From the NCBI GenBank assembly GCA_046153355.1, contig JBJXEY010000388.1:9342-73341 (forward strand): a DNA stretch of 64,000 nucleotides, given 5' to 3'. Below, piece by piece: positions 1 to 64,000 of the stretch. Origin of the DNA: Burkholderiales bacterium (lineage in GTDB: Bacteria; Pseudomonadota; Gammaproteobacteria; Burkholderiales; SG8-39). A program made the position numbers and the translations under genes. Each line of letters opens with the position of its first letter. The stretch's first letter is position 1. The notes under the pieces were generated by a model that was not told the origin of the DNA, did no database searches, and saw only the letters and a list, made by a program, of their open reading frames with translations.

Positions 1-645
1 TACGACCCCTTTAAGGAGTTCTCGCCTATATCAAATGTGGCTAGCAATTCTTCGGTGTTGAGCGTGCATTCTTCTGTTCCGGTTAAAAATCTTAAAGATT
101 TTATCGATTACGCCAAAGCCAATCCCGGCAAGATCACCTACGGCTCGGCGGGCAACGGTTCGTTCTCGCACATCACCACCGAGCTCTTTGCCATGCGCGC
201 GGGACTGAAGCTCACGCATGTGCCCTACAAAGGCGGCCCGCAGGCCACCGCGGATTTGGTGAGCGGCCAATTGAATTCCTATTTTGGCAACGCGCCCGAT
301 GTAGTGCCACATTCGAAAACCGGCCGCGTCTTATTGCTGGCGGTATCCAGCGCCAGGCGCGACAAAGCGCTACCCGACCTGCCCGCCATCAGCGAAAGTT
401 ACGCGGGCTTTGCCGCGGTAGGTTGGAACGCCATGCTTGCACCGACTGGGACGCCGCGCGATATCGTTGATCGGCTCGCCGCCGAAGTGCAAAAAGCGGT
501 GCGCGATCCCGCCATGATCTCGCGCCTGGAGCAGATGGCGGTGGATGCGGTGGGTTCCACGCCGCAGGAGTTGGCCGAAACGCTTAGAACCGATTACAAG
601 GTGTATGGCGAGGTGGTCAAAGCGGCCGGTCTTTCCGGAGGTTGA
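1..645 (+). CDS. Bug/TctC tripartite tricarboxylate transporter substrate-binding protein (5'-truncated by window edge)
   Basis: Frame open from base 1 (YDPFKEFSPIS...); YGSAGNGSFSH, HVPYKGG and APTGTP motifs. Confidence 0.93.
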   Translation, partial: YDPFKEFSPISNVASNSSVLSVHSSVPVKNLKDFIDYAKANPGKITYGSAGNGSFSHITTELFAMRAGLKLTHVPYKGGPQATADLVSGQLNSYFGNAPDVVPHSKTGRVLLLAVSSARRDKALPDLPAISESYAGFAAVGWNAMLAPTGTPRDIVDRLAAEVQKAVRDPAMISRLEQMAVDAVGSTPQELAETLRTDYKVYGEVVKAAGLSGG

Positions 646-646
646 G

Positions 647-1258
647 ATGGCAGCTATTTCGCTTGAAGCAGGCAACGCGATTCAATGCATCAACGTCGCC
701 GCCGAAAACGTGACCTTCGAAGGCCGTCAGGCGCTGCGGCTGTCTGACGCTGCCCCGGCTAACGCCGGCGACAACGGCCGCCTCGCCATCTTCCCCATCG
801 ATAATTTTCGCGATGGCATCATCGAAATCGACATCGCCGGCGAACCCGGTCCGGGTGCCGCACAGGCCGCGCGCGGTTTCGTCGGCGTGGCGTTTCGCGT
901 CGCGCCCAAGGCCGAATCGTTCGAGTGCTTTTATATCCGTCCGACCAACGGGCGTGCGGACGATCAGGTGCGCCGCAATCATTCGACGCAATACATTTCC
1001 TATCCCGGTTATCCGTGGGAGTTGCTGCGCGAAAAGTTTCCCAAAAAGTACGAGTGTTATGCCGATCTGGAGCCAGCCAAACTCACCTCTATCAAAATCG
1101 ATGTCCGAGGCGACAAAGCCAAACTTTACGTTCACCGCGCCAGCCAACCCACCTTGATCGTCAACGACCTCAAGCAGGCCCCGCGCGAGGGTTCGATCGC
1201 TCTATGGCTGGGGCCAGGCACCATCGGCCACTTTGTTGATTTGACGGTGAGCGACTAA
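647..1258 (+). CDS. Conserved hypothetical protein, DUF1080/ConA-like beta-sandwich family (tentative)
   Basis: ATG at 647 right after the Bug stop; beta-rich sequence with GFVGVAFR and FYIRPTNGRADDQVRRNHSTQY. Confidence 0.6.
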   Translation: MAAISLEAGNAIQCINVAAENVTFEGRQALRLSDAAPANAGDNGRLAIFPIDNFRDGIIEIDIAGEPGPGAAQAARGFVGVAFRVAPKAESFECFYIRPTNGRADDQVRRNHSTQYISYPGYPWELLREKFPKKYECYADLEPAKLTSIKIDVRGDKAKLYVHRASQPTLIVNDLKQAPREGSIALWLGPGTIGHFVDLTVSD

Positions 1259-1263
1259 AGGGT

Positions 1264-2256
1264 TTACTGCGAAGTAGGCGGTGTCTCGCCTGGGCGTATG
1301 CCGATCGCCTTGAATATGCGCGCGGCATTCACCTTGTCTTCCTTCAGAAATGCGGCGAATTCGCTAGGCGTGTTGCCCACCGGAATCAAAGCTTGCGTCT
1401 TCAATAACTCCTTGATGCGCTCGCTGTGCACCGCCTTGCCGAATTCCGCGGCGAGCCGCTCGACGATGGGCATGGGCGTCTTGGCCGGTGCAAACATCGC
1501 GAAGTAACTATTCAACCCCGGATCACTGTTGAAATCGCCCAGACTTGGCGTGCCGGGCACGAAGGGTGAACGCTCCTTGCCCGCCACGGCGAGCAGGCGC
1601 AATTTGCCCGCATTGACATGCTGCTGCACCAAGCCGATCGCGCTGTAAGTCAAATGCACCTGCCCGGCGACAATGGCTGGCAAGGACGGCCCCGCGCCTT
1701 TGTAAGGCACCGGTGTGATGTTGACGCCATTGGCGTGATTGATCCACCCCAGCATGATGCCGGGCACACTGCCTGAGCCCCAGGTGGCGTAATTCAGCGC
1801 GCCGGGGTTAGCCCGGGCGAAAACAATCACATCCGCGAAGCTGCCATTGGGCGCCGATGGATGCGCGACGATCACGCCGCCCGCGCCACGAAACAAATTG
1901 GTCACGGGAACAAAACCATTCTCCGCGTCATACGGCAGCTTGGAGAAAAGCAAGGGGTTGTACACCAGCGACTCGGGCGTGGTGACGCACACCGTATAAC
2001 CATCGGGCGGCGCCTTTTCGCAGGCTTGAAATCCAATCAAGGTTCCGGCGCCGGGCCGATACTCCACCACCACCGGCTGTCCCGTGGATTCGGTCACGCC
2101 CTGACCGCTGTTTCGCGAAATGAGATCGGTCAAGCCGCCAGGCGAAGTGGAGACGATGATCCGGATCGGTTTGACGGGAAAGGCCTGGCCCATGGCGGGA
2201 GACCAAACACCACCTAACAACGCGCCGGTCAGACTAAGCAACAACCCGATTTTCAT
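1264..2256 (-). CDS. Bug/TctC substrate-binding protein
   Basis: Signal peptide; SPGGLTD, RPGAG, PDGYT and VPYKG motifs. Confidence 0.93.
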   Translation of the reverse strand: MKIGLLLSLTGALLGGVWSPAMGQAFPVKPIRIIVSTSPGGLTDLISRNSGQGVTESTGQPVVVEYRPGAGTLIGFQACEKAPPDGYTVCVTTPESLVYNPLLFSKLPYDAENGFVPVTNLFRGAGGVIVAHPSAPNGSFADVIVFARANPGALNYATWGSGSVPGIMLGWINHANGVNITPVPYKGAGPSLPAIVAGQVHLTYSAIGLVQQHVNAGKLRLLAVAGKERSPFVPGTPSLGDFNSDPGLNSYFAMFAPAKTPMPIVERLAAEFGKAVHSERIKELLKTQALIPVGNTPSEFAAFLKEDKVNAARIFKAIGIRPGETPPTSQ

Positions 2257-2261
2257 CGCAG

Positions 2262-3245
2262 CTACTCGGGTTTCAAGCCAATGGCATCGGCCAGTTTCTG
2301 CCCATTCTCCAGATCATCCCTGACGATTTTTCCCAACTCGGCGGGGGTGCTGGCAAGCACGGTGGTAAATTGATCCTCGAATGCCGAGGTCACTTCCTTA
2401 GATCTCAAGGCCGCATGCGCACTGGAATTCAAGCGCTCGACCACCGCACCAGGCAAATTGGCGGGCCCGAACAGCGCAATCCATCCGGGGATACGCCGAT
2501 AGCCGGGAATGGTTTCCGCGACCGCCGGCACATTGGGCAGCCGCGCGCTGCGCTGCGCCCCGGTGATACCAAGAATCTTCACTTTGCTCACATTCCCGCC
2601 GAGATTGCCATAACTCGGAAAAGCCACATCCACCTCGCCCGCGATGATGGCCACCGCCTGCGGTCCGGTGCCTTTGTAGGGCACGTGCAGCATGTCCACA
2701 CCAGCGAGCAGCTTCAAGGCTTCGCCCTGAAAGTGAAACGCCGAACCTATCCCGGAACTGGCATAGGTGACCTTGCCCGGATATTTTTTCGCGTAATCGA
2801 GCAGCTCCTTCACCGAATTCACCGGCATGTTTAGGCGCACCGCGAAGGCCTGGATCGACTCGTACATGTTGGTGATCGGCGTGAAATCTTTCACCGGATG
2901 GAAGGGCACGTTCTTGGAAAGAATCACGCTGGTGATGAGCGTGCTCGACGCCGGCACCAAAAGCGTATAGCCATCCGGCGCGGCGCGCGCCACCACATCG
3001 GCGCCGATGATGCCGTTGGCGCCGGCGCGATTCTCCAGGATCACCGGCTGGCCAATGTTCTTTGACATCTCAGTGAGAATCACGCGGGCGAGAACATCCA
3101 CGCCGCCTGGCGGATAGGGCACCACCACACGTATCGGTTTAACCGGGAACGCTTGCGCGTAGCAGCCCGAGGACCATACGCCCGCGGACAAAGCGATTGC
3201 CGCCGCCAGTGTCGTGCCACGAACCCTGCGATGTATTGTCGCCAT
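2262..3245 (-). CDS. Bug/TctC substrate-binding protein
   Basis: ATG 3245 with GGAGG RBS; YPPGGVD, ENRAGA and HVPYKG motifs. Confidence 0.93.
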   Translation of the reverse strand: MATIHRRVRGTTLAAAIALSAGVWSSGCYAQAFPVKPIRVVVPYPPGGVDVLARVILTEMSKNIGQPVILENRAGANGIIGADVVARAAPDGYTLLVPASSTLITSVILSKNVPFHPVKDFTPITNMYESIQAFAVRLNMPVNSVKELLDYAKKYPGKVTYASSGIGSAFHFQGEALKLLAGVDMLHVPYKGTGPQAVAIIAGEVDVAFPSYGNLGGNVSKVKILGITGAQRSARLPNVPAVAETIPGYRRIPGWIALFGPANLPGAVVERLNSSAHAALRSKEVTSAFEDQFTTVLASTPAELGKIVRDDLENGQKLADAIGLKPE

Positions 3246-3483
3246 AGTGACCTCCTTTGTTTTAGATCCCACTCACACCTTCTCACGTTGCTATTGCCTT
3301 GCTGCTGAATCTTATATTCGCTGAGCAGTGGCCTGCGGGCAATGTTTTCAAACGGTACCACGAAGGCTGGCCACGAGTGCATCGCCTGCCCGGCACAAAA
3401 TATAGCGCCAAGCGCACACTAAAATGCCCTGGATTTCGCAAGGCCGTCCATTTACCCAGATCGAATCAAGTAAGATTGTGACC

Positions 3484-4380
3484 ATGGGAGAAGTTCTAGA
3501 TCTATTTCAACAAGACCCTGCCCCCGAAAGGCAGGTGCTTCTTGAAAAAACCGCGAATCGATGTGAAATCATCGTCGGGGATGCGCGCGAAATTCTTCAC
3601 GGCTTTCCCGATGGAATATTTCAATGCGCCGTCACTTCGCCGCCCTACTGGGGCCTGCGTGACTATGGAATTCACGGGCAAATTGGCGCGGAAACCAGGG
3701 TGGGAGATTACATAACCGATCTAGTACGTGTTTTCCGCGAAGTGCGGCGCGTACTGTCGAACGACGGCACGCTGTGGCTGAATATTGGTGATAGCTATAC
3801 ATCGGGCGGTAGAACCTGGCGCGACTCCGACGACAAAAACAAAGGGCGTGCCATGGATTATCGCCCTCCGACACCGGATGGCCTCAAGCCTAAAGATTTG
3901 ATCGGCGTTCCATGGAAGCTCGCTTTCGCCCTTCAGGATGACGGTTGGTATCTACGCACCGATATCGTGTGGAATAAACCTAATTGCCAGCCCGAAAGCG
4001 CCAAGGACAGGCCCACGCGCTCACACGAGTATGTTTTTCTGTTTTCCAAGTCCGAAAAGTATTACTACGATTGGGAGTCCATTCAGGAACCCGTGCAGGG
4101 GCCTGCACAAGGCAGCCGTCAAAAAACAAAAAATCGCCGGACCGTTTGGAACATCAATACAGAACCTTATCCGGGCAGCCATTTCGCCGTTTATCCCCGG
4201 TCCTTGGCACGGCTCTGCGTACTGGCCGGTTCTCGTCTTGAAAGCCGTGTTTTGGACCCTTTCTTCGGGTCTGGCACCACCGGTGTCGTCTGCAACGAAC
4301 TCGGACGTTCGTCCACCGGCATTGAGCTGAGCGAAGAGTATGCGGAGCTGGCACGCGAGCGCTTGCTAAAGCGGCGTTGA
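3484..4380 (+). CDS. DNA N4-cytosine methyltransferase, beta class (M.SmaI-like)
   Basis: Motif IV TSPPYW precedes motif I VLDPFFGSGTT; convergent with a SmaI-like REase; start may be 3424 or 3484. Confidence 0.9.
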   Translation: MGEVLDLFQQDPAPERQVLLEKTANRCEIIVGDAREILHGFPDGIFQCAVTSPPYWGLRDYGIHGQIGAETRVGDYITDLVRVFREVRRVLSNDGTLWLNIGDSYTSGGRTWRDSDDKNKGRAMDYRPPTPDGLKPKDLIGVPWKLAFALQDDGWYLRTDIVWNKPNCQPESAKDRPTRSHEYVFLFSKSEKYYYDWESIQEPVQGPAQGSRQKTKNRRTVWNINTEPYPGSHFAVYPRSLARLCVLAGSRLESRVLDPFFGSGTTGVVCNELGRSSTGIELSEEYAELARERLLKRR

Positions 4381-5118
4381 CTCGAATTCCCAGGTCGCGT
4401 GAACTGTGCAAAGCGATTTGCGCAAATTTCGAATCTGCAATTTTCTCTCTGTCCCACCATCGAAATACAGCGCGTATTTCAATGAGCCATCGCGGCCTTC
4501 GATATAGGCGTATCCGGGTTTGGGTTTCTGCTTACTGGTCTTTTTTACCTCAAAGCGACAGGACTTTGCAGCGAGCAACAGGGAAACTGGAATTTCCACC
4601 AGCTCATAACGAAATTGCCTTGGCCCAGGCGCCAAACAACGCAGCGTGAAAACTCGCTTATAGCTGCGTAAGTGTTCAAGAAACAAGTCGCGTAATTCGG
4701 GCAAGACCCATTTACCCATACCAAGTTCCATCCACTTACTGATGCGAATAATGTCCTCCTTGATATTCGCGGCGGCTTCAGTTTTCAGACTCACGGGCAC
4801 TCCCGCGATGGTGATGTCGTGACCTCGATTGGTTCGGCTTTCTACCAGCGTGGCCGCGGTTCCCGCTAAATTCAAGGCGCGTTCGAAAGCATATTCAAAT
4901 TTGTCCTTGGTTAGAGGCTGGCGGCTCAGAGCGTGATGGATGCGCAATGCGTCACCCATGGCCTCCAGCACCTCATCACCAATCCAATCCGAGTCGGCGT
5001 TTCGATGAAATTCGTGCGGCAATTGGAATTGAGACATGGCAGATCTAACCCAATCCTTCTGCGATGGCGTCAGCAATCGAAGCGCTTTCGCAAGCGCGAC
5101 CGCATCGTCTTCTGTCAT
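4366..5118 (-). CDS. Type II restriction endonuclease, SmaI family (predicted CCCGGG)
   Basis: Segments ESRTNRGHDITI, SLKTEAA, SKWMELG, LVEIP, KPGY and LYFDGGTERKLQI match R.SmaI as recalled; 250 aa. Confidence 0.85.
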   Translation of the reverse strand: MTEDDAVALAKALRLLTPSQKDWVRSAMSQFQLPHEFHRNADSDWIGDEVLEAMGDALRIHHALSRQPLTKDKFEYAFERALNLAGTAATLVESRTNRGHDITIAGVPVSLKTEAAANIKEDIIRISKWMELGMGKWVLPELRDLFLEHLRSYKRVFTLRCLAPGPRQFRYELVEIPVSLLLAAKSCRFEVKKTSKQKPKPGYAYIEGRDGSLKYALYFDGGTERKLQIRNLRKSLCTVHATWEFESTPL

Positions 5119-5313
5119 AGTCCATGTACCCTGAATAGGTACCGAATCTTAAGGGATATTGGATTCATGCCTCATGCGATGCGCTACAGGCAATATCGTT
5201 GACCACTTCAACGCTTGTTCCGCGTTCACTCCGCCATTACACTTGCCGACTTTCGTGGCGCAACCGACCTTTTGGACTATGCGCCCGAGGTACACAGAGG
5301 TCAGGAGCAATAC

Positions 5314-6966
5314 ATGTCGGCTATTCCGGACAAAGCATCCGCAGAAAAAACACCTGTCCTCATCGCCGGCGCAGGCCCAGTGGGCCTGGCTCTTGCCGGC
5401 GATCTGGGTTGGCGCGGCTTATCCTGCATCGTTATTGAAAAAGGCGACGGTGGCATCGCGCAGCCGAAAATGGATCTCCTGGGTGTTCGCACCATGGAGT
5501 TCTGCCGCCGTTGGGGCATTGTCGATTGGGTGGAGAACGCCGGCTACCAACGCGATCACGAGCAGGATTGCGTCTGGGTGAGCGCCTTGTCGGGTGGTTA
5601 CGAATTCGGCCGCGAATGTTTTCCGCGACCTTGCGATGAAGTGCCGCCGCCGCAAAGCCCGCAGCATCGCGAGCGCCAGCCGCAAAATTTTTTCGATCCG
5701 GTGATCGCGCGCTTCGCCAAATCATTTTCCAATGTGGCGGTGCGCTACCACACCGAGTTGCTCGAATTCGAGGAGCATGCCGATGGCGTGCGTGCACGCG
5801 TCAAAGACCTCAAGTCAGGCGAAATCAGCGTTATTGAATCCGCGTACCTAGCCGGATGCGATGGCGGCGGCAGCGTGGTGCGCCAACAATTAGGCATTCC
5901 CCTACCGCAGAACGCGGTGCTCACCTACACTACCAACGCCGTGTTTCGCTGCAACAATCTCTGGGAATTGCAGGATAAAGAACCCGGTTATCGCTTCATA
6001 TTCATCGGCCCCGAAGGCACCTGGGCGACGATTGTCGCGGTCAATGGGCGCGACCAATATCGTTTTTCCTATGTTGGCGATGGCAATAAAAAAGCGCTCG
6101 ATGAAAACGAAATTCGCTCAGCCATCGTGCGCGCAGTGGGACGCGAGTTTGAATTCGAGATCCTCTCGCTGCTTCCCTGGATACGCCGCGAATACGTGGC
6201 CGACTCCTATGGCACCGAGCGCGTCTTCCTGGTGGGTGACGCGGCGCATTTGAATTCCCCCACCGGCGCCTTCGGCATGAACACCGGCATGCAGGATGCC
6301 GTGGACCTCGGCTGGAAACTGGAGGCCGCGTTGCGCGGCTGGGCCGGACCGAAGTTGCTTGCTTCTTATGGGATCGAGCGGCGTCCCGTGGCCTTGCGTA
6401 ACGTCAAGGAAGCCACCGCCAATCTCAAACGCATGATGTCCACGCGTGACAAAAAGCCTGCGAAGGAGGTGTTCGAGCGCGGTCCGGCTGGAGACGACGC
6501 GCGCAAAGCGTTCGGCGCCGAATACACCGAGATGATGCGCCAGGAGTGGTTCACCCTGGGCATTCATCTGGGCTACTGGTACGAAAATTCTCCGGTGATC
6601 GTGCCCGATGGCACGCCGCCCCCACCCGATGAAGTGATGAACTATACGCAGACCGCGCGCCCTGGCTCGCGCGCGCCGCATGTGTGGCTCGCGCCGGGAA
6701 AATCCACTTTGGATTATTTCGGCAAGCGCTTCGTGTTGCTGCGCTTTTCCCGACATGTTGATGTCGAACCACTGCTTGCCGCAGCGCGTGCGGTGAACAT
6801 GCCACTTGAATTGGTCGAGATTCGTCACGCGGATGCGCTGCGTGCTTATGGAAGGCTTCTGGTGCTGGTGCGGCCCGATGGACACGTTGCCTGGCGCGCA
6901 GACTCCATTCCGGATAATAGTTATAACATTATCAATATACTACGCGGTGACCCGAGCATTTCATAG
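5314..6966 (+). CDS. FAD-dependent aromatic monooxygenase (PheA/TfdB-like)
   Basis: AGGAG RBS; GAGPVG, GCDGGGS, GDAAH...GMNTGMQDA and LVRPDGHVAW motifs. Confidence 0.9.
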   Translation: MSAIPDKASAEKTPVLIAGAGPVGLALAGDLGWRGLSCIVIEKGDGGIAQPKMDLLGVRTMEFCRRWGIVDWVENAGYQRDHEQDCVWVSALSGGYEFGRECFPRPCDEVPPPQSPQHRERQPQNFFDPVIARFAKSFSNVAVRYHTELLEFEEHADGVRARVKDLKSGEISVIESAYLAGCDGGGSVVRQQLGIPLPQNAVLTYTTNAVFRCNNLWELQDKEPGYRFIFIGPEGTWATIVAVNGRDQYRFSYVGDGNKKALDENEIRSAIVRAVGREFEFEILSLLPWIRREYVADSYGTERVFLVGDAAHLNSPTGAFGMNTGMQDAVDLGWKLEAALRGWAGPKLLASYGIERRPVALRNVKEATANLKRMMSTRDKKPAKEVFERGPAGDDARKAFGAEYTEMMRQEWFTLGIHLGYWYENSPVIVPDGTPPPPDEVMNYTQTARPGSRAPHVWLAPGKSTLDYFGKRFVLLRFSRHVDVEPLLAAARAVNMPLELVEIRHADALRAYGRLLVLVRPDGHVAWRADSIPDNSYNIINILRGDPSIS

Positions 6967-7090
6967 TTTAATTTGGGATAGACTTTCGAGAAAGCTACAG
7001 TGGCTTTTTCCCCTCGATTTGCGTCACCTTGGCGCGTAAGTTTCGTGCGACTATTTAGTCTAGCCTGACAGTGAAACCCATGGAGCCAAT

Positions 7091-8299
7091 TTGAATCTCG
7101 ATATTCGCACCCTGGATGTAGCCATCATCATCATTTGCAGCGTGTTCGGCCCGGTTGCGTTTGCTTTCGGTTCCGGTCAGGCCTACGCGCTGTCGGCGCG
7201 GCTCTGGGGGGCGGCGGTATTGGCGCTGGCCGGTGGCCTGGCGCTGGTCAATTCGCTAGGTCACCTGCCCGAATATTTCCCGCAATTTTTTGGCCCGGCG
7301 CTGTTTGCTCTAGGCTTAACCTTCGCGCAACTTTGCGCACGCTCGGCGCGTGGTCTGGGGATGCGCGAGCCTCTGGGCTGGGGACTGCTCGCCTCGTTCG
7401 CGCTGGCGATGTTCGCCGCCTACTACACCTCCCAGAGCGCGACGTTGCGCCATTTTCTCGAGATGGAATTCATCGGACTGATGGCTTGCAAAACCGCCTA
7501 TGAGTTTGATCGCTGCAGGGAGCTGCGTGATGGCCGCCCAATGCTGACCATCGCAACCATATTTTGCTTACTGGGCGCGGTGCTGCTGGTCCGCGGCTTA
7601 CTCGGCGTGCCAGGCCTGGAAACCGGCGCCGCGATGGAGCAAGACACGATTGGCGCATTGAGCCGGGTGGGCATGATCGCCGGCTTGTTGATTTGCACCA
7701 TCGTGCTTCTGTGGGTGATCACCGAAACGATTGCACGGCAGGTGCGCGAATTGGTGTCCCTGGACCCACTCAGCGGCACGCTGAATCGCCAGACCATGAT
7801 TGCCCAGGTAGTGCGCGAAATATCCCGCACCCGCCGTCGCGCCAATTCACGTTTCTCCATGTTGCTATTTAACGTCGACAATTTTCGGCGCATCAATGAC
7901 GCCTATGGGCAAGACACGGGAGATAAGGTCCTCAAGTCGATGGCGAATGCGCTGCGCAAAACCATTCGCGACTACGACCTGCTGGGCCGCATCGAGGGGG
8001 ATTCCTTCATGCTGGTGTTGCCCGGCACCTGGGGAGAAAACGCGGTGAATCTGGCGGCACGCGCGCAAAAAGAAATCGCCACGCAAGCAAAATTAACCAC
8101 CACCAAAAACTCGATCTCGGTGAGCGTTGGCATCGCCGTGCTTGGCGATAATGGCGAAGATTGGAATGCCTTGTTGTTGGCGGCGGAGACCGCCATGAGG
8201 ACCGCCAAGGGCAAGGGTGGAAATCGAATCGAGGTGGCGGAGTCGGAACTTCTCCCTAGCAACGGCGACGCGGATTCACCTAAACCGGCGATCATTTAG
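7091..8299 (+). CDS. Multi-TM GGDEF-domain protein with degenerate active site
   Basis: About 7 hydrophobic segments, then DPLSGTLNR, NVDNFRRINDAYG and RDYDLLGRIEGDSF; TTG start with GGAG RBS. Confidence 0.85.
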   Translation: MNLDIRTLDVAIIIICSVFGPVAFAFGSGQAYALSARLWGAAVLALAGGLALVNSLGHLPEYFPQFFGPALFALGLTFAQLCARSARGLGMREPLGWGLLASFALAMFAAYYTSQSATLRHFLEMEFIGLMACKTAYEFDRCRELRDGRPMLTIATIFCLLGAVLLVRGLLGVPGLETGAAMEQDTIGALSRVGMIAGLLICTIVLLWVITETIARQVRELVSLDPLSGTLNRQTMIAQVVREISRTRRRANSRFSMLLFNVDNFRRINDAYGQDTGDKVLKSMANALRKTIRDYDLLGRIEGDSFMLVLPGTWGENAVNLAARAQKEIATQAKLTTTKNSISVSVGIAVLGDNGEDWNALLLAAETAMRTAKGKGGNRIEVAESELLPSNGDADSPKPAII

Positions 8300-8331
8300 C
8301 AGCCATAACATCGCCAATTTATCCAGACTGG

Positions 8332-8580
8332 CTATTCGGGCTTGATGCCAGCCACCTTCACCACCCGGGTCCATTTCTCTACCTCGAATTGCAGCTTGCG
8401 CCGTAGATCCTCCACCGAGCCGCCGGTCGCCGTGGTACCTCGCTTTTGCAAATCGGCGCGGAACTGCTGCTGCGCCGCGATGCCCGCGTCATCCAGGACA
8501 CCGCCGCGGCTGGGAGGGATTTGAGCATGCAGGAGCGCGCCTGCAGCCGCCGCCCACCTGAGCAATAACTGGGATAGCAA
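8332..8580 (-). pseudogene. Truncated or internally deleted Bug/TctC remnant
   Basis: Last ~45 codons (RADLQKRGTTATGGS...KWTRVVKVAGIKPE) closely match the C-termini of the two upstream Bug paralogs; the central body is missing. Confidence 0.75.
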
Positions 8581-8649
8581 CGGCGCTTCGTTCGGCGCGC
8601 TGTCGCTGGGTTTGCCGCTTGAGGGGCTGATTCGTTAGGCTTTGCGCAA

Positions 8650-9633
8650 CTATTCGGGTTTGATACCCGCAAGCTTCACCACGCGGGTCCACTTATCGAC
8701 TTCGCCTTCCAATTTCTTGCGCAGGTCACCGGGCGTGCCGCCCGCGCCCTGTGTGCCGCGACCGGTGAGTTCTGTGCGCACCTGGGGGTTCTTGAGCACT
8801 TCATTGATTTCAGCGTTGATGCGCGACACGATGGCTGCGGGTGTGCCTTGCGGCGCCAAGGCATAGTTGTAGCCCTGCAATTCCACATTGGGAATGCCCG
8901 CCTCGGCCAGGCTCGGCGTATCGGGGCGCTCGGGTGAGCGCCGCGACGCTGCCACGGCAAGAACCTTTATTTTTCCGCCGGCCAGTTGCGACGCGATCGC
9001 GGGCATGCCGGTGATCAACGCCTGCACGCGACCCGATAGCAGATCGGGAACGGCACGCGCGATGCCGTTGTAGGGCACATGCAGAAGATCGGCGCCGGTC
9101 TGCTGCTTGAAAAGCTCCATCGCAAGATGATGCGGCGAGCCCACGCCGGGGCTCGCGTAACTGAATTTTCCCGGCGATGTGCGCGTCAGCCTCACCAAAT
9201 CCTGCGCACCATTGGCGCCAAGGGCATCGCCGCTCACTGCAAGATAAAAATCGATCACCACGTTCAGCACGATCATTTCAAAGTCGCGCAACACATTGAC
9301 GTCCCGGTTCGTGCCCAGTGCCATCATCAGCGCCAGGCTGTCGGTGGCGAGCAGTATCGAATATCCGTCCGGTGCCGCGCGCTTCAACGCTTGCGCCGCC
9401 ACCAGCCCCGCGGCACCGCCATTGTTGGTGACCACCACCGGCGCACCCATTCGTTCCGCCAGCCGGTCTGAGAGCGTGCGCGCCACCAGATCAGTAGCCG
9501 CGCCGGGAATACTCGCGACAACCAGCTGCACAGGTTTGGACGGATAAGACTGTGCCCACGTCTGCTGCAGACACGGCGCACCGAGGCAAACCAACGCAGT
9601 CATCGCGAGACAAATGTGGCGAAGCAAATCCAT
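8650..9633 (-). CDS. Bug/TctC substrate-binding protein
   Basis: Signal peptide; IPGAATD, SPGVGSPHHL and HVPYNG motifs. Confidence 0.92.
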   Translation of the reverse strand: MDLLRHICLAMTALVCLGAPCLQQTWAQSYPSKPVQLVVASIPGAATDLVARTLSDRLAERMGAPVVVTNNGGAAGLVAAQALKRAAPDGYSILLATDSLALMMALGTNRDVNVLRDFEMIVLNVVIDFYLAVSGDALGANGAQDLVRLTRTSPGKFSYASPGVGSPHHLAMELFKQQTGADLLHVPYNGIARAVPDLLSGRVQALITGMPAIASQLAGGKIKVLAVAASRRSPERPDTPSLAEAGIPNVELQGYNYALAPQGTPAAIVSRINAEINEVLKNPQVRTELTGRGTQGAGGTPGDLRKKLEGEVDKWTRVVKLAGIKPE

Positions 9634-9715
9634 GGCAACCAATTTACTCTCTGCATTAGAACTGCTCACGACGCAATGTCCTTCGCGAAAATGGGGCATT
9701 CATCAGCCAAAAAAC

Positions 9716-10690
9716 TTACTCCGGTTTGATGCCTGCAATCTTCACCACCTGCGTCCATTTATCCGCTTCGGTTTGCAGCTTCTTGCGCAGATCCGCCGGG
9801 CTGCCTCCGGTGGCGGTGGCGCCACGCTTCAGCAGATCGGCGCGAACCTGAGGCGTCTTGAGAACTTCGTTGATCTCGGTATTAATGCGGGCAATAACGG
9901 CCGCCGGCGTACCCAAGGGCGCGACCAGGTAGTTGTAACCCTGAATCTCCACATTGGGAACGCCGGATTCCCGCAAGGTCGGCACATCGGGTTGATCCGG
10001 CGAGCGTTGCGGCGACGCCACGCCGAGAATGCGAATCTTGCCGCCCCCCATGTATGAGGCCACCGCAGGCAACCCCGTCATAGTCAGTTGAACACGCCCG
10101 GCGACAAAGTCCGGCATCGCAGGCCCCATACCTTTGTAGGGCACATGCAGCACATCCACGCCGGTCTGCTGCTTGAACAATTCCATGCCCAGATGATGCG
10201 GCGCGCCGACGCCCGGCGTGGCGTAACCCATCTTTCCGGGGCGCTCCTTGAGAAAACGCACCAACTCCAGCGCGTTGCCCGCAACCATCGCTTCGCCACT
10301 GGCCACCAGATAGAAATCAATATCCACCACTGGCGCGACGGGTTCAAAGTCACGCAATATATTCACGCCCTTGTTTGAACCCAGCGCGATCATCAACACC
10401 TGATTGTCGTTGCTGAAAAGAAAAGAGTAGCCGTCGTTGGGCGCGCGCTTGAATGCTTCAGAGGCAATCAGCCCTGCGGCGCCGCCGTTGTTGGTGACCA
10501 CCACCGGCACGCCCAGTTTCGTGCTCAGTCGTTCCGACACCGTTCGCCCGGCAAGATCGGTGCCGGCGCCCGGTGTGCTGCTGATGACCATCTGGATGGG
10601 TTTGGCGGGATAGGTCTGCGCCCACGCGACACCGCTGCCACCGAGGACGAGCGAAGCGGCGGCGGTTGTTGCAAAAATCCCCAAGTTCAT
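9716..10690 (-). CDS. Bug/TctC substrate-binding protein
   Basis: Signal peptide; TPGAGTD and HVPYKG; close paralog of 8650..9633. Confidence 0.93.
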   Translation of the reverse strand: MNLGIFATTAAASLVLGGSGVAWAQTYPAKPIQMVISSTPGAGTDLAGRTVSERLSTKLGVPVVVTNNGGAAGLIASEAFKRAPNDGYSFLFSNDNQVLMIALGSNKGVNILRDFEPVAPVVDIDFYLVASGEAMVAGNALELVRFLKERPGKMGYATPGVGAPHHLGMELFKQQTGVDVLHVPYKGMGPAMPDFVAGRVQLTMTGLPAVASYMGGGKIRILGVASPQRSPDQPDVPTLRESGVPNVEIQGYNYLVAPLGTPAAVIARINTEINEVLKTPQVRADLLKRGATATGGSPADLRKKLQTEADKWTQVVKIAGIKPE

Positions 10691-10710
10691 TGCGCGGTCT
10701 CAATTTCACG

Positions 10711-10840
10711 TAAAAAAGAGACGCCACCTTAACGGAAACCCATGGGGATTGCCAAGGGCGGCGGATGTACGCAGGGCAGTTGTAACTGTGCCGGGTGTAA
10801 GGTCCGCCGGTTTCCGATGACCAATGCGCAGGTTCGTACC
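10711..10840 (-). ncRNA. Candidate structured RNA (sRNA or attenuator/riboswitch leader)
   Basis: Nested complementary segments 10733-10740/10809-10816 and 10760-10765/10803-10808; inner hairpin near 10775-10792; ends in hairpin plus U6 on the minus strand. Confidence 0.45.
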
Positions 10841-11022
10841 CGAAAGTTTTAATGAAGCGCCAATATTTTCCAATTCGCCACCCACGTGGACACGAAGGAA
10901 GCGTTTCTTGGCGTGAATCCACCGCGCCCCTGCGATGAAAGCTGTCCGCCGCAAAGCCCGCAACACATAGATAATCATGTCATCATCGCCTTGATCGAAT
11001 CCACCGCCGTATCGAGGTCACT

Positions 11023-12423
11023 GTGCCATCGCAAGATATTTCCGGAAGTTCACTGGCGGCTTTAGCCGCCGCGCTGCGCTCGGGCGCCATTGCCGCCGGC
11101 GAATTGCACGCTCACGCCTGCGCCCGGCATGAGCGTCTGGGTAAACGCATGAACGCCTACATCCATTGGGCGCCTGAGAGTGCCGCCGCGTGCAGCCGCG
11201 CCGCGGACGCCGCATTCCGTTGCGGCTCGGATCTCGGCCCGCTGCAGGGACTGCCGCTCAGCTTCAAGGACCATTTCGGCATACAAGGCATGCCCACCTA
11301 CGCCGGTTCATCGCGGCGCCTGCCAAAGGCGTTCGAGCGCGAAGGCGGCGTGGTGCAAGCCGTGAAGCGGCAACTGGCGGTGATATCCGGCAAGACTCAC
11401 ACCGTGGAGTTCGCCGCGGGCGGCGGCGGCGCCAACCCCAACTGGGGCACGCCGTTCAATCCCTGGGATGTGAAAAATGCGCGCACCCCCGGCGGCTCCA
11501 GTCATGGCGCGGCGGCGAGCCTCTGGGAAGGATCGGCATTGGCGGCGTTTGGCACCGACACCATGGGTTCGGTGCGCATGCCCGCGGCCATGTGCGGGCT
11601 GGTAGGATTCAAGCCCGGCTTCGGCCGCTGGCCCGACTCGGGGATCGTGCCTTTGAGTCCGATTCTTGATAGCGTGGGCGTGTTAACCCGGAGCGTGGCC
11701 GATGCCGCCTTCGTCTTCGCCGCGATCGACCCCGCTGGCGATTGGGCGCCAGCCCTGCGCGCAGCCGAACCCGGCGGCGTGACGATCGGCGAAGGCGACG
11801 CCTATTTCTGGGAAGGCTGCCAGCCCGAGGTCGAGGCGGCGATTCGCGCCGCCATCAAGGAATTACAAAACAAAGGATTTCATATCCGCGCGAGCGAATT
11901 ACCCGAGACCCGCGCCGTCGCCGCGCTGCAGGGTGAGCAAGGCGGCATTACCGCGCCCTCGCTGGCTTCGCTGTTGCAGCATTCGCTGCCCGAGTGGATC
12001 GACCTGTTGACGCCGGTGATTCGCGAGCGCGTGCGCGAAGGACTGGAAATGCCCGCGCACCGCTATCTGCACATGGTCGAGCAGATGCGCGAACTCGCGC
12101 GTTCGGCGCAGTCAAGATTCGAGTTCGTGGATGTCATGCTCACCCCGACCACGCCGTTCACCGCGCCAATCCTGGGCAAGGCCCCGCCAGGCGGCCCGGC
12201 TGTGCCGGTGGTGCGCAATACCTTCGTGGTCAATTACCTCGGCCTGTGCGCGATCTCCATGCCCGTGGCGCTGGACAGCAACGGCCTTCCGATTGGCATG
12301 CAACTGATTGCGTGCGCCGGCGGCGAGGGGCGGCTGCTGAGCGTAGCGCTTGCGATCGAGCAGGCGCTCGGACAGGGCAGCGAGCGCCTAGGTTTGCCGC
12401 CACTTTTCGGGGAGCCGCAATGA
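11023..12423 (+). CDS. Amidase-signature family enzyme
   Basis: SFKD, PGGSSHG and GTDTMGSVRMPA (Ser-cisSer-Lys triad motifs). Confidence 0.9.
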   Translation: MPSQDISGSSLAALAAALRSGAIAAGELHAHACARHERLGKRMNAYIHWAPESAAACSRAADAAFRCGSDLGPLQGLPLSFKDHFGIQGMPTYAGSSRRLPKAFEREGGVVQAVKRQLAVISGKTHTVEFAAGGGGANPNWGTPFNPWDVKNARTPGGSSHGAAASLWEGSALAAFGTDTMGSVRMPAAMCGLVGFKPGFGRWPDSGIVPLSPILDSVGVLTRSVADAAFVFAAIDPAGDWAPALRAAEPGGVTIGEGDAYFWEGCQPEVEAAIRAAIKELQNKGFHIRASELPETRAVAALQGEQGGITAPSLASLLQHSLPEWIDLLTPVIRERVREGLEMPAHRYLHMVEQMRELARSAQSRFEFVDVMLTPTTPFTAPILGKAPPGGPAVPVVRNTFVVNYLGLCAISMPVALDSNGLPIGMQLIACAGGEGRLLSVALAIEQALGQGSERLGLPPLFGEPQ

Positions 12424-12532
12424 AACAGCGCAAAGGACAGTTCCAGTCACCAGAATTTGTCACGGGAAAATGTAACAGAATCCGGACAAAGCGCCTGCCA
12501 CACCATGCATTCATAACCAGAGGAGTCAATGC

Positions 12533-13504
12533 ATGCGATGCATCATGAAGGGAATGATTCGTCCTGCCCTCGCCGCGTTGTTCGCCTGCGGCACGCCGGC
12601 TGTCATGGCACAGTCCGCGCCGCCGTTGCGCGTCATGATTGGCTTGCCACCGGGGGGAACACTCGAACTCATGACACGGCTGATCGCAGACCGTATCAAG
12701 ACCGATACCGACCGCACCGTCATCGTCGATCACCGTCCCGGGGCAATCAGCCGTATCGCCATAGAACAGATGAAACTGGTGGCGCCGGATGGCAACACTA
12801 TTCTGATCCTGCCCATTGCCAATACCGCAGTGTTTCCCCACACGTACAAAAACCTGGGCTACGACCCGTTTTCCGATCTGGCCCCGATCAGCCAGGCGGC
12901 AACTTTTTACAATGCGTTCGCGGTAGGCCCGAACGTGCAGGCCAAGACGCTCGCGGAATATGTCGCGCTGGTTAAACGCGAACCCAGGCGCGGGGACTAC
13001 GCTTCCTCGGGCAGCGGCAGCATTCCGCATTTCCTCGCCGTCATGTTTGCGCGCGCCTCCGGCATAGAAATGACCCACATTCCATACAAGGGCGCCGCAC
13101 AGGTCCCTGCGGCGCTTCTGAGCGGCGAAGTCAACGTGGCAGTGCTCACCGATGCGGACCTGGCCCGACTACACCAGAGCGGCAAAGCCCGCGTGCTGGC
13201 GACTACCGGACCGGCAAGGTCAGTGGTGCTGCCCGACATTTCCACCTTTCGGGAACAGGGCTACGACATCGTCGGCACCGGCTGGTTCGGTTTTTTTTCG
13301 CCCGGGAAAACACCGGCGCCGGTGAATGCCAGACTTGCCGAAACAATCAACAGGGCGCTCGCCAATGCTGAGGTCCGCGGGCGGCTTGCCGAAGTGGGAC
13401 TGAACGCCACCGGCACCATGCCGGCCGAATTTGCGGCAATCATCAAATCGGATTACGCGTATTGGGGGAAAATCGTCAAGCAAACTGGTTTCGTTGCCGA
13501 TTAG
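12533..13504 (+). CDS. Bug/TctC substrate-binding protein
   Basis: AGGAG RBS; LPPGGTLE, SSGSGSIPH and HIPYKG motifs. Confidence 0.92.
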   Translation: MRCIMKGMIRPALAALFACGTPAVMAQSAPPLRVMIGLPPGGTLELMTRLIADRIKTDTDRTVIVDHRPGAISRIAIEQMKLVAPDGNTILILPIANTAVFPHTYKNLGYDPFSDLAPISQAATFYNAFAVGPNVQAKTLAEYVALVKREPRRGDYASSGSGSIPHFLAVMFARASGIEMTHIPYKGAAQVPAALLSGEVNVAVLTDADLARLHQSGKARVLATTGPARSVVLPDISTFREQGYDIVGTGWFGFFSPGKTPAPVNARLAETINRALANAEVRGRLAEVGLNATGTMPAEFAAIIKSDYAYWGKIVKQTGFVAD

Positions 13505-13570
13505 CCATAAAGCTTCAGGCGTGGCGCCGTACGCATCGCCACGATAAACCTCGATGAAGGAGCTTCAAGC

Positions 13571-14548
13571 ATGCATGCATTGCTGATCAGGATTCCGGCG
13601 TTAATCGCCATAGCGGTCGTAACGCTGGCCGCTTCGCCTGACACTCGCGCGCAAACCGACAAGCCCGGGCGCATCGTTGTGGGCGGCCCGCCCGGTTCGA
13701 GCCTCGACCTGATGGCGAGATTATTCGCCGACAGGATGCGCGAGTCAGCCGGTCGCCAATACATCGTAGACAACCGTCCCGGCGCAAGCAGCACCATCGC
13801 CGCGGACGCCGTGGCGCGCGGCGCGCCCGATGGTTCGGTGCTGCTCATTTCCCCACTCGGACCGCTGATCATCGAACCTCTGTTCGCCAGCAATATCAAA
13901 TACGATGCGTTTCGCGATTTCACGCCGATCTCGCAGATATCCACTTCGCATGTCGCCTACACCATCGGGCAGAAAGTGCCTGCGACCACGCTGGCAGAAT
14001 ACTTCGCGCTCGCTCGCGCGGATCGCAAACAGGCCTTCTATGGCACCGCGGGAACAAACGGCCTTCCTTTTTTCTTCGCATTGCTGGTGGCGCAAACCGC
14101 AAATGTCAAATTGACCAACGTGCCTTACAAATCGGCGCTCGACGCGGTCAATGCGCTGGTCTCGGGCGAGGTGCCCGCCGGCGTGCTGCCGATGCAAGAG
14201 GTTATCCCCGTGCAGCGCCGCGGGCAGGCACGCATCGTCGCCACCAGCGGGGCGCGGCGCTCCGCGTTGCTGCCCGAAATACCCACCTTCAAGGAACTGG
14301 GCTACCAGGATCTGGAGGCCGAAACCTGGTTCGGATTTTTTGGTCCGGCGAAAATGCCTGCCGCCCTCGCCGATACGATCTCCAAGTCCGTGGCAACCAT
14401 CCTGAAACAACCCGAAACTTCCCGGTTTCTCAGCACCCAGGGGGCGGAAGCCGTTGGCTCGACACCGCAGGAATTCGCCCAGACCATGCGCCGCGACAAA
14501 GAGCGCTGGACTGCCGCCATCAAGGCCTCGGGCGTGAAGCTCGACTAG
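13571..14548 (+). CDS. Bug/TctC substrate-binding protein
   Basis: Signal peptide; PPGSSLD, DNRPGA and VPYK motifs. Confidence 0.92.
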   Translation: MHALLIRIPALIAIAVVTLAASPDTRAQTDKPGRIVVGGPPGSSLDLMARLFADRMRESAGRQYIVDNRPGASSTIAADAVARGAPDGSVLLISPLGPLIIEPLFASNIKYDAFRDFTPISQISTSHVAYTIGQKVPATTLAEYFALARADRKQAFYGTAGTNGLPFFFALLVAQTANVKLTNVPYKSALDAVNALVSGEVPAGVLPMQEVIPVQRRGQARIVATSGARRSALLPEIPTFKELGYQDLEAETWFGFFGPAKMPAALADTISKSVATILKQPETSRFLSTQGAEAVGSTPQEFAQTMRRDKERWTAAIKASGVKLD

Positions 14549-14575
14549 CGATCAAACAATGAAGCAGGAATTTCG

Positions 14576-16195
14576 ATGACCCAATTCATCCGCCCGCCGA
14601 CAGTCACACAAAACCCCAATCCGCGGGCGCCGCTTGCGGCGGTATTGACATTTCAGACCGATGTTCCGGTGAGTATCGACGTTGCGATCAGCGACGGCAC
14701 AAATTCCGCCAATGCGCGTTTCCCGGTGCTTGACGCAACGGCCGCGCAAGAACCTGTGGCGCTGCCGCTGGCCGGCATGCGCGCCGACCGGTTGCACCGG
14801 TTGTGCATCGTGGCCACCGATGCGAATGGAAACAAAGCCGAGGCGGATGCACAGTACCAAACCCCGCCACTGCCGCCCGCGCCCATGGCATTTCCTCCGG
14901 TCACGCTGGTCAAACGCGATGGGGCGAGAATGGAAGGCGGCATCACCTTGCTCAGCGTGCGCCGCACGTCACGCGGCAAAGAAACGCATCTGACGCCCAA
15001 TCAGGCGCGCTTCAGCCGCAACTGGGGAATGATTCTCGCGCTGGATTGTGCCGGTGAGGTGGTGTGGTTCTACCAGTCGGACCGGCGTGTCGCCGGCATC
15101 GACCGGCTGGACAACGGCAACATCCTGGCGACGCACGTCGATTTCACGGTGATGGAGATCGACCTTCTGGGCAACATTGTCAGGCAATGGACGCCGGCGC
15201 ACCAGCCCGGCGGCGCGCGTCCCGGTTCCATCGGCATCGATGCGCACAGCATGCATCACCAGCCCAAGGTGCTCGCCAACGGCAACTTTCTCTCCTTCAA
15301 TGCCTTCGGCAAGGTGCTCGACAATTTTTACTCCAGCGAATCCGACCCGGAGGCGCCGCGCGTCACCAAAGGCGTCGTCGGCGACGAGATTATCGAATTC
15401 ACGCCCGAGGGCCGTGTGGTGTGGCGCTGGAATGCATTTGACCATCTCGATCCTTTGCGAATCGGCTACCACGTGTTGCAGGCCTACTGGCATGTGCGCG
15501 GCTTTCCCAATCACGCCGACTGGACGCACGGCAACGGCGTCGTGGTCGATCCGCGCGACGGCAACATCATCGTTTCGTTTCGCAATCAGGATGCGGTGAT
15601 GAAGATCGAGCGCAGTTCGGGCGAGATACTCTGGATACTGGGCAATCACGAAGGGTGGAACGACAGCCTTAAAAAGAAGCTGTTGCGCCCGATTGGCGAA
15701 TTGCGCTGGCCTTTTCATGGCCACAACCCGCGCGTCACACCACAGGGCACGATTGTCATGTTTGACAACGGCATCTTCCAGGCAATGCCCTTCGCGCCGA
15801 TGCTGCCACCGGCAAAAACCTTCAGCCGCGGCGTGGAATTCGAGGTGGATGAGAAAGCCATGACGGTGCGCCAACTGTGGTCCTCCTCGGCAAAACTTGA
15901 CGGGGACTCGGTCAACAGCTGGGCCATGGGCGACGCGCACCGCCTGCCCAAAACCGGCAACATGCTGGTGTTCTATTCGGTGTGTTTCCCCATGCTGACG
16001 GAGCTGACCTACAACGAATGGGATCGTCGCGAACTTCACCCCAGCGACCTGCCCAACTGGGCGCGTATCCGCGAGTACAGCCGCACCACGCCCGCCGAGG
16101 TGCTGTGGGAGGTGCAAATACGCGATCCGAACGATGTGGTGGGCTGGATAGTCTACGGCGGCTTTCGCGTCGCAAGCCTGATGCCCGGGAACTGA
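14576..16195 (+). CDS. Aryl-sulfate sulfotransferase (ASST family) with N-terminal Ig-like domain
   Basis: NPNPRAPLAAVLTF N-terminus; SMHH, DWTHGN, SFRNQ and GHNP catalytic-type motifs; no signal peptide. Confidence 0.8.
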   Translation: MTQFIRPPTVTQNPNPRAPLAAVLTFQTDVPVSIDVAISDGTNSANARFPVLDATAAQEPVALPLAGMRADRLHRLCIVATDANGNKAEADAQYQTPPLPPAPMAFPPVTLVKRDGARMEGGITLLSVRRTSRGKETHLTPNQARFSRNWGMILALDCAGEVVWFYQSDRRVAGIDRLDNGNILATHVDFTVMEIDLLGNIVRQWTPAHQPGGARPGSIGIDAHSMHHQPKVLANGNFLSFNAFGKVLDNFYSSESDPEAPRVTKGVVGDEIIEFTPEGRVVWRWNAFDHLDPLRIGYHVLQAYWHVRGFPNHADWTHGNGVVVDPRDGNIIVSFRNQDAVMKIERSSGEILWILGNHEGWNDSLKKKLLRPIGELRWPFHGHNPRVTPQGTIVMFDNGIFQAMPFAPMLPPAKTFSRGVEFEVDEKAMTVRQLWSSSAKLDGDSVNSWAMGDAHRLPKTGNMLVFYSVCFPMLTELTYNEWDRRELHPSDLPNWARIREYSRTTPAEVLWEVQIRDPNDVVGWIVYGGFRVASLMPGN

Positions 16196-16199
16196 ACCG

Positions 16200-17639
16200 A
16201 TGTTCGACGTCGCCATCGTCGGCTGCGGCCCGACTGGCGCCATCCTCGCCAATCTCCTGGGCATGCTCGGGCTGTCGGTCGCGGTGTTCGAGCGTGAACG
16301 CGGCCAGCACAGCGCGCCGCGCGCGGTGCACTTCGATGGCGAAGTGATGCGCATTTTCGAGACCGCGGGACTCGCCGCTGAAATCAGTTCGGTGGTTCGT
16401 CCCGCCGACGGCGCGCATTTCGTCAATGCCGCTGGACGGATCATGCTGGAGCTGAAACCCAAAGCCGAAGGCATGCATGGCTGGGCCAACGACTACAGTT
16501 TTTTCCAGCCGCATCTGGAACAGGTGTTGCGCCAAGGCGTGGCGCGATTCGCCAATGTCCGGGTTTTCACCGGGCATGAAGTCTCAGCCATCACGACAAT
16601 GCGCGACTGCGCGCAATTCACCGTGACCGATTCCACGCGCGAAGCGCGGCAGGAGAAGGCGCGCTGGCTGGTCGGCTGCGACGGCGCGCGTTCCATTGTT
16701 CGCGAAGCCATCGGCTCGGCATTGATCGACATGGGATCGAATCAATCATGGATTGTGGTTGACGTGGAATTGCAGCGCGATATCAGGCTGCCGGAAAAGA
16801 CCACTCAGTACTGCGACCCCGCGCGGCCGGTGACCTATGTTGGCGTGACCGGGCGACGAAGGCGCTGGGAACTGATGCTGGTGCCGGGGGACGATCCGGA
16901 AGACATCGTTCGCGAGGACCGTGTATGGGCCCTGCTTTCGCCATGGATCAAGCCCGGCGATGCGCGCATCGAGCGATCTTCGGTCTACACCTTTCACGCG
17001 CTGCTCGCGGAACGCTGGCGCCGCGGGCGCCTCCTGATCGCAGGTGACGCCGCGCATCAGATGCCGCCGTTTCTCGGCCAGGGCATGTGCGCCGGTATTC
17101 GCGATGCCGCCAATCTCGCCTGGAAACTGGGGCAGGTGATTGCGGGAGGAAGCGACGATGTGCTGCTCGATAGCTACCAGTCGGAGCGGGAAGCGCACGT
17201 GCGCGTGTTCATCGAAACGGCGATTCGACTGGGTGGCATCATCCAGACCCTCGATCCGGCGGTGGCGGCGGATCGCGACCGGCGCTTCGAGCAGCAAGGC
17301 ACTCAGGAAATTGTAACCCTGTCCCCGTCGCTTGGCCCAGGCGCCCATGATGACAATGCGCCTTGCGGGGAAATTTTCCCGCAGCCTTTGCTTGCCGATG
17401 GCACACGCCTCGATGCGGCCATCGGCGCCTATCGTTTCGCCGTGCTTGCGCGGCCCGCACTCATCGACGCCGCACTGCGGGCGCGCTGCGCGCAGGCAAA
17501 CATCGCACTGGTCAGTGCCGACGGCGCGGTTGCTGCATGGCTGAACCGGCAGGGCGCGCTCGCGGTGATGCTGCGACCGGACCGTTACGTGCAGGCCGTG
17601 GCACGCGACGCGACGGATATGGATCGTTTGCGGGCTTGA
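16200..17639 (+). CDS. mhpA: 3-(3-hydroxyphenyl)propionate hydroxylase-like FAD monooxygenase
   Basis: GCGPTG, PRAVHFDGEVMR, CDPARP, RRRWE and GDAAHQMPPFLGQGMCAGIRDA; exact substrate uncertain. Confidence 0.75.
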   Translation: MFDVAIVGCGPTGAILANLLGMLGLSVAVFERERGQHSAPRAVHFDGEVMRIFETAGLAAEISSVVRPADGAHFVNAAGRIMLELKPKAEGMHGWANDYSFFQPHLEQVLRQGVARFANVRVFTGHEVSAITTMRDCAQFTVTDSTREARQEKARWLVGCDGARSIVREAIGSALIDMGSNQSWIVVDVELQRDIRLPEKTTQYCDPARPVTYVGVTGRRRRWELMLVPGDDPEDIVREDRVWALLSPWIKPGDARIERSSVYTFHALLAERWRRGRLLIAGDAAHQMPPFLGQGMCAGIRDAANLAWKLGQVIAGGSDDVLLDSYQSEREAHVRVFIETAIRLGGIIQTLDPAVAADRDRRFEQQGTQEIVTLSPSLGPGAHDDNAPCGEIFPQPLLADGTRLDAAIGAYRFAVLARPALIDAALRARCAQANIALVSADGAVAAWLNRQGALAVMLRPDRYVQAVARDATDMDRLRA

Positions 17640-17645
17640 ATTCGA

Positions 17646-17702
17646 AATAAACGGGTCCGGCCCAACTTATCATTCCTGAGATATCGCGCCCGGCCCGTTA
17701 TT
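17646..17702. terminator. Imperfect inverted repeat between convergent genes
   Basis: aataaacgggtccgg ... ccggcccgttatt. Confidence 0.35.
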
Positions 17703-17726
17703 CACGCGCCGGCTTGCCCTTCCAGC

Positions 17727-18797
17727 TCACCTTTGCACCGGTCCCAACCGCCCGCGTATCTCAAGCGAATCCGCCGCATAGCGATACGCGCGAAATACCC
17801 AGTTCGATTTATGTCCCCCGGTGCCAATACCGAAGTTGGGGTTAATGTACTCCCAGACGATTTCGCCCGCGGGCGTTACCTCGAAAATGCGCCCCCACTG
17901 GCCTTCGCAGATGAGCGTGTTGCCCGAGGCGAGGCGCTGCTGTCCGCTGATGTGCGGGCTGAAGAAAGTCCATGGCGGCGAGCCCTTGTATTCCCACACG
18001 GTCTTGCCGGTGGCCGGGTCAAGCTCGATGACCCGTGATGCGGGCGCATTGCCGGTATCCGTGCCGTTGGCGAACAGGAGAATGTTACCGGTGTCCAGCA
18101 TCACGCAGTCGTGCTGCATGCCCCAACTGAGATCAGTTTTCTCCCAGCGCGGCTTGCCGGTTTTTCGGTCGATGATCATGACGGTGGAGATGCGCCTGAA
18201 ACTTAACATCACATCGCCGTTGGCAAGCGGGCACACCGCATTGCAATGCGCAAACTCCTCGCGGTGCCCGACCATGTTGACCGGGTAGCGCTCGATCTCC
18301 AGATCCTGCGAGTGCCATTCCCACACCGTTTTGCCTGCAGGGTCGATCTCGCGGATGTAATCGCCGTAAATGTCGCCATCTTTCTCCGTGCCGGGCACCC
18401 CGCCGACGACACGCCTGGCATCTTCAGGCCGCATTTTTTCCCAGGCGATATAGACGGTGTTGCCATTGTCCAGGCGGCGGAAATCGTGATGCTGGTTGTC
18501 GTCGCGATACTCCCACACGAGCTTGCCGTCCCAATCTAGTTCGCGCAGCCAACCGCCCTTGCCGCCGGTATTGGGCAGATTGCCCTCCTTGGTGCGCCCG
18601 GCCCAGAGCAGGTTGCCGTTCTTCAGCAAATAGGCGTAGTTGCCCGGGTTGAGCGGATGATTGCGCCACTGGTGCACCACCTCGCCGCGCATGCCAAGAA
18701 TAAAAGTCTCATTGGCGAAATTGGGTGAATACAGGGTATAGCCGGGTGTGGCACGTTCACGGTCGTTGACTGTCAATCCGACTTGTTGGTAACGCAT
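17727..18797 (-). CDS. Arylsulfotransferase (ASST)-like beta-propeller protein
   Basis: QHHDF, FAHCN, SFRR and QHDC motifs; repeated G..VWEY blades; no signal peptide. Confidence 0.8.
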   Translation of the reverse strand: MRYQQVGLTVNDRERATPGYTLYSPNFANETFILGMRGEVVHQWRNHPLNPGNYAYLLKNGNLLWAGRTKEGNLPNTGGKGGWLRELDWDGKLVWEYRDDNQHHDFRRLDNGNTVYIAWEKMRPEDARRVVGGVPGTEKDGDIYGDYIREIDPAGKTVWEWHSQDLEIERYPVNMVGHREEFAHCNAVCPLANGDVMLSFRRISTVMIIDRKTGKPRWEKTDLSWGMQHDCVMLDTGNILLFANGTDTGNAPASRVIELDPATGKTVWEYKGSPPWTFFSPHISGQQRLASGNTLICEGQWGRIFEVTPAGEIVWEYINPNFGIGTGGHKSNWVFRAYRYAADSLEIRGRLGPVQR

Positions 18798-18850
18798 GCG
18801 TTGCTCCTCGAAATTATTCGTTGAAATTTGAAGCGATTTACCAGCGCGAT

Positions 18851-20419
18851 TTACCAGCGCCCGATCAATGCGGAGCCGGGCTTGCGGCGTGCTTCGAAGC
18901 GTTCATTGACGCTATCGTCGTCCATCGCCACGCGATTCTTGCGTTGACGCATCCATTGGAAGATGCGTTCCTTCATTTCCGCACGCACGGTGGCATGCGC
19001 GGCGTCGCTGCCCAGGTCGCGCAATTCCTGCGGATCGTTCTCCAGATCGAACAGTTGCGGACCGTAGCCGTCGAAATGCACGTACTTCCAGCGCGGAGTA
19101 CGCACCATCACCGCGCGACAATCGTTGACGCCGCGCCCGAGGATGTCGCGCGCGACATAGGTGGCGTAATCCAGTTCGCTGAACGCGGCCTCGCGCCCGA
19201 CCGGCTTGCCGTGGCGCACGCGCGGCAGCAGTGAACGCCCCTCCAGAATATGCATCGGCGCATCAAAACCCAGGGCCTCGATGAAGGTGGGCACCAGGTC
19301 AATCGATTCGACCAGGTCGTCGGATACCACGCCGCGCGGCGCTGCGTCATCCGGATCGACCACGATCATCGGCACGCGTGCCGATTGCTCGTAGAACATC
19401 TCCTTTTCCCCAAGCCAGTGATCACCGAGGAAATCGCCATGATCGGCGGTGAGCACAATCAGCGTGTCGCTCATGCGGCCGCTCGCCTCCATGTGCCGGA
19501 ACAGCCGGCCAAGATGATCGTCGATCTGTTTTACCAGCCCCATGTAGGTCGGAATGACGGCTTTTCGAACTTCCTCGCGCGCGAACGACTGGCTGTCCTG
19601 GTGTTTCATAAACGCGCCGTACACCGGGTTGGCGTCGCGCCGCTCCTCCTCGCTTTTGACTGCGGGAATGATGTCGCCCTCGCCGAACATGGCATGGTAG
19701 GGGGCGGGGGCGATGTAGGGCCAATGCGGCTTGATGAAAGAAAGATGCAGACACCATGGCTTGTCGCCCTGCTCCGTCATGAAAGCCATGGCCTGATCGG
19801 TGCAGAAAGCTGTCTCGGTGTGTTCTTCCTTTGCGCGCGCCGCATGAGGCGCATTGCGCATGTTCCACCCGGAGAGCACCTCGCCATTCGGGCCTTCGCC
19901 GGAATTGGCGTAGTCGTGCCAGGGGTTGGTGCCGGGATAGCCCATGCGGTTGAGATAACGGTTGTAGGTTTCCTCGGGACTTCCGTCGGCCTTGAAATAA
20001 ATGCCGTCGTCGCGGGCATAAGGCTCGAACCCGCATTCGCTCACCAAAAGTCCATCGCCATCCTTGTGCGACAACCCCAGTCTGGCCATGCCTTCTTCAT
20101 CGGGTTTCATGTGGGTCTTGCCGATCAGCGCGGTGCGCACGCCGTGCGGGCGCAGGTAATCGCCAAGCGTGCGTTCCCCCACCGGCAGCGGCACGAAATT
20201 CCAGGTGGCGCCGTGGCTCATGCTGTAACGGCCGGTGTAGGTGGACATGCGCGACGGCCCGCAGACCGGCGCCTGCACGTAGGCGCGGGTGAAGCGGGTG
20301 CCGCGCGCGGCGAGGGTGTCGATATGCGGCGTTTTAAGATGAGGATGCCCGTAACAGGACAGATAATCCGCGCGCAACTGATCGCACATGATGAAAAGAA
20401 CGTTCTTCGCTTTTGCCAT
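18851..20419 (-). CDS. Formylglycine-type arylsulfatase/phosphonate monoester hydrolase family
   Basis: DQLR, CGPSR (CxPxR), GKTH, KPHWP and ADHGD motifs; cytoplasmic. Confidence 0.88.
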   Translation of the reverse strand: MAKAKNVLFIMCDQLRADYLSCYGHPHLKTPHIDTLAARGTRFTRAYVQAPVCGPSRMSTYTGRYSMSHGATWNFVPLPVGERTLGDYLRPHGVRTALIGKTHMKPDEEGMARLGLSHKDGDGLLVSECGFEPYARDDGIYFKADGSPEETYNRYLNRMGYPGTNPWHDYANSGEGPNGEVLSGWNMRNAPHAARAKEEHTETAFCTDQAMAFMTEQGDKPWCLHLSFIKPHWPYIAPAPYHAMFGEGDIIPAVKSEEERRDANPVYGAFMKHQDSQSFAREEVRKAVIPTYMGLVKQIDDHLGRLFRHMEASGRMSDTLIVLTADHGDFLGDHWLGEKEMFYEQSARVPMIVVDPDDAAPRGVVSDDLVESIDLVPTFIEALGFDAPMHILEGRSLLPRVRHGKPVGREAAFSELDYATYVARDILGRGVNDCRAVMVRTPRWKYVHFDGYGPQLFDLENDPQELRDLGSDAAHATVRAEMKERIFQWMRQRKNRVAMDDDSVNERFEARRKPGSALIGRW

Positions 20420-20492
20420 TGCTTGCCTTGCCTTGTCTTGTCTTTAAGAATTCGATTTTTCTGCGGCGCGATTGTTGCACCGAATTTCCCGC

Positions 20493-21461
20493 CTATTCAG
20501 CCTTGATGTTGTTGTCGCGTATCACCTTGCCCCATTTGGCCAATTCGACGCGCGTGATCGTCGCGAGTTCTTCGGGCGAACCGCCAACGGCGCTGAACCC
20601 GACCGAGGCCAGCCTTTCGATGACATCGGGGCGGCGCAGCGCACTGACGACATCGGTATTGATTTTCCGGATCACCTCGGGCGGCGTGCCCGCCCGTGAC
20701 AGCATGGCGTTCCAGGAACTGCCGGTGGCCTCGGGAACGCCGGCTTCGGCGATGGTCGGCACATCCGGCAACAGCGAAACGCGGCGCGGGCCCAGGATGG
20801 CCAGCACCTTCAATTTGCCCGATCGAACCTGGCTGATCACCCCGGGCAGGCTGTCGATGAACATCTGGATGCTGCCTCCCATCAGGTCGTTGACCGCCTG
20901 CGATGTCCCCTTGTAGGAAACAAAATTGAGGTCCATGCCGATGCGCGCATTGACCAGCAGCGACGACACATAAGGCAACCCGGCATTGCCGGTGGCGGCA
21001 TAGGAGAAGGTACCCGGCTTTTGTCTGGCAAGTACCGCGAATTCCTGCAACGTCTTCGCCGGCATCGTCGTGCTCACGGCGTAGGCGATTTCCGACGCCG
21101 CCAACTGCGAGATAGGAGCGAAATCCTTCAACACATCGAAGGGCAATTTTTCGTAGAGCGCCGGCACAAAGGTCAGAATGGTCGCCGGCACCACCAAGAG
21201 CGAGTACCCATCGGCTGGCACGCGCAACAACTGCTCGGTGGCAATGATACTGCTCGCGCCGGGACGGTTCTCGATCACCACGGGCTGCCCCCAACTCGCC
21301 TGCAGGCGCTCTCCGATGGTTCGCGCAATGATGTCAATGCCGCCACCCGGGGGAAAGCCGACGAGGATGCGCGCCGGTTTCACCGGGTATTGCGCATGGG
21401 TCGCAGCGCAAACCCCGACGAACAAAGCGATTGCGATCACACGAATTATCTTTTTTCTCAT
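20493..21461 (-). CDS. Bug/TctC substrate-binding protein
   Basis: Signal peptide; FPPGGGID and ENRPGA motifs. Confidence 0.93.
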   Translation of the reverse strand: MRKKIIRVIAIALFVGVCAATHAQYPVKPARILVGFPPGGGIDIIARTIGERLQASWGQPVVIENRPGASSIIATEQLLRVPADGYSLLVVPATILTFVPALYEKLPFDVLKDFAPISQLAASEIAYAVSTTMPAKTLQEFAVLARQKPGTFSYAATGNAGLPYVSSLLVNARIGMDLNFVSYKGTSQAVNDLMGGSIQMFIDSLPGVISQVRSGKLKVLAILGPRRVSLLPDVPTIAEAGVPEATGSSWNAMLSRAGTPPEVIRKINTDVVSALRRPDVIERLASVGFSAVGGSPEELATITRVELAKWGKVIRDNNIKAE

Positions 21462-21503
21462 AGCGTCATTGCCTTTTGGGCGACCTCCGTCTGTCGAGAA
21501 TAA

Positions 21504-22529
21504 TTATTGAAGCTTAATATTCGCTGCCCTGGCAACCTTGCCCCAACGCTCGATCTCGGTTGCGATCAGCCTGCCGAATTCCTCGGGTGAACCGCGAGCG
21601 GTGTCGGCGCCAAGTTTGCCAAACGCCTGCCTGACGTCGCCTTGCTCCAGCACCTTCGCGAGATTGCCGTTGATGTGCATGACAATGTCTCGCGGTGTGC
21701 CTGCTTTGGCCGCAAGGCCCTGCCAATCGCGCACCACGAAATCGGGATAGCCTGACTCGGCCATGGTGGGCACATCCTTCAAGGCGGCCAGCCGCTGCGG
21801 GCCGGTCACCGCCAGGGCGCGAAGTTTGCCGCCGCTGATCTGCGGAATGAGCGGCGGCGTGGCGCCAAACATGAACTGGTGGCGTCCGGCGACAAGGTCG
21901 CTGATGGCCTGGGGAAACTGCGCATAGGGCACATGCAAGGCGTCGGTTTTGGTTTCCATCTTGAACAGCTCCCCTGCCAGTTGCGCAGGGGTGCCCGGCC
22001 CGCCGGAGGCGAAGCTGAACTTACCCGGTTGCACGCGCAGCAACTCGGCCAGTTCGCGCGGCGTATTGGCATTCACCGAGGGATGCACCGCCAGCACGTT
22101 GTACGACCATGCAAACTGCCCCACCGGGGTGAAATCCTTGACCAGGTTGTAATTGATGTCGGCCATGATGGTCTGCACCACCGTCATCGGCATGTAGACA
22201 TTCATCAGGGTGTAGCCATCCGATGGCTGGCGCAATACCTCCTGCGAACCCACGGTGCCGCCGGCGCCGACGCGATTCTCGACCAGGACCGGTTGGCCCA
22301 GCTGACCGGTAAGCTTGTCCGCCACCACGCGCGAGAGGATGTCAATGGGCGTGCCCACCGCGGTGCCGACCACAATCTTCAGCGGCTTTGAAGGATAGGA
22401 CTGCGCCATCGCCGAGGAAATCAACGCAATGCACAATGTCGATGCCACCGACGCCAGAAATGGTCTGCTGCGCAGCCGGCCTGCCTGCTTTTCGAACCCT
22501 GCTGCCACTGCTTTTTCCACGCATTTCAT
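21504..22529 (-). CDS. Bug/TctC substrate-binding protein
   Basis: AQSYPSKP, ENRVGAGG and HVPY; start chosen by RBS spacing. Confidence 0.9.
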   Translation of the reverse strand: MKCVEKAVAAGFEKQAGRLRSRPFLASVASTLCIALISSAMAQSYPSKPLKIVVGTAVGTPIDILSRVVADKLTGQLGQPVLVENRVGAGGTVGSQEVLRQPSDGYTLMNVYMPMTVVQTIMADINYNLVKDFTPVGQFAWSYNVLAVHPSVNANTPRELAELLRVQPGKFSFASGGPGTPAQLAGELFKMETKTDALHVPYAQFPQAISDLVAGRHQFMFGATPPLIPQISGGKLRALAVTGPQRLAALKDVPTMAESGYPDFVVRDWQGLAAKAGTPRDIVMHINGNLAKVLEQGDVRQAFGKLGADTARGSPEEFGRLIATEIERWGKVARAANIKLQ

Positions 22530-22684
22530 GACCATTACCCCTTTCATTTTTGAACAGTATCGCGTTCTATCGGCAGAACAATCTAATAACATCTCTTGTC
22601 CGGTTCATATCCAAAATGATACGCATGGTTTAGGCTGGCCGGCGCTTGCATTCAAACCCGCGACCGATCAATTTGCGTTATGGA

Positions 22685-23671
22685 TCACTCCGGTTTCAGG
22701 CCGCTGGCCTTGACGATGCGCAGATACCTTTCATAGTCGCCACGAATTCGACGCGTGATTTCCTCAACCGTACCGCCAACTGGATCCAACCCCTGCGCCG
22801 CGAGTTTTTCACGCACATCCGGTTTTCGCAATACGGCATTGAACACCGTATTCAAATTCGTAACAATGTTTTTGGGTGTTCTCGCTGGCACTGCGAGTCC
22901 GAACCAGCTCGCCAGTTCCACCCCTGGAACACCGGCTTCCGCGAATGTCGGGATATCCGGCAACTGCGGCGAGCGGCGCGAACCGATGGTGGCAAGCATT
23001 TTGAATTTGCCGGTCTTCATGTGCGGCCCGACCGCCGGGTAACCCGACAAGACCATCTGAACCCGCCCTGCCAGCATGTCGGTGACGCCCTGACCAATCG
23101 ATTTGTAGGGCACATGAAGGATATCCAAACCGGCCTCCAGCTTCAACGATTCCATACCGAGGAAATGGATCGCCTGGTAGCCGGGACTGATGTAGACCAG
23201 CTTTCCAGGGCGCGCCTTGACGAAGTCGATGAACTCGCGAAGCGAATTCACCGGCATCGATTCGCTGTTCACCGTAAGCAGAAAGGGCAGGTCGACAAGC
23301 TGGATGACCTGTTCGAAATCCTCGAAAAATTTGTAAGGCCGCGGCACATTCATCGCTTCGCCCAGCACATTGGGATTGCCCGACATCAAGAGCGTGTGCC
23401 CATCCGGCGCCGCGCGACTCACCAGCGCGGCCGCGATGGTGGCGTTTCCTCCAGGCCGATTTTCCACCACGATGGCACCCAACGCCTCCTTGGCCCCATC
23501 GGCGACGATGCGGGCGAGCACATCGGTCGCACCAGCGCCGCCGGTGACGACCAGCAACAGCGGCCGGGACGGAAAGGTCTGCGCGGCAACCGGCGCCAGC
23601 CCCATACACCACCCGAGCAGCGCGAGCAGAAGCACGTTCTTGAGCGTCAATCGTCGAATCGCTTCGATCAT
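22685..23671 (-). CDS. Bug/TctC substrate-binding protein
   Basis: Signal peptide; GAGATD, ENRPGG and HVPYK; 4-bp overlap with the upstream dioxygenase. Confidence 0.92.
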   Translation of the reverse strand: MIEAIRRLTLKNVLLLALLGWCMGLAPVAAQTFPSRPLLLVVTGGAGATDVLARIVADGAKEALGAIVVENRPGGNATIAAALVSRAAPDGHTLLMSGNPNVLGEAMNVPRPYKFFEDFEQVIQLVDLPFLLTVNSESMPVNSLREFIDFVKARPGKLVYISPGYQAIHFLGMESLKLEAGLDILHVPYKSIGQGVTDMLAGRVQMVLSGYPAVGPHMKTGKFKMLATIGSRRSPQLPDIPTFAEAGVPGVELASWFGLAVPARTPKNIVTNLNTVFNAVLRKPDVREKLAAQGLDPVGGTVEEITRRIRGDYERYLRIVKASGLKPE

Positions 23672-24627
23672 GAGGTCGCCAGAACCATGCCATAACCGAT
23701 GCCATATTCGAGCGTCGGTGAGTAAATGTTTTTCACCGGCAACTTCCCCCCGGCGGCGGCATGCGCGGCTGCCGCGGCAATCCAGGTATGCACTTCGAGA
23801 AAACCAACACCCGCGCGTGCAACCATGGTATCCGGTTCCCAGGCATCCACCTTCGCAAGGCTTCCGGTCATGACGTCGCCGAGAAATTCCCGGTCGATTT
23901 TTTCGTTCAGGCGGATGTCGGCAGGCGTGCGGCGCCCGTCGGTGAGCATCACCGCGCCTTCCTCATGCATGCGGCGCAAGCGCGAAAACCAGATGTCCGC
24001 AGTCATGCCGCTGCCCGCCTCGCCATGCATCTGCCAGGTGCTTACATCGGGCTCGGCCTCACCCAACAAGGGATAGTAGCGGGTCGGATGATGTGAAAGT
24101 CCACCAGAACCGATGATCAGCGTGCGCCGGCCGCTCATCCGAACGTAGCGGCCGACCGCGGCGCCGAAATGGCGCGAACGCGCAAACGGCAGGAAGGGCG
24201 GCGACAGCGCCCCGATGAACACGGGAATGGTCGGATAACGATCCAGGCCGCCAAGCAACCGTTGCAACGGTTGCGAAAAACCGTGGTCGATGCACATGTC
24301 GCGGGACACCGCCGGATCAAAACCCTCCTGCCGCACGCGCCCGATCAGCTGCAGCGCATTTTCCGCCGGCACCTGCAGTGTGCCGGGAAAACCCCCGACG
24401 TCATCGACCGCCCAGGCTTCAAGCCCAACACAGTAGGCCGGCATCAACGAGTAATGAAAACCGGCAAAGTGGTCCGTACCAAAGACAATGACCTGCTCCG
24501 GCTCGTAGTCTTCAATAGCGCGCCGACATTCCTCGTAAAAAGCCAGAATCTTCGGTTCATCCGCCGGTGGTTTGGCGCGGATCATGATGATCGGCGAATG
24601 CGAAACGCAGACGAGCATCGGGCTCAT
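23668..24627 (-). CDS. mhpB: LigB/MhpB-family extradiol ring-cleavage dioxygenase
   Basis: SHSP, DHFAGF, IDHGFSQP, GSGGLSHHP and EVHTW motifs. Confidence 0.75.
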   Translation of the reverse strand: MSPMLVCVSHSPIIMIRAKPPADEPKILAFYEECRRAIEDYEPEQVIVFGTDHFAGFHYSLMPAYCVGLEAWAVDDVGGFPGTLQVPAENALQLIGRVRQEGFDPAVSRDMCIDHGFSQPLQRLLGGLDRYPTIPVFIGALSPPFLPFARSRHFGAAVGRYVRMSGRRTLIIGSGGLSHHPTRYYPLLGEAEPDVSTWQMHGEAGSGMTADIWFSRLRRMHEEGAVMLTDGRRTPADIRLNEKIDREFLGDVMTGSLAKVDAWEPDTMVARAGVGFLEVHTWIAAAAAHAAAGGKLPVKNIYSPTLEYGIGYGMVLATS

Positions 24628-24695
24628 ATCGCGGCGCGCAAAAACATTGCGCTCATGTTGGGCGAACAAACATCAGTTTGTCTCGGGCAGTATCG

Positions 24696-25652
24696 CTAGG
24701 GCCGGTTGACCACGGTATTGGACAAGGTGCCGATCTTCTCCATGGTGATCGAGACCGGCCCGCCAAGCTTGTGGAGATCCACGTTCTGCACCGCGCCGCC
24801 GGCTGCCGATTTTTTCAGCGCAGTGCCCAAGGCGACAATATCGCCCGGCCAAAGTGTGACGTAGCGCGACAGAAACGCCAGTACCTCCGGGGTTTTGAAA
24901 AACAGATTCTCAGTGCTGTCCTCGGTCACCAGTCTGCCCTGATGGTGGCATTGCACGTTCAGGCGATGCGGTTCGGCAATCTCGTCGCGGGTAACAATCC
25001 AAGGGCCAAGACAACTGAAGGTGTCGGCGCCCTTATATCGGCCAGGGTAGCTCGTCCAGGTGTCCACATATTCGATCTCGAGCCCAGCGCCACCCTTGGG
25101 ATGAATCGAGCGGTAATGAAAAGTATCCTCCACACGCATGCTGGGCGAGGTGATGTCGTTCAGTATGGTGTAGCCAAACACATAGTCATAGGCCCGCTCC
25201 GCGGTGATGTCTTTGGCCTCTTTGCCAATGATCACGGCAAGCTCCGGTTCGGGATGCACGCGCCCGTACTCGGGGCGGCACACAATGGCGCCGTTATGCC
25301 CGATCAAGCTGCTGGCGGGTTTGATGAACATCGCGGGGGTTTTCGGGCCGCTCATGATGCGCTCGGCATTGGCGCTGTTGTTGAGCGCGAGGCAGCAAAG
25401 CTTCGAGGGACGGCGCACTGGCGGCTGCCATTCGATCTCGCCCACCGCGTAACGCTTGTTGCCACTCGCGGCCAGCGCTGCACGCAGAAGGGAAAGGCCT
25501 GCGTCGCCCATTTCGATTACTTCAACCATATTTCGCGGCGCCGCATTGGGCGGCGAGGCCGCCGTCAGCGCATCGGTAAGATCGATGAGGTGCGCGCCAT
25601 CGGCGGCCCCAATGCGGTCGCGCCCTTCTGCCCGAAAACTTGCCAGCTTCAT
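24696..25652 (-). CDS. Fumarylacetoacetate hydrolase family protein
   Basis: MKLASF start; FIKP, EPELAVIIG, NDIT, KGADTF and PGDIVALGT motifs. Confidence 0.88.
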   Translation of the reverse strand: MKLASFRAEGRDRIGAADGAHLIDLTDALTAASPPNAAPRNMVEVIEMGDAGLSLLRAALAASGNKRYAVGEIEWQPPVRRPSKLCCLALNNSANAERIMSGPKTPAMFIKPASSLIGHNGAIVCRPEYGRVHPEPELAVIIGKEAKDITAERAYDYVFGYTILNDITSPSMRVEDTFHYRSIHPKGGAGLEIEYVDTWTSYPGRYKGADTFSCLGPWIVTRDEIAEPHRLNVQCHHQGRLVTEDSTENLFFKTPEVLAFLSRYVTLWPGDIVALGTALKKSAAGGAVQNVDLHKLGGPVSITMEKIGTLSNTVVNRP

Positions 25653-25888
25653 GTTCCGTCGCTCCGTTTCGCAAATAAATTGCATTCGTTGAAAAAAACG
25701 GCTTGGGCCGTCGGCAGGCAAATATTAGTCGCTTACGTCAAGGTTAATCCATGGTCTCCAGATCGACACGCAGGCGCGAGCGCGCGATCAGCGTTGACGC
25801 TGATTCCCTCTAAGATGGGGGAGTTACGAGGGGGCGTAGCCCCTTTGTTCAGTGTTTCCCTGAACTAGAGCCGCGTTCGCCCATCCGC

Positions 25889-26866
25889 CTACTCGGCCTT
25901 GATGTTGTTATCGCGGATGACCTTGCCCCACTTGGCGAGATCGGCCCTGATCACCGCGGCCAAATCATCGGGGCTACTCCCAATGGCAGAAAAACCGACA
26001 TTGCCCAATCGCTCGATCACCTCGGGGCGACGCAGCGCCTCCACCACATCGGCGTTGACCTTGCGGATAACCTCCTCAGGTGTCCCGGAACGCGTCACCA
26101 TGGCGTTCCAGGATTGGCCCGTGGCATCGGGCACGCCCGCTTCCGCGATAGTGGGTACATTGGGCAACGCCGGCGCGCGTTTCGCGCCGAGCGTTGCCAA
26201 TACCTTGAGTTTGCCGGTTTTGACATGCCCGATGACACCGGGCAGGGTGTCGACGAACAGGTGAATACTGCCACCCAACAGATCGTTCAGGGCCTGCGGC
26301 ACGCCCTTGTAGGAGACGAAGGTGAGATTCATGCCGGTGCGCTGGTTGACGATGAGCGAGGCCACGTAGGGTAGACCCGCGTTGCCCGTCGCGGCATAGG
26401 ACACGGCGCCCGGTTTTTGTTTGGCGAAGGCCACGAATTCGGCGAGGGTGTTCGCCGGCAACGAAGCGCTCACCACATAGGCCACCTCAGAGCCCGCGAG
26501 CTGCGACACCGGAGCGAAATCCTTCAACACATCAAAGGAAAGTTTTTCATACAGCGCCGGCGCAAAGGTGAGCACCGTGGAAGGTGTCACCATCAAGGTG
26601 TAGCCGTCGGCTGCCGCGCGCGCCAATTGCTCGCCGGCAATGATGCCGCTCGCGCCGGGCCGGTTTTCCACCACTACCGGCTGCCCCCAGGTGGCCTGCA
26701 TGCGTTCGGCGAGTGTGCGGGAAATAATGTCGATGCCGCCGCCTGGTGGAAAGCCAACGACGATACGCACGGATTTGGCGGGGTATTGCGCGTGACACAT
26801 CGCCATGGGCAGTAGCATTGATGCCGCAAGCAGTAGCGAGCCGAAATGCCTTTGATAACTCGACAT
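25889..26866 (-). CDS. Bug/TctC substrate-binding protein
   Basis: Close paralog of 20493..21461 with the same C-terminus KWGKVIRDNNIKAE. Confidence 0.93.
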   Translation of the reverse strand: MSSYQRHFGSLLLAASMLLPMAMCHAQYPAKSVRIVVGFPPGGGIDIISRTLAERMQATWGQPVVVENRPGASGIIAGEQLARAAADGYTLMVTPSTVLTFAPALYEKLSFDVLKDFAPVSQLAGSEVAYVVSASLPANTLAEFVAFAKQKPGAVSYAATGNAGLPYVASLIVNQRTGMNLTFVSYKGVPQALNDLLGGSIHLFVDTLPGVIGHVKTGKLKVLATLGAKRAPALPNVPTIAEAGVPDATGQSWNAMVTRSGTPEEVIRKVNADVVEALRRPEVIERLGNVGFSAIGSSPDDLAAVIRADLAKWGKVIRDNNIKAE

Positions 26867-26896
26867 GATTAGTGCCCTCTCGGGAAGTGGATGGAA

Positions 26897-27529
26897 TCAG
26901 AAGTAGATCCAGGGGCGGCGCAAGCGATCCGCCTTCTGGAATGCCTCGATTCTATCCGCCATGGAAAGTGTCATGGCGATTTCATCGAGCCCTTCAAGCA
27001 GCATTTTCTTTCTCAATGGATCGAAATCAAAGGCGATTGATTCGCCGGCCATATCGACCACCGTCTGCGCGGCCAGATCGACTCGAAGGCGCGCGCGATC
27101 GGCGTTGGCGAGGATGGCCCCTCCCAGCCGCTCCACGGTTTCCCATGGCAGGCGGATCACCGGAATGCCGTTCTGCAGGCAGTTGCCCGCGAAAATCTCC
27201 CCAAACGAAGGCGCGATCACGCAGCGAATACCCATGCCCTCGATCGCACGTACCGCGGGTTCGCGTGAACTGCCGCAACCGAAATTCGGCCCACCGAGGA
27301 GAATTTGCGCACCGCGGAAAGGCTCGTGATTAAAAATGCAATCCGGATTCTCCACGCCGCGCGGCGCGCCATTGTCCACCGACAAATAACGAATGGTCTC
27401 AAAGGCATAAAACCCCAGCTCCTCGCGCTTGGCGTAGACACAGCGCTCGGCGCGGATGATGAGATCGGTGTCGATATTGGCCTCGAGGTAAGGCACCGCG
27501 ATGGCATCGAGCTTGGTGAAGGGGCGCAT
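26897..27529 (-). CDS. leuD: Isopropylmalate dehydratase-like small subunit
   Basis: NIDTDLII, NFGCGSSRE, SFGEIF and LLEGLDEI motifs. Confidence 0.85.
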   Translation of the reverse strand: MRPFTKLDAIAVPYLEANIDTDLIIRAERCVYAKREELGFYAFETIRYLSVDNGAPRGVENPDCIFNHEPFRGAQILLGGPNFGCGSSREPAVRAIEGMGIRCVIAPSFGEIFAGNCLQNGIPVIRLPWETVERLGGAILANADRARLRVDLAAQTVVDMAGESIAFDFDPLRKKMLLEGLDEIAMTLSMADRIEAFQKADRLRRPWIYF

Positions 27530-27573
27530 ACAAATAATCCGGGTCAGAGCGAAATTTCGTGGCGCATGGTGGC

Positions 27574-28986
27574 TTACGCCAGCAACATGCGCCGTGGATC
27601 GGCGATTTCACCGGCAATCGCCGCAGCCGCCGCTACCATCGGGCTTGCGATATGCGTGCGTGCCCCCGGACCTTGGCGTCCGACGAAATTGCGATTCGCG
27701 GTGGAGATGCAGCGCGCGCCCGGCTCGACCACATCGCCATTGGCCGCGACGCACATGGAACATCCCGGCTCTCGCCATTCGAATCCGGCCGAAAGGAACA
27801 CCTGATCGAGGCCCTCCCGCTCGGCTTCACGTTTTACTTGTTGCGAACCCGGCACCACCCAGGCCTTGACCTGCGGGGACACCTTGCGGCCGCGTGCGAT
27901 GGCTGCCGCGGCGCGCAGGTCGGGCAATCGCGCGTTAGTGCAAGAGCCGATGAACACGCGATCCACACGCGTTCCGGCAAGCCGCTGCCCCGCTTCAAGC
28001 CCCATGTAGGCAAGCGCTTTTTTCATCGCGGCACGCTGCTCAGGGGTCAAAGCAGGGGACTCCTCAGGCACGTCTCCATCCACCGGGATCACCTCTTCCG
28101 GACTCACTCCCCAGGTGATTTGCGGTGCGAGACTGTCGATATCGACCGCGACCTCCTTGTCAAACCGCGCGCCGTCATCACTCTTTAATTCGCGCCATTG
28201 CGCGAGCGCCGCGTTCCAATCGTCACCCTTGGGCGCGTAAGGCCGGCCGCGCAGGTAGTCGAACACATTTTCATCCGGCGCCACCAAGCCAATGCGCGCG
28301 CCAAACTCCACCGAGAGATTGCACAAGGTCATGCGCTCCTCGGCCGACAAAGCGTTCACCGCCTCGCCCACGTACTCCACCGCGTAACCCGTGCCCGCCG
28401 AAACGCCCACCTGCCCAATCAATGCGAGCGCCATGTCCTTGGCGCCCACGCAAGGACCCAGCGTTCCGTTGAAACGCACGCGCAGGGTCTTCGGCCGCCT
28501 TTGAATAATGGTTTGCGTGGCCAGAATGTGCTTTAGCTCCGAGCCGCCCATGCCAAACGCAACCGCCCCTAGCGCGCCATTGGTGCAGGTGTGGCTGTCG
28601 GCGCAGGCAATCAGCGTGCCCGGCAAGGTCAATCCCTGTTCCGGTCCCACCACGTGCACGATGCCCTGCCCCGCATCGTTGACATCGAAGAGCCGGATAG
28701 CGTGCTTCTTGGTTTCGCGGCGGAAGGTCGCCAGCGCTTCGTTGGCGCCCACGTCGCGCCCGCCCGTGCGGCCCGGTTCCGTGGACACCAGATGATCGGC
28801 GGTGGCGAAGGTGAGTTCGGGATTGCGCACCGTGGCGTTGATGGCGGCGTTTTCCGCCAGATAGCGCGAGCCGCCGAGGTCCAGCAAATAGTGGCGATCA
28901 ACGTGCAACAACTGCATGCCGCCGCCCAGGTCGGTGACGACGTGGGCGTTCCATATTTTCTCGAAAAGTGTAAGACCGGTGCTCAT
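27574..28986 (-). CDS. leuC: Isopropylmalate dehydratase-like large subunit (divergent, probably catabolic)
   Basis: TLFEKIW, GIVHVVGPE, DSHT, IGSCTN, PGCSMC and NRNFVGRQG motifs. Confidence 0.85.
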   Translation of the reverse strand: MSTGLTLFEKIWNAHVVTDLGGGMQLLHVDRHYLLDLGGSRYLAENAAINATVRNPELTFATADHLVSTEPGRTGGRDVGANEALATFRRETKKHAIRLFDVNDAGQGIVHVVGPEQGLTLPGTLIACADSHTCTNGALGAVAFGMGGSELKHILATQTIIQRRPKTLRVRFNGTLGPCVGAKDMALALIGQVGVSAGTGYAVEYVGEAVNALSAEERMTLCNLSVEFGARIGLVAPDENVFDYLRGRPYAPKGDDWNAALAQWRELKSDDGARFDKEVAVDIDSLAPQITWGVSPEEVIPVDGDVPEESPALTPEQRAAMKKALAYMGLEAGQRLAGTRVDRVFIGSCTNARLPDLRAAAAIARGRKVSPQVKAWVVPGSQQVKREAEREGLDQVFLSAGFEWREPGCSMCVAANGDVVEPGARCISTANRNFVGRQGPGARTHIASPMVAAAAAIAGEIADPRRMLLA

Positions 28987-29077
28987 GGCAACCTGATATT
29001 AACTGGGTGTGGCTTGCGGGGAATATCGCCCTATTTCACGTCACCCCGGTCAGAGCACGACAATGCCGCATCGCCCA

Positions 29078-29112
29078 TAGACATTTGCCGTCTATAATGA
29101 AGACATCTGTCT
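29078..29112 (+). promoter_or_regulatory. Promoter/operator of the Xre-RES TA pair
   Basis: TATAAT 29093-29098 flanked by inverted repeats TAGAC-N7-GTCTA and AGACA-TC-TGTCT. Confidence 0.5.
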
Positions 29113-29129
29113 ACAAGCACGGGAAATCC

Positions 29130-29567
29130 ATGGAATCCATCCACAGCATCGAACGCGTCCTGGGCGGCAAGACAATCTTAAAGAGTTCGCCAAAAACCGC
29201 GAATGATTGGCATCAGATTCTGGAAGGCGGCTTGCCACTTGGCGCGCTCGATGCCCTGAAACGGGTGGCGTCCCTGTCGGACACGCAAATCGCCACGCTG
29301 GTGGGCATCAGCGGAAAAACCTTGCAACGCGCGCGTAGCGCGCGCCAATTGCTGGATAGCGTATCGAGCGACCGCTTATATCGGGTGGCTCGACTCATCG
29401 CATTGGCAAGCGAAGTCTTGGACGACGCAAAACGCGGCATCGGCTGGCTCACGCGCGCGCAGCCTGGTCTGGGTGGCAGCATTCCGCTGGCCCTCATGAC
29501 GACCGATGCCGGCTGTGAGCAAGTCGAACAACTGTTACTACGAATCGAACATGGGGTGTACACCTAA
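29130..29567 (+). CDS. Xre/MbcA/ParS-type antitoxin
   Basis: HTH region VGISGKTLQR; SDRLYR, W...P.LGG..P and LLRIEHGVY; upstream of a RES toxin. Confidence 0.9.
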   Translation: MESIHSIERVLGGKTILKSSPKTANDWHQILEGGLPLGALDALKRVASLSDTQIATLVGISGKTLQRARSARQLLDSVSSDRLYRVARLIALASEVLDDAKRGIGWLTRAQPGLGGSIPLALMTTDAGCEQVEQLLLRIEHGVYT

Positions 29568-29585
29568 TTTCGGGCGGCCAGCCGC

Positions 29586-30044
29586 TTGAAACACGCCTAT
29601 CGCATCGTCAGGCGCCGACAAGCGCGCTTTGCCTTCAACGGCGAAGGAGCACGCATCGCCGGAGGCCGCTGGAATAGCCCCGGCAAACGCGCGGTTTATC
29701 TTTCCTCGACCCTGGCGCTTGCCGCGATGGAAGTCTTCGTGCATCTGCGTGAAGACGCCGCGAGCTTGGATTATGTCTATTTCGAGATAGCCATTCCCGA
29801 TGACCTTGTGATTGCAACACTTGATCGCAAACCCAAAGGCTGGCGTGCAGAACCGCCAGGCATGGCGTCCATGCATATTGGCGATCGATGGTTACAGGCG
29901 CAAACATCCGCGCTGCTCGCGCTACCGTCCGCGATTATCCCTAGCGAAATAAATTTTCTCCTGAATCCCAATCACCCCGATAGCGGCAAGCTGCGCATCG
30001 CACCGGCGCGGGCGTTTCACTTCGATCCGCGGATGTGGAAATAA
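29586..30044 (+). CDS. RES-domain toxin (NAD+ phosphorylase family)
   Basis: YRI, GGRWNSPG, VYLS...E and PSAIIPSEINFLLNPNH motifs. Confidence 0.92.
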   Translation: MKHAYRIVRRRQARFAFNGEGARIAGGRWNSPGKRAVYLSSTLALAAMEVFVHLREDAASLDYVYFEIAIPDDLVIATLDRKPKGWRAEPPGMASMHIGDRWLQAQTSALLALPSAIIPSEINFLLNPNHPDSGKLRIAPARAFHFDPRMWK

Positions 30045-30078
30045 AAACGCTCAAGAGCTGAGTTTTCATTTACTTCTT

Positions 30079-30111
30079 ATAGAAATCATTATGATTTATA
30101 ATGATCTCTAT
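30079..30111 (+). promoter_or_regulatory. Operator/promoter of the HipBA-like pair
   Basis: 14-bp inverted repeat ATAGAAATCATTAT/ATAATGATCTCTAT (1 mismatch) overlapping TATAAT 30097-30102. Confidence 0.6.
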
Positions 30112-30448
30112 GGCACGCATAACAAACAATACTCTGCTGAGCGAGGAACTGCTCGACCGCCTTGGCCGACTCGGGCGTCGGCTGCGCGACGCGCGCATTC
30201 ACCGCCGCCTGCGACAGATCGATCTTGCGCAAAAATCCGGCCTTTCGCGCTCCACAATTGAGAGCATCGAGCGAGGCGAAGCCACAACTTCGCTCGGGGC
30301 CTACGCCCACGTGTTGTGGGTGCTGGGCCTGGACCGGGAAATTGATTTACTCGCCGACCCAGGCCTTGACCGCGAAGGCATCGCGTTGGCCTTCTCCTCT
30401 GCCGACAAGCGCGTACGCCCACGCGGCAAAATCGACAATGACTTCTGA
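30110..30448 (+). CDS. XRE-family HTH antitoxin (HipB-like)
   Basis: RLRDARIHRRLRQIDLAQKSGLSRSTIESIERG; overlaps the start of the HipA-like gene; start 30101 or 30110. Confidence 0.85.
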   Translation: MARITNNTLLSEELLDRLGRLGRRLRDARIHRRLRQIDLAQKSGLSRSTIESIERGEATTSLGAYAHVLWVLGLDREIDLLADPGLDREGIALAFSSADKRVRPRGKIDNDF

Positions 30449-31700
30449 AGCCTTCGTCTGGATTCATTTGCCCGGCGAAACCTCGTCAACGCTGGCGGGC
30501 CGCGTGCGCCGCGAACGGGCAACCGGCCAGGATGTAGGGAGATTCGTCTATGGAAAAACTTATCTGGCCAACGCGCGTGCGCTTCCCATCGATCCGATTC
30601 TTCTCCCCCTGCGCGAAGAGGAATTCGTAACCACGACGTTAAGCGGCCACTTCAGCGCGCTGCTCGACGCTGGCCCCGATAGCTGGGGCAAACGGCTTGC
30701 CGCGCTGGAATACGGTCCACAGGATGAACTCGGGTTTTTACTTTGTACGCGTGGCGAGCAAGCCGGAGCATTGTCCTTCTCGACTGAATCGAGTTCACCG
30801 CCGCAAGCGGGCGAGTGTTTCGAGTTTTCCTCGATCAACGCTTTGAACGAGGCTGCCATGTTAGTCGACCAGGGCGCGCCACTGGCGGAGCGACACTTGA
30901 AATTGCTCCAGGCGGGCACCGGCGGCGCGCGGCCGAAATTTAGCGTCGTCAAAGATGGCGCTTTGTGGCTTGCCAAGCTAGAGAGCATCCACGATCAAAA
31001 TCTGCCCGCCAATTTACCGCGTTTGGAGGCCGCGACCCTCGATCTCGCGGCCATGGTGGGAATCGATGTTCCACCGCACCAACTGTATGCGATCGGCGCT
31101 CGACAACTGCTACTAGTCAAGCGCTTTGACCGGGTTCGCGCCGAGAACGCCAGCAACAGCAAAGTCTCCGAAGCATGGCTAAGGCGGCGTTACGTATCGG
31201 CGCGCAGCGTGTTTTATTCCAATCCCGAACTGCAACGCTGGAGTTATTCGGGTTCCTATCCGCGCCTATCGCGCGACATGGCACGCTGGTCGATCAACCC
31301 CGAGCATGATCGCCGGCAATTGTTTTTGCGGCTGGTATTCAATTGCCTGATTTCCAATACCGACGATCACGATCTCAATCACGGCTTGGTCGGCGGCGAT
31401 GACGCGGCGGCAGGCTTCGCTTTGTCGCCCGCGTTCGATCTCGTGCCGGAGGCCTTGGGCACGGCACGGCGGCAACAGGCCTTGTTAATCGGCGATCAAG
31501 GCGCTGACGCGCGCCGCTCGAACATCCTCTCGGCCGTTGGCGCCTATGGCCTAACGCTTGCCACAGGCACCGAGCTTATCGACGAGGTAAAAGCCGTTGT
31601 CGCCAAACATTGGCGCGCCTGCCTTGAACGAAACGGCATTGGCATGGCGGCCATTGAAAAATTGCAATCGTCTTTTGTACCAGCGTATTTCGAATCCTAA
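30438..31700 (+). CDS. hipA: HipA-family kinase toxin
   Basis: PDSWG, GGARPK, VKRFDR, NTDDHDLNH and LSPAFDL motifs. Confidence 0.88.
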   Translation: MTSEAFVWIHLPGETSSTLAGRVRRERATGQDVGRFVYGKTYLANARALPIDPILLPLREEEFVTTTLSGHFSALLDAGPDSWGKRLAALEYGPQDELGFLLCTRGEQAGALSFSTESSSPPQAGECFEFSSINALNEAAMLVDQGAPLAERHLKLLQAGTGGARPKFSVVKDGALWLAKLESIHDQNLPANLPRLEAATLDLAAMVGIDVPPHQLYAIGARQLLLVKRFDRVRAENASNSKVSEAWLRRRYVSARSVFYSNPELQRWSYSGSYPRLSRDMARWSINPEHDRRQLFLRLVFNCLISNTDDHDLNHGLVGGDDAAAGFALSPAFDLVPEALGTARRQQALLIGDQGADARRSNILSAVGAYGLTLATGTELIDEVKAVVAKHWRACLERNGIGMAAIEKLQSSFVPAYFES

Positions 31701-31910
31701 GAAACGTCGATTAAGACGCGATTCGAAGTTCGTCATATTGGCGCTTCCCTCTGAATTGGGGGAGTTCCCTAGGAAACAGTCGCCGGACGACAGCGGCGAC
31801 AAGCAGGAGCGGCACTATCCCGAGGTCAGAACGAAGGTAATACTCTGGCGCTCCTCCTCGCTATCGAAGCGAATGCTGCCAGCCAGTCATTGACGCACTT
31901 GCCGAAGCAA

Positions 31911-32984
31911 TCATTCGTCCACGCTGATCACGCGTCGTATCTCATCGGTTTTGAATCCCAAGGCCATCGGGCGCTTCACGCCAGGCAGGGTGATGATATC
32001 GTAGAGTTCGTCGACAATTCCTTCAATTCTAATCCAATGTACCGCGTCCCCCGTGCGTATATCGATGATTTGTATTCCACATCGGGATTCTGCCTTGCGT
32101 GTTTTTAAATTCTCATCCAACGCCAAACCGCTGAAAGTTTTGTTGTGGCGCGGTTTGGAAGTCCCCACCAGCGCGTAATCGCCGTGAAAATACAGCCCCC
32201 GCATATATCCGGCGCAAAAGGTCACCGGCACGAAACGCCCGGTTTGCAATTCCACATAACCGAAATCCCCGGTGCCGGAATTAAGCAACCACAGCTTGCC
32301 GCGATGCCAGCGCGGCGAATGCGGCATGGATAGGCCGCGACACACAATCTGATTGCTTTGCACATCGATCACCACGCCGCCGCCCGCGCGGTGGTCGCGC
32401 CAACCGTCGACCACGTCCGACTCGCCCACCGCGGTCACATACGCCGCGCGCCCATCCTTCAAGGCAAGGCCATTCAAATGACAACGATCCTCGGCCGCCA
32501 GCTTGCTACTAAATGGCGGGCGCCACAGCGGTTTGAAGCTATGCGTTTCGCTCAACGTCGCAAGACAACCGAACAAGGTGTTGACGAACACCAGCCTGCC
32601 GTCGCTCTCCACCGCCATGTCGTGAATATCGCAATCGCCGGTGGTATTTCCCACTTGCGGAATATACAAACGGTCGTAACCATCCTGCATCTCGCCCTTG
32701 GTAAATACGTTTTCGAAGCGCCACATCTGATGCAGGCTGCTCATATAAAAACCATTCGCCGTGGGGCACAATCCCATGCAGCGATTAAAGGTTCTCTCGA
32801 AAATGGAGAATTCGCCGGTGCCCTTCAAACCCAGCAGGAACAATTTGCCGATTTGATAGGTGGTGAGCGCAATCGACAATTTTTGTTCCGCAAGCCAAGC
32901 GAGCATTTGCCGCGAGGTGGTGATCTCCAATTGCGGTGTGGCTATACCGGATACGCCGGCGTCATTCCCATCGTTCAAAGCCAT
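31911..32984 (-). CDS. TIGR03032 (DUF4915) family protein
   Basis: LTTYQIGKL, RCMGL, TGDCDIHD, FVNTLFGCL, EDRCHLNG and GLSMPHSPRWH motifs. Confidence 0.88.
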   Translation of the reverse strand: MALNDGNDAGVSGIATPQLEITTSRQMLAWLAEQKLSIALTTYQIGKLFLLGLKGTGEFSIFERTFNRCMGLCPTANGFYMSSLHQMWRFENVFTKGEMQDGYDRLYIPQVGNTTGDCDIHDMAVESDGRLVFVNTLFGCLATLSETHSFKPLWRPPFSSKLAAEDRCHLNGLALKDGRAAYVTAVGESDVVDGWRDHRAGGGVVIDVQSNQIVCRGLSMPHSPRWHRGKLWLLNSGTGDFGYVELQTGRFVPVTFCAGYMRGLYFHGDYALVGTSKPRHNKTFSGLALDENLKTRKAESRCGIQIIDIRTGDAVHWIRIEGIVDELYDIITLPGVKRPMALGFKTDEIRRVISVDE

Positions 32985-33089
32985 GCTTTCATCCTTATTT
33001 TTGCGTTTTTCATTGTAGAAGACATTCGCGGCAACAGGGTTCGTATCGATAACGAGATCTTCTCGTGACCGCGTCTGTTGTCGCGGCAT

Positions 33090-33409
33090 GGTTTCGACGG
33101 CATTGCCCAGTTGTTGGGCCGCCCTCGACAACAGCGGCGTCCAACCCTCGCCCTCCATCTGCCGCAACAAATGCAGGGTCGGATACCAGGGCGCATAACG
33201 GCAGAATTGAAGCGTATCGCCAAAGCCGCGGCCGCATCCATTTGCCCGTTAAAACGAAGAGCAACACCAAGGCCTGCTTGGACTGCGGCGTTGTTGGGCG
33301 TGGCGGCGGCGGCATCCTGCATCGACCGCAGAGCCGTTTGGCCGTCACCCTTGGCGAGCGCCGCTTGCGCCCCCGCCAGCAGCGCGTCAATGGATGCAGC
33401 AGGATTCAT
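33090..33409 (-). pseudogene. Collapsed TPR-glycosyltransferase remnant
   Basis: TPR-like N-terminus, frameshift near 33225, then GFGDTLQFCRYA fused directly to PWYPTLHLLRQ...W; 3' end approximate. Confidence 0.7.
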
Positions 33410-35706
33410 TTCTTCGAATTACGCGGCTGGCGCTTGGTCTTGGTAGATTTGCCATGATCGTCAAGCGCCTCATTGGCATTGAGCATTCGCGCGGCGCCAC
33501 CATCGCAGTAGCTTGTCCACATACGTTGCAACAGCCGTTCGAAATTTTTCACGTAGGTCTCGATATCGCAAAGCCTAGAGGCCAGCATCTTGGCGCGCAG
33601 GCGCTCGCGCCCGACGCGCAACTCGCGAACATTCCCCGCCAAATTTTTCGCCACCGCGACGTAGCGATTCTCATCCTCCGCAACCCATGCAGCCTCGCCC
33701 AGCGTATGCATGAAACTCGCGCCCATGCGGCCAACGAAATTGCCACCGCAGAGGCACACCACCGGCACACCCATCCACAGCGCCTGCAACGTGGTGGTGC
33801 CGCCGTTGTAGGGGGTGGGGTCGAGACCAATGTCGACATCGCCATACTCTTGCATCATGTCGGCCAAGCCATTCGGGCCGCGAAATTCGATGCGATCTCG
33901 ACCGATGCCTTGCGCGGCAAACAGTGTGGCGAAGCGCTGCCGCACCGCCTCATCGCGCAACGAGGGCGCCTTCAACAACAGGCGCGATCCAGGCACCGCC
34001 TGCAACACGCGCGACCACAGCGCAATCGTGCGGGGTGACAACTTCATGGCGTTATTAAACGATGCGAACACCACCGGCGCCTCGCTGGCACGCGCCTTTG
34101 GCAGCGGATAAGGGTCCACCGGCGCCCAACACCACACGCAATCGGGCATCTGCGCGATGCCCTCGCTGATCAGATTGGCATGTTCTTGCGGCGTCACCAC
34201 CGCATCGCCAATTAGCCAATCGATGCTTTTCATACCGGTGGAACCAGGATAGCCGAGGAAACTCGCCTGCACCGGCGCCGCGCGCATGGCGAATACTCCC
34301 AGGCGATGGCTGGCGGTGTGTCCGGCCAAATCCACCAGCACATCGATGCCATCTTCGAGAATCGTTTGCCGTAGCGCGTTGTCGTCCATCGCGGCGCACT
34401 CCACCCAGCGATCCGCGCTCGCCTTGGCTTGGCGCGTGTATTCGTCGTGCATATTGCCGGTGTGATAAATATGAATGGCAAAGCGTTCGTGATCGTGGCG
34501 CAGGAGCACCGGCAACATGAAAATATTCACCGGATGTTGGCGATGAATATCCCCGGTGACATAACCGATACGCAGACGCCGCGTCGGTTCGGCAAGAAAT
34601 CGTTGGCGTGCCGCATCCCTGGTTTTCTCGAAATCGTTGCCCCTACCAACTGCGGCCTCGATCGGCGTGCATAGACGGCGATGCCAATCGGCCACCTCCT
34701 CGGGACTTAAGGTGTCTTGGTACAACAAGGTCATGGCAATGCTTGAAGCGGTGCGCGACAGCGGATCGCCACCGGCCTCATAGCTTTTTTGTAGGGTGAG
34801 CAGGTGACCGCGAGCATCGCCCATGCGCCCCATCAAACCCGCCTCCAACAAGCGCGCTTCGGCGTTGTCCGGGTCGATGGCCTGCACCCGCGCCAAACTG
34901 TCGCGGCAATCGGCCAGCGAATACACCTCGGACTGAATTTTCGCGAGGCTAAGCAATAGCGTCACGCTATCTGGCCTGAGACTCAACGCCTTTTTAAGAA
35001 CGTCGATAGCCTCCTGCCAATAATTGTGGCCATAGACGCGACCGGCCAAGTTCGCCAAAAAATCCGGATTATTGGAAAGCGATGCCCTCGCGAACGCTTT
35101 CTCCGCCGCCGCGTTATTGCCCACGCGAAGCAACGCCTCGCCCAAGTACATCATCGAACCAAAACGCATCGGGCGAATATCCAAAAGCCCGGAAAACGCC
35201 GACACCGCCCCCGCGCCATCGCCCGCGTTCAGTCGCCACACACCCATCCAGTGCAGGGATTCGCCGGGCAGGGGTTCGAGGGCGGAGGCCTCGCGAATGG
35301 CGGCGACAATATCCAGATTGGCGCCCTGGGTCAAAGCACCTCCGACGCCAGCGCCAATCAGCTCCCAAAGGCGCGCGAGATATAGACAAGTCAACCAATC
35401 GCCCGGGCAGTCCTCGCGCTGCTTGGCAAAGCGCGCGACACGCGCCGCCGCATCCGGCAAAGAAGCACGCCCAAGCAAAGCGTCGCCAGCGGCAACATCC
35501 TGAAACGCCCCTAGATCCAAGGCCAGCAATTGGGACTTCAAACTCGCGTCGCAACGCAACGCCTGACGCGCTGCATAACCCGCCTGCCAATCGAGGTTCT
35601 CTGCGGCATAGATCCGCGCCAACTCGAACCAGTGTTGCGCATGCGCGGGCGCCGCACGTAGCGCCAACCAATGCTGGGGGATGGCGCTTAAATCCGCGGT
35701 AATCAT
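33406..35706 (-). CDS. TPR-containing O-GlcNAc transferase/SPINDLY-like glycosyltransferase (GT41)
   Basis: TPR helices; LRIGYVTGD..QHPV, VDLAGHT, APVQ...GYPGSTG, FNN..K and PYNGGTTT..ALWMGVPV. Confidence 0.9.
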   Translation of the reverse strand: MITADLSAIPQHWLALRAAPAHAQHWFELARIYAAENLDWQAGYAARQALRCDASLKSQLLALDLGAFQDVAAGDALLGRASLPDAAARVARFAKQREDCPGDWLTCLYLARLWELIGAGVGGALTQGANLDIVAAIREASALEPLPGESLHWMGVWRLNAGDGAGAVSAFSGLLDIRPMRFGSMMYLGEALLRVGNNAAAEKAFARASLSNNPDFLANLAGRVYGHNYWQEAIDVLKKALSLRPDSVTLLLSLAKIQSEVYSLADCRDSLARVQAIDPDNAEARLLEAGLMGRMGDARGHLLTLQKSYEAGGDPLSRTASSIAMTLLYQDTLSPEEVADWHRRLCTPIEAAVGRGNDFEKTRDAARQRFLAEPTRRLRIGYVTGDIHRQHPVNIFMLPVLLRHDHERFAIHIYHTGNMHDEYTRQAKASADRWVECAAMDDNALRQTILEDGIDVLVDLAGHTASHRLGVFAMRAAPVQASFLGYPGSTGMKSIDWLIGDAVVTPQEHANLISEGIAQMPDCVWCWAPVDPYPLPKARASEAPVVFASFNNAMKLSPRTIALWSRVLQAVPGSRLLLKAPSLRDEAVRQRFATLFAAQGIGRDRIEFRGPNGLADMMQEYGDVDIGLDPTPYNGGTTTLQALWMGVPVVCLCGGNFVGRMGASFMHTLGEAAWVAEDENRYVAVAKNLAGNVRELRVGRERLRAKMLASRLCDIETYVKNFERLLQRMWTSYCDGGAARMLNANEALDDHGKSTKTKRQPRNSKK

Positions 35707-35783
35707 CCTATCGTTTTGCCACGCAACAAAGCCGGTATCCGGGACCAACGTACTTGTTGGCAAAACAATGCTTGTCGCGACAA

Positions 35784-36005
35784 TTACAGACGTTGCTCGT
35801 TTTCGAAGTTTTCGGAAAAGTCTTCCGGCGCATCGATTGGATTGGCGCGCATCGCATCGAACGCGGAATATGGTTTGCCGGTGATCGACTTGGCGTCGAC
35901 CAACACGATAACCTCCGCCTTCGACCCGGGCTCGAGCAATCGACTGCTCAAGTGAACGCTACGGTCCGGCCCGACCTGGACTTTTTCACGTATAGCAATA
36001 GACAT
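35784..36005 (-). CDS. Small hypothetical protein, antitoxin-like
   Basis: 73 aa; beta-rich N-half (PGSKAEVIVLV) and acidic tail IDAPEDFSENF. Confidence 0.5.
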   Translation of the reverse strand: MSIAIREKVQVGPDRSVHLSSRLLEPGSKAEVIVLVDAKSITGKPYSAFDAMRANPIDAPEDFSENFENEQRL

Positions 36006-36554
36006 GTTCGGCTCCCTAGGTACCAAGCAATGCGTCGCTGCTGCCCTTCATTTTAACGCAATGGCCGCCGAAATCTCTAGCAACGTTTCTGCGGTGTGAT
36101 CGAACGACACCGTTCGACGCCATCGAAAGTCGCGATAAAAACTCAAGAACTTGGCAATTGCAAAACCCGTGCGACATGCAACCGTTCAATTTGTCGAATT
36201 ACAAAAACTCTCCCCAACGCACGCCGACTATCGCCTGCCACGCCGCGAGCAATTCGCGCCTTCCCGGCCAGCCTGTGCCGCCTGGCCCTGAGCCTGCTGC
36301 GAGGTAATCGACGAGTGCGCTCGCAATGCACTGGCGATGCGGCGAGGCAAATTTTTCACCGTTTCGTTTTCGAATTCCAGCTTGTCAGTGTTTCACTCTA
36401 AAATGAATCAGTCGCGAGGGGACGTGCCCTCCCAATTTAGACCTCCCTTGGTAAACATTGAACGAGGATGCCTTCGCCGCCTTGTATCCCCGAATGCGGT
36501 TGCACCGAACCTGGAATGCGGACTTAATCAGCGTTTCCCTGGGAATTTTTTAAG

Positions 36555-37151
36555 ATGACAACCCCATACCAGCCTGGCGCAGCGAAAGCGCCCTTGTATG
36601 CGCTAAGGCGCGCTGATCGTGAACGCCTGAATGGACACACCGGTCGCGTGGTTTGGATCACCGGCCTCTCGGGCGCGGGAAAGTCGACCCTGGCCAATGC
36701 GCTGGAATTGGCCTTGCATGCGCAAGGCAAGCGCACCTACGTACTCGATGGAGACATCTTGCGTTCGGGGCTCAACAAAGACCTCGGTTTCGACGCCGCC
36801 AGCCGCGCCGAAAATATTCGCCGCGTCGCCGAAGTCGCGGCGATCATGATGGACGCGGGCATCATTGTCATCACCGCTTTCATCTCGCCATTTCGGCGCG
36901 AACGCGACATGGCACGCGAATTGATCGGCGACCGGGGGTTCATCGAAGTGTACGTAAACACGCCATTAGCGGTGTGTGAGCAACGCGACCCAAAGGGTCT
37001 CTACAAAAAAGCGCGCCAAGGGCAATTGCGCGACTTCACTGGCATCGACAGCCCCTATGAAGCTCCCCTACGGCCCGGGGTCAGCTTCGACTTTTCTGCG
37101 CAATGCTCGCAGGAGGCGGTGCAGGTTTTACTGGGGATGTTGGAAAAATAA
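36555..37151 (+). CDS. cysC: Adenylyl-sulfate kinase
   Basis: [28 protein letters not shown] and FTGIDSPYE motifs. Confidence 0.95.
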
Positions 37152-37176
37152 CTCTCGCCCCCGAACTCGTTGGCGC

Positions 37177-37218
37177 AAAAAAATCGGACCTGCCCTTTTG
37201 GGTCAGGTCCGAGATTTT
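37177..37218 (-). terminator. Intrinsic terminator, possibly bidirectional
   Basis: Stem tcggacctg-ccc/ggg-t-caggtccga with A7 on the left (U7 on minus strand), between convergent cysC and ubiD. Confidence 0.75.
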
Positions 37219-37253
37219 GGCTACTTGGGCGGTCTGATACTCAGGCGTTACGA

Positions 37254-38864
37254 TCAAGTCCCTTCGTTCGGGTCGTGATACATCTCGCCGACTATCGCGG
37301 TGTATCCCGGTTTGCCGGTGGCCAGGTGATAACGCCCATCACGATCACGGCCCAGTTTGCCTTGCGCTCGCAGCCCATCCAGGGCCAAGGCCACTTCGCG
37401 ACCGTCGTCACTCCCGACCGCTTCGACAATCGCCGCATAGAACATCGGCCCCGCGGTCAAGGCTTCTTCAACGGTCTTGAATTTCGCCGGACCTTTGAAG
37501 AATTTGGCGGCACAACGCGTGAGCGGAATCTGGCCATCTTTGCCAAACGGCCGAGTGCAATCGAAGCCTGATTTCGCACCGGTGCGACGGCCTTGCAGCG
37601 ACGGGTCCATGGTCATTCCCATGATGCCTTGGATGATTACCATGTCGGTATCGGCCTGAAAGCGCGTGCCCAGGGCCCAGTTGCATTGCGAGTCGTTGCG
37701 GATGTCGATGTCTTCATCGAAGACATACACGTGTTTCAGCCGCATGATGCCGCCAAACAACGCGAGGATGGCTTGTTTACCTTCGCCGATCGAGCGCTGG
37801 CGCATGGAGACGCGCAGGGTGTTCGATCCGCCCGATGTTTCCACCTGGTATACATCGACGGGCTCGCGTATCGCTGCCTTCAAAATTTTCATGGCATCGG
37901 CCTCGATGCGCATGGCGCTGATCACCGCGCCATCGGATTGATCCAGATCGAAGGCAGAGCCGTGCAGGAAGGTTTGCCACATGGCGTCGCGGCGCATGGT
38001 GAGCGCGGTGCACGTGAACACCGGGTCCATGTGAATCGAGCCGTAGTAACCCATGTATTCGCCGTAGGGGCCTTCGGGTTCGACATAGCCACGCTCATCG
38101 AGGTAACCCTCCATGATCACTTCGGCATCCGCCGGCACGAGAATGTTGTTGGTCAAACTGCGCACCACTGGCACCACTTCATCGCGAAATGCACCAACCA
38201 GATTCAATTCCTCACCAGGACGGCGGGTGGTGGCGGCAAACATATCCAGCGGATGCGCGCCCAGGGTGAAGGTAATCGGTAGTTTTTCGCCACGTTTCAC
38301 GCAGGCCTGATAGATGCGTTTCAGATCCGAGGGCGCGGTGACGTTGGTGCCGGTCTGCGTTTTATTGCGCAGTGACAAACGGCGGCTACCGACGTTGGTG
38401 CGGCCCGTGGCCGGGTCGATGGTGTAGTCGATACCCGAGGAGATGTAGCAACTGCCGTCGAACTCGTGCTGCGGATGGAAGGGCAGCTTGGTTAGATCGA
38501 TTTGATCGCCGGTCAACACCACCTCATGCACCGGTGCTTCGTTGGAGGGCACCTCGACGAATTCGCCGGGATTGGCCATGCGTTTGTAATAGGCCTCGTT
38601 GAATTTCTCCGGCGTGGTACCAAATGCTGCGGCGATACGCCGGCGGCTACCGAGAACCTTGGCGGCGACTTCGTGCCCCTGTGGTCCGGCCTTTTTAAAT
38701 ACCAAACCCTTTTTGCTGGTCTCGATCATTTCGCTCATTTTGGTGAGAGGGGTGGGGGCGTTGATAACCTCCATTTCGCCCATCTCCACCAGGCGTTCCA
38801 CCAGCTTACGCAGACGGAATTTATCCATATCGATATTGGTGCTGCGCGTAACTTTCTTATCCAT
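37254..38864 (-). CDS. UbiD-family prFMN decarboxylase with C-terminal extension
   Basis: AGGAGAGG RBS; EGPYGEYMGY, VFDEDIDI, WALGTR and MDPS motifs. Confidence 0.88.
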   Translation of the reverse strand: MDKKVTRSTNIDMDKFRLRKLVERLVEMGEMEVINAPTPLTKMSEMIETSKKGLVFKKAGPQGHEVAAKVLGSRRRIAAAFGTTPEKFNEAYYKRMANPGEFVEVPSNEAPVHEVVLTGDQIDLTKLPFHPQHEFDGSCYISSGIDYTIDPATGRTNVGSRRLSLRNKTQTGTNVTAPSDLKRIYQACVKRGEKLPITFTLGAHPLDMFAATTRRPGEELNLVGAFRDEVVPVVRSLTNNILVPADAEVIMEGYLDERGYVEPEGPYGEYMGYYGSIHMDPVFTCTALTMRRDAMWQTFLHGSAFDLDQSDGAVISAMRIEADAMKILKAAIREPVDVYQVETSGGSNTLRVSMRQRSIGEGKQAILALFGGIMRLKHVYVFDEDIDIRNDSQCNWALGTRFQADTDMVIIQGIMGMTMDPSLQGRRTGAKSGFDCTRPFGKDGQIPLTRCAAKFFKGPAKFKTVEEALTAGPMFYAAIVEAVGSDDGREVALALDGLRAQGKLGRDRDGRYHLATGKPGYTAIVGEMYHDPNEGT

Positions 38865-38975
38865 GACCACCTCTCCTTTTTGGCGAATGTGCGATGTTCC
38901 CATCTATGCGGGCCGCTGTCGAGGGCAGCCGCACGAATGGCACGCGAGATTGAAAATGCTTGAAAAGCCGCTCCC

Positions 38976-39968
38976 CTACTCGATCTTCAGCTTGCCCTCG
39001 TTTTTCAGGCGTTCGTACAAGGCGCGGTCGCGCGCCAAAAACTGGGCAAAGGCTTCGGTGGATTCGCCGCTGGGGGCGGCGCGCTCCATGCCGTTATTGA
39101 ACAAAATCTTTTCCTGGAAGCCTGGGTCAAGCGTCACCTTCGATACCGAGCGGTTCCAACGATCAATAATTTCGCGCGGTGTACCCGCCTTGAAAAACAG
39201 CCCATACCAATTGCGAATTACGATATCCAGGCCTTCCTCTTTTACGGTGGGCAGGTCGGGATATCCGGCGACGCGTTTCTCGGAAATGATGGCCAGCACG
39301 CGGGTCTTTCCAGCCCTGGCTTGCGCCATCGCGGCGCCGGCGGCAAACACCGTGGCCTGCACTTCTCCCGAAATCACCGCCTGCAGGGCCTGCGGATTGC
39401 TCTTGTAAGGCACGTTGTAAAAATCGATGCCTTGATTGTGACGAAACCATTCGGCGTACAAGTTGCTCGTGGTGGGCGTGCCCGCGGTGCCAAAGGTGAT
39501 GGCGCCGGGTTTTGCCTTGGCAAGCGCGATCAATTCTTTCAATGTCTTAGCCGGGACAGCGGCATTGGCTACGAAGACGCTATTGAATTGCGCGATCATC
39601 ACCGCCGGCGCGAGATCTTTTTGCGGCTCGTAAGGAAGATCTTTCTGCAATACCGGATTCACCGTGATGGCGCCAGCGCTCACCATGAGGACGTTGTAAC
39701 CATCGGCCGAAGCACGCATCAGATTTTGCACCGCGACGATGCCATCGCCCTGCGGCACATTCTCGATGATGATGGGTTGGCCGAATTCCTGACGCAGCGG
39801 CTCGGAGAAGCCGCGCATGATGATGTCCGGCGGGCCGCCGGCGACACTGGCGACCATGACGCGCAACGGTTTGGAAGGGTAGGCCTGCGCCCAAGCACCT
39901 GTTTGAAGGGCTGCCTGGAGGGCGATACACGCAATGGGTGCTGCGCATAATTTCATAACTTTAATCAT
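38976..39968 (-). CDS. Bug/TctC substrate-binding protein
   Basis: Signal peptide; AGGPPD, ADGY and VPYK motifs. Confidence 0.92.
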   Translation of the reverse strand: MIKVMKLCAAPIACIALQAALQTGAWAQAYPSKPLRVMVASVAGGPPDIIMRGFSEPLRQEFGQPIIIENVPQGDGIVAVQNLMRASADGYNVLMVSAGAITVNPVLQKDLPYEPQKDLAPAVMIAQFNSVFVANAAVPAKTLKELIALAKAKPGAITFGTAGTPTTSNLYAEWFRHNQGIDFYNVPYKSNPQALQAVISGEVQATVFAAGAAMAQARAGKTRVLAIISEKRVAGYPDLPTVKEEGLDIVIRNWYGLFFKAGTPREIIDRWNRSVSKVTLDPGFQEKILFNNGMERAAPSGESTEAFAQFLARDRALYERLKNEGKLKIE

Positions 39969-40036
39969 AGAGACTCCTTTGTAGATGTGCATTGCTACGG
40001 AAATGCAATACTAAATTTAAATAATCCCGCAGTAGG

Positions 40037-41656
40037 TTAAGGCTTTCTGCTGTGACCGCGCGGCATCAAGGCCTGCCAGGGCGGCATCGCGCCTACCGGC
40101 ACTTCAATCAAAGCCGGCGAATTTGCGGCAATTGCCTGCGTCAGGTGTTGCGTCAATTGCGCTGGGGAACCCGCGCGCAAACCCAATATACCAAAGGACT
40201 TCGCCAAGCCCATGAAATCCGGATTGGTCAGGTCGCTGCCGTGATAGCGCCCATCAAAGGTCAACTTTTGCGTGCGCCGCACATTGCCGTAACCGCTGTC
40301 GTTGAACACGATGGCGATGCTGTTGATGCCATGCTGCGCCGCCGTGGCCATCTCCGGCATGGTGAACATGAATCCGCCATCCCCGCAGATCGCCACTACC
40401 GGACGATCCGGATGCGCCACCTTCACACCGAGCGAAGTGGCATAGCCATAACCCAGCGAATCCTGGAACCCCGGATAAATAATGCCGCGTGGATGGTAAG
40501 CGGGGAAACCGTTCCAACCGTAAAAGCCGATTTGCGTGATATCGGCAACGACGATGCCTTCATCGGGTAGGCCCGCGCGAATCGCATCCGACCAGGATTT
40601 TTGCGGTTCCAGCACCGAAATCTTTTTTAACGCCGCGGCTTTGACCGCCTCCAGTTCCACTTGGCGCGAGGCACGCGATTGCTCGGGAAGCGCCGCTTTG
40701 ATTGCCGCGAGTGCGCCGGCAGCGCTTGCAACGATGACCAAATCGGTGCGCGCCGGCTTTTCAATCTGCATGGCGTCGATGTCGATGCGTATGGTTTTCA
40801 TCCGCTCATCCGCACCCCAGGCGTGCCCTTCCATGTAACGCGTCCCCACCGCCAATACCGCATCCACTTCGGGCCATAACAAATTGCCGCCGATAACCGT
40901 CTGCGCAAGATAGTGACGGTCAGAAACCGTGCCGCGTGCGTGGCGCGTCATCATGATGGGCGCCTCCAGCGCCTCTGCCAGCGCGAGCAATTCTTTTTCC
41001 GCACCGAACGCACCACCGCCAGCAATGATCAAGGGCTTCTTCGCGCTGGCGAGCCACTGCGCCGCCTGCTCGATGGATTTCTGGTCCGGGACGGGATCGG
41101 GCAGGCGCGCACCGCGAACGCCCAGGGAAACTTCCGCATTTTCTTGCGTAACATCATCCGGCACTTGAAACAACACCGGGCCACAGCGGCCGCTCAATGC
41201 GAGGGTGACCGCCTCGTTGATACCCGATGAAACTTTGGACGCATGATCGGCCAGGATCTGACCCTTGGTGAGTGGCGCGAATACCGCCGACTGGTCCGAG
41301 AGCTCATGCAGAATCCCCAGGCCACGGCCGATATTGCGTCGGGAAATCTGCCCAGTGAGCGCCAGCACCGGCGTATTGCTCGCCTGCATGGTGCACACCG
41401 CGGTGCAGGTGTTGAGTATGCCGGGGCCGGGCACCACCAGGAATGCACCAAGCTTGCCGGTGGATTCCGCATAGCCATACGCCATATACGCCACGCCTTG
41501 CTCATGGCGCGAATTGATCACGCGGATGCTGCTGCGCTCGTGATACAGCGCATCGAAAATGTAGTCGAGCTGCACGCCGGGCAAGCCGAACAAAGTATCG
41601 ACGCCGTTGTGCTTCAAGGACTGCACAAAGGCCTGTGCGCCGGTCATAACTGCCAT
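40037..41656 (-). CDS. Thiamine pyrophosphate-dependent enzyme (acetolactate synthase large subunit-like)
   Basis: FGLPG, RHEQ and GDGGFMF...ND TPP motif. Confidence 0.9.
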   Translation of the reverse strand: MAVMTGAQAFVQSLKHNGVDTLFGLPGVQLDYIFDALYHERSSIRVINSRHEQGVAYMAYGYAESTGKLGAFLVVPGPGILNTCTAVCTMQASNTPVLALTGQISRRNIGRGLGILHELSDQSAVFAPLTKGQILADHASKVSSGINEAVTLALSGRCGPVLFQVPDDVTQENAEVSLGVRGARLPDPVPDQKSIEQAAQWLASAKKPLIIAGGGAFGAEKELLALAEALEAPIMMTRHARGTVSDRHYLAQTVIGGNLLWPEVDAVLAVGTRYMEGHAWGADERMKTIRIDIDAMQIEKPARTDLVIVASAAGALAAIKAALPEQSRASRQVELEAVKAAALKKISVLEPQKSWSDAIRAGLPDEGIVVADITQIGFYGWNGFPAYHPRGIIYPGFQDSLGYGYATSLGVKVAHPDRPVVAICGDGGFMFTMPEMATAAQHGINSIAIVFNDSGYGNVRRTQKLTFDGRYHGSDLTNPDFMGLAKSFGILGLRAGSPAQLTQHLTQAIAANSPALIEVPVGAMPPWQALMPRGHSRKP

Positions 41657-41789
41657 AGTAAAACTCCGAGGGTGGATGAATTGAGGGGCGTGAGTTTAAC
41701 CGCCCGGCGCGGCGCGAGTTCAATCGCGATAATGTTTAGAACCAAATGCCGGTATCGCGAAAACGATTCGATCCTGCCGCCAGCGGCGG

Positions 41790-42782
41790 CTATTGATCGA
41801 TCTTGACGCCGGACTTCACCACCAGCTCTTGCCCGCGAACCCTGTCCTGCGCGAGAAATACTTTGAAGTCTTCGATCGAATTGCCGATGGGCTCGAAGCC
41901 GCCACGCTTTAAGAACCTTTCGTGAAACCCGGGGGAATGAATCACCCGCGCTAGTTCGGCGTTGATTCTCTGCACCAACGCCCGCGGTGTTCCAGCCGGC
42001 GCGAACACCCCATAGAAGAGCTTGGTGTCGAATTTCGGCAGACCGACATCATCGAAGTTGGGAGTATCCGGAAGATTGGGATTGCGCGAGCTGCCGGGAA
42101 TCAAAATGGCCTTAGCCTGCCCGGTTTTGATGCGTTCGATGATATCCGGTGCGGCGACAAGATAAGTCAGATGCACGTCGCCGCGCTCAAAGGCAAGCAT
42201 CGCCGGCGCAGAACCCGCGAATGGGATGTGGGTCATGCTTGCCCCGGTTTTGTCTTTGATCCATTCAAGCAAAAGGTGCGAGTCGCCCCCAATTCCGAGG
42301 GAGGCATAATTGAGTTTTGCTGGATTCTGCTTGGAATACTCCACCAGCTCCTTGAAGGAATTCGCTGGCACATTGCGATTCATGATGAGCACGCCCTGCG
42401 CATAGACCGCGTTGGTGACCGGCTCGAAATCCTTTTCCGGGTCGTAGGAGAGTTTGTTATACAAAAACTGATTCAAGGACACCGAAGCGGAATTTAGCAG
42501 GCACAGGGTATAACCTTCGCGGTCGCCGCCTTTGCACGCGGTGGCGGCGATCACGGTATTCGCGCCGGGCTTGTGATCGAGCACGAAGCCCTGCCCGGTT
42601 TGCTCGCGGAATCCCTCGCCCAACGCGCGCGCCAGAATATCCACCGGGCCTCCTGGGGGAAACGGCACGATCATGCGTACCGGCTTTCTAGGATAGTCCT
42701 GCGCCAATGCAAGGTTTGCCAACGTGCCCAGAAAAATCACTCCTACCATCGACATCCAGATTGCTCGCGATTTCATGTCCAT
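41790..42782 (-). CDS. Bug/TctC substrate-binding protein
   Basis: AAGGAG RBS; FPPGGPVD and GDSHL motifs. Confidence 0.92.
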   Translation of the reverse strand: MDMKSRAIWMSMVGVIFLGTLANLALAQDYPRKPVRMIVPFPPGGPVDILARALGEGFREQTGQGFVLDHKPGANTVIAATACKGGDREGYTLCLLNSASVSLNQFLYNKLSYDPEKDFEPVTNAVYAQGVLIMNRNVPANSFKELVEYSKQNPAKLNYASLGIGGDSHLLLEWIKDKTGASMTHIPFAGSAPAMLAFERGDVHLTYLVAAPDIIERIKTGQAKAILIPGSSRNPNLPDTPNFDDVGLPKFDTKLFYGVFAPAGTPRALVQRINAELARVIHSPGFHERFLKRGGFEPIGNSIEDFKVFLAQDRVRGQELVVKSGVKIDQ

Positions 42783-42790
42783 GCTCCTTT

Positions 42791-43882
42791 TTAGCTGCCC
42801 GCAAGCCGTTCGGCGGTGCGTTCCGATATGCCCGGCCTCCCGGTAAGATTCATTTGTTCGACCATACGACGCATATGCTGTTCGGCGCGCAGCGGCGGAT
42901 AACGCTCGGGGTTCCCGGCGGTCTTGCAGGTATGCAGGCATTCAATCATTTCCATGCCGTTCGGATGGAAGAAAAATGCCAACGAAATTCTCGGCTGATC
43001 GGTCAAATTGATGGCCCGGTGCAGGCTCGAGGTGAACACATCGTTGGTCCACATGGCGAACATATCCGCGATATTGACCACCAGACTTCCCTCCAAGGGT
43101 GGCACCTCGATCCACTGCCCGGCCGCATTGCGCACTTGCAGGCCGCCCAACGCGTCCTGCGTCAACAAGGTGAACGCCCCGTAATCGGTATGCGGCGAGA
43201 ACCCCCATTTATTGCGCGCGCGCGCCTCGGGGGAGAGCGGTGAATAAAAATTGAAAAATAGCGAACATCCGGGATAGCGAAACGCCCGATCGAAATAGGT
43301 TTCGGGCAACTCAAGGCTCATTGCGAAGGCTTGAACCAGTTGCTGGCCGATTTCGACGCGCTTTTGCAAATGCGATTTCATCAAAGCTTCGAATCCCGGC
43401 AACACGGTATCGTCGGGCCATTGCGAGTTGCCGGCGCTGTAACGGCCTTGCAAGGGTTCACCCGCAAAAATCTCACGGCCCATGCCAAAGCGCTCCTTGG
43501 CGTCTGCCGCATCGAGCGCGGCCGCGTCCGGATTGACCCCGCCGGTACGGATGTATCCCTGCCTCACGGAGGAGTTGTCGGTGCGGGTTTTCATCTTTTC
43601 ATCGAGTGGCAGCGCGAAAAACTTCAAACCCATGCCATGCACCAGGTCAATTTCGCTCTGGCTCAATCCGTGGCCCAGCAAATAAAAAAATCCAATGTCG
43701 ATGCAGGCTTGACGTATTTGCTCGGCCACCGCTAGGCGCTGCCGCGGGGTTCCCTTCACGAACTGGGCGAGGTCAACGACAGGCAGGGTCGACAGCGCCG
43801 CGCGCTCGACGCCTGCGCCTTGGTAGCGCATGTCAAATGCCGCGTAATCCTGTAGATCCTGGCTATCGAGCGGTCGGACCAT
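42791..43882 (-). CDS. 2-oxoglutarate/Fe(II) oxygenase, isopenicillin N synthase family
   Basis: GFFYL, HTDYGAFTLL, GGLQV and HR...R.S motifs; start uncertain. Confidence 0.9.
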   Translation of the reverse strand: MVRPLDSQDLQDYAAFDMRYQGAGVERAALSTLPVVDLAQFVKGTPRQRLAVAEQIRQACIDIGFFYLLGHGLSQSEIDLVHGMGLKFFALPLDEKMKTRTDNSSVRQGYIRTGGVNPDAAALDAADAKERFGMGREIFAGEPLQGRYSAGNSQWPDDTVLPGFEALMKSHLQKRVEIGQQLVQAFAMSLELPETYFDRAFRYPGCSLFFNFYSPLSPEARARNKWGFSPHTDYGAFTLLTQDALGGLQVRNAAGQWIEVPPLEGSLVVNIADMFAMWTNDVFTSSLHRAINLTDQPRISLAFFFHPNGMEMIECLHTCKTAGNPERYPPLRAEQHMRRMVEQMNLTGRPGISERTAERLAGS

Positions 43883-43978
43883 CCCAATATCCCCCTGAAA
43901 CTGAAAAATACTTGCCATTTTTCGCACAACACGACAACGGAAACGCCGCGCCACGGTTAAATCGGGTAACTCGACCTC

Positions 43979-46114
43979 TCACCCGGATTTTAATTCGCGA
44001 AGCTGCATGATGACTTTCTCGAAGTGCGTCCAGGCAAGCGCCTGCCCCTCGCTAAATGCAACCAATTTGGACTCTTCGCACACCCCTTTGATGTCAGCGC
44101 CCGAAAAACCCTCGCTGCCCGCGGCTAGGCGCACAGCGAGTTCCGCGCGAACGGGTTCGGCCAAGATCGCACCCTGGAGAAACAAGCGCGCGATCTCGCC
44201 GCGCTCAGCCTCATCAGGCATGGGAACATAAATTCGCGTGCCCAATCTGCCAGGGCGCAGCACCGCGCCATCCACCAGATCGATGCGATTGGTGGCGCCG
44301 ATGACCAGAATATTCGCCACCGCCTTGATGCCATCCAATTCCGAGAGAATCTGATTGACCACGCGCTCAGTAGTACGCGAGCCCGAATCTATGCCGCGCT
44401 TGGGGGCGATGGCATCGAGTTGATCGAAAAAAATAATACACGGCGACAACTGTCGCGCCACGCGGAAGATGTGGCGAATCGCGGCTTCCGACTCGCCCAG
44501 CCATTTGCCGAAAATTTCGGGGCCATCCACGGCGAGAAAGTTCACGCCCGCTTCATTGGCAATGGCCTTCGCGATCATGGTTTTGCCGGTACCCGATGGC
44601 CCATGTAGCAAAACACCACGCGGCGGCGTAATGCCAGCTTTCTCCAATTCGCCAGGGTTCGTCAGCGAGCGAACAATCAACACCTGCAGTTCGCGCTTAA
44701 TACGTTCGAGGCCGCCGATTTCGCTCCATTTCACATCCGGTATGGCGATAAACGATTCGCGAATCGCCGAGGGGCGAATGGTGGATAAGGCACCGTTGAA
44801 ATCCTCGATCTCCACGGTAATGAATTCGGATTTGATATTGAAGGCATCCAAATGGTTCTCAAGCATCGAGGTGCTGCGGCGCAAGGCATTTAAACCCGCC
44901 TCTCGGCATAACTCCATGATGTCGGCGCCGACAAAACCATGCGTGGCGGCGGCGATTTGCGGCAGGTAATCGGCGGCGTCATTCGCCAGCGGCATGTCGC
45001 GCGTGTGGATGCGAAGGATTTCTAGGCGCCCGTCGACTGAGGGCGAATCGATAAACACTTCGCGATCGAAGCGCCCCGGCCGGCGCATGGCGGTATCCAG
45101 GGCGTCGATGCGGTTGGTGGTGCCGATGATCACCACGCCCTCCACCTTGGTGAGGCCATCCATTAAGGAAAGTAATTGCGTCACCGAGCGCACGTCGCTT
45201 TGCGAACCGACGTGTTCTCGGTTGGGAGCGATGGCATCCAGCTCATCGATAAAAATGATCGACGGGGCGTGATGCGCCGCTTCGTTGAAAATTTTTCGCA
45301 GGTTGGCCTCGGTCTCGCCCTGCATGGTGCCCACCAACGCGGGGCCGTTGATATAGAAAAAATTCGCGTCGATCTCGTTGGCAATCGCCTTGGTGAGATG
45401 CGTCTTGCCGCTGCCCGGCGGCCCGTAGAGAACGATACCTTTGGGCGCTTGAATACCCAGTTGGCGGTACACATGCGGGCATTGCAGTGGCAACTGAATC
45501 AGCTCGCGGATGAGTTTGATCTCCGGCCCGACGCCGCCGACATCCTCGAATGTGATATCGAAAACGCCGTGGTCGTGGCCTTCCTCGGGCAATTCAATCT
45601 CAATTTTGGTATCGGCGGTGATAATTCCTGGGCCACCGGGCAGCCTCACTACCCGATAAATGGTGCCCGCTCTGGAGTGATGAAAGGTGGAAAACAGGAT
45701 CGACCCCTGCATCACCGGCGTGGCGTTCTCGACGAAATTTTCCTTCAAGTGCTGCAACAGATGATGCGCCTCGGAAACATCGATGGGTGCGGTGAGCACC
45801 ACGCGCTCAGCCGGCCCGAGATCGACCTTCTGCACGCGCACTTCCTCCGACAATTTGCATTTGATCGATTGGCGCAACAAACGATCCAGACGTATCGACT
45901 TCCCACCCTTGTCCGCCTCGATAGGCGGCCCGACCCGGCCCAGGGTCTCGCGCCCCATGGGCGATTCGATCGACACCACATCGCCCTCGGCGATATCGGC
46001 TGATGCCATGAGTTCGGGGTCGAGGTTCACCATGCACTGCGAGGAGGTGGTGAGCTCCGACTGAACACGATTGACGCGCGCGCGTACGTACTTCAATGCC
46101 TTAGGCTCATTCAT
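43979..46114 (-). CDS. CDC48/p97/VAT-like double-ring AAA+ ATPase
   Basis: N-domain; D1 GPPGSGKT/FIDELD/RRPGRFD; D2 GPSGTGKT/FFDQLD/RPGRL; linker PSAIRE..P.V.W..IGG. Confidence 0.92.
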   Translation of the reverse strand: MNEPKALKYVRARVNRVQSELTTSSQCMVNLDPELMASADIAEGDVVSIESPMGRETLGRVGPPIEADKGGKSIRLDRLLRQSIKCKLSEEVRVQKVDLGPAERVVLTAPIDVSEAHHLLQHLKENFVENATPVMQGSILFSTFHHSRAGTIYRVVRLPGGPGIITADTKIEIELPEEGHDHGVFDITFEDVGGVGPEIKLIRELIQLPLQCPHVYRQLGIQAPKGIVLYGPPGSGKTHLTKAIANEIDANFFYINGPALVGTMQGETEANLRKIFNEAAHHAPSIIFIDELDAIAPNREHVGSQSDVRSVTQLLSLMDGLTKVEGVVIIGTTNRIDALDTAMRRPGRFDREVFIDSPSVDGRLEILRIHTRDMPLANDAADYLPQIAAATHGFVGADIMELCREAGLNALRRSTSMLENHLDAFNIKSEFITVEIEDFNGALSTIRPSAIRESFIAIPDVKWSEIGGLERIKRELQVLIVRSLTNPGELEKAGITPPRGVLLHGPSGTGKTMIAKAIANEAGVNFLAVDGPEIFGKWLGESEAAIRHIFRVARQLSPCIIFFDQLDAIAPKRGIDSGSRTTERVVNQILSELDGIKAVANILVIGATNRIDLVDGAVLRPGRLGTRIYVPMPDEAERGEIARLFLQGAILAEPVRAELAVRLAAGSEGFSGADIKGVCEESKLVAFSEGQALAWTHFEKVIMQLRELKSG

Positions 46115-46123
46115 GCACCAGTC

Positions 46124-46630
46124 CTACTTCTTTTTGAAGTCCGGCGAGTCTTCGATTTCCTCGTAGCTCGAGCCTTTGTCCAGGCCCAGCGCCTCGGTGA
46201 AATTGGGCTCGATGGCGGCGATTTGCGCCTCCTCGTCGTCGCTGTCGTTAAAGTGCTGGTAGGTCACGCCGTCTTTTCGCAGCGGCAGTTGAATCAACTC
46301 GCCCGCGACCCAGGAGTAGCGCACGCCATCGAGAATGGTGTGTCCCTTGCCTTTCCAGAAATAAAAAATCTTGCCCCCCGGATGGTGCTGCCTGCCGCTT
46401 TTGCTGCCTGGGGGAATGTGCTGCACGTAAAAAATCTTGGTATTCATCGATACATCGGTCAGATTCGGATGCATGTACCACTGCATCAATCCGTGGCGAT
46501 TGCTCTCCACCGGAATGTCATTGCCGCGAAGGATGAATATTCCTTTTCTGCGCTCGCGTTGCTTATCCCTTAACTCCATCAATTCGTCGAATAGGTTTCG
46601 CTTGGCGAGTTGTTCTTTACGTTCACTCAT
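46124..46630 (-). CDS. Cupin-domain protein (degenerate metal site)
   Basis: SGRQHHPGG...G.G.T..DG.RY.W..G....LP....V.YQHFN. Confidence 0.8.
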   Translation of the reverse strand: MSERKEQLAKRNLFDELMELRDKQRERRKGIFILRGNDIPVESNRHGLMQWYMHPNLTDVSMNTKIFYVQHIPPGSKSGRQHHPGGKIFYFWKGKGHTILDGVRYSWVAGELIQLPLRKDGVTYQHFNDSDDEEAQIAAIEPNFTEALGLDKGSSYEEIEDSPDFKKK

Positions 46631-46684
46631 TTCATTCTCCCTGCATCGGCTTGAGCATAAATCGGTTGGTGTGTTTGATTTGCG

Positions 46685-47209
46685 TTACAACTGGTCGCCA
46701 AATTTTTTCTGGTAATCCAGAAGCACTTCCAACTGCACCAGTTCGCTCGAGGACTCCTGCCACTGCGGCAAGTAGATAAACGCGATCCAGCGCGTCACCA
46801 CGCCCTCGTTGTTGAAGTGCTGATGCTCGACACCGCCCGGCTTGATGGGCAGAAGTATCAGATCTCCCGCGCTCCACTCGTAGCGCTCTCCATCGCAAAT
46901 CGTCCAACCCGAACCCTCCAGCACGAAGATCACCAAGCCGCCCTGGTGACGGTGCTTGCCGCTTTGCTTCTTGATATTGGAGATGAATACGCGCCAATCC
47001 TGCAACACCGTGGGAAAGGATTCGGTGGCAAGAAAATACTCCGCGTGCGACTGGCGTGACATCTGCACGACGACGTCCGATTTCTTGATGTGAATCTTGC
47101 CCGCCTGCTGCCGATCGTGAAAATCAGCTAGTTTCTTTAAAAACTGCTCGTACAGCGCTCCGGGCAAGGGCCCGCGCTCGCGGGTTTTGGTTCTTTCCAT
47201 TTCAGCCAT
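46685..47209 (-). CDS. Cupin-domain protein (3-His site)
   Basis: SGKHRHQGG...EGSG...DGERYEW.AGD...LP...VEHQHFN. Confidence 0.85.
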   Translation of the reverse strand: MAEMERTKTRERGPLPGALYEQFLKKLADFHDRQQAGKIHIKKSDVVVQMSRQSHAEYFLATESFPTVLQDWRVFISNIKKQSGKHRHQGGLVIFVLEGSGWTICDGERYEWSAGDLILLPIKPGGVEHQHFNNEGVVTRWIAFIYLPQWQESSSELVQLEVLLDYQKKFGDQL

Positions 47210-47284
47210 GACTCACCACCTTTCGATTTTTCACCATCGACAATTCGTCGGACATGCCGCCAACATTTTTGCGCGCAAACAATT

Positions 47285-47296
47285 GGGGTACGTCCC
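47285..47296. repeat. GGGGTACGTCCC REP-like motif, copy 1
   Basis: Identical 12-mer at 48306-48317; AT-rich flanks. Confidence 0.6.
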
Positions 47297-47304
47297 TGTT
47301 TTAT

Positions 47305-48282
47305 TTATTTCTGCAAGCCGACTTTTTGCACGATTTCACTCCAATAGGGAATTTCCGCGCGGATGCGTTCGCCCAGTTCGTCGGGCGTACTGGCCGCCAG
47401 CTCCAGGCTATCTGCCGCCGCGCGATCTCTTGCTGCATTGCTGCGAAGGATGACGGCGACTTCCTGATTCAAGCGATCGACAATCGGCCGCGGCGTTTTA
47501 GCCGGCAGCACCAGGCCCATCCAAGTGGTGACATTGAAGTTCGGCACGCCGGCTTCCACCATGGTGGGCAAGGTGGGGATCGCCGGTGAGCGCTTCGGCC
47601 CGGTGTTCGCCAACGCGCGAACCTTGTTGGCGCGGATATTGGGGATGGCCGCGCCGCCGCCAGAGAACATCAAGTCCACCCTGCCCGCCAACAAATCCAC
47701 CACAGCGCCACCGGTGCCCTTGTAGGGAACGTGAAGGATATCGACAGCGGTGTTCATCTTGAATAGTTCACCGGCCAGATGCAGCGTGGTGCCAGTGCCA
47801 ATCGATGCGTAGGTGAGTTTGCCCGGTTGCGATTTCGCCAGTGCTACCAGATCCTGTACCGAATTGACCGGCACGCCGGGATGTGTCACCAGCCACAAAG
47901 GAGAAAAAAACAACAACGACACCGGCGCAAAATCGCGGCGCGAGTCGTAAGGAAGATCGCGGCGCATGGCGTTATTGAGCACCAAGCCCGAAGCGGTGGC
48001 GGCGAGCATGGTGTAGCCATCCGGCGTCGCTTTGGCCACGGCTTCCGCGCCGATGGCTTCGCTCGCGCCAGGACGGTTGATCACCACGATGGATTGCCCC
48101 AGGCGTTCGGTGAGCCCTTGCGTCACCACGCGGGCGAAGTTATCCATGAGGGCGCCGGCATCAGTGGGCACGATGACTTGTATTGAGCGACTCGGATAGG
48201 TTGCGGGGCTTTGCGCCAATGCGGTTTTAAGTAGCAAGGCGCAAAGCAACTGTGGTGCCAGCATGCGAATAGTGAACTGCAA
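47305..48282 (-). CDS. Bug/TctC substrate-binding protein
   Basis: AQSPATYPSR, NRPGA, GTTLHL and HVPYKG motifs. Confidence 0.92.
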   Translation of the reverse strand: MQFTIRMLAPQLLCALLLKTALAQSPATYPSRSIQVIVPTDAGALMDNFARVVTQGLTERLGQSIVVINRPGASEAIGAEAVAKATPDGYTMLAATASGLVLNNAMRRDLPYDSRRDFAPVSLLFFSPLWLVTHPGVPVNSVQDLVALAKSQPGKLTYASIGTGTTLHLAGELFKMNTAVDILHVPYKGTGGAVVDLLAGRVDLMFSGGGAAIPNIRANKVRALANTGPKRSPAIPTLPTMVEAGVPNFNVTTWMGLVLPAKTPRPIVDRLNQEVAVILRSNAARDRAAADSLELAASTPDELGERIRAEIPYWSEIVQKVGLQK

Positions 48283-48305
48283 TCGATCATCCCTTCCAAT
48301 TAAAT

Positions 48306-48318
48306 GGGGTACGTCCCC
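48306..48318. repeat. GGGGTACGTCCCC REP-like motif, copy 2
   Basis: Imperfect palindrome GGGG-TACGT-CCCC at the amidohydrolase stop codon. Confidence 0.6.
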
Positions 48319-49166
48319 TAATTACCGAAGCCGTAAAGCTTTGCCGGATTTTCTACCAGTATTTTTTCAAGCAATCCCTGATCGGGAACCAGGCGATAAA
48401 GCAATTCTAAAAGATCCCCGTCGTTGGGCACCTCAGGCTTGGCGTACAAAAGATGCGGCCAGTCGCTCGCCCACAGCGCGCGCGAAGGTGCGACGGCAAG
48501 CGCCGCTCGTACGTAAGGCGCGACATCACTCCATGGCGGGCCCGTTAGCGAACGTCTGTCGCCATTGGACAAAAGAATCCACCAGTTATCGCGTGTAAGC
48601 ATCTCCAATACGAAACGAAACCCGAGTTGATCAAGACCGAGAGCGAAATCCGGCGTGCCTAAATGATCAATCACCACGGGAATATCCAGCGCACGCAAGG
48701 ATTGCGCATGCCGCAGCAGATCCTCCGCGCTGCCGCCAAGTTTTACCTGCCACCCAAGCGGTCGGATGCGCTCAATGCAGCGGTTGACCATGGCCATGTC
48801 GGTGGCGCCGGAAAGTTGAAAGCGGATACCACGCACGCCCGCCCGATTCAATCGCGCGAGTTCATCATCGCTAACCGAATCATCGATCGCCGCCACACCG
48901 CGATAATTGGCTTGTCCTACAAGACTATCGGATAGCAATCGATTGTCTGTGCCGTAGACCGCGGGCTGCACGATCACCCCGCGAGAAATGCCAAGCGTAT
49001 CGTGCATACGCCGCAAGTCTGCAAAATTTGCCGCAGGCGGCTCGTAGGTCCGCTGCAACTTGGGCGGATATTTCACCGTGTCGCCGAACACGTGAAAATG
49101 GCAGTCGCAACTACCCGGTGGCGGCGGGCGGGACGGCAAGCGGGTTTCGCGGATGTGGGAAAGCAT
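48318..49166 (-). CDS. Amidohydrolase_2 family, 2-pyrone-4,6-dicarboxylate lactonase (LigI)-like
   Basis: DCHFHVFG, VQP..YGTDN, GVRGIRF, IDHLG and WASDWPH motifs. Confidence 0.85.
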   Translation of the reverse strand: MLSHIRETRLPSRPPPPGSCDCHFHVFGDTVKYPPKLQRTYEPPAANFADLRRMHDTLGISRGVIVQPAVYGTDNRLLSDSLVGQANYRGVAAIDDSVSDDELARLNRAGVRGIRFQLSGATDMAMVNRCIERIRPLGWQVKLGGSAEDLLRHAQSLRALDIPVVIDHLGTPDFALGLDQLGFRFVLEMLTRDNWWILLSNGDRRSLTGPPWSDVAPYVRAALAVAPSRALWASDWPHLLYAKPEVPNDGDLLELLYRLVPDQGLLEKILVENPAKLYGFGN

Positions 49167-49238
49167 GCGACGAGTGTAGCATTCGCATTTTGCGACGGTG
49201 GAGGTGACGTTCGCAAAATCGACCGTGGAGGAAGCAGC

Positions 49239-50255
49239 ATGAATGCGCGAGACCAGAACACACCATTGAGCGACACGCACGATACGCCGGATAAATCATT
49301 GCATCCAGTCAATGTTGCTTTTGCCGACTACGACCGCACCCGGCCACTAATTGATGGGCGCGTACAGGCGCCGGGAATCAAACTCTCCATCGACACCAAA
49401 TTCATCGCCGAGTTCTGCGCCCGTCCCGTCTATGAGGAATACGACGCGGCGGAAATGTCATTTTCCTGGTTCGTCGCGGCGCGCGCCCGCGGTGAACCCG
49501 TCATCGCGCTACCCGTATTTCCTTTGCGCATGCCGGTGTTGGCCTATGTGCTATGCCGCAACGGTGCATCTTTTACTAAGCCCTCCGATCTGATCGGTAA
49601 GCGAATTGGCGTGGCGCGTTACCGCTACACGGTCAACCTGTGGCTGCGCGGCATTTTCAAGGAGCACTACGGACTTGCACCCGAGCAAGTGACTTGGGTG
49701 ACCAGCGGCGAAGAAGACGCAGGCTATGTACCACCTCAGGGCATACACATTGAATTGAATGCAGGGCGGCTCTCCACGCAGGCGTTGCTCGCCAGAGGCG
49801 AAGTCGATGCCGTGCTGCTCGCGCGCCTGCCTGATGATTACCTGCGCGGTGAAACCGATTTTCGCCGCCTGTTCCCCGATGCGCGCGCCGAGATGCGAGC
49901 CTATTACGCTAAAACCGGCATCGTCCCGATTACCCATGTCATGGTAATGGGCCAGGCTCTGTATGACCGTGAACCGTGGATCGCCGCGAACCTCACCCAA
50001 GCATTCATCGATGCGCAGCGTATGTGTGACGATTTTTATCTGGACTGCTCTAAACACCTGTCGTATCCCGAGGCGGTGTTTTTCATGGAGGAACAGCGCG
50101 AGACCTACGGCGCCTATCCCTGGTCCCACGGCATCGATGGCAACCGCCAAAATATCGATACCTTCGTGCGTTATGCGCAGGAACAGCAATACATACCCCG
50201 TGTTCTGACCATCGAGGAAATGTTCGCAACCAATACCTTGGCATTGAAGCGATAG
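49239..50255 (+). CDS. 4,5-dihydroxyphthalate decarboxylase (OphC/Pht5)-like protein
   Basis: DYDRTRPLIDG, D.AEMS, LPVFP.R, W.RG, TG..PI.H and PW..G motifs; GGAGG RBS. Confidence 0.8.
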   Translation: MNARDQNTPLSDTHDTPDKSLHPVNVAFADYDRTRPLIDGRVQAPGIKLSIDTKFIAEFCARPVYEEYDAAEMSFSWFVAARARGEPVIALPVFPLRMPVLAYVLCRNGASFTKPSDLIGKRIGVARYRYTVNLWLRGIFKEHYGLAPEQVTWVTSGEEDAGYVPPQGIHIELNAGRLSTQALLARGEVDAVLLARLPDDYLRGETDFRRLFPDARAEMRAYYAKTGIVPITHVMVMGQALYDREPWIAANLTQAFIDAQRMCDDFYLDCSKHLSYPEAVFFMEEQRETYGAYPWSHGIDGNRQNIDTFVRYAQEQQYIPRVLTIEEMFATNTLALKR

Positions 50256-50261
50256 CCGGCC

Positions 50262-51221
50262 ATGCGCGCTACCTTCCGGTTAATTTTTATGGTTGCCGCT
50301 CTGGCGCTTAGTGTGTCCGCACCGGCGCAGGAATTCCCCAGCAAACCGATACGCATCATCGTCCCCTACCCGCCCGGTGGCGGTACTGACAGAACCGGTC
50401 GCCTGCTTGCCGAGCGATTCCAGGCGAAATGGGGTCAATCGGTATTGGTCGAGAACCGCTCTGGTGCCGGCGGCGCCGGAGCGGAATACGCGGCCAAGGC
50501 TGCACCGGATGGCTATACCCTGTTGTTCGCCGCGCAGGCGCAGTTCGTCATCGTGCAGGCACTCTACGACAAGCTCGGCTACGACCCCGATGCCATGGTG
50601 CCAATCTCCACCATCACCACCAGCCCCAATGTGCTGGTGGTGAATCCGAAAATTCCCGTGGAGAGCCTGGCAAGGTTGATCAGCTTCGCCAAGGAGAATC
50701 CGGGCAAGTTGAACTACGCCTCCACTGGCAGTGGCAGCTCGCAGCATCTGGCCGCGGAATTATTCAAATCGATGGCGGGCCTGGATATGCTGCACATCCC
50801 CTACAAAGGCACCGCACCGGCGATCACCGATCTGGTGGCGGGCCATGTGCAACTGATGTTCATGGAGATTAGCAACGCCATCACCCAGGTGAAAGCGGGA
50901 AAGCTGCGCGTGATCGCAGTGGGTGGTGAAAAGCGCCACGCCGCTTTTCCGGGTACACCCGCGCTAGTCGAAACGCTGCCCGGGTTTGTTTCCATGCAGT
51001 GGACCGGCCTTGCCGCCCCTGCGGGCACGCCGAGTGTAATCGCCGAGAAAATCTGGACCGCGACTGTCGAAGCCTTAAAACATCCCGACACCGCGCAGCG
51101 CATCCGCGAACTGAGCCTTGAAACCGTGGGCAGCACGCCGGCGGAAACCACCGCCTTCTGGAGGCAGGAGCGTGACCGTTGGGGCAAGGTGATCCGCGCA
51201 ACGGGCGCGAAAGCCGATTGA
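50262..51221 (+). CDS. Bug/TctC substrate-binding protein
   Basis: YPPGGGTD, GSSQHL and HIPYKG motifs. Confidence 0.95.
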   Translation: MRATFRLIFMVAALALSVSAPAQEFPSKPIRIIVPYPPGGGTDRTGRLLAERFQAKWGQSVLVENRSGAGGAGAEYAAKAAPDGYTLLFAAQAQFVIVQALYDKLGYDPDAMVPISTITTSPNVLVVNPKIPVESLARLISFAKENPGKLNYASTGSGSSQHLAAELFKSMAGLDMLHIPYKGTAPAITDLVAGHVQLMFMEISNAITQVKAGKLRVIAVGGEKRHAAFPGTPALVETLPGFVSMQWTGLAAPAGTPSVIAEKIWTATVEALKHPDTAQRIRELSLETVGSTPAETTAFWRQERDRWGKVIRATGAKAD

Positions 51222-51263
51222 ACTCCTCGCGGCAACCGCAATACAAACAATAGGAAACCCAAC

Positions 51264-52721
51264 ATGGCCACCGTCGCCTATAAAGACCTTCGCGAATTCA
51301 TCGAACTCGCGAAACAAATCGACAGCTACAAAATCATCGAAGGCGCCGATTGGAATGAGGAAATCGGCACGCTCACCGAAGTCACCTGCGAGCACTTTCA
51401 AGATCCGCCGCTGTTGATATTCGACAAGATTAAGGACTACCCGCCGGGCTATCGAGTGGTGGGTACGCTGATTACTTCGCACAAACGTTGGGCGCTGGCA
51501 CTGGGCTTGCCGCTGGATTGCACGCGCCTGGAGACGGCGCGCAATGCCACGCGAAAAATCAAAGCAAGCTCGCCGATCCCGCCGCGCGAGGTCAAGACCG
51601 GGCCGGTGATGGAAAACATCATGACCGGCGATGATATTGATCTTTTAAAATTTCCCGTGCCGCTGTTTCACAAGGGCGACGGCGGGCGCTACATCGGCAC
51701 CGGTTGCACCGTGATCAACAAAGATCCGGAATCGGGCTACGTCAACATGGGCACCTACCGCCTGCAGGTGCATGAAAAAAATCTCATGGGTCTTTGGATC
51801 AGCCCTGGGCAGCAGGGGCGCATCATCGCCCAGCGTTACTGGGAACGCGGCGAGAGCTGCCCCATCGTCTGCACCTTCGGCATCGACCCGCTGACTTTCA
51901 TGTCTTCCTACACCATCGTGCCCTGGGGAAAGTCGGAGCTGGATTTTGCCGGCGGCATGCGCGGCGAACCCATCGACGTGATCAAGGGGCCGCTCACCGG
52001 GTTGCCGATTCCCGCTTATGCGGAGATCGCCATCGAAGGCGAAGTGCCGCCACCCAGCGTGGAAAAACGCGCCGAAGGCCCGTTCGGTGAATGGCCGGGT
52101 TATTACTCGGGCGGCACCCAAGGCACCGGCGAAGACCAACCGGTGATCCGCGTGAAGGCCATCTATCACCGCAATGATCCAATCCTACATAACCAGACGC
52201 CCAATTGGCCGGGGGCGGTGCATACCGCCATCGACTTTCGCGCCGGGTTACTGTGGGATCAGTTGGAGTCAGCCGGCGTGCCCGGCATCAAGGGCGTCTA
52301 CATGTTCAATCCGTATTTCGTGGTGGTCTCGATCCAACAGCAATATGCCGGCCACGCCAAGCAGGCCGGACACGCCGTCATCGGCTGCGCCGCCGGTGCG
52401 CGCCAGGGCCGCTACACCGTGGTGGTGGATGAAGACATCGACCCGACCAAATTAAAAGAGGTGCTGTGGGCTATCTGGACGCGCGCCGATCCGGCAGAAG
52501 ATATCGATGCCATCGCCGGTTGTTGGAACACACCGCTCGATCCGCGCATGCCGCCGGATAAGCGCAACGCGCGCGATTACACCACCGGCCGCTGCATCAT
52601 TTATGCGGTGCGGCCCTTCGCCTGGCGCGATAAATTCCCCAAGACCAGCCGCTCCGAGCCAGAACTCAGGCGCCGCATCATGGAAAAATACAAAGATATG
52701 TTCAACTTTCCCTCGGTATAG
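51264..52721 (+). CDS. UbiD-family prFMN decarboxylase
   Basis: DLREFI, NMGTYR, EGPFGEWPGY, VVDEDID and LDP motifs. Confidence 0.92.
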   Translation: MATVAYKDLREFIELAKQIDSYKIIEGADWNEEIGTLTEVTCEHFQDPPLLIFDKIKDYPPGYRVVGTLITSHKRWALALGLPLDCTRLETARNATRKIKASSPIPPREVKTGPVMENIMTGDDIDLLKFPVPLFHKGDGGRYIGTGCTVINKDPESGYVNMGTYRLQVHEKNLMGLWISPGQQGRIIAQRYWERGESCPIVCTFGIDPLTFMSSYTIVPWGKSELDFAGGMRGEPIDVIKGPLTGLPIPAYAEIAIEGEVPPPSVEKRAEGPFGEWPGYYSGGTQGTGEDQPVIRVKAIYHRNDPILHNQTPNWPGAVHTAIDFRAGLLWDQLESAGVPGIKGVYMFNPYFVVVSIQQQYAGHAKQAGHAVIGCAAGARQGRYTVVVDEDIDPTKLKEVLWAIWTRADPAEDIDAIAGCWNTPLDPRMPPDKRNARDYTTGRCIIYAVRPFAWRDKFPKTSRSEPELRRRIMEKYKDMFNFPSV

Positions 52722-52737
52722 GTTCAACGAAAAACTC

Positions 52738-53703
52738 ATGTCATCGCAAACATTTCGCTTGTTATTCGTTGCGGGCACTTTGTTGCTCTCGACCTCGCTT
52801 GGCGCGCAGGACTACCCCAGCAAACCCATCAAGATCATCATCCCGGTGCCACCCGGCGCCGCGGTCGAACGCATGGCACGCCTAGTGGGTGATCGTTTGT
52901 CATCCGAATGGAATCAGCCGGTGGTGGTGGAGAGCCGCTCAGGCGCCGCCGGCAATATCGGCGCGGAGTTCTTCGCCAAATCCGCGCCCGATGGCTACAC
53001 CCTGATGGTGACCGCGGCCTCGGTGCTGGTGATTAACAAGAGTCTATATTCGAAGTTGACCTACAACCCAGATAACTTCGTGCCGGTAACCATCATCGCA
53101 TCGAGCCCCAATGTGCTTATGATGCATCCCAAACCGGGTATAGATAATATTCGGGAGCTTATGTCCTACGCCAAGAGTAACCCGGAAAAGTTAAACTTTG
53201 GCTCCGGCGGCAGCGGCAGCACCGCGCATCTGACCGCGGAATTGTTTACCTCCATGGCAGGCATCAAGCTCACCCACATCCCCTACAAAGGCAGCGCCCC
53301 CGCCATCACCGATTTGCTTGGCGGCCAAGTGGATATGGTGTTCATCGAACTGGGCTCGGCCCTGCCGCATGTGCGCTCAGGGAAGTTGCGCGCCCTCGCC
53401 GTCGGCAGCGAGAAACGCGCGCCGGTTTTGCCAGATGTACCCGCGATAGCCGAAGTGCTGCCCGGTTACGTTTCATCAGTGTGGTTCGGCATGGTCGCGC
53501 CGCCGGGAACGCCGGCTGCGATTGCCGGAAAACTTTCATCCTCGATTGCCGAGGGCGTAAAACAACCAGCGTTCCAAAAGCGCTTATCGGAACTTGGCGT
53601 CGACGGACGCGGCAGCACGCCCGCCGAGATGGCCTTGTTCATGAAGCAGGAGAGTGATCGCTGGGGCAAGGTGATTAAGAGTGCGGGGATTGTGCCGGAG
53701 TAA
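52738..53703 (+). CDS. Bug/TctC substrate-binding protein
   Basis: AQDYPSKP, GSTAHL and HIPYKG motifs. Confidence 0.94.
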   Translation: MSSQTFRLLFVAGTLLLSTSLGAQDYPSKPIKIIIPVPPGAAVERMARLVGDRLSSEWNQPVVVESRSGAAGNIGAEFFAKSAPDGYTLMVTAASVLVINKSLYSKLTYNPDNFVPVTIIASSPNVLMMHPKPGIDNIRELMSYAKSNPEKLNFGSGGSGSTAHLTAELFTSMAGIKLTHIPYKGSAPAITDLLGGQVDMVFIELGSALPHVRSGKLRALAVGSEKRAPVLPDVPAIAEVLPGYVSSVWFGMVAPPGTPAAIAGKLSSSIAEGVKQPAFQKRLSELGVDGRGSTPAEMALFMKQESDRWGKVIKSAGIVPE

Positions 53704-53705
53704 AT

Positions 53706-54488
53706 TTAGAGCAAGCCGCGTAAAAACGCCGCACGTTGGGATGCCCCCGCCATCAAGAAGCTTTGATCGGTACCTCCACCGATAAAGCGCATCCCCATCG
53801 AGATATATTTTTTCGCCAGCACCGGATCGTGCACACCACTCATACCGGGTGAAACGCGATGCTTCGCGCACGCGGCAATGACCCTGGCGAAAGCCTCCTC
53901 CACCTTGGGATCGCCGAATTTCCCCGGCACACCCAGTTCATCGCAAAGATCGTTGATTCCGATCAACAGAGCATTCACACCAGGCACCGCGGCAATCGCT
54001 TCGGCATGGTCGATCGCCGCGACCGATTCCAACATCGCCACCACTAGCGTTTGCTCGTTCACCTGACGCGTGGCCTCGGTTACCGGGGTGCTACGAAAAG
54101 CAAGTTGCGCCTGGATGCCCGCGTAGGAGCGCGTGCCCATAGGCGGGTACAAGCATTGCGCCACAGCACGGCGCGCGTCCTCAGGCGAATTGATATGCGG
54201 AAAGATAATTCCCTGCGCCCCCGCATCGAGCAGGCGCGACGCATGATGCGACGCTTCGCCGGGCACACGAACCAAGGGCGTAATGCCCGCCGGCAGCGCC
54301 GCGCACACGATCTGCGCCGCGGTATCGACGTCGATAGTGCTGTGCTCCATGTCGATGGAGAACCAATCGAATCCTGCGGTGACTGCCAACGCTGCAATAT
54401 CCACGGTGCGCGCCTGGCGCAGCACCATGCCCAACGCCAGTTCGCCCGCAGCAAGGCGAGATTTCGCACGATTGGGGTAAGCACTCAT
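53706..54488 (-). CDS. HpcH/HpaI class II aldolase
   Basis: GFDW..IDMEH, LVRVP, LDAGA, YPP.G.R, MLES and IGINDL; AAGGAG RBS. Confidence 0.9.
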   Translation of the reverse strand: MSAYPNRAKSRLAAGELALGMVLRQARTVDIAALAVTAGFDWFSIDMEHSTIDVDTAAQIVCAALPAGITPLVRVPGEASHHASRLLDAGAQGIIFPHINSPEDARRAVAQCLYPPMGTRSYAGIQAQLAFRSTPVTEATRQVNEQTLVVAMLESVAAIDHAEAIAAVPGVNALLIGINDLCDELGVPGKFGDPKVEEAFARVIAACAKHRVSPGMSGVHDPVLAKKYISMGMRFIGGGTDQSFLMAGASQRAAFLRGLL

Positions 54489-54570
54489 TGTTGTGACTCC
54501 TTCGTGACTCGTATCGAGGCTACTGTAACGCGGCACCTCATGCAACGCGACGCGACATCGCGCACTCGGA

Positions 54571-54586
54571 TGTGAGATTTTTCACT
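54571..54586. promoter_or_regulatory. CRP/FNR-family-like palindrome
   Basis: TGTGA-GATTTT-TCACT, one mismatch to the CRP consensus, in a divergent intergenic region. Confidence 0.4.
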
Positions 54587-54669
54587 GCAATCGTCACATA
54601 ACCTGTCGGATAATTGCTTCTCGGGAAACCGAAATGGTTTCCTTCGCCGGTTGAGAAAGGAAGTGGCCC

Positions 54670-55161
54670 ATGAAATGGATCGCGGCAGCATCGATAGTCA
54701 TCGCCATCGCGGCGGGCGTATTCGCCTATACGCGTGACCAGGCGGCCAATGCCGCGACCGCGCAGATCGCCGCATTGAAGGAGGAGGCACAGAAAGCGCA
54801 GGCGGCGAGCAAGGCGGCGCAGGCGGAACGCGATGCGCTGCGCAAGGAAACCGACGAACTCAAGCGCGCGGCGGAGGAAGCCCGCAGCGCGGCGGAGGTC
54901 GCGACGAAATTTTTTGAAGCGGAAAAAGGCGTCAGCGCGAAATTGCGCGAAGACCTGGCGATGACCACGGCGCGTCTGGCGGCGGCCGTGGCGGCGGCGC
55001 GTCAGCCGCGTGGCGCCGAACGTTTTCCGCCGGGCGTCATCCCGCCGGGGCTGGCGCCAATTCAGCCGCCGCCATTTGTGGTCCGCGCGGCGCCCGGCAA
55101 TGCCCCGGTTTCCGCGGCTGCGCCTGCGGCGTTCGCGCCCGCGGGCGCGGCCGCAAGATAA
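54670..55161 (+). CDS. Hypothetical membrane-anchored coiled-coil protein with Pro/Ala tail
   Basis: N-terminal hydrophobic helix, A/E/K/R heptads, P-rich C-terminus. Confidence 0.7.
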   Translation: MKWIAAASIVIAIAAGVFAYTRDQAANAATAQIAALKEEAQKAQAASKAAQAERDALRKETDELKRAAEEARSAAEVATKFFEAEKGVSAKLREDLAMTTARLAAAVAAARQPRGAERFPPGVIPPGLAPIQPPPFVVRAAPGNAPVSAAAPAAFAPAGAAAR

Positions 55162-55802
55162 TGCGATCAGCGTTCGCCATCGCGGCGTTTGCCGCCACAA
55201 CCTTTGCAAATGCGCAGACACCACGTTTCGAGGATGCGGTCGGCTATGAGATCTACCAGATCGTCCGCGCCAACGACGTTGCATTGAGCCCGGGTGGAAA
55301 AACCTACCACCCCACTTTCTACTCAGTCGAAACGAACAAAATCGAAGAAGTCAGGTGCGAGCGAACCGCGATCTTTGGTCTGATCACCAAGGCGAACCTG
55401 TCCGGAAACCTGCTCGTTTCGATATGCGAAAACGAAGCGAACCGCGTGCGCGCGCTGGCGCGTGACGCCAAGCGAGGGCTTTCCGCCGTCGTCACGGAAC
55501 TTCGCGCCGGAGGCGCCAAAATCGACGATGCGATGCTCGCGAAAGCAGGGTGGACCTATCAAAACATCAATGCAGCGGACGGAGAAGAACATCACTTCGC
55601 GGTGCTTCTGATCGGCCACGGCATCGATGGGCCGCAAACCATGGTGTTCGCCCCGCGCGGCGAGCGCGGCGTCATCGTGGTTCAGGCGGACGTTCGCCGT
55701 CATTGCGAAAACTACGGGTTGGATTCAAGCGCGCTGTGCGCGAATACGCGCGCCGCGCTGGCGCAACTAGGGCGAAGCGTGCTCAAACGGGTCGCGCGTT
55801 AA
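55161..55802 (+). CDS. Hypothetical secreted protein
   Basis: Signal peptide ending ANA-Q; 4 Cys; TAATG stop/start overlap with the previous gene. Confidence 0.7.
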   Translation: MRSAFAIAAFAATTFANAQTPRFEDAVGYEIYQIVRANDVALSPGGKTYHPTFYSVETNKIEEVRCERTAIFGLITKANLSGNLLVSICENEANRVRALARDAKRGLSAVVTELRAGGAKIDDAMLAKAGWTYQNINAADGEEHHFAVLLIGHGIDGPQTMVFAPRGERGVIVVQADVRRHCENYGLDSSALCANTRAALAQLGRSVLKRVAR

Positions 55803-55859
55803 AGTCGGTAGCGCGGAACCCGGCGAAGATATCTCGCCCCAATCGTCATCACCTGATGG

Positions 55860-56162
55860 CTAAATGTGGAAACGTCCCGGTAACAGCATTAATGTCATTA
55901 TTAAAGCGGCGGGGGTCACCCACATCAACGCACCGAGGGCAATAAGCAGGCAGGTCATGCTCAGCTTGAAATTGATGTCCCTGTTTCGCCAAATTGGCCT
56001 AATCCAAAAGGGCCACGTCCAATACAACGCGACGATGATCGCAAACTTAATTTGAGATGTGTTTCCAGAAAAAAGTGCCAGGCCGATTGGGCCAAGGGCG
56101 TGCAGCGTCGCAAAGAAACACACCAGATAGTGCGTCACTATGGGCCGGTAGTCCGGTTTCAT
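55860..56162 (-). CDS. Small hypothetical membrane protein
   Basis: About 100 aa with 3 hydrophobic segments; more AT-rich than its flanks. Confidence 0.5.
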   Translation of the reverse strand: MKPDYRPIVTHYLVCFFATLHALGPIGLALFSGNTSQIKFAIIVALYWTWPFWIRPIWRNRDINFKLSMTCLLIALGALMWVTPAALIMTLMLLPGRFHI

Positions 56163-56182
56163 ATTCCAAGCCATCCACGCCG

Positions 56183-56782
56183 TTAATCCGGCAGATGCGC
56201 GATGTGACGCTCGATCCACTCGGGATCATCGAATAAGGTCTCGAGTTCCTCTCGCGCACCCTTCTTCGTCATGACTAGGTCGTCAATGACGGTCGGGTCG
56301 TCGGGACCGGAGCGGTGCCAAGTGACTTCCAGGCGAATTTTGTTTGGATCGAAAAAATACATCGACTGGGCGCGTTTGCCAAAAATATCGATCGGCCCCA
56401 GGTAAGGAATGGCGCGCGCGTCCAGCCGACGTTTTACCTCGATGAAGCCGTCGTGGCTTGCGGTGAACGACACATGTTGCATGCCGCCCAGGGCGTCGCG
56501 ATCAGTTTGCGCCTTGACGCCCTTGGGCATCTCGAAAAAAGCGAGCACGTCGTCGTTGCCCATGTCGAAGAAGTAATGGCGGATGCGCTCAAAGGGCGGA
56601 TTGCCGCGATTCTCAGGCCCGGTCCCAAGTCCGTCACTTACTTTCATTGCATGCACCAGGCGAATGCCGAGCACCTCCGCATAAAAATCCATGGTGAGCT
56701 TCATGTCCTCGGTGACCAGCGCCAGATGATTGACACCACGCAGCCCCAGTTGAGTCTTGGTCGCTCGAACGGGATTCTCCAT
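56183..56782 (-). CDS. VOC/glyoxalase family protein
   Basis: NHLALV, FFE, QHVSF and YFFDPN.IRLE; AAGGAG RBS. Confidence 0.88.
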   Translation of the reverse strand: MENPVRATKTQLGLRGVNHLALVTEDMKLTMDFYAEVLGIRLVHAMKVSDGLGTGPENRGNPPFERIRHYFFDMGNDDVLAFFEMPKGVKAQTDRDALGGMQHVSFTASHDGFIEVKRRLDARAIPYLGPIDIFGKRAQSMYFFDPNKIRLEVTWHRSGPDDPTVIDDLVMTKKGAREELETLFDDPEWIERHIAHLPD

Positions 56783-56850
56783 ACCATTCTCCTTTTCACG
56801 GGTTGATTCGTCCCCGCATCCGCCATTCTCATACAATGGGACCGCAATCT

Positions 56851-56868
56851 CACAATTTTTGCATTGTG
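56851..56868. promoter_or_regulatory. Palindromic operator candidate
   Basis: CACAAT-N6-ATTGTG between divergent VOC and Bug genes. Confidence 0.35.
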
Positions 56869-56896
56869 GCGCGTCTCGACCACTTAAGGAGGTAAG

Positions 56897-57856
56897 GTGC
56901 AAATTTACTCCCTGTACAACGCCCTGGCACTGACCGCGTTAGCTGAAATGGCCGCCGCCCAAGCGCAAAGCTATCCGAGCAAACCGCTGCGCATGATCGT
57001 TCCCTTTACCCCAGGCACCACCGACACACTTGGCCGCTCCTACGCACTGCGCGCGCAAATGGGCCAGCCCGTGGTGGTTGAAAACGTCCCCGGCGCCAGC
57101 GGCTCCATTGGTTATTCGCGCGTCGCCAAGTCGGCGCCGGATGGCTACACCATCACCATCGCCTCGACCGGCACCTTCGCGGTGAGCCCGAGCTTCAACC
57201 CGAAAATTGGCTACGACCCGCTGAAAGATTTCGAGGCCGTGGCGATGTTCGCGCGCCTGCCTATCGTATTGGTGGCCAAGCCGGCGGCGCCGTTCAAGGA
57301 TATCGGCGAGTTCATCACCTATGCGCGCGCCAACCCCGGCAAGCTCAACTATGCCTCGGTGAGCCCCGGCACCACCTCACACATCCTGGGCGAGATGCTG
57401 AAGCTCCAGACCAAGACGCAGATCGTGCACGTCCCCTACAAGGGCGGGTCGCCCGCCATCGCGGCCATCCTGGGCGGCGAAGTGGATCTGTTGTTTTCCT
57501 CGCTGATCGAAGCGATTCAGTTCATCAACACCGGAAAGATGCGAGCGCTGGGCATGGCCGACGCGAAACGCGCCTCGGCATTGCCCAATGTGGCAACACT
57601 GACCGAGCTTGGATTGCCCTTGGACACGCCCATCTGGTATGGCATCTTCACCCCGGCCGGAACGCCGCCTGCGGTGGTGCAGCGCCTCGCCGCAGACGTG
57701 CTGCGCATGGCCGCCACGGACGAGATGAAACAATTTCTCGCCGGGCAGGGCGCGGAACCCGCAAGCCTTGGCCCGGATGCGTTTCGTGCGCTGGTGACGA
57801 GCGAACTGGCGAAGTACCAGCGGGTGGTCAATGAAGCGGGAATAAAAACGGAATAA
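56897..57856 (+). CDS. Bug/TctC substrate-binding protein
   Basis: TAAGGAGGT RBS, GTG start; PGTTD, GTTSHI and HVPYKG motifs. Confidence 0.93.
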   Translation: MQIYSLYNALALTALAEMAAAQAQSYPSKPLRMIVPFTPGTTDTLGRSYALRAQMGQPVVVENVPGASGSIGYSRVAKSAPDGYTITIASTGTFAVSPSFNPKIGYDPLKDFEAVAMFARLPIVLVAKPAAPFKDIGEFITYARANPGKLNYASVSPGTTSHILGEMLKLQTKTQIVHVPYKGGSPAIAAILGGEVDLLFSSLIEAIQFINTGKMRALGMADAKRASALPNVATLTELGLPLDTPIWYGIFTPAGTPPAVVQRLAADVLRMAATDEMKQFLAGQGAEPASLGPDAFRALVTSELAKYQRVVNEAGIKTE

Positions 57857-57860
57857 CCGC

Positions 57861-58322
57861 TTAGTTTCCGGGCCACCCTGGCGAACGCAACATGTATTGG
57901 CCGCTACGAGATGCGAAGCGCCACCCCTCTGCGGTTTTTTTGAAGCAATCAGAATAAAGGATGGTCTGAATATTCGACATGGGATCGAAACGCTTGACCC
58001 CCTCGGCGTTATCCCGAGAGCTAAAGACCAGCGCGTAACAGGTTGAGTTCACTTCGCCGGCTTCGACCTTATGCGGAACGAAATTGGAAACGAAATGCAT
58101 GCCGGTTCTCATGGCAGGTCCGCTTTTCTTCGGGCCGTCCTTCATCAATTGCTCCTTGATCCCCTGCGGCCCAAGCAGGTCGTGGCCGTGACGGTTCCAG
58201 ACACCATCGGGCAAAAACAAGTTGCCCAGTGATTCGAAATCGAATTGATCGAGGTAGTAGCCAAACGCGTTACATAGTTTCAGGCATTCCCACTCGATCG
58301 ATTGGCGCTCGGTTATTTCCAT
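57861..58322 (-). CDS. SnoaL/NTF2-like protein
   Basis: YYLD..D....LF..DG.W, H..SN and Y.D......GWRF..R motifs. Confidence 0.82.
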   Translation of the reverse strand: MEITERQSIEWECLKLCNAFGYYLDQFDFESLGNLFLPDGVWNRHGHDLLGPQGIKEQLMKDGPKKSGPAMRTGMHFVSNFVPHKVEAGEVNSTCYALVFSSRDNAEGVKRFDPMSNIQTILYSDCFKKTAEGWRFASRSGQYMLRSPGWPGN

Positions 58323-58500
58323 TTTTTCCTCACGTTTTAATTCGTTATCCAATTGCATAACTGAAGACTACTAAATGCGGAGGTTGAGGTAAATTCAATT
58401 CTAGATACGGAGACTCTCATTCCAACGCAAGTATCATGCGCGCTGCAATGGGGTGCAGGGTCATTAAAATTGCGAACGCCTAAAAAAAGGAGACTGAGAT

Positions 58501-59478
58501 ATGTATAGCCTAGTCGGCGCCGTAGCGACGGCAATGCTATCGATTGTATTCACCGCCGTTTCCCCGGTATTCGCGCAAAGCTTTCCTTCCAAGCCAGTGC
58601 GCATCGTTGCGCCCTTTCCACCTGGCGGCCCGGTGGATGCGCTCGCACGGGTGCTGGCGCCAAAACTCTCCGAGTACTTGAAACAGCCAGTAATTGTTGA
58701 CAACCGCCCCGGCGCGGGCGGCAATCTTGCGGCGGACCTGGTGGCGAAATCCGCGCCCGATGGGTACACCATTTTGATGACACCCAATGGATTGGCGATT
58801 AGCCCGGTGCTGTATCGCAAGCTGCCGTTCGACCCGGCCAAGGACTTCGCCGCAGTTACGCAGCTGGTGGATTCGCGACAGATTCTCGTCGCGCGCGCCG
58901 GTCTGGCGGGCAGCGTGCGCGAGTTCATCGCCTTGGCTAAAGCAAAACCCGGCGCGCTTAATTCCGGCACTGCGGGCATCGGCAATTCGCTGCACATGAC
59001 CATGGAGATGATTACCTCGGCCACCGGCATCGACGTGCTTTCCGTGCCCTACAAGGGTGAACCAGCCATCGTGCTCGCACTGCTCGCCGGCGAAGTGGAT
59101 GTCGCAGTACTACCCACATCGGGCGCGCTGTTGCAACACTTCAGAGCGGGGCGGTTACGTGCACTCGGACACACCAGCGCCAAACGCGTGGCGGAACTGC
59201 CCGACATACCCACCATTGGCGAGGATATTCCAGGGTTCGTCGCGGGAAGTTGGCAGGGCTTTTTCGTGCCGGCCAAAACACCCAAGGCAGTGATCGATCT
59301 CATTCAAGCCGAAACGGCGCGTGCCCTGCAACACCCCGAGGTACGCGACCATATTCTTGCCGGTGGCGGGCGCGATATCGTTGCCAGCCGGCCTGAGGAG
59401 TTCGATGCCCTATTTAAGTCTGACCTGGCGAAGTTCGCGCGCATCGGCCGCGAGGCGAAAATTCCATTTCAGGACTAG
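58501..59478 (+). CDS. Bug/TctC substrate-binding protein
   Basis: FPPGGPVD, DNRPGAGG and VPYKG motifs. Confidence 0.95.
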   Translation: MYSLVGAVATAMLSIVFTAVSPVFAQSFPSKPVRIVAPFPPGGPVDALARVLAPKLSEYLKQPVIVDNRPGAGGNLAADLVAKSAPDGYTILMTPNGLAISPVLYRKLPFDPAKDFAAVTQLVDSRQILVARAGLAGSVREFIALAKAKPGALNSGTAGIGNSLHMTMEMITSATGIDVLSVPYKGEPAIVLALLAGEVDVAVLPTSGALLQHFRAGRLRALGHTSAKRVAELPDIPTIGEDIPGFVAGSWQGFFVPAKTPKAVIDLIQAETARALQHPEVRDHILAGGGRDIVASRPEEFDALFKSDLAKFARIGREAKIPFQD

Positions 59479-59538
59479 TAAATTACTGATGAAGTACGTC
59501 AAATAAGCATAGTCAAAGACAAATCTTAAGGTTTTATT

Positions 59539-60030
59539 ATGACAACCAGCGCTGAAATGATTCCCGTACCACTGATTGAGCCGCGTAATCAATCCTCCGT
59601 GGTGAAACCTTTCGTGTTGTCGCACGGGACGCTGGAGTGCGTAAGCCTTGTCGAAACGCGCAAGTTCTACGAAGAGTTCCTCGGTCTGGAATGCGTGCGC
59701 CACGGCAAACGCAGCATGGTGATCCGCTGTGGATTGAAGTTTCACATTGCCTGTGTGGAACGTGGTGACAAGTTGAAACCGGTGCATATGCTCAACCATT
59801 GGGGCGTGGATGTGCGCACCCGCGAGGAAGTGGATGCCGCGCGCGAAGCGGCGCTACGGCTAAAGGACCTCTACAAAATCCGCGAAGTACACAAGGCCCT
59901 GGATCAACACGGACTGTATTCGTTTTACTTAGTCGATCTTGATCAGAACTGGTGGGAGATCCAGTGCGGCCCGAAAGGCTTTCGCCATGACGAGTTATTT
60001 GAAGGTGGCGAGAAGTTCGGCATGGAGTAG
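59539..60030 (+). CDS. VOC/glyoxalase family protein
   Basis: SHGTL...FYEEFLGL, NHWG and HG.YSFY..DLD.NWWE motifs. Confidence 0.82.
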   Translation: MTTSAEMIPVPLIEPRNQSSVVKPFVLSHGTLECVSLVETRKFYEEFLGLECVRHGKRSMVIRCGLKFHIACVERGDKLKPVHMLNHWGVDVRTREEVDAAREAALRLKDLYKIREVHKALDQHGLYSFYLVDLDQNWWEIQCGPKGFRHDELFEGGEKFGME

Positions 60031-60142
60031 GTGGGGGCGCACCACGATCACGTTTATGAAAACGCCAACAACTGCGTGAAGCAAAGCCGAGGTGAAATGG
60101 GCGGTAACGGCTAACAGCGGATAATTGACCTCTCCGCGTCCG

Positions 60143-61390
60143 TCAAGTCGTCCAAAGCTCGGAAAGTGGCACCGCCAGCACACGACTATCCGAGGTCGGC
60201 AGGATGCTCGTCCCGGCATGCAGAATCATCCCCCCTTTGAAATAGCGTCCGCACTGTTCGGCCAGCCGTCGCATGCCTTGACCGTCAGAGGGGGTGAGTG
60301 TCGCGGCGGCTTTCACTTCAACGCCCCATGTCTCACGACCACGTGTGATCACCAGATCGACCTCTACTTGGTCCTTATCGCGGTAGTGCCAGAAACGCAG
60401 GTCGGGGTCGGTCCATTCCGCTTGGGCAATCAATTGCTGAATGACAAACGATTCGAGCAGGTGCCCGAAACGATTCATGTTCGTCAGCCAGTCGGTCTCG
60501 ACAAGCCCTGCGAGCGTGCTCGCTATGCCGCTATCAACGATGTGGATTTTGGGCGCTTTCACCAGACGCCGCGCATCGCTTGAATGCCAACCGGGGAGCC
60601 GCCGTATCAAGAACAAGCGTTCCAGCGCCGCGAGGTTGTTCTGCACGGTTTCCCGGCGGATAGCGAGATGCTTGGCCAGAGACTCGATATTCAGAAGCTG
60701 CGCTGTCTGTAGCGCGAGGTAAGAGAGGATATTTTCAAGCTGATCGAAACTACGCAGATTCGCGGCATCGCGCGCGTCGCGCTCTATGATGGCTGCCAGA
60801 TAGTCCCGATGCCACTGTCGTACGCGCGCCAGTCGCGCTCTGCGGATGGCTTCCGGGTATCCGCCGCGCAGAACTCGATCAATCAACTCATCGGTGGACA
60901 GCCTTTTAGAACGGATGTTGCCCTTCAAGCGACCGCCAATCATCGCGGCGAGCAGGCCACCAGGCTTGCGTTCCTTTTCCGCCTCAGTAAGCGGATGCAG
61001 TCGGATCAGCGCCATGCGCCCCGCCAGCGACTCGCTAACAGAGGGCAGCAGCAGCAAATTCGCGGATCCGGTCAGCAAAAATCTTCCGGGCTGGCGCGCC
61101 TCGTCAACAGCCATCTTGATCGATGGAAGAAGGGCTGGCGCGCGTTGTATCTCATCGAGCGTGGCGTTGTCCGGCAATGCTGCGACAAACCCACGCGGGT
61201 CCAAGGCCGCACGTTCGCGCAGGGTATCGTCGTCCAGAGAAAAATACGGCCGACCGGGAAAGGCTCGCCTGGCAAGCGTGGACTTGCCGCATTGCCGCGG
61301 GCCGAGGAGGCAGACCACGGGCGTGTCGGTCATTGCCTCGGCGAGCGGCGTGGCCATGTGGCGAGCGAACCAGTCGGCGGAAGCGTCCAT
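60143..61390 (-). CDS. AAA_14 ATPase with wHTH and DUF4143 (PD-(D/E)xK-like) domain
   Basis: GPRQCGKST, LDEIQR, LTGS, ESLAGR, GGYP and EVDL...EVK motifs. Confidence 0.92.
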   Translation of the reverse strand: MDASADWFARHMATPLAEAMTDTPVVCLLGPRQCGKSTLARRAFPGRPYFSLDDDTLRERAALDPRGFVAALPDNATLDEIQRAPALLPSIKMAVDEARQPGRFLLTGSANLLLLPSVSESLAGRMALIRLHPLTEAEKERKPGGLLAAMIGGRLKGNIRSKRLSTDELIDRVLRGGYPEAIRRARLARVRQWHRDYLAAIIERDARDAANLRSFDQLENILSYLALQTAQLLNIESLAKHLAIRRETVQNNLAALERLFLIRRLPGWHSSDARRLVKAPKIHIVDSGIASTLAGLVETDWLTNMNRFGHLLESFVIQQLIAQAEWTDPDLRFWHYRDKDQVEVDLVITRGRETWGVEVKAAATLTPSDGQGMRRLAEQCGRYFKGGMILHAGTSILPTSDSRVLAVPLSELWTT

Positions 61391-61446
61391 ATTGCTATTA
61401 TAGCGCCGTCCATATTACTATTAGCAATGCGTCCATATTACTATTA
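61384..61446 (-). repeat. Three 17-bp direct repeats with 23-bp period overlapping the DUF4143 start codon
   Basis: CGTCCATATT(G/A)CTATTA at 61384, 61407 and 61430. Confidence 0.9.
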
Positions 61447-61555
61447 GTTATACGGCTATTCCACTATCGGAGCCTCGTCGCAATGCACCAATACACCACA
61501 AGCGCCGGCACAACGGTGTGCGCCGTTCAAGAGTGCGGCACGGTGTGAACGCTCT

Positions 61556-62623
61556 CTACTCGCGCGACACCTGAATATTGGCCGCCTTCACCACCTCGGG
61601 CCAAACACGGAACTCGGTCTCCAGGCGCTTCGCGATATCCGCCATGCCCGTGCCCACCGGCACGAAATTCATCGCCTTCAGCTTGGCCGCGAAGTCGGGA
61701 CTCTTCACCAATCCCGTCACCTCGCGCTCGATCACCGCGAGCACCTCGCGCGGGGTCTTGGCCGGCGCGTAGATGCCATGCCAGCCCTCTTCGAAATCCA
61801 GATCCTTGGCACCTGCCTGTGACAGAGTCGGCACATCAGGCAGCGACTCAAGCCGCGTGTGATCCAAGGTCGCCAACGCGCGCATCTTCCCGGCGCGCAA
61901 GAATGACGCCACCGCCTCGGGCGACTGGATGAGAAACTGCACCTCGCCGCCCAGCATGCCGCGATTTGCCGGCGCGCTGCCCTTGTAGGGCACGTGGGTC
62001 ATCTTGATGCCTGCCTGCGTCGACAGAAGTTCGGTGAGCAGATGGAAGGAGTGGCCGATGCCCGGCGAACCGTAGAACAACTTACCCGGCTGCTGACGCG
62101 CGAGTGCGAAGAACTCACCCAGCGTGTTCGCCTTGACATCAGGCGGGATCACGATCAGCCGGGGATTACGCGCGACCACCGCCACACCGATCAGATCACG
62201 TTGCGCATCGTAGGGCGGCTTGGGATCGAAGTTCCGGGCGATGGTAATTGGGGTAGAGCCGCCGTACAGAATGGTGTAGCCGTCGGGCGCCGCCTTGACC
62301 AGAGCGTTCACTCCCATCTGCTGCGCCGCCCCGATAACATTCTCGACGATGACCGGCTGCCCGAAGCGCTGCGAGAGGCCCTGGGCGACGCTGCGCGCGG
62401 GGATGTCCAAACCACCACCGGGCTCGGCCGGCACGATGATGCGCACCGCTTTGTTTGGGAAGGTCTGCGCCAGCGCCGATGAGAGCGGCGCGAATACCAG
62501 CGCGCCTGTTAGTAGCGCGCCTGTTAGTAGCGCAACGGTTCGCAGCGAAAATTTGCGCGGCGAAATTATAGGTAGCGAAACTGCGGCGCCTGAGCGGCGC
62601 CCGCTAACAAGCTTGCGATTCAT
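61556..62623 (-). CDS. Bug/TctC substrate-binding protein
   Basis: AAGGAG RBS; EPGGGLD, GHSFHL and HVPYKG motifs. Confidence 0.92.
   Translation of the reverse strand: MNRKLVSGRRSGAAVSLPIISPRKFSLRTVALLTGALLTGALVFAPLSSALAQTFPNKAVRIIVPAEPGGGLDIPARSVAQGLSQRFGQPVIVENVIGAAQQMGVNALVKAAPDGYTILYGGSTPITIARNFDPKPPYDAQRDLIGVAVVARNPRLIVIPPDVKANTLGEFFALARQQPGKLFYGSPGIGHSFHLLTELLSTQAGIKMTHVPYKGSAPANRGMLGGEVQFLIQSPEAVASFLRAGKMRALATLDHTRLESLPDVPTLSQAGAKDLDFEEGWHGIYAPAKTPREVLAVIEREVTGLVKSPDFAAKLKAMNFVPVGTGMADIAKRLETEFRVWPEVVKAANIQVSRE
62499..62533. repeat. 15-bp tandem duplication within the signal-peptide coding region
   Basis: agcgcgcctgttagt x2 plus agcgc, encoding ALLTG-ALLTG-AL. Confidence 0.85.
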
Positions 62624-62766
62624 GGCGTGTCTCCTTGTCGTTGGGAACGGGCCGCAGACCTTGACTCCCACTTTCGGATACCGGGTGTGGCAGGCGACCA
62701 TCTGGCACGCAGTCACAGTATCACAAGGCAGCGGGAGTACAGGCGAGGGTCATTGGTACGACGGGA

Positions 62767-62836
62767 TCGATACGAGCGGCTCGAAACGACCGTATCGATA
62801 CGAGCGTTTCGATACGAGCGGCTCGATGCGACCTAC
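62767..62836. repeat. Intergenic 14-bp tandem repeat, 5 copies
   Basis: tcgatacgagcggc / tcgaaacgaccgta / tcgatacgagcgtt / tcgatacgagcggc / tcgatgcgacctac. Confidence 0.85.
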
Positions 62837-62959
62837 GCTTGCACTCGCTTGCCTGCTTCGCCACAATGCGTCGGCGCCATCGAATTTTTTTGACGGCGCA
62901 TGATTCTTAACGGTGCATCGTTCTTGATGCGCACTGGCAATTCCACCAAGGAGAGCCCG

Positions 62960-63955
62960 ATGCCGTTCATGCAAATTCCCATACTCACACCTATTCGCCA
63001 CGCCATGGCGCTCGCCGTCTGCGCCCTCGCGGCAATGCCCTGTGCATCGCTGGCCCAGTGGCCAGACAAGCCGGTGCGGCTGTTTGTGACGGTCGGCCCG
63101 GGTGGCGCGGCCGATACCTTGTCACGCAACGTCTCCAGCGGCTTTTCTCAATTCGCCAATGGCCAGCCGCTGGTGGTGGAGAACCGCGTCGGCGCCGGTG
63201 GCACCATCGCCGCAGCGGCGGTCGCGCGCGAGAAACCCGACGGCTACACGCTGTTCCTCGCCGAGGTCGGGCCCAATGCGGTGTCGCATACGCTGGCCAA
63301 ACTGCCCTACGACCCGCATACCGCGTTCACGCCTATCGTCCATCTCGCCAACCTGCCGGCGGTGGTGCTGATCCGCGCCAACCTGCCGCACAGGACGCTT
63401 GCGGAGTTCGTCGCCGCGGCTAAACAGCAACCGGGCAAGTTCAACTATGCCTCGGCGGGATTGGGCAACTGGACGCACCTGTACATGGCCTACCTCAATA
63501 GCCGCGCCGGTATCGACCAGGTAAACATTCCCTACAAGTCCGGCGCCGAGATGCTCACCGCGCTACTGCGTGGCGATGCCGACACCGCCATCATCACGGT
63601 ATCCACCTCGCTCGGGCAGGTGCGCGACGGCAAGGTTCGCGCGCTCGCGGGTTCCGCCTCGCGACCGATGCGGCAACTACCCGATGTGCCACCCACCAGC
63701 GATACCCTGCCCGGGTTCGATGTCAGCGTTTGGCACGGCATCGTCGGCCCGGCTGGAATGGATGCTGGGCTGGTGGCACGCGTCAACGGCGTCTTTAATC
63801 AGATCCTGCAGACACCCTCGGTGCGCACTGCGATTACCGAGGGCCAGGCTGCCGATATCATCGGCGGCACGCCACAGCAGTTCGATACCTTCATCAAAGG
63901 CGAACTCAAGCGCTGGCCCGAGGTAGTCAGAGCAGCCGGTATCAAGCCGGAATAA
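62960..63955 (+). CDS. Bug/TctC substrate-binding protein
   Basis: AAGGAG RBS; GPGGAAD, ENRVGAGG, GNWTHL and IPYK motifs. Confidence 0.93.
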   Translation: MPFMQIPILTPIRHAMALAVCALAAMPCASLAQWPDKPVRLFVTVGPGGAADTLSRNVSSGFSQFANGQPLVVENRVGAGGTIAAAAVAREKPDGYTLFLAEVGPNAVSHTLAKLPYDPHTAFTPIVHLANLPAVVLIRANLPHRTLAEFVAAAKQQPGKFNYASAGLGNWTHLYMAYLNSRAGIDQVNIPYKSGAEMLTALLRGDADTAIITVSTSLGQVRDGKVRALAGSASRPMRQLPDVPPTSDTLPGFDVSVWHGIVGPAGMDAGLVARVNGVFNQILQTPSVRTAITEGQAADIIGGTPQQFDTFIKGELKRWPEVVRAAGIKPE

Positions 63956-64000
63956 CTAATCAACGATCTTGAGTAGCGGCCTGCCGACACCGAAATTCCC

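What the first reader, a model, noticed from the sequence alone, without database searches (positions are those of the whole stretch)
42791..47209. Candidate undescribed system: split bicupin pair co-transcribed with the atypical CDC48
Seen: on the minus strand, cupin A (46685-47209) is followed by cupin B (46124-46630), then a 9-bp gap to CDC48, then a 2OG-Fe oxygenase and a Bug. The cupins are clearly paralogous (SGKHRHQGG vs SGRQHHPGG; VEHQHFN vs VTYQHFN). A keeps an HxH...H triad; B loses two of the aligned His. Known: gentisate 1,2-dioxygenase-type bicupins use a 3-His Fe(II) site, often in only one of two domains. Inference: A and B form a heterodimeric dioxygenase-like enzyme served by a dedicated AAA+ maturase or reactivase, analogous to Rubisco activase or MoxR-type systems. 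I know of no characterised cupin-cupin-CDC48 module.
Basis: partly seen in the sequence, partly recalled or inferred. Interest (0 to 1): 0.82.

Follow-up and report, generated by a model that had tools for sequence, protein, structure and literature searches.

The report
Bicupin enzyme paired with odd CDC48
Two small cupin genes that together make one gentisate-dioxygenase-like enzyme sit beside an unusual bacterial CDC48-type ATPase, and this pairing recurs across many bacterial phyla, pointing to an undescribed enzyme-plus-unfoldase system in aromatic-compound breakdown.

Summary
On the minus strand lie cupin A (46685-47209; His86/His88/His129 triad), its paralogue cupin B (46124-46630; triad lost), then after 9 bp a CDC48-like N-D1-D2 ATPase (43979-46114) whose D2 Walker B reads D-Q instead of D-E.

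Of 95 loci carrying this ATPase clade, 85 have a cupin or bicupin gene within 2.6 kb (48 of 52 with good flanks). At least six gene orders occur, including fused A-B forms.

In a sample of 401 Chloroflexota genomes not chosen by the D-Q motif, the 11 best CDC48 matches were all D-Q and 7 had adjacent cupins. The next 19 were all D-E and none did. At genome level, the B family and the D-Q ATPase co-occur: 9 both, 1 and 2 alone, 389 neither.

Family A proteins carry a conserved N-terminal tag (MA[ED]xxRT[RK]xRE) that the model places with low confidence.

Neighbours (UbiD decarboxylases, hydroxylases, amidohydrolases, solute-binding proteins) indicate aromatic acid catabolism.

Best reading: a Fe(II) ring-cleavage-type bicupin with a dedicated ATP-driven remodeller. 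Binding and function are inferred, not shown. Four paper searches found no description of such a module.

The parts
46685..47209 (-). Cupin A (174 aa): the catalytic-type half of a split bicupin. It carries the HxH...H triad (H86, H88, H129) plus H131.
   Evidence: H86, H88, H129 and H131 are invariant in 29 of 29 aligned A proteins. AF2 model pLDDT 80; top fold hits are 5-nitrosalicylate 1,2-dioxygenase 8ch4 and GDO 3bu7.
47174..47209 (-). N-terminal tag of cupin A (residues 1-12, MAEMERTKTRER). It is conserved but modelled with low confidence, and is a candidate handle for the ATPase.
   Evidence: The motif M-[AVT]-[ED]-x-x-[RM]-[TV]-[RKM]-x-R-E occurs in 22 of 22 A rows that start at Met; R10 and E11 are invariant. 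pLDDT is 49-54 over residues 1-20. The tag is present in all 7 close A or fused paralogues of the own genome and absent from 8 generic bicupins there.
46124..46630 (-). Cupin B (168 aa): the degenerate, non-metal half of the bicupin. It has its own conserved motifs (Q125-H126-x-N128, and a C-terminal VDRGSGFEQLE..PEY-like tail).
   Evidence: Best fold hit is GDO 3bu7. B, or the B half of a fused form, lies directly upstream of the ATPase on the same strand in about 60 of 95 loci (summed from the label counts).
43979..46114 (-). CDC48/VAT-like AAA+ ATPase (711 aa) with N domain, D1 and D2.
   Evidence: Nearest solved structure is VAT 5g4f, E = 1.6e-178. It belongs to a clade set apart from D-E type bacterial homologues by a long branch.
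45560..46114 (-). CDC48 N domain (residues about 1-185).
   Evidence: PF02359 matches residues 25-98 at 38.7 bits against a cut-off of 35.1. Alignment A4 of 29 N domains.
44420..44425 (-). D2 Walker B D564-Q565. A natural Glu-to-Gln change at the catalytic position.
   Evidence: Aligned to FLDEID of VAT. Invariant in 12 of 12. D-Q in 117 of 119 nearest protein clusters found by a search that did not use the motif. D-Q in 11 of 11 top Chloroflexota hits against D-E in the next 19.
42791..43954 (-). 2OG-Fe(II) oxygenase. A co-directional neighbour, not part of the conserved module.
   Evidence: No tblastn match in any of 20 related loci.
41790..42941 (-). Bug/TctC solute-binding protein (context). 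The real start is probably the MDMKS... Met, giving a short gap after the oxygenase gene.
   Evidence: Solute-binding proteins of several families recur near the module.

Best explanation
Cupin A and cupin B are the two halves of a gentisate-1,2-dioxygenase-like bicupin. A holds a 3-His metal site and B is a non-catalytic structural half. The enzyme most likely opens or transforms a hydroxylated aromatic ring in an aromatic-acid catabolic pathway. The CDC48-like ATPase encoded 9 bp downstream is its dedicated ATP-driven remodeller. D2 carries a natural Walker-B Gln, so it would bind ATP without hydrolysing it and hold the hexamer together. D1 is fully canonical and would be the motor. The ATPase would engage the bicupin, plausibly through the conserved N-terminal tag of A that the model places with low confidence, and partly unfold or open it. 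This would load, exchange or repair the metal site, or release a dead-end state. The logic matches other enzyme-specific AAA+ activases. Shown: gene anatomy, paralogy, motif conservation, synteny and genome-level co-occurrence. Inferred: A-B heteromer (from fused relatives), ATPase-bicupin contact, direction and purpose of remodelling, metal identity and substrate.
For: (1) Synteny. In 95 loci with this ATPase clade, a cupin gene lies within 2.6 kb in 85 and within 400 bp in 82. Among loci with at least 1.2 kb on both flanks the count is 48 of 52. The own genome has only 25 cupin-HMM ORFs in 6.2 Mb, so chance predicts a few per cent. (2) Adjacency survives many rearrangements: A>B>C 19, B>C>A 16, ~A B>C 8, fused AB>C 7, C> <B <A 4, C>B>A 2, C> <fused 4. 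It spans Alpha- and Betaproteobacteria, Desulfobacterales, Syntrophales, Chloroflexota and Actinomycetota, and Paenibacillus and Methylomirabilis by source names. (3) Control within one sample, not chosen by the motif: among 401 Chloroflexota genomes, cupins lie within 1.5 kb for 7 of 11 D-Q ATPases and 0 of 19 D-E ATPases. Two D-E homologues in the window's own order also have none. (4) Genome-level co-occurrence in that sample: B family and D-Q ATPase together in 9 genomes, B alone in 1, D-Q alone in 2, neither in 389. The B family was found in 0 of 200 and 0 of 400 other genomes of the window's order and phylum. The own genome has 8 A/B loci and 2 D-Q ATPases. (5) A second locus in the same genome repeats the module as fused bicupin - CDC48 paralogue (50% identity) - Bug. 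(6) Enzyme-like features of A: H86, H88, H129 and H131 invariant in 29 of 29. Paralogue expansion sits in catabolic clusters with UbiD decarboxylases, FAD hydroxylases, Rieske LigXa-like oxygenase, Amidohydro_2 and HpcH aldolase. (7) The conserved N-terminal tag is specific to this bicupin family. (8) An engineered E566Q in Cpa is described as binding but not hydrolysing nucleotide (passages of PMC6017811), which supports the reading of the natural Q565.
Against: No physical or functional link was shown here. Four well-flanked loci (L024, L040, L080, L110) have no cupin nearby, though the genome of L024 has a B-family gene elsewhere. Six of the 8 A/B loci in the own genome are not next to a CDC48, so any service would have to act in trans. 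One Chloroflexota genome has the B family with no D-Q ATPase found; its completeness is unknown. The D2 pore loop KWLG is almost invariant (116 of 118). That is unexpected if D2 were only a scaffold. The window's own D1 pore loop (TMQG) lacks an aromatic residue, though most relatives have Tyr. Modules in Desulfobacterales and Syntrophales MAGs fit poorly with an O2-dependent dioxygenase. The Arg that binds the substrate carboxylate in salicylate/gentisate dioxygenases aligns with Ile94 in A (alignment; the role of that Arg is recalled). The substrate may therefore not be gentisate-like. Most loci were collected with patterns that included the D-Q motif, so they are not an unbiased sample. Related sequences are also not independent.
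Confidence: 0.45

Rival explanations
1. Turnover rather than repair. The ATPase recognises the tagged bicupin and unfolds it for destruction by a cellular protease, or simply disassembles it. This would remove oxidatively damaged or no longer needed enzyme.
For: The synteny and co-occurrence evidence is the same. A conserved terminal tag that the model places with low confidence is the classic form of a degron for AAA+ unfoldases (general knowledge). Fe(II) ring-cleavage enzymes are prone to oxidative inactivation (recalled).
Against: No protease gene recurs in the loci; beyond cupins, the largest neighbour family is UbiD in 11 loci. The C-terminus lacks a hydrophobic-Tyr-X proteasome-docking motif (the motif is recalled). 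Encoding a degrader in tight translational proximity to its only client, across phyla, is unusual.
Confidence: 0.2
2. The bicupins are ligand-sensing adaptors or regulators of the ATPase. The true clients are other proteins, for example neighbouring catabolic enzymes such as the hexameric UbiD decarboxylases.
For: Cupin domains can be ligand sensors; A also matches AraC_binding, E = 6e-06. There are several bicupin paralogues per ATPase: 8 to 2 in the own genome and 4 to 2 in G584. B, the non-catalytic half, is the gene most tightly joined to the ATPase. UbiD is the most frequent other neighbour.
Against: The 3-His site plus H131 is invariant in A, as expected for a metalloenzyme. UbiD is present in only about 11-13 of 95 loci. 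No other candidate client is conserved.
Confidence: 0.12
3. ATP-coupled catalysis. The ATPase motor is an integral part of the catalytic cycle of the bicupin, in the way the AAA+ subunits of Mg-chelatase drive metal insertion. It would enable a reaction the cupin cannot do alone, possibly without O2.
For: Mutual genome-level co-occurrence, not only one-way dependence. Presence in MAGs labelled Desulfobacterales, Syntrophales and Methylomirabilis. Tight B-ATPase coupling with 9-30 nt gaps.
Against: Classical-clade CDC48-type ATPases are known as protein unfoldases, not as parts of small-molecule catalysis (general knowledge). Most A/B loci in multi-copy genomes are unlinked to the ATPase. MAG taxonomy and physiology are uncertain.
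Confidence: 0.08
4. No direct interaction. The ATPase is a general stress or proteostasis factor that travels with aromatic catabolic islands, and the cupins are merely frequent passengers.
For: The contexts are variable catabolic clusters. Distribution is sporadic and suggests horizontal transfer: 0 other D-Q ATPases in 200 genomes of the order.
Against: The only gene family kept next to the ATPase through all rearrangements is the bicupin. D-E type homologues in the same phylum never have it (0 of 19). The 2x2 genome table is 9/1/2/389.
Confidence: 0.08

Closest known systems
Gentisate / salicylate 1,2-dioxygenase bicupins (PDB 3bu7, 2d40, 2phd) and the monocupin 5-nitrosalicylate 1,2-dioxygenase (8ch4)
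   Same: Cupin fold with an HxH...H triad. They are the best sequence and fold matches for A and B. A aligns to the metal-binding domain and B to the C-terminal domain. Fused relatives have the same length (about 360 aa) and domain order.
   Different: Far below the equivalog cut-offs: 24 bits against 442 for TIGR02272. Split into two genes here. B has lost the metal ligands throughout the family. A has a family-specific N-terminal tag. The carboxylate-binding Arg position is Ile in A (role recalled). None of the four full-text searches turned up a GDO with an ATPase partner.
Archaeal VAT and eukaryotic p97/Cdc48
   Same: N-D1-D2 architecture with full-length alignment, E = 1e-178 to 1e-162. 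CDC48_N domain, two classical AAA domains, aromatic D2 pore loop.
   Different: D2 Walker B Glu is Gln in the whole clade. D1 is canonical and presumably the motor, which is the NSF-like division of labour (recalled). No HbYX tail. Below the TIGR01243 cut-off, 685.6 against 802.65. Bacterial, and tied to one enzyme family instead of ubiquitin-type adaptors.
Cpa, the Cdc48-like protein of actinobacteria (PMC6017811; passages read by 'find')
   Same: A bacterial Cdc48 homologue with N-D1-D2. It also lacks a classical HbYX motif.
   Different: In Cpa, D1 is the degenerate module and D2 is strictly canonical (E566). Here it is the reverse. Cpa sits in a psd-pssA operon and binds the 20S proteasome. 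Here the neighbour is a bicupin. The Geodermatophilaceae members of the present clade (L029-L033) have D-Q where the D2 motif was read (L029) and a convergent bicupin.
Enzyme-specific AAA+ remodellers: Rubisco activases (Rca, CbbX, CbbQ/O), NorQ/NorD, RavA-LdcI (PMC5437159 and PMC4832331 seen only in search listings; the rest recalled)
   Same: A dedicated AAA+ ATPase encoded beside, and co-occurring with, one metabolic enzyme. The proposed role is to open or repair an active site or insert a metal.
   Different: Those ATPases are single-ring Rca/CbbX or MoxR types, not double-ring CDC48 types. The client here is a cupin dioxygenase-like protein. Function here is untested.
XylT-type ferredoxins that reactivate catechol 2,3-dioxygenase (recalled, not checked here)
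   Same: A dedicated accessory protein encoded with a Fe(II) ring-cleavage dioxygenase, to restore the active metal state.
   Different: XylT is a small redox protein acting by electron transfer, not an ATP-driven unfoldase. The dioxygenase fold also differs.

Membership tests
Cupin_2 (PF07883) | Score at or above Pfam's gathering cut-off (27.2 bits) | tested here: met
   A 36.4 bits, B 30.6 bits.
Gentisate 1,2-dioxygenase (TIGR02272) / 5-aminosalicylate dioxygenase (NF049978) equivalogs | Score at or above the curated cut-off (442.1 / 650 bits) | tested here: not met
   A 24.1 and 25.3 bits; B 19.6 and 23.7 bits. These are distant relatives only.
GDO-type ring-cleavage dioxygenases | 3-His (HxH...H) metal site in a cupin domain | tested here: met
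   A has H86, H88 and H129, invariant in 29 of 29. B lacks it (Q81, Y124), as does the second domain of some GDOs (recalled).
GDO-type ring-cleavage dioxygenases | Two cupin domains in one polypeptide | tested here: not met
   Split into two genes in the window. Close relatives are fused, e.g. L004 at 364 aa and P0244-P0249 at 351-361 aa.
GDO-type ring-cleavage dioxygenases | O2-dependent ring fission of a hydroxylated aromatic acid | not testable with these tools
   Needs an enzyme assay.
CDC48 family AAA ATPase (TIGR01243) | Score at or above the curated cut-off (802.65 bits) | tested here: not met
   685.6 bits over model positions 17-675 of 733.
CDC48/VAT/p97 architecture | CDC48_N domain followed by two classical AAA domains | tested here: met
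   PF02359 38.7 bits (cut-off 35.1); PF00004 in two stretches, 280.7 bits. Aligns end to end with VAT and p97.
CDC48/VAT/p97 architecture | Catalytic Walker B Asp-Glu in both D1 and D2 | tested here: not met
   D1 is DE; D2 is D564-Q565.
Proteasome-docking Cdc48/PAN-type ATPases | C-terminal hydrophobic-Tyr-X motif (definition recalled) | tested here: not met
   The C-terminus reads ...LRELKSG; none of the 12 correctly extracted relatives ends in such a motif.
Cpa (Cdc48-like protein of actinobacteria) | Degenerate D1, canonical D2, psd-pssA operon (PMC6017811) | tested here: not met
   The D1/D2 pattern is the opposite and the neighbour is a bicupin.
Known anti-phage defence systems (PADLOC) | Match of the component proteins to system models | tested here: not met
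   Cupins A and B and the oxygenase have no match. The ATPase matches only at AAA-domain level (IetA, TRIP13).

The most novel reading that the evidence does not exclude
A whole family of Fe(II) cupin enzymes is obligately dependent on its own CDC48-type unfoldase. The ATPase would grip the conserved N-terminal 'RTRxRE' tag and use D1-driven pulling, on an ATP-locked D2 scaffold, to open the cupin barrel. This would either install or renew the metal, or act as an integral ATP-coupled step of catalysis that also lets the enzyme work in anaerobes. It would be the first bacterial Cdc48 with a defined, dedicated client, and a new principle for ring-cleavage enzymes.
Probability: 0.3. Interest if true: 0.88.

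Novelty: new variant of a known kind. Interest (0 to 1): 0.78.

Why it matters
Bacterial Cdc48 homologues are rare and their clients are essentially unknown. Here a large, phylum-spanning clade with a natural trap-type D2 is tied to a single enzyme family. That gives a directly testable client, a candidate recognition tag, and cultured carriers by source or record name: Paenibacillus abyssi, Modestobacter muralis DSM 100205 and Blastococcus species. For aromatic catabolism, it suggests that some gentisate-dioxygenase-like enzymes need an ATP-driven helper. That would affect heterologous expression and pathway engineering. It also adds a double-ring unfoldase to the short list of enzyme-specific AAA+ activases.

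Tried and rejected
Complex prediction. A + B + CDC48 N domain, each given as a 29-row alignment, with the N domain as the scored partner. The verdict was 'no answer', score 0.00, and the controls were not run. This is evidence neither for nor against binding.

Expression. The look-up of sequencing runs on window:42700-47400 listed no RNA holder, only DNA contig holders with shares up to 0.36. Read laying was therefore not used, and co-transcription stays inferred.

Promoter and terminator scan: no more sites than shuffled sequence gives, so it is uninformative.

Fusion search. I looked for a B-AAA fusion among longer proteins. Only fused bicupins of 351-361 aa were found. The tool itself calls a blank weak evidence.

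Protein Atlas look-up of B: only 'hypothetical protein' and cupin clusters.

Literature. Four full-text searches and one for Cpa found nothing on a cupin-CDC48 module. The Cpa paper was read only as 'find' passages.

Considered and rejected:
- Cpa membership: the D1/D2 pattern is opposite.
- A defence system: no PADLOC match beyond the AAA domain.
- The end of contig C275 hiding a third CDC48: the ORF there looks like a phosphoribosyltransferase and does not match CDC48.
- My early argument that the cupin family is much wider than the ATPase clade (an asymmetry favouring 'accessory factor'): weakened by the genome-level co-occurrence.

Technical caveats. In one search my ORF picker took wrong-strand shadow ORFs for L030, L032 and L033, and those rows were ignored. 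The greedy gene caller sometimes prefers shadow ORFs, so the '49 loci' cluster is such an artefact and was dropped. In one search a few A genes (L055, L061, L101) were lost to the overlap filter. therefore combined HMM and tblastn hits.

Full report
1. WHAT IS IN THE WINDOW

The minus strand carries a co-directional gene array:
- Amidohydro_2, 48318-49280
- Bug, 47305-48282
- cupin A, 46685-47209
- cupin B, 46124-46630
- CDC48-like ATPase, 43979-46114
- 2OG-Fe(II) oxygenase, 42791-43954
- Bug, 41790-42941
- a ThDP enzyme, 40037-41656
- Bug, 38976-39992
- a UbiD-like decarboxylase, 37254-38903

The gaps are 95 nt (Bug to A), 54 nt (A to B), 9 nt (B to ATPase) and 24 nt (ATPase to oxygenase). 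A and B both pass the Cupin_2 cut-off. They are paralogues, with 29% identity and E = 1e-19. A has H86-x-H88...H129, while B has Q81 and Y124 at the first and third ligand positions.

2. A AND B ARE TWO HALVES OF ONE GDO-LIKE BICUPIN

The best solved relative of both is gentisate 1,2-dioxygenase 3bu7. A matches both of its domains (E = 1e-12) and B matches its C-terminal domain (E = 4e-07).

AF2 models (pLDDT 80 and 73) find two ring-cleavage enzymes first for A: 5-nitrosalicylate 1,2-dioxygenase and GDO. For B they find GDO first. All of these sit among many generic cupins with similar scores.

Within the same protein family, single chains of about 350-365 aa carry an A half followed by a B half. 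Examples are the own genome's contigs C126, C116 and C151, L026 and P0244-P0249. This fusion argument is my basis for an A-B heteromer; it was not shown directly.

In 29 aligned A proteins, H86, H88, H129 and H131 are invariant. In 29 B proteins the triad is absent, but other positions are invariant (Q125, H126, N128 and a C-terminal VDRGSGFEQLE..PEY-like tail). A therefore looks like a metalloenzyme subunit, and B like a conserved non-catalytic partner.

3. THE ATPASE BELONGS TO A DISTINCT CLADE

It aligns end to end with VAT and p97 but falls below the TIGR01243 cut-off.
- D1 has a canonical Walker A, Walker B (DE), sensor Asn and Arg fingers.
- D2 has a Walker A, sensor and Arg, but D564-Q565.

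The Gln is found in 117 of 119 nearest protein clusters. These were retrieved by a word-based search that did not use the motif. D1 is DE in 118 of them.

The D2 pore loop is KWLG in 116. The D1 pore loop is G-T-x-x-G, usually with a Tyr; the window has TMQG. No hydrophobic-Tyr-X tail is present.

Cpa of actinobacteria has the opposite pattern, with a degenerate D1 and a canonical D2 (E566), and sits in a psd-pssA operon. The same paper uses E566Q as a variant that binds but does not hydrolyse nucleotide (passages of PMC6017811). I infer that D2 here is an ATP-locked scaffold and D1 is the motor.

4. SYNTENY

A genome-contig scan gave 13 full-length relatives. A metagenome scan with alignment A1 gave 80. 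With the window and the second own-genome locus, that makes 95 loci.

I used tblastn and two HMMs built from the A and B hits:
- A cupin gene lies within 2.6 kb in 85 of 95 loci.
- It lies within 400 bp in 82 of 95.
- Among the 52 loci with at least 1.2 kb on both flanks, 48 have one.
- The four exceptions are L024, L040, L080 and L110.
- The other six blanks (L063, L073, L078, L086, L116, L117) have a short flank on at least one side.

Arrangements within 1.7 kb:

| Arrangement | Loci |
|---|---|
| A>B>C (as in the window) | 19 |
| B>C>A | 16 |
| B>C, rest cut off | 8 |
| divergent ~A with B>C | 8 |
| fused AB>C | 7 |
| C>A, upstream cut off | 5 |
| C followed by a convergent fused bicupin | 4 |
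| C followed by convergent B and A | 4 |
| C>B>A | 2 |
| singletons of other kinds | several |
| no cupin within 1.7 kb | 13 |

On a tree of the ATPases the arrangements are clade-coherent. The D-Q clade is separated by a long branch from two D-E homologues.

Caveat: both scans used patterns that included the D-Q motif, so this set is not an unbiased sample of CDC48-like genes. Related loci are also not independent.

5. CONTROLS AND GENOME-LEVEL CO-OCCURRENCE

In 200 other genomes of the window's order, only two have a CDC48-like gene. Both are DE in D2 and neither has a cupin within about 4 kb. The B family was not found in any of those 200, nor in 400 other genomes of the phylum. The own genome has eight A/B loci and two D-Q ATPases.

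In 401 Chloroflexota genomes sampled around the genome of L024:
- 78 have a CDC48-like match.
- Of the 30 best loci, the top 11 (599 bits or more) are all D-Q and the next 19 are all D-E.
- Cupins within the 1.5-kb flanks: 7 of 11 against 0 of 19.
- B-family genes (E <= 1e-25) occur in 10 genomes, and 9 of those are among the 11 D-Q genomes.
- The 2x2 table is: both 9, B only 1, D-Q only 2, neither 389.

The exceptions were checked:
- The B-only genome (G638) yielded only an FtsH-like match; its completeness is unknown.
- One D-Q-only genome (G620) has divergent fused bicupins next to both of its ATPases.
- The genome of the blank locus L024 has a strong B gene elsewhere.

The dependence therefore appears mutual. 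In multi-copy genomes one or two ATPases would serve several bicupins in trans.

6. CONTEXT

No third gene is conserved. After the cupins, the largest neighbour family is UbiD-like decarboxylases: 11 loci, plus L027, plus two in the window. Then come:
- FAD aromatic-ring hydroxylases
- Amidohydro_2
- a Rieske LigXa-like oxygenase
- solute-binding proteins of the TctC, NMT1 and SBP_bac families
- a DHDPS-like protein and an HpcH/HpaI-type aldolase

. The window's 2OG oxygenase has no counterpart in 20 related loci. This is the signature of aromatic-acid catabolic islands, and it fits a ring-cleavage or related role for the bicupin.

7. A CANDIDATE HANDLE

The first 12 residues of A are modelled with low confidence (pLDDT 49-54). 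They are nevertheless more conserved (mean top-residue frequency 0.73) than the protein average (0.65) or the next ten columns (0.51). The motif is M-A-[ED]-x-x-R-T-[RK]-x-R-E, with R10 and E11 invariant in 22 of 22 rows.

Fused family members start with a related MERER[TI]K. All seven close paralogues in the own genome carry it, whether or not they lie beside the ATPase. Eight generic bicupins in the same genome do not. A conserved terminal tail that the model places with low confidence is what AAA+ unfoldases typically grip (general knowledge). I propose it as the recognition or entry element. This is inference.

8. MECHANISM AND RIVALS

Best reading (0.45): a dedicated remodeller that opens the bicupin to load, exchange or repair its metal site, or to release a dead-end state.

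Rivals:
- tag-directed unfolding for turnover (0.2)
- bicupins as ligand-sensing adaptors for other clients (0.12)
- ATP-coupled catalysis (0.08)
- mere co-travel in catabolic islands (0.08)

Points against the best reading:
- the invariant aromatic D2 pore loop
- modules in MAGs labelled as anaerobes
- unlinked paralogues
- the few blank loci
- the complete lack of direct interaction data

9. COMPARISON AND NOVELTY

Each part belongs to a known superfamily (cupin; classical AAA+ of the Cdc48 type). Both fail the curated equivalog or subfamily cut-offs, and each departs in a defining feature (split and degenerate second domain; D2 Gln).

The system works like enzyme-specific AAA+ activases (Rubisco activases, NorQ/D, RavA-LdcI) but is not a member of those families. 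Source annotations say only 'AAA family ATPase', 'transitional endoplasmic reticulum ATPase', 'cupin domain-containing protein' or 'hypothetical protein'. Four full-text searches found no description.

I rate it a new variant of a known kind, with interest 0.78.

Noticed in passing
window 37254-38903 (-) and 51264-52721 (+): Two UbiD-like (prFMN-type) decarboxylase genes flank the module. UbiD-like genes are also the commonest extra neighbour of the module elsewhere, typically as B>CDC48>A>UbiD.
   Followed up: partly
window 38976-59478: There are at least eight Bug/TctC solute-binding genes within about 20 kb: 38976, 41790, 47305, 50262, 52507, 56897, 58501 and one more paralogue. An HpcH/HpaI aldolase (53706-54545) and a ThDP enzyme of the PRK08266 type (40037-41656) lie among them. 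This looks like a dense carboxylate-catabolism island.
   Followed up: partly
own genome contigs C42, C275, C444, C394, C116, C151, C126: The A/B bicupin family is expanded to eight loci in this MAG (four split, three fused, plus the window). It was not found in 600 other sampled genomes of its order and phylum.
   Followed up: yes
L067, L081, L084, L088, L094, L118 (metagenome loci): In one shallow subclade, the D-Q ATPase sits behind a different, divergent fused bicupin (about 340-400 aa) that lacks the N-terminal tag. L089 and L101 have this bicupin as well as the B>C>A genes.
   Followed up: partly
L133-L151 (Chloroflexota genomes): D-E type CDC48/VAT-like ATPases are common in Chloroflexota. 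78 of 401 genomes have a match at E <= 1e-120, and the 19 non-D-Q loci inspected are all D-E. Their neighbours were not examined beyond the absence of cupins.
   Followed up: no
window 31911-35763 (-): A DUF4915 protein lies next to a TPR plus GT41-type glycosyltransferase. It is unrelated to the finding.
   Followed up: no
L004 12762-15135 (own genome C126): Next to the second module lie an adenylate/guanylate cyclase-PilZ fusion and a Fic/DOC protein with DUF4172.
   Followed up: no
window 49002-50255 (+): This long ORF overlaps the Amidohydro_2 gene on the other strand and matches NMT1 only weakly (E = 0.003). Its true start is unclear; my guess of 49351 was out of frame.
   Followed up: no

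What the first reader, a model, noticed from the sequence alone, without database searches (positions are those of the whole stretch)
43979..46114. Bacterial CDC48/p97-like ATPase with a natural Walker-B E->Q in D2 and a His-rich N-domain
Seen: full N-D1-D2 architecture. D1 Walker B is intact (IIFIDELD), but D2 reads CIIFFDQLD (CAA codon at 44420-44422, minus strand). The D1 pore loop is GTMQGETE with no aromatic residue, while D2 keeps GKWLGESE. The N-domain and linker carry His clusters (EAHHLLQH, TFHHSR, EEGHDHG), and there is no HbYX tail (ends ELKSG). Known: Walker-B E->Q is the classic hydrolysis-dead substrate-trap mutation, and D2 hydrolysis drives unfolding in p97/Cdc48. Inference: the ring that can hydrolyse lacks the gripping aromatic and the gripping ring likely cannot hydrolyse. 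This looks like a repurposed chaperone (holdase, activase or metal-insertion factor) rather than a proteasome-coupled unfoldase.
Basis: partly seen in the sequence, partly recalled or inferred. Interest (0 to 1): 0.88.

Follow-up and report, generated by a model that had tools for sequence, protein, structure and literature searches.

The report
Cdc48-like ATPase paired with cupins
This bacterial Cdc48/p97-like double-ring ATPase belongs to a large unnamed family whose second ring naturally carries the hydrolysis-blocking Glu-to-Gln change and which is almost always encoded beside a metal-binding cupin protein, so it looks like a dedicated helper of that protein and not a proteasome partner.

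Summary
ORF 43979-46114(-) encodes a 711-aa N-D1-D2 AAA+ protein whose D2 Walker B reads DQ (CAA at 44420-44422).

The Gln is not private. 117 of the 120 best homologs carry it. On a tree the DQ proteins form one side of a single well-supported branch. D2 keeps its Walker A, sensor-1, arginine fingers and an invariant K-W-L-G pore loop. D1 keeps every catalytic residue.

The aromatic-free D1 pore loop occurs in only 23 of 132 DQ proteins, and the EEGHDHG cluster in about 10%.

The new finding is a partner. 16 of 17 DQ-type loci hold a gentisate-dioxygenase-like cupin pair or fused bicupin, against 0 of 80 DE-type loci. In the window these are cupin A (46685-47209) and cupin B (46124-46630).

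The genome yielded only HslV, with no 20S proteasome subunit found.

Best reading: a D1-driven remodeller or activase of the cupin metalloprotein, with D2 as an ATP-locked clamp. This function is inferred, not shown. I rate it a new variant of a known kind.

The parts
43979..46114 (-). CDS of the 711-aa Cdc48/VAT-like N-D1-D2 AAA+ ATPase (P0001), DQ type
45560..46114 (-). N-domain and linker (aa 1-185). CDC48_N double-psi barrel at aa 25-98. Clade-specific His117/His122 within aa 115-122 (45749-45772). The EEGHDHG linker (aa 177-183) is poorly conserved and modelled as disordered.
44735..45559 (-). D1 AAA module (aa 186-460), fully equipped. Walker A 231-238, pore loop GTMQGETE 262-269 (45308-45331), clade-specific His281/His282 (45269-45274), Walker B IIFIDELD 286-293 (45236-45259), sensor-1 N334, Arg fingers R345/R348.
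43982..44734 (-). D2 AAA module (aa 461-711). Walker A intact. Pore loop GKWLGESE 536-543 (44486-44509), with Trp in 132 of 132 clade members. Walker B CIIFFDQLD 559-567 (44414-44440), with Gln565 = CAA at 44420-44422. Sensor-1 TNR and Arg fingers LRPGRLG retained. No HbYX tail.
46124..46630 (-). Cupin B, 168 aa. It ends 9 nt upstream of the ATPase start. The cupin fold is kept but the HxH metal motif is lost (QHH here, LLH or LKF in relatives).
46685..47209 (-). Cupin A, 174 aa, distantly like the metal-binding half of gentisate/salicylate 1,2-dioxygenases. H86, H88, H129 and H131 are conserved in 99% or more of 111 homologs.

Best explanation
The gene encodes a member of a large, unnamed bacterial clade of Cdc48/VAT-like type-II AAA+ ATPases. 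In this clade the catalytic Walker-B glutamate of the second ring (D2) was replaced by glutamine early on and has been kept since.

Shown here: D1 has every residue needed for ATP hydrolysis. D2 keeps ATP-binding and interface residues (Walker A, sensor-1, arginine fingers) and an invariant K-W-L-G pore loop, but lacks the catalytic base. The ATPase is encoded next to a two-part cupin in nearly all loci examined. Cupin A has a conserved four-His metal site and cupin B is degenerate. In other lineages the two are fused into one bicupin.

Inferred: the hexamer is driven by D1. D2 acts as a permanently ATP-bound assembly ring and static substrate clamp, a division of labour like that of NSF. The machine's dedicated client is the co-encoded cupin metalloprotein. 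The ATPase would open or partly unfold the cupin to load, exchange or repair its metal, or to release a dead-end ligand. That is an 'enzyme activase' role, not proteasome-coupled unfolding.
For: Clade character:
- 117 of the 120 best hits have DQ.
- Among 213 aligned proteins of 600-830 aa there are 132 DQ, 72 DE and 9 other.
- A FastTree of 74 chosen rows has one branch (support 96) separating 43 rows (42 non-DE plus the nested DE revertant P0065) from 31 rows (28 DE, 3 other).

Ring anatomy:
- In the DQ clade D2 keeps Walker A, sensor-1 TNR and Arg fingers LRPGRxG. Trp538 is in 132 of 132 and Leu539 in 128 of 132.
- D1 residues D290, E291, N334, R345 and R348 are invariant in 40 chosen sequences.

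Partner:
- 16 of 17 DQ-type loci hold a cupin A/B-family ORF by HMM, against 0 of 80 DE-type loci.
- The script counted 14 of these within 300 bp. L021 adds a fifteenth, because its bicupin overlaps the over-extended ATPase ORF call and was filtered out.
- Among 87 neighbour ORFs of 13 non-window DQ loci, Cupin_2 is the only recurrent family: 14 members, with TctC next at 4.
- Split and fused forms of the cupin both occur.
- Cupin A's four His are in 99% or more of 111 homologs.

Genome level:
- In 301 genomes of the same order and 401 of the same phylum, the cupin A family was found only in G000.
- The 2 other Cdc48-like hits of the order sample are DE type, as are the 16 of the phylum sample.
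- The window genome's second DQ paralog sits in a bicupin-ATPase-TctC unit.

No proteasome: the single PF00227 hit is HslV, and 0 of 132 DQ proteins have an HbYX tail.

Precedent for an active D1 with an inactive D2 oligomerisation ring: a passage on Sec18/NSF in PMC12440825.
Against: - No biochemical or structural test of binding, hydrolysis or metal handling was possible. Function rests on gene linkage and motif logic.
- Glu-to-Gln rings can retain slow hydrolysis, so D2 may not be fully dead.
- D2's pore loop is more conserved than D1's. This could mean that D2, not D1, is the main substrate-contacting ring.
- The window genome has six cupin A+B units but only two DQ ATPases. The cupins can therefore exist without an adjacent ATPase.
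- One DQ locus (L004) has no cupin in the 1.4 kb upstream and 8 kb downstream that were fetched. In four related actinobacterial loci the bicupin is convergent to the ATPase, not co-oriented.
- The module occurs in Syntrophales and Desulfobacterales contigs, where an O2-dependent dioxygenase client is unlikely. The cupin's chemistry is unknown.
- The loci are not phylogenetically independent, and I chose the rows for the tree.
Confidence: 0.5

Rival explanations
1. The cupin pair is not the client. It is a ligand-sensing adaptor or cofactor, comparable to p97 cofactors that bind the N-domain. It would recruit or gate other, unknown protein substrates for a Cdc48-like segregase in response to a small molecule or metal.
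For: - The window genome has several cupin A+B paralog units (six) against two ATPases, as with many adaptors serving one motor.
- Cupin domains often act as sensor domains. An AraC_binding Pfam match appears on cupin A.
- N-domain residues are clade-specific: R78, K85, D112, H117, H122, F144 and Y153.
- The wider gene context varies between loci.
Against: - No candidate third-party substrate or protease is conserved in the neighbourhood.
- The four-His site of cupin A is conserved like a catalytic or metal centre.
- Cupin A's closest solved relatives are ring-cleaving dioxygenases, not sensors.
Confidence: 0.25
2. It is a general-purpose bacterial Cdc48/VAT-like unfoldase or disaggregase. D2 merely hydrolyses slowly, and the cupin adjacency reflects co-transfer on a catabolic island without direct functional coupling.
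For: - Overall similarity to VAT is strong (598 bits).
- The window neighbourhood is a catabolic cluster with two UbiD genes, an Amidohydro_2, an HpcH aldolase, a TPP enzyme, a 2OG-Fe oxygenase and six TctC genes.
Against: - Linkage to the cupin persists across Alpha- and Betaproteobacteria, Desulfobacterales, Syntrophales, Chloroflexota and Actinomycetota, while every other neighbour changes.
- DE-type relatives never show the linkage: 0 of 80.
- The paralog's unit is just bicupin-ATPase-TctC.
Confidence: 0.12
3. The Gln is a private mutation, an assembly error or a sign of a decaying gene.
For: The genome is a fragmented assembly: 566 contigs and 7.5% contamination.
Against: - 117 of the 120 best homologs share the Gln.
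- The frame is intact and the rest of D2 is highly conserved.
- A public-run contig shows the same codon.
Confidence: 0.01
4. It is a proteasome-activating unfoldase like archaeal Cdc48/VAT or actinobacterial Cpa.
For: NCBIfam gives sub-threshold hits to proteasome-activating nucleotidase models: 481 bits against a cut-off of 500, matching single AAA modules.
Against: - Only HslV was found with PF00227 in the genome.
- There is no HbYX tail, and C-termini across the clade are unconserved.
- Cpa has the opposite ring degeneracy, with D2 strict and D1 degenerate (passages of PMC6017811).
Confidence: 0.02

Closest known systems
Archaeal VAT / Cdc48 (e.g. PDB 5g4f) and eukaryotic p97/Cdc48
   Same: Both have the N-D1-D2 type-II classic AAA architecture. 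VAT is the best solved-structure match by sequence (E 1.6e-178). The model aligns with p97 over 710 or more columns. The D2 pore loop K-W-x-G is shared.
   Different: - D2 Walker B has Gln instead of Glu.
- The D1 pore loop is G-T-x-x-G-E-T-E instead of S-K-[YF]-Y-G-E-S-E.
- There is no HbYX tail and no 20S was found in the genome.
- The TIGR01243 score of 685.6 is below the cut-off of 802.65.
- It has a dedicated cupin neighbour, which 0 of 80 DE-type loci have.
NSF / Sec18
   Same: The division of labour I propose: an active D1 motor and a catalytically inactive D2 oligomerisation ring (passage of PMC12440825).
   Different: It is not the closest relative by sequence. NSF works on SNARE bundles through SNAP adaptors. 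Whether D2 here is truly inactive has not been measured.
Cpa, the Cdc48-like protein of actinobacteria
   Same: It is a bacterial Cdc48-like double-ring ATPase.
   Different: Cpa has strict D2 motifs and a degenerate D1. It interacts with the 20S particle and sits in a psd-pssA operon (passages of PMC6017811). That is the opposite ring degeneracy and a different genomic context.
Engineered p97 D2 Walker-B Glu-to-Gln substrate trap
   Same: The same residue change at the same motif position. This comparison comes from my own knowledge, not from a call.
   Different: Here the change is natural, ancestral to a whole clade and under purifying selection together with the ATP-binding residues.
Rubisco activases (Rca, CbbX) and other AAA+ enzyme activases or metallochaperones
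   Same: The concept of an AAA+ ring dedicated to one co-encoded enzyme. This is an analogy from my own knowledge. The review PMC5437159 was seen only in a search listing.
   Different: Those are single-ring proteins or belong to the MoxR clade. No cupin client is known for them. The analogy was not tested here.
Gentisate / salicylate 1,2-dioxygenase bicupins (partner protein)
   Same: Cupin A matches the metal-binding cupin of PDB 3bu7 (E 1.1e-12). The conserved histidines lie in the two cupin motifs. The bicupin has one active and one degenerate half.
   Different: - It scores far below the family cut-offs: TIGR02272 gives 24 bits against 442.
- It is often split into two genes.
- It has four conserved His, not the three-His site that I recall for these dioxygenases.
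- It is present in anaerobe contigs.
- Its substrate is unknown.

Membership tests
Cdc48/p97/VAT family (TIGR01243) | Curated whole-protein score cut-off of the family model | tested here: not met
   685.6 bits against a cut-off of 802.65. The paralog scores 555.6.
Cdc48/p97/VAT family | N-terminal double-psi barrel domain followed by two AAA modules with lid domains | tested here: met
   CDC48_N scores 38.7 bits (cut-off 35.1), with two AAA and two AAA_lid_3 stretches. The AF2 model (pLDDT 84) aligns over 710 or more columns with p97/Cdc48.
Cdc48/p97/VAT family | Catalytic Walker-B Asp-Glu in both rings, with D2 as the main hydrolytic motor | tested here: not met
   D1 has DE. D2 has DQ (Gln565, CAA at 44420-44422). 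DQ is found in 132 of 213 aligned relatives, which form one clade.
Proteasome-coupled unfoldases (archaeal Cdc48/VAT, PAN, Mpa, Cpa) | C-terminal HbYX-type docking tail and a 20S proteasome in the genome | tested here: not met
   The C-terminus reads ELKSG. 0 of 132 DQ proteins have hydrophobic-Tyr-X at the end. The only PF00227 hit in the genome is HslV. The genome is 95% complete, so absence is not proven.
Cpa (actinobacterial Cdc48-like) | Strict D2 motifs, degenerate D1, psd-pssA operon | tested here: not met
   The opposite degeneracy is seen here. The neighbours are cupins. The Cpa features come from passages of PMC6017811.
NSF-like functional type (active D1, inactive D2) | D2 binds but does not hydrolyse ATP and holds the hexamer together | not testable with these tools
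   Only sequence logic is available. D2 keeps Walker A, sensor-1 and Arg fingers and lacks the catalytic Glu.
Gentisate 1,2-dioxygenase family (for cupin A/B) | Curated model score | tested here: not met
   TIGR02272 gives 24.1 bits (cupin A) and 19.6 bits (cupin B) against a cut-off of 442. AminoSalDhMabB gives 25 bits against 650.
Gentisate 1,2-dioxygenase family (for cupin A/B) | Histidine metal ligands in cupin motifs 1 and 2 of one half, with the other half degenerate | tested here: met
   Cupin A has H86, H88, H129 and H131 in 99% or more of 111 homologs. Cupin B lacks the HxH motif. The identity of the metal was not tested.
Anti-phage defence ATPases (IetA/IteA etc.) | A specific family match plus a partner protein of a known system | tested here: not met
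   PADLOC hits cover single AAA modules only, and the cupins have no hit. IteA scores 214.8 bits against a cut-off of 510.

The most novel reading that the evidence does not exclude
This may be the first Cdc48-family 'enzyme activase'. It would be a double-ring AAA+ machine whose D2 ring is a permanently ATP-locked clamp and whose D1 ring pulls on a co-encoded non-haem-metal bicupin to insert, exchange or repair its active-site metal. The clade-specific histidines (His117/His122 in the N-domain, His281/His282 in D1) would serve as a metal hand-over site. If so, a whole family of cupin enzymes in aromatic or carboxylate catabolism, including in anaerobes, would depend on ATP-driven maturation.
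Probability: 0.25. Interest if true: 0.85.

Novelty: new variant of a known kind. Interest (0 to 1): 0.64.

Why it matters
Walker-B Glu-to-Gln is the standard laboratory way to freeze an AAA+ ring. Here evolution has fixed that state in one ring of a Cdc48-like machine across many bacterial phyla, while preserving ATP binding and the pore loop. This offers a natural system for asking what a non-hydrolysing ring contributes to a tandem AAA+ motor.

The tight, lineage-spanning linkage to a metal-binding cupin points to a specific client or cofactor. Such partners are rarely known for bacterial Cdc48 homologs. It also makes the function directly testable in culturable carriers such as Modestobacter, Blastococcus and Paenibacillus abyssi.

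If the activase reading holds, the concept of AAA+ enzyme activases, known from Rubisco and some metalloenzymes, would extend to cupin enzymes.

Tried and rejected
- **Complex prediction.** I submitted the ATPase N-domain (aa 1-190) with cupin A and cupin B. The verdict was 'no answer' (score 0.00, 0.00; controls not folded). I do not use this for or against binding.
- **Sequencing runs.** No RNA holder was listed. Four DNA contig runs from one study were found. Coverage was patchy and low, so I used it only to note that one contig covers the CAA codon.
- **Fusion search.** The 60 'longer' homologs of cupin A are all bicupins of 306-406 aa. No cupin-AAA fusion was found. This is weak evidence, because only 440 candidates were scored.
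- **Literature.** None of these searches returned a paper on a Cdc48-like ATPase with a natural D2 Gln or with a cupin partner. One search failed on a term that was too short. These searches cover only the held open-access library. I read the Cpa paper (PMC6017811) only as passages. It mentions rare non-actinobacterial bacterial Cdc48 homologs that group with archaeal ones. Its supplementary accession list, which I could not see, might include members of this clade.
- **PADLOC.** Only generic AAA matches were returned.
- **ESM Atlas for cupin A.** The nearest clusters are all 'hypothetical' or generic cupin.
- **Sequencing error or pseudogene.** Rejected.
- **Proteasome coupling.** Rejected as unlikely.
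- **Metal site formed by the histidines.** I could not test whether His117, His122, His281 and His282 cluster in space, because model coordinates are not returned.
- **Gene calling.** A first greedy neighbour-gene selection picked some antisense ORFs. I replaced it with a GC3-weighted selection before the Pfam tally. L010 and L012 (close kin of L009 and L013), L021 and the window itself were left out of that tally.
- **Tree rows.** I chose the rows: 44 proteins from the GxxxGETE group and 30 DE-type representatives of 830 aa or fewer. Longer and fused proteins were left out. The method was FastTree only.
Full report
**Observation.** The minus-strand ORF 43979..46114 encodes 711 aa.
- D1 Walker A GPPGSGKT, D1 pore loop GTMQGETE, D1 Walker B IIFIDELD
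- D2 Walker A GPSGTGKT, D2 pore loop GKWLGESE, D2 Walker B CIIFFDQLD
- the His-containing stretches EAHHLLQH, TFHHSR and EEGHDHG
- the C-terminus ELKSG

The Gln codon is CAA at 44422-44420. Pfam finds CDC48_N above its gathering score, plus two AAA and two AAA_lid_3 stretches. NCBIfam's CDC48 model TIGR01243 scores 685.6 bits, below its cut-off of 802.65. An AlphaFold2 model built on a 40-sequence alignment has mean pLDDT 84. The only stretches below 50 are residues 1-4 and 178-183, the latter being the GHDHG linker. The model aligns with p97/Cdc48 chains over 710 or more columns at Foldseek E of about 1e-70. VAT (5g4f) is the best solved relative by sequence.

**Is the Gln private?** No. Of the 120 best hits in the 5.8-billion-protein collection (query included), 117 read D-Q at the D2 Walker B. 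The exceptions are two proteins of about 1000 aa (P0015, P0018) and P0065. The hits that carry source names come from several phyla:
- Paenibacillus
- Syntrophales
- Candidatus Methylomirabilis
- Burkholderiales
- Actinomycetota
- Alphaproteobacteria

Among cluster representatives at 50% identity (97 of 830 aa or fewer besides the query), by my count from the printed table:
- 16 carry DQ.
- 10 carry other non-DE pairs (DH, DN, DD, DP, DT, EQ, EG, ED).
- The rest carry DE.

In a joint alignment of 213 proteins of 600-830 aa there are 132 DQ, 72 DE and 9 other. A FastTree of 74 rows that I chose has one branch (support 96) separating two groups. One group has 43 rows: 42 non-DE plus P0065, a DE protein nested inside and therefore a probable reversal. 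The other has 31 rows: 28 DE and 3 sporadic others. This fits a single early loss of the catalytic Glu with later drift at that position. The tree is a quick one and unrooted, and I did not run an AU test. One public-run contig covers the codon without a difference, but it may come from the source sample.

**What else defines the clade.**
- *D1.* D1 is complete. D290, E291, N334, R345 and R348 are invariant in the 40-sequence alignment.
- *D2.* D2 keeps Walker A (GPxGtGKT), sensor-1 (TNR) and the arginine fingers (LRPGRxG). Its pore loop is almost frozen: Lys537 in 126, Trp538 in 132, Leu539 in 128 and Gly540 in 131, each of 132.
- *D1 pore loop.* It has a clade-specific frame, G-T-x-x-G-E-T-E, where DE-type relatives mostly read S-K-[YF]-Y-G-E-S-E. 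The two central positions vary. 109 of 132 have an aromatic residue at one of them, and the query is one of the 23 that do not. So 'the hydrolysing ring lacks the gripping aromatic' describes this protein and some scattered relatives, not the family.
- *Histidines.* His117 and His122 are 92% conserved, His118 60%, His145 65%, His146 14%, and His180/His182 about 10%. DE-type proteins have 7% or less at all of these positions.
- *His motif is not universal.* A subclade from Actinomycetota and Chloroflexota lacks the AHHLxxH motif altogether (L008-L013).
- *C-terminus.* No DQ protein ends in hydrophobic-Tyr-X (0 of 132), and the C-termini are not conserved.

**The partner.** Directly upstream on the same strand lie two small cupin genes. 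Cupin B is at 46124-46630 and ends 9 nt before the ATPase start. Cupin A is at 46685-47209. An all-against-all comparison of ORFs around relatives showed that this is the one recurring neighbour.

The loci fell into two natural groups, because the metagenome scan used generic D1 patterns and returned mostly DE-type proteins:
- 17 DQ-type loci: the window, L001-L013, L021, L026 and L027.
- 80 DE-type loci.

With HMMs of cupin A and cupin B at E of 1e-3 or better, 16 of the 17 DQ loci contain a hit and 0 of the 80 DE loci do. Of the DE loci, 57 have at least 600 bp on both sides. The positions of the cupins in the DQ loci are:
- The script placed 14 within 300 bp.
- L021 adds a fifteenth. Its bicupin directly precedes the ATPase and was filtered out only because my ORF call for the ATPase over-extended.
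- L011 has the bicupin 1.3 kb upstream, with a Rieske LigXa-like oxygenase gene between.
- L004 has none in the DNA that was fetched.

Three arrangements occur: A-B-ATPase, B-ATPase-A, and a fused bicupin of about 365 aa that is either upstream or, in four related Geodermatophilaceae and actinobacterial loci, convergent downstream.

Among 87 GC3-selected neighbour ORFs from 13 non-window DQ loci, Cupin_2 has 14 members. The next family, TctC, has 4 and everything else 3 or fewer. The loci are not independent samples, since several are kin. They do span Alpha- and Betaproteobacteria, Desulfobacterales, Syntrophales, Chloroflexota and Actinomycetota.

At genome level, the cupin A family was found only in the window's genome, both among 301 genomes of its order and among 401 of its phylum. 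All other Cdc48-like hits in those samples are DE type: the 2 of the order sample and the 16 of the phylum sample.

**What the cupins are.** Cupin A matches the metal-binding cupin of gentisate and salicylate 1,2-dioxygenases (3bu7, E 1.1e-12) but falls far below the family cut-offs. It has 567 same-length homologs, none with an informative name. H86, H88, H129 and H131, together with Q89 and E128, are conserved in 97-100% of 111 of them. Cupin B keeps the fold but has lost the HxH motif. Together they look like a split bicupin with one metal site, and fused versions exist. No fusion to an AAA domain was found among 60 longer homologs.

The window's genome holds six A+B units but only two DQ ATPases. 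The second ATPase is 50% identical, is also DQ, and sits in a bicupin-ATPase-TctC unit.

**Context.** The window cluster looks catabolic. It holds two UbiD-family decarboxylases, an Amidohydro_2 protein, an HpcH/HpaI aldolase, a TPP enzyme, a 2OG-Fe(II) oxygenase and six TctC-type binding proteins. None of these is conserved with the ATPase elsewhere, apart from TctC in a few loci and UbiD in L007.

The only proteasome-family gene found in the 95%-complete genome is HslV. PADLOC gives only generic AAA matches.

**Interpretation.** Four things are shown:
- A coherent clade has D2 Gln.
- D1 is intact, and D2 has intact ATP-binding residues and an intact pore loop.
- The clade is strongly linked to a metal-site cupin pair, and the DE-type relatives are not.
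- There is no proteasome signature.

The rest is inferred. D2 would bind ATP and hydrolyse it little or not at all, serving as an assembly ring and static clamp as in NSF/Sec18 (passage in PMC12440825). D1 would be the motor. The cupin would be the dedicated client, remodelled for metal loading, metal repair or ligand release. I put this at about 0.5.

The main rival, at 0.25, is that the cupins are ligand-sensing adaptors for other substrates. The excess of cupin units over ATPases fits either reading. A coincidental linkage gets 0.12. A proteasome role or a sequence artefact is very unlikely.

Compared with known systems, this protein is closest in sequence to VAT/Cdc48. It fails that family's curated score and lacks its D2 catalytic residue. 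It is the mirror image of actinobacterial Cpa (passages of PMC6017811). Functionally it resembles NSF's division of labour and, by analogy only, AAA+ enzyme activases.

**Novelty.** Six searches of the held library found no paper on a natural D2 Gln in bacterial Cdc48-like proteins or on a Cdc48-cupin pairing. Databases call these proteins 'AAA family ATPase' or 'transitional endoplasmic reticulum ATPase', and call the partners 'cupin domain-containing protein'. I rate it a new variant of a known kind, with a bolder activase reading left open.

Noticed in passing
G000 contigs C444, C275, C42, C151, C116 (loci L107-L109, L111, L112): The window's genome carries five further cupin A+B units, as pairs or fused bicupins, without an adjacent ATPase. 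The C151 match has one in-frame TAG. Some sit at the ends of short contigs.
   Followed up: partly
window 38976-53703: Six TctC (Bug-family) solute-binding genes lie within 15 kb, mixed with two UbiD decarboxylase genes (37254-38903, 51264-52721), an Amidohydro_2 gene (48318-49280), an HpcH aldolase gene (53706-54545) and a TPP enzyme gene (40037-41656). This looks like a catabolic island for an unknown carboxylated, probably aromatic, substrate.
   Followed up: partly
L115-L130 (phylum sample, mostly family f102): A different bacterial Cdc48-like group is present in 16 of the 400 other genomes of the phylum sample. Of these, 14 (all but L117 and L125) read GS[AG]YGESE at the D1 pore loop. All 16 have a normal D-E at the D2 Walker B, and the cupin A family was not found in those genomes. 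The ORFs are 765-1045 aa.
   Followed up: partly
L007:2854-5865: In a Syntrophales contig, two UbiD-family genes follow the DQ ATPase directly. This echoes the UbiD genes near the window's copy. It may be chance, since only 2 of 17 loci show it.
   Followed up: no
window 42791-43954 and 41790-42941: The listed ORFs of the 2OG-Fe(II) oxygenase and the downstream TctC gene overlap by about 150 nt. ORF 49002-50255(+) also overlaps the Amidohydro_2 gene. The true starts are probably further in than the longest ORFs.
   Followed up: no
window 33406-35763 and 36555-37151: A TPR plus GT41 glycosyltransferase protein (785 aa) and an APS kinase flank the cluster. They appear unrelated to the finding.
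   Followed up: no
P0065, P0128, P0143, P0225, P0246, P0270: Inside the DQ clade the former catalytic position drifts (DE reversal, DH, EQ, DD, EG, DP). This is as expected if it no longer acts in catalysis.
   Followed up: partly
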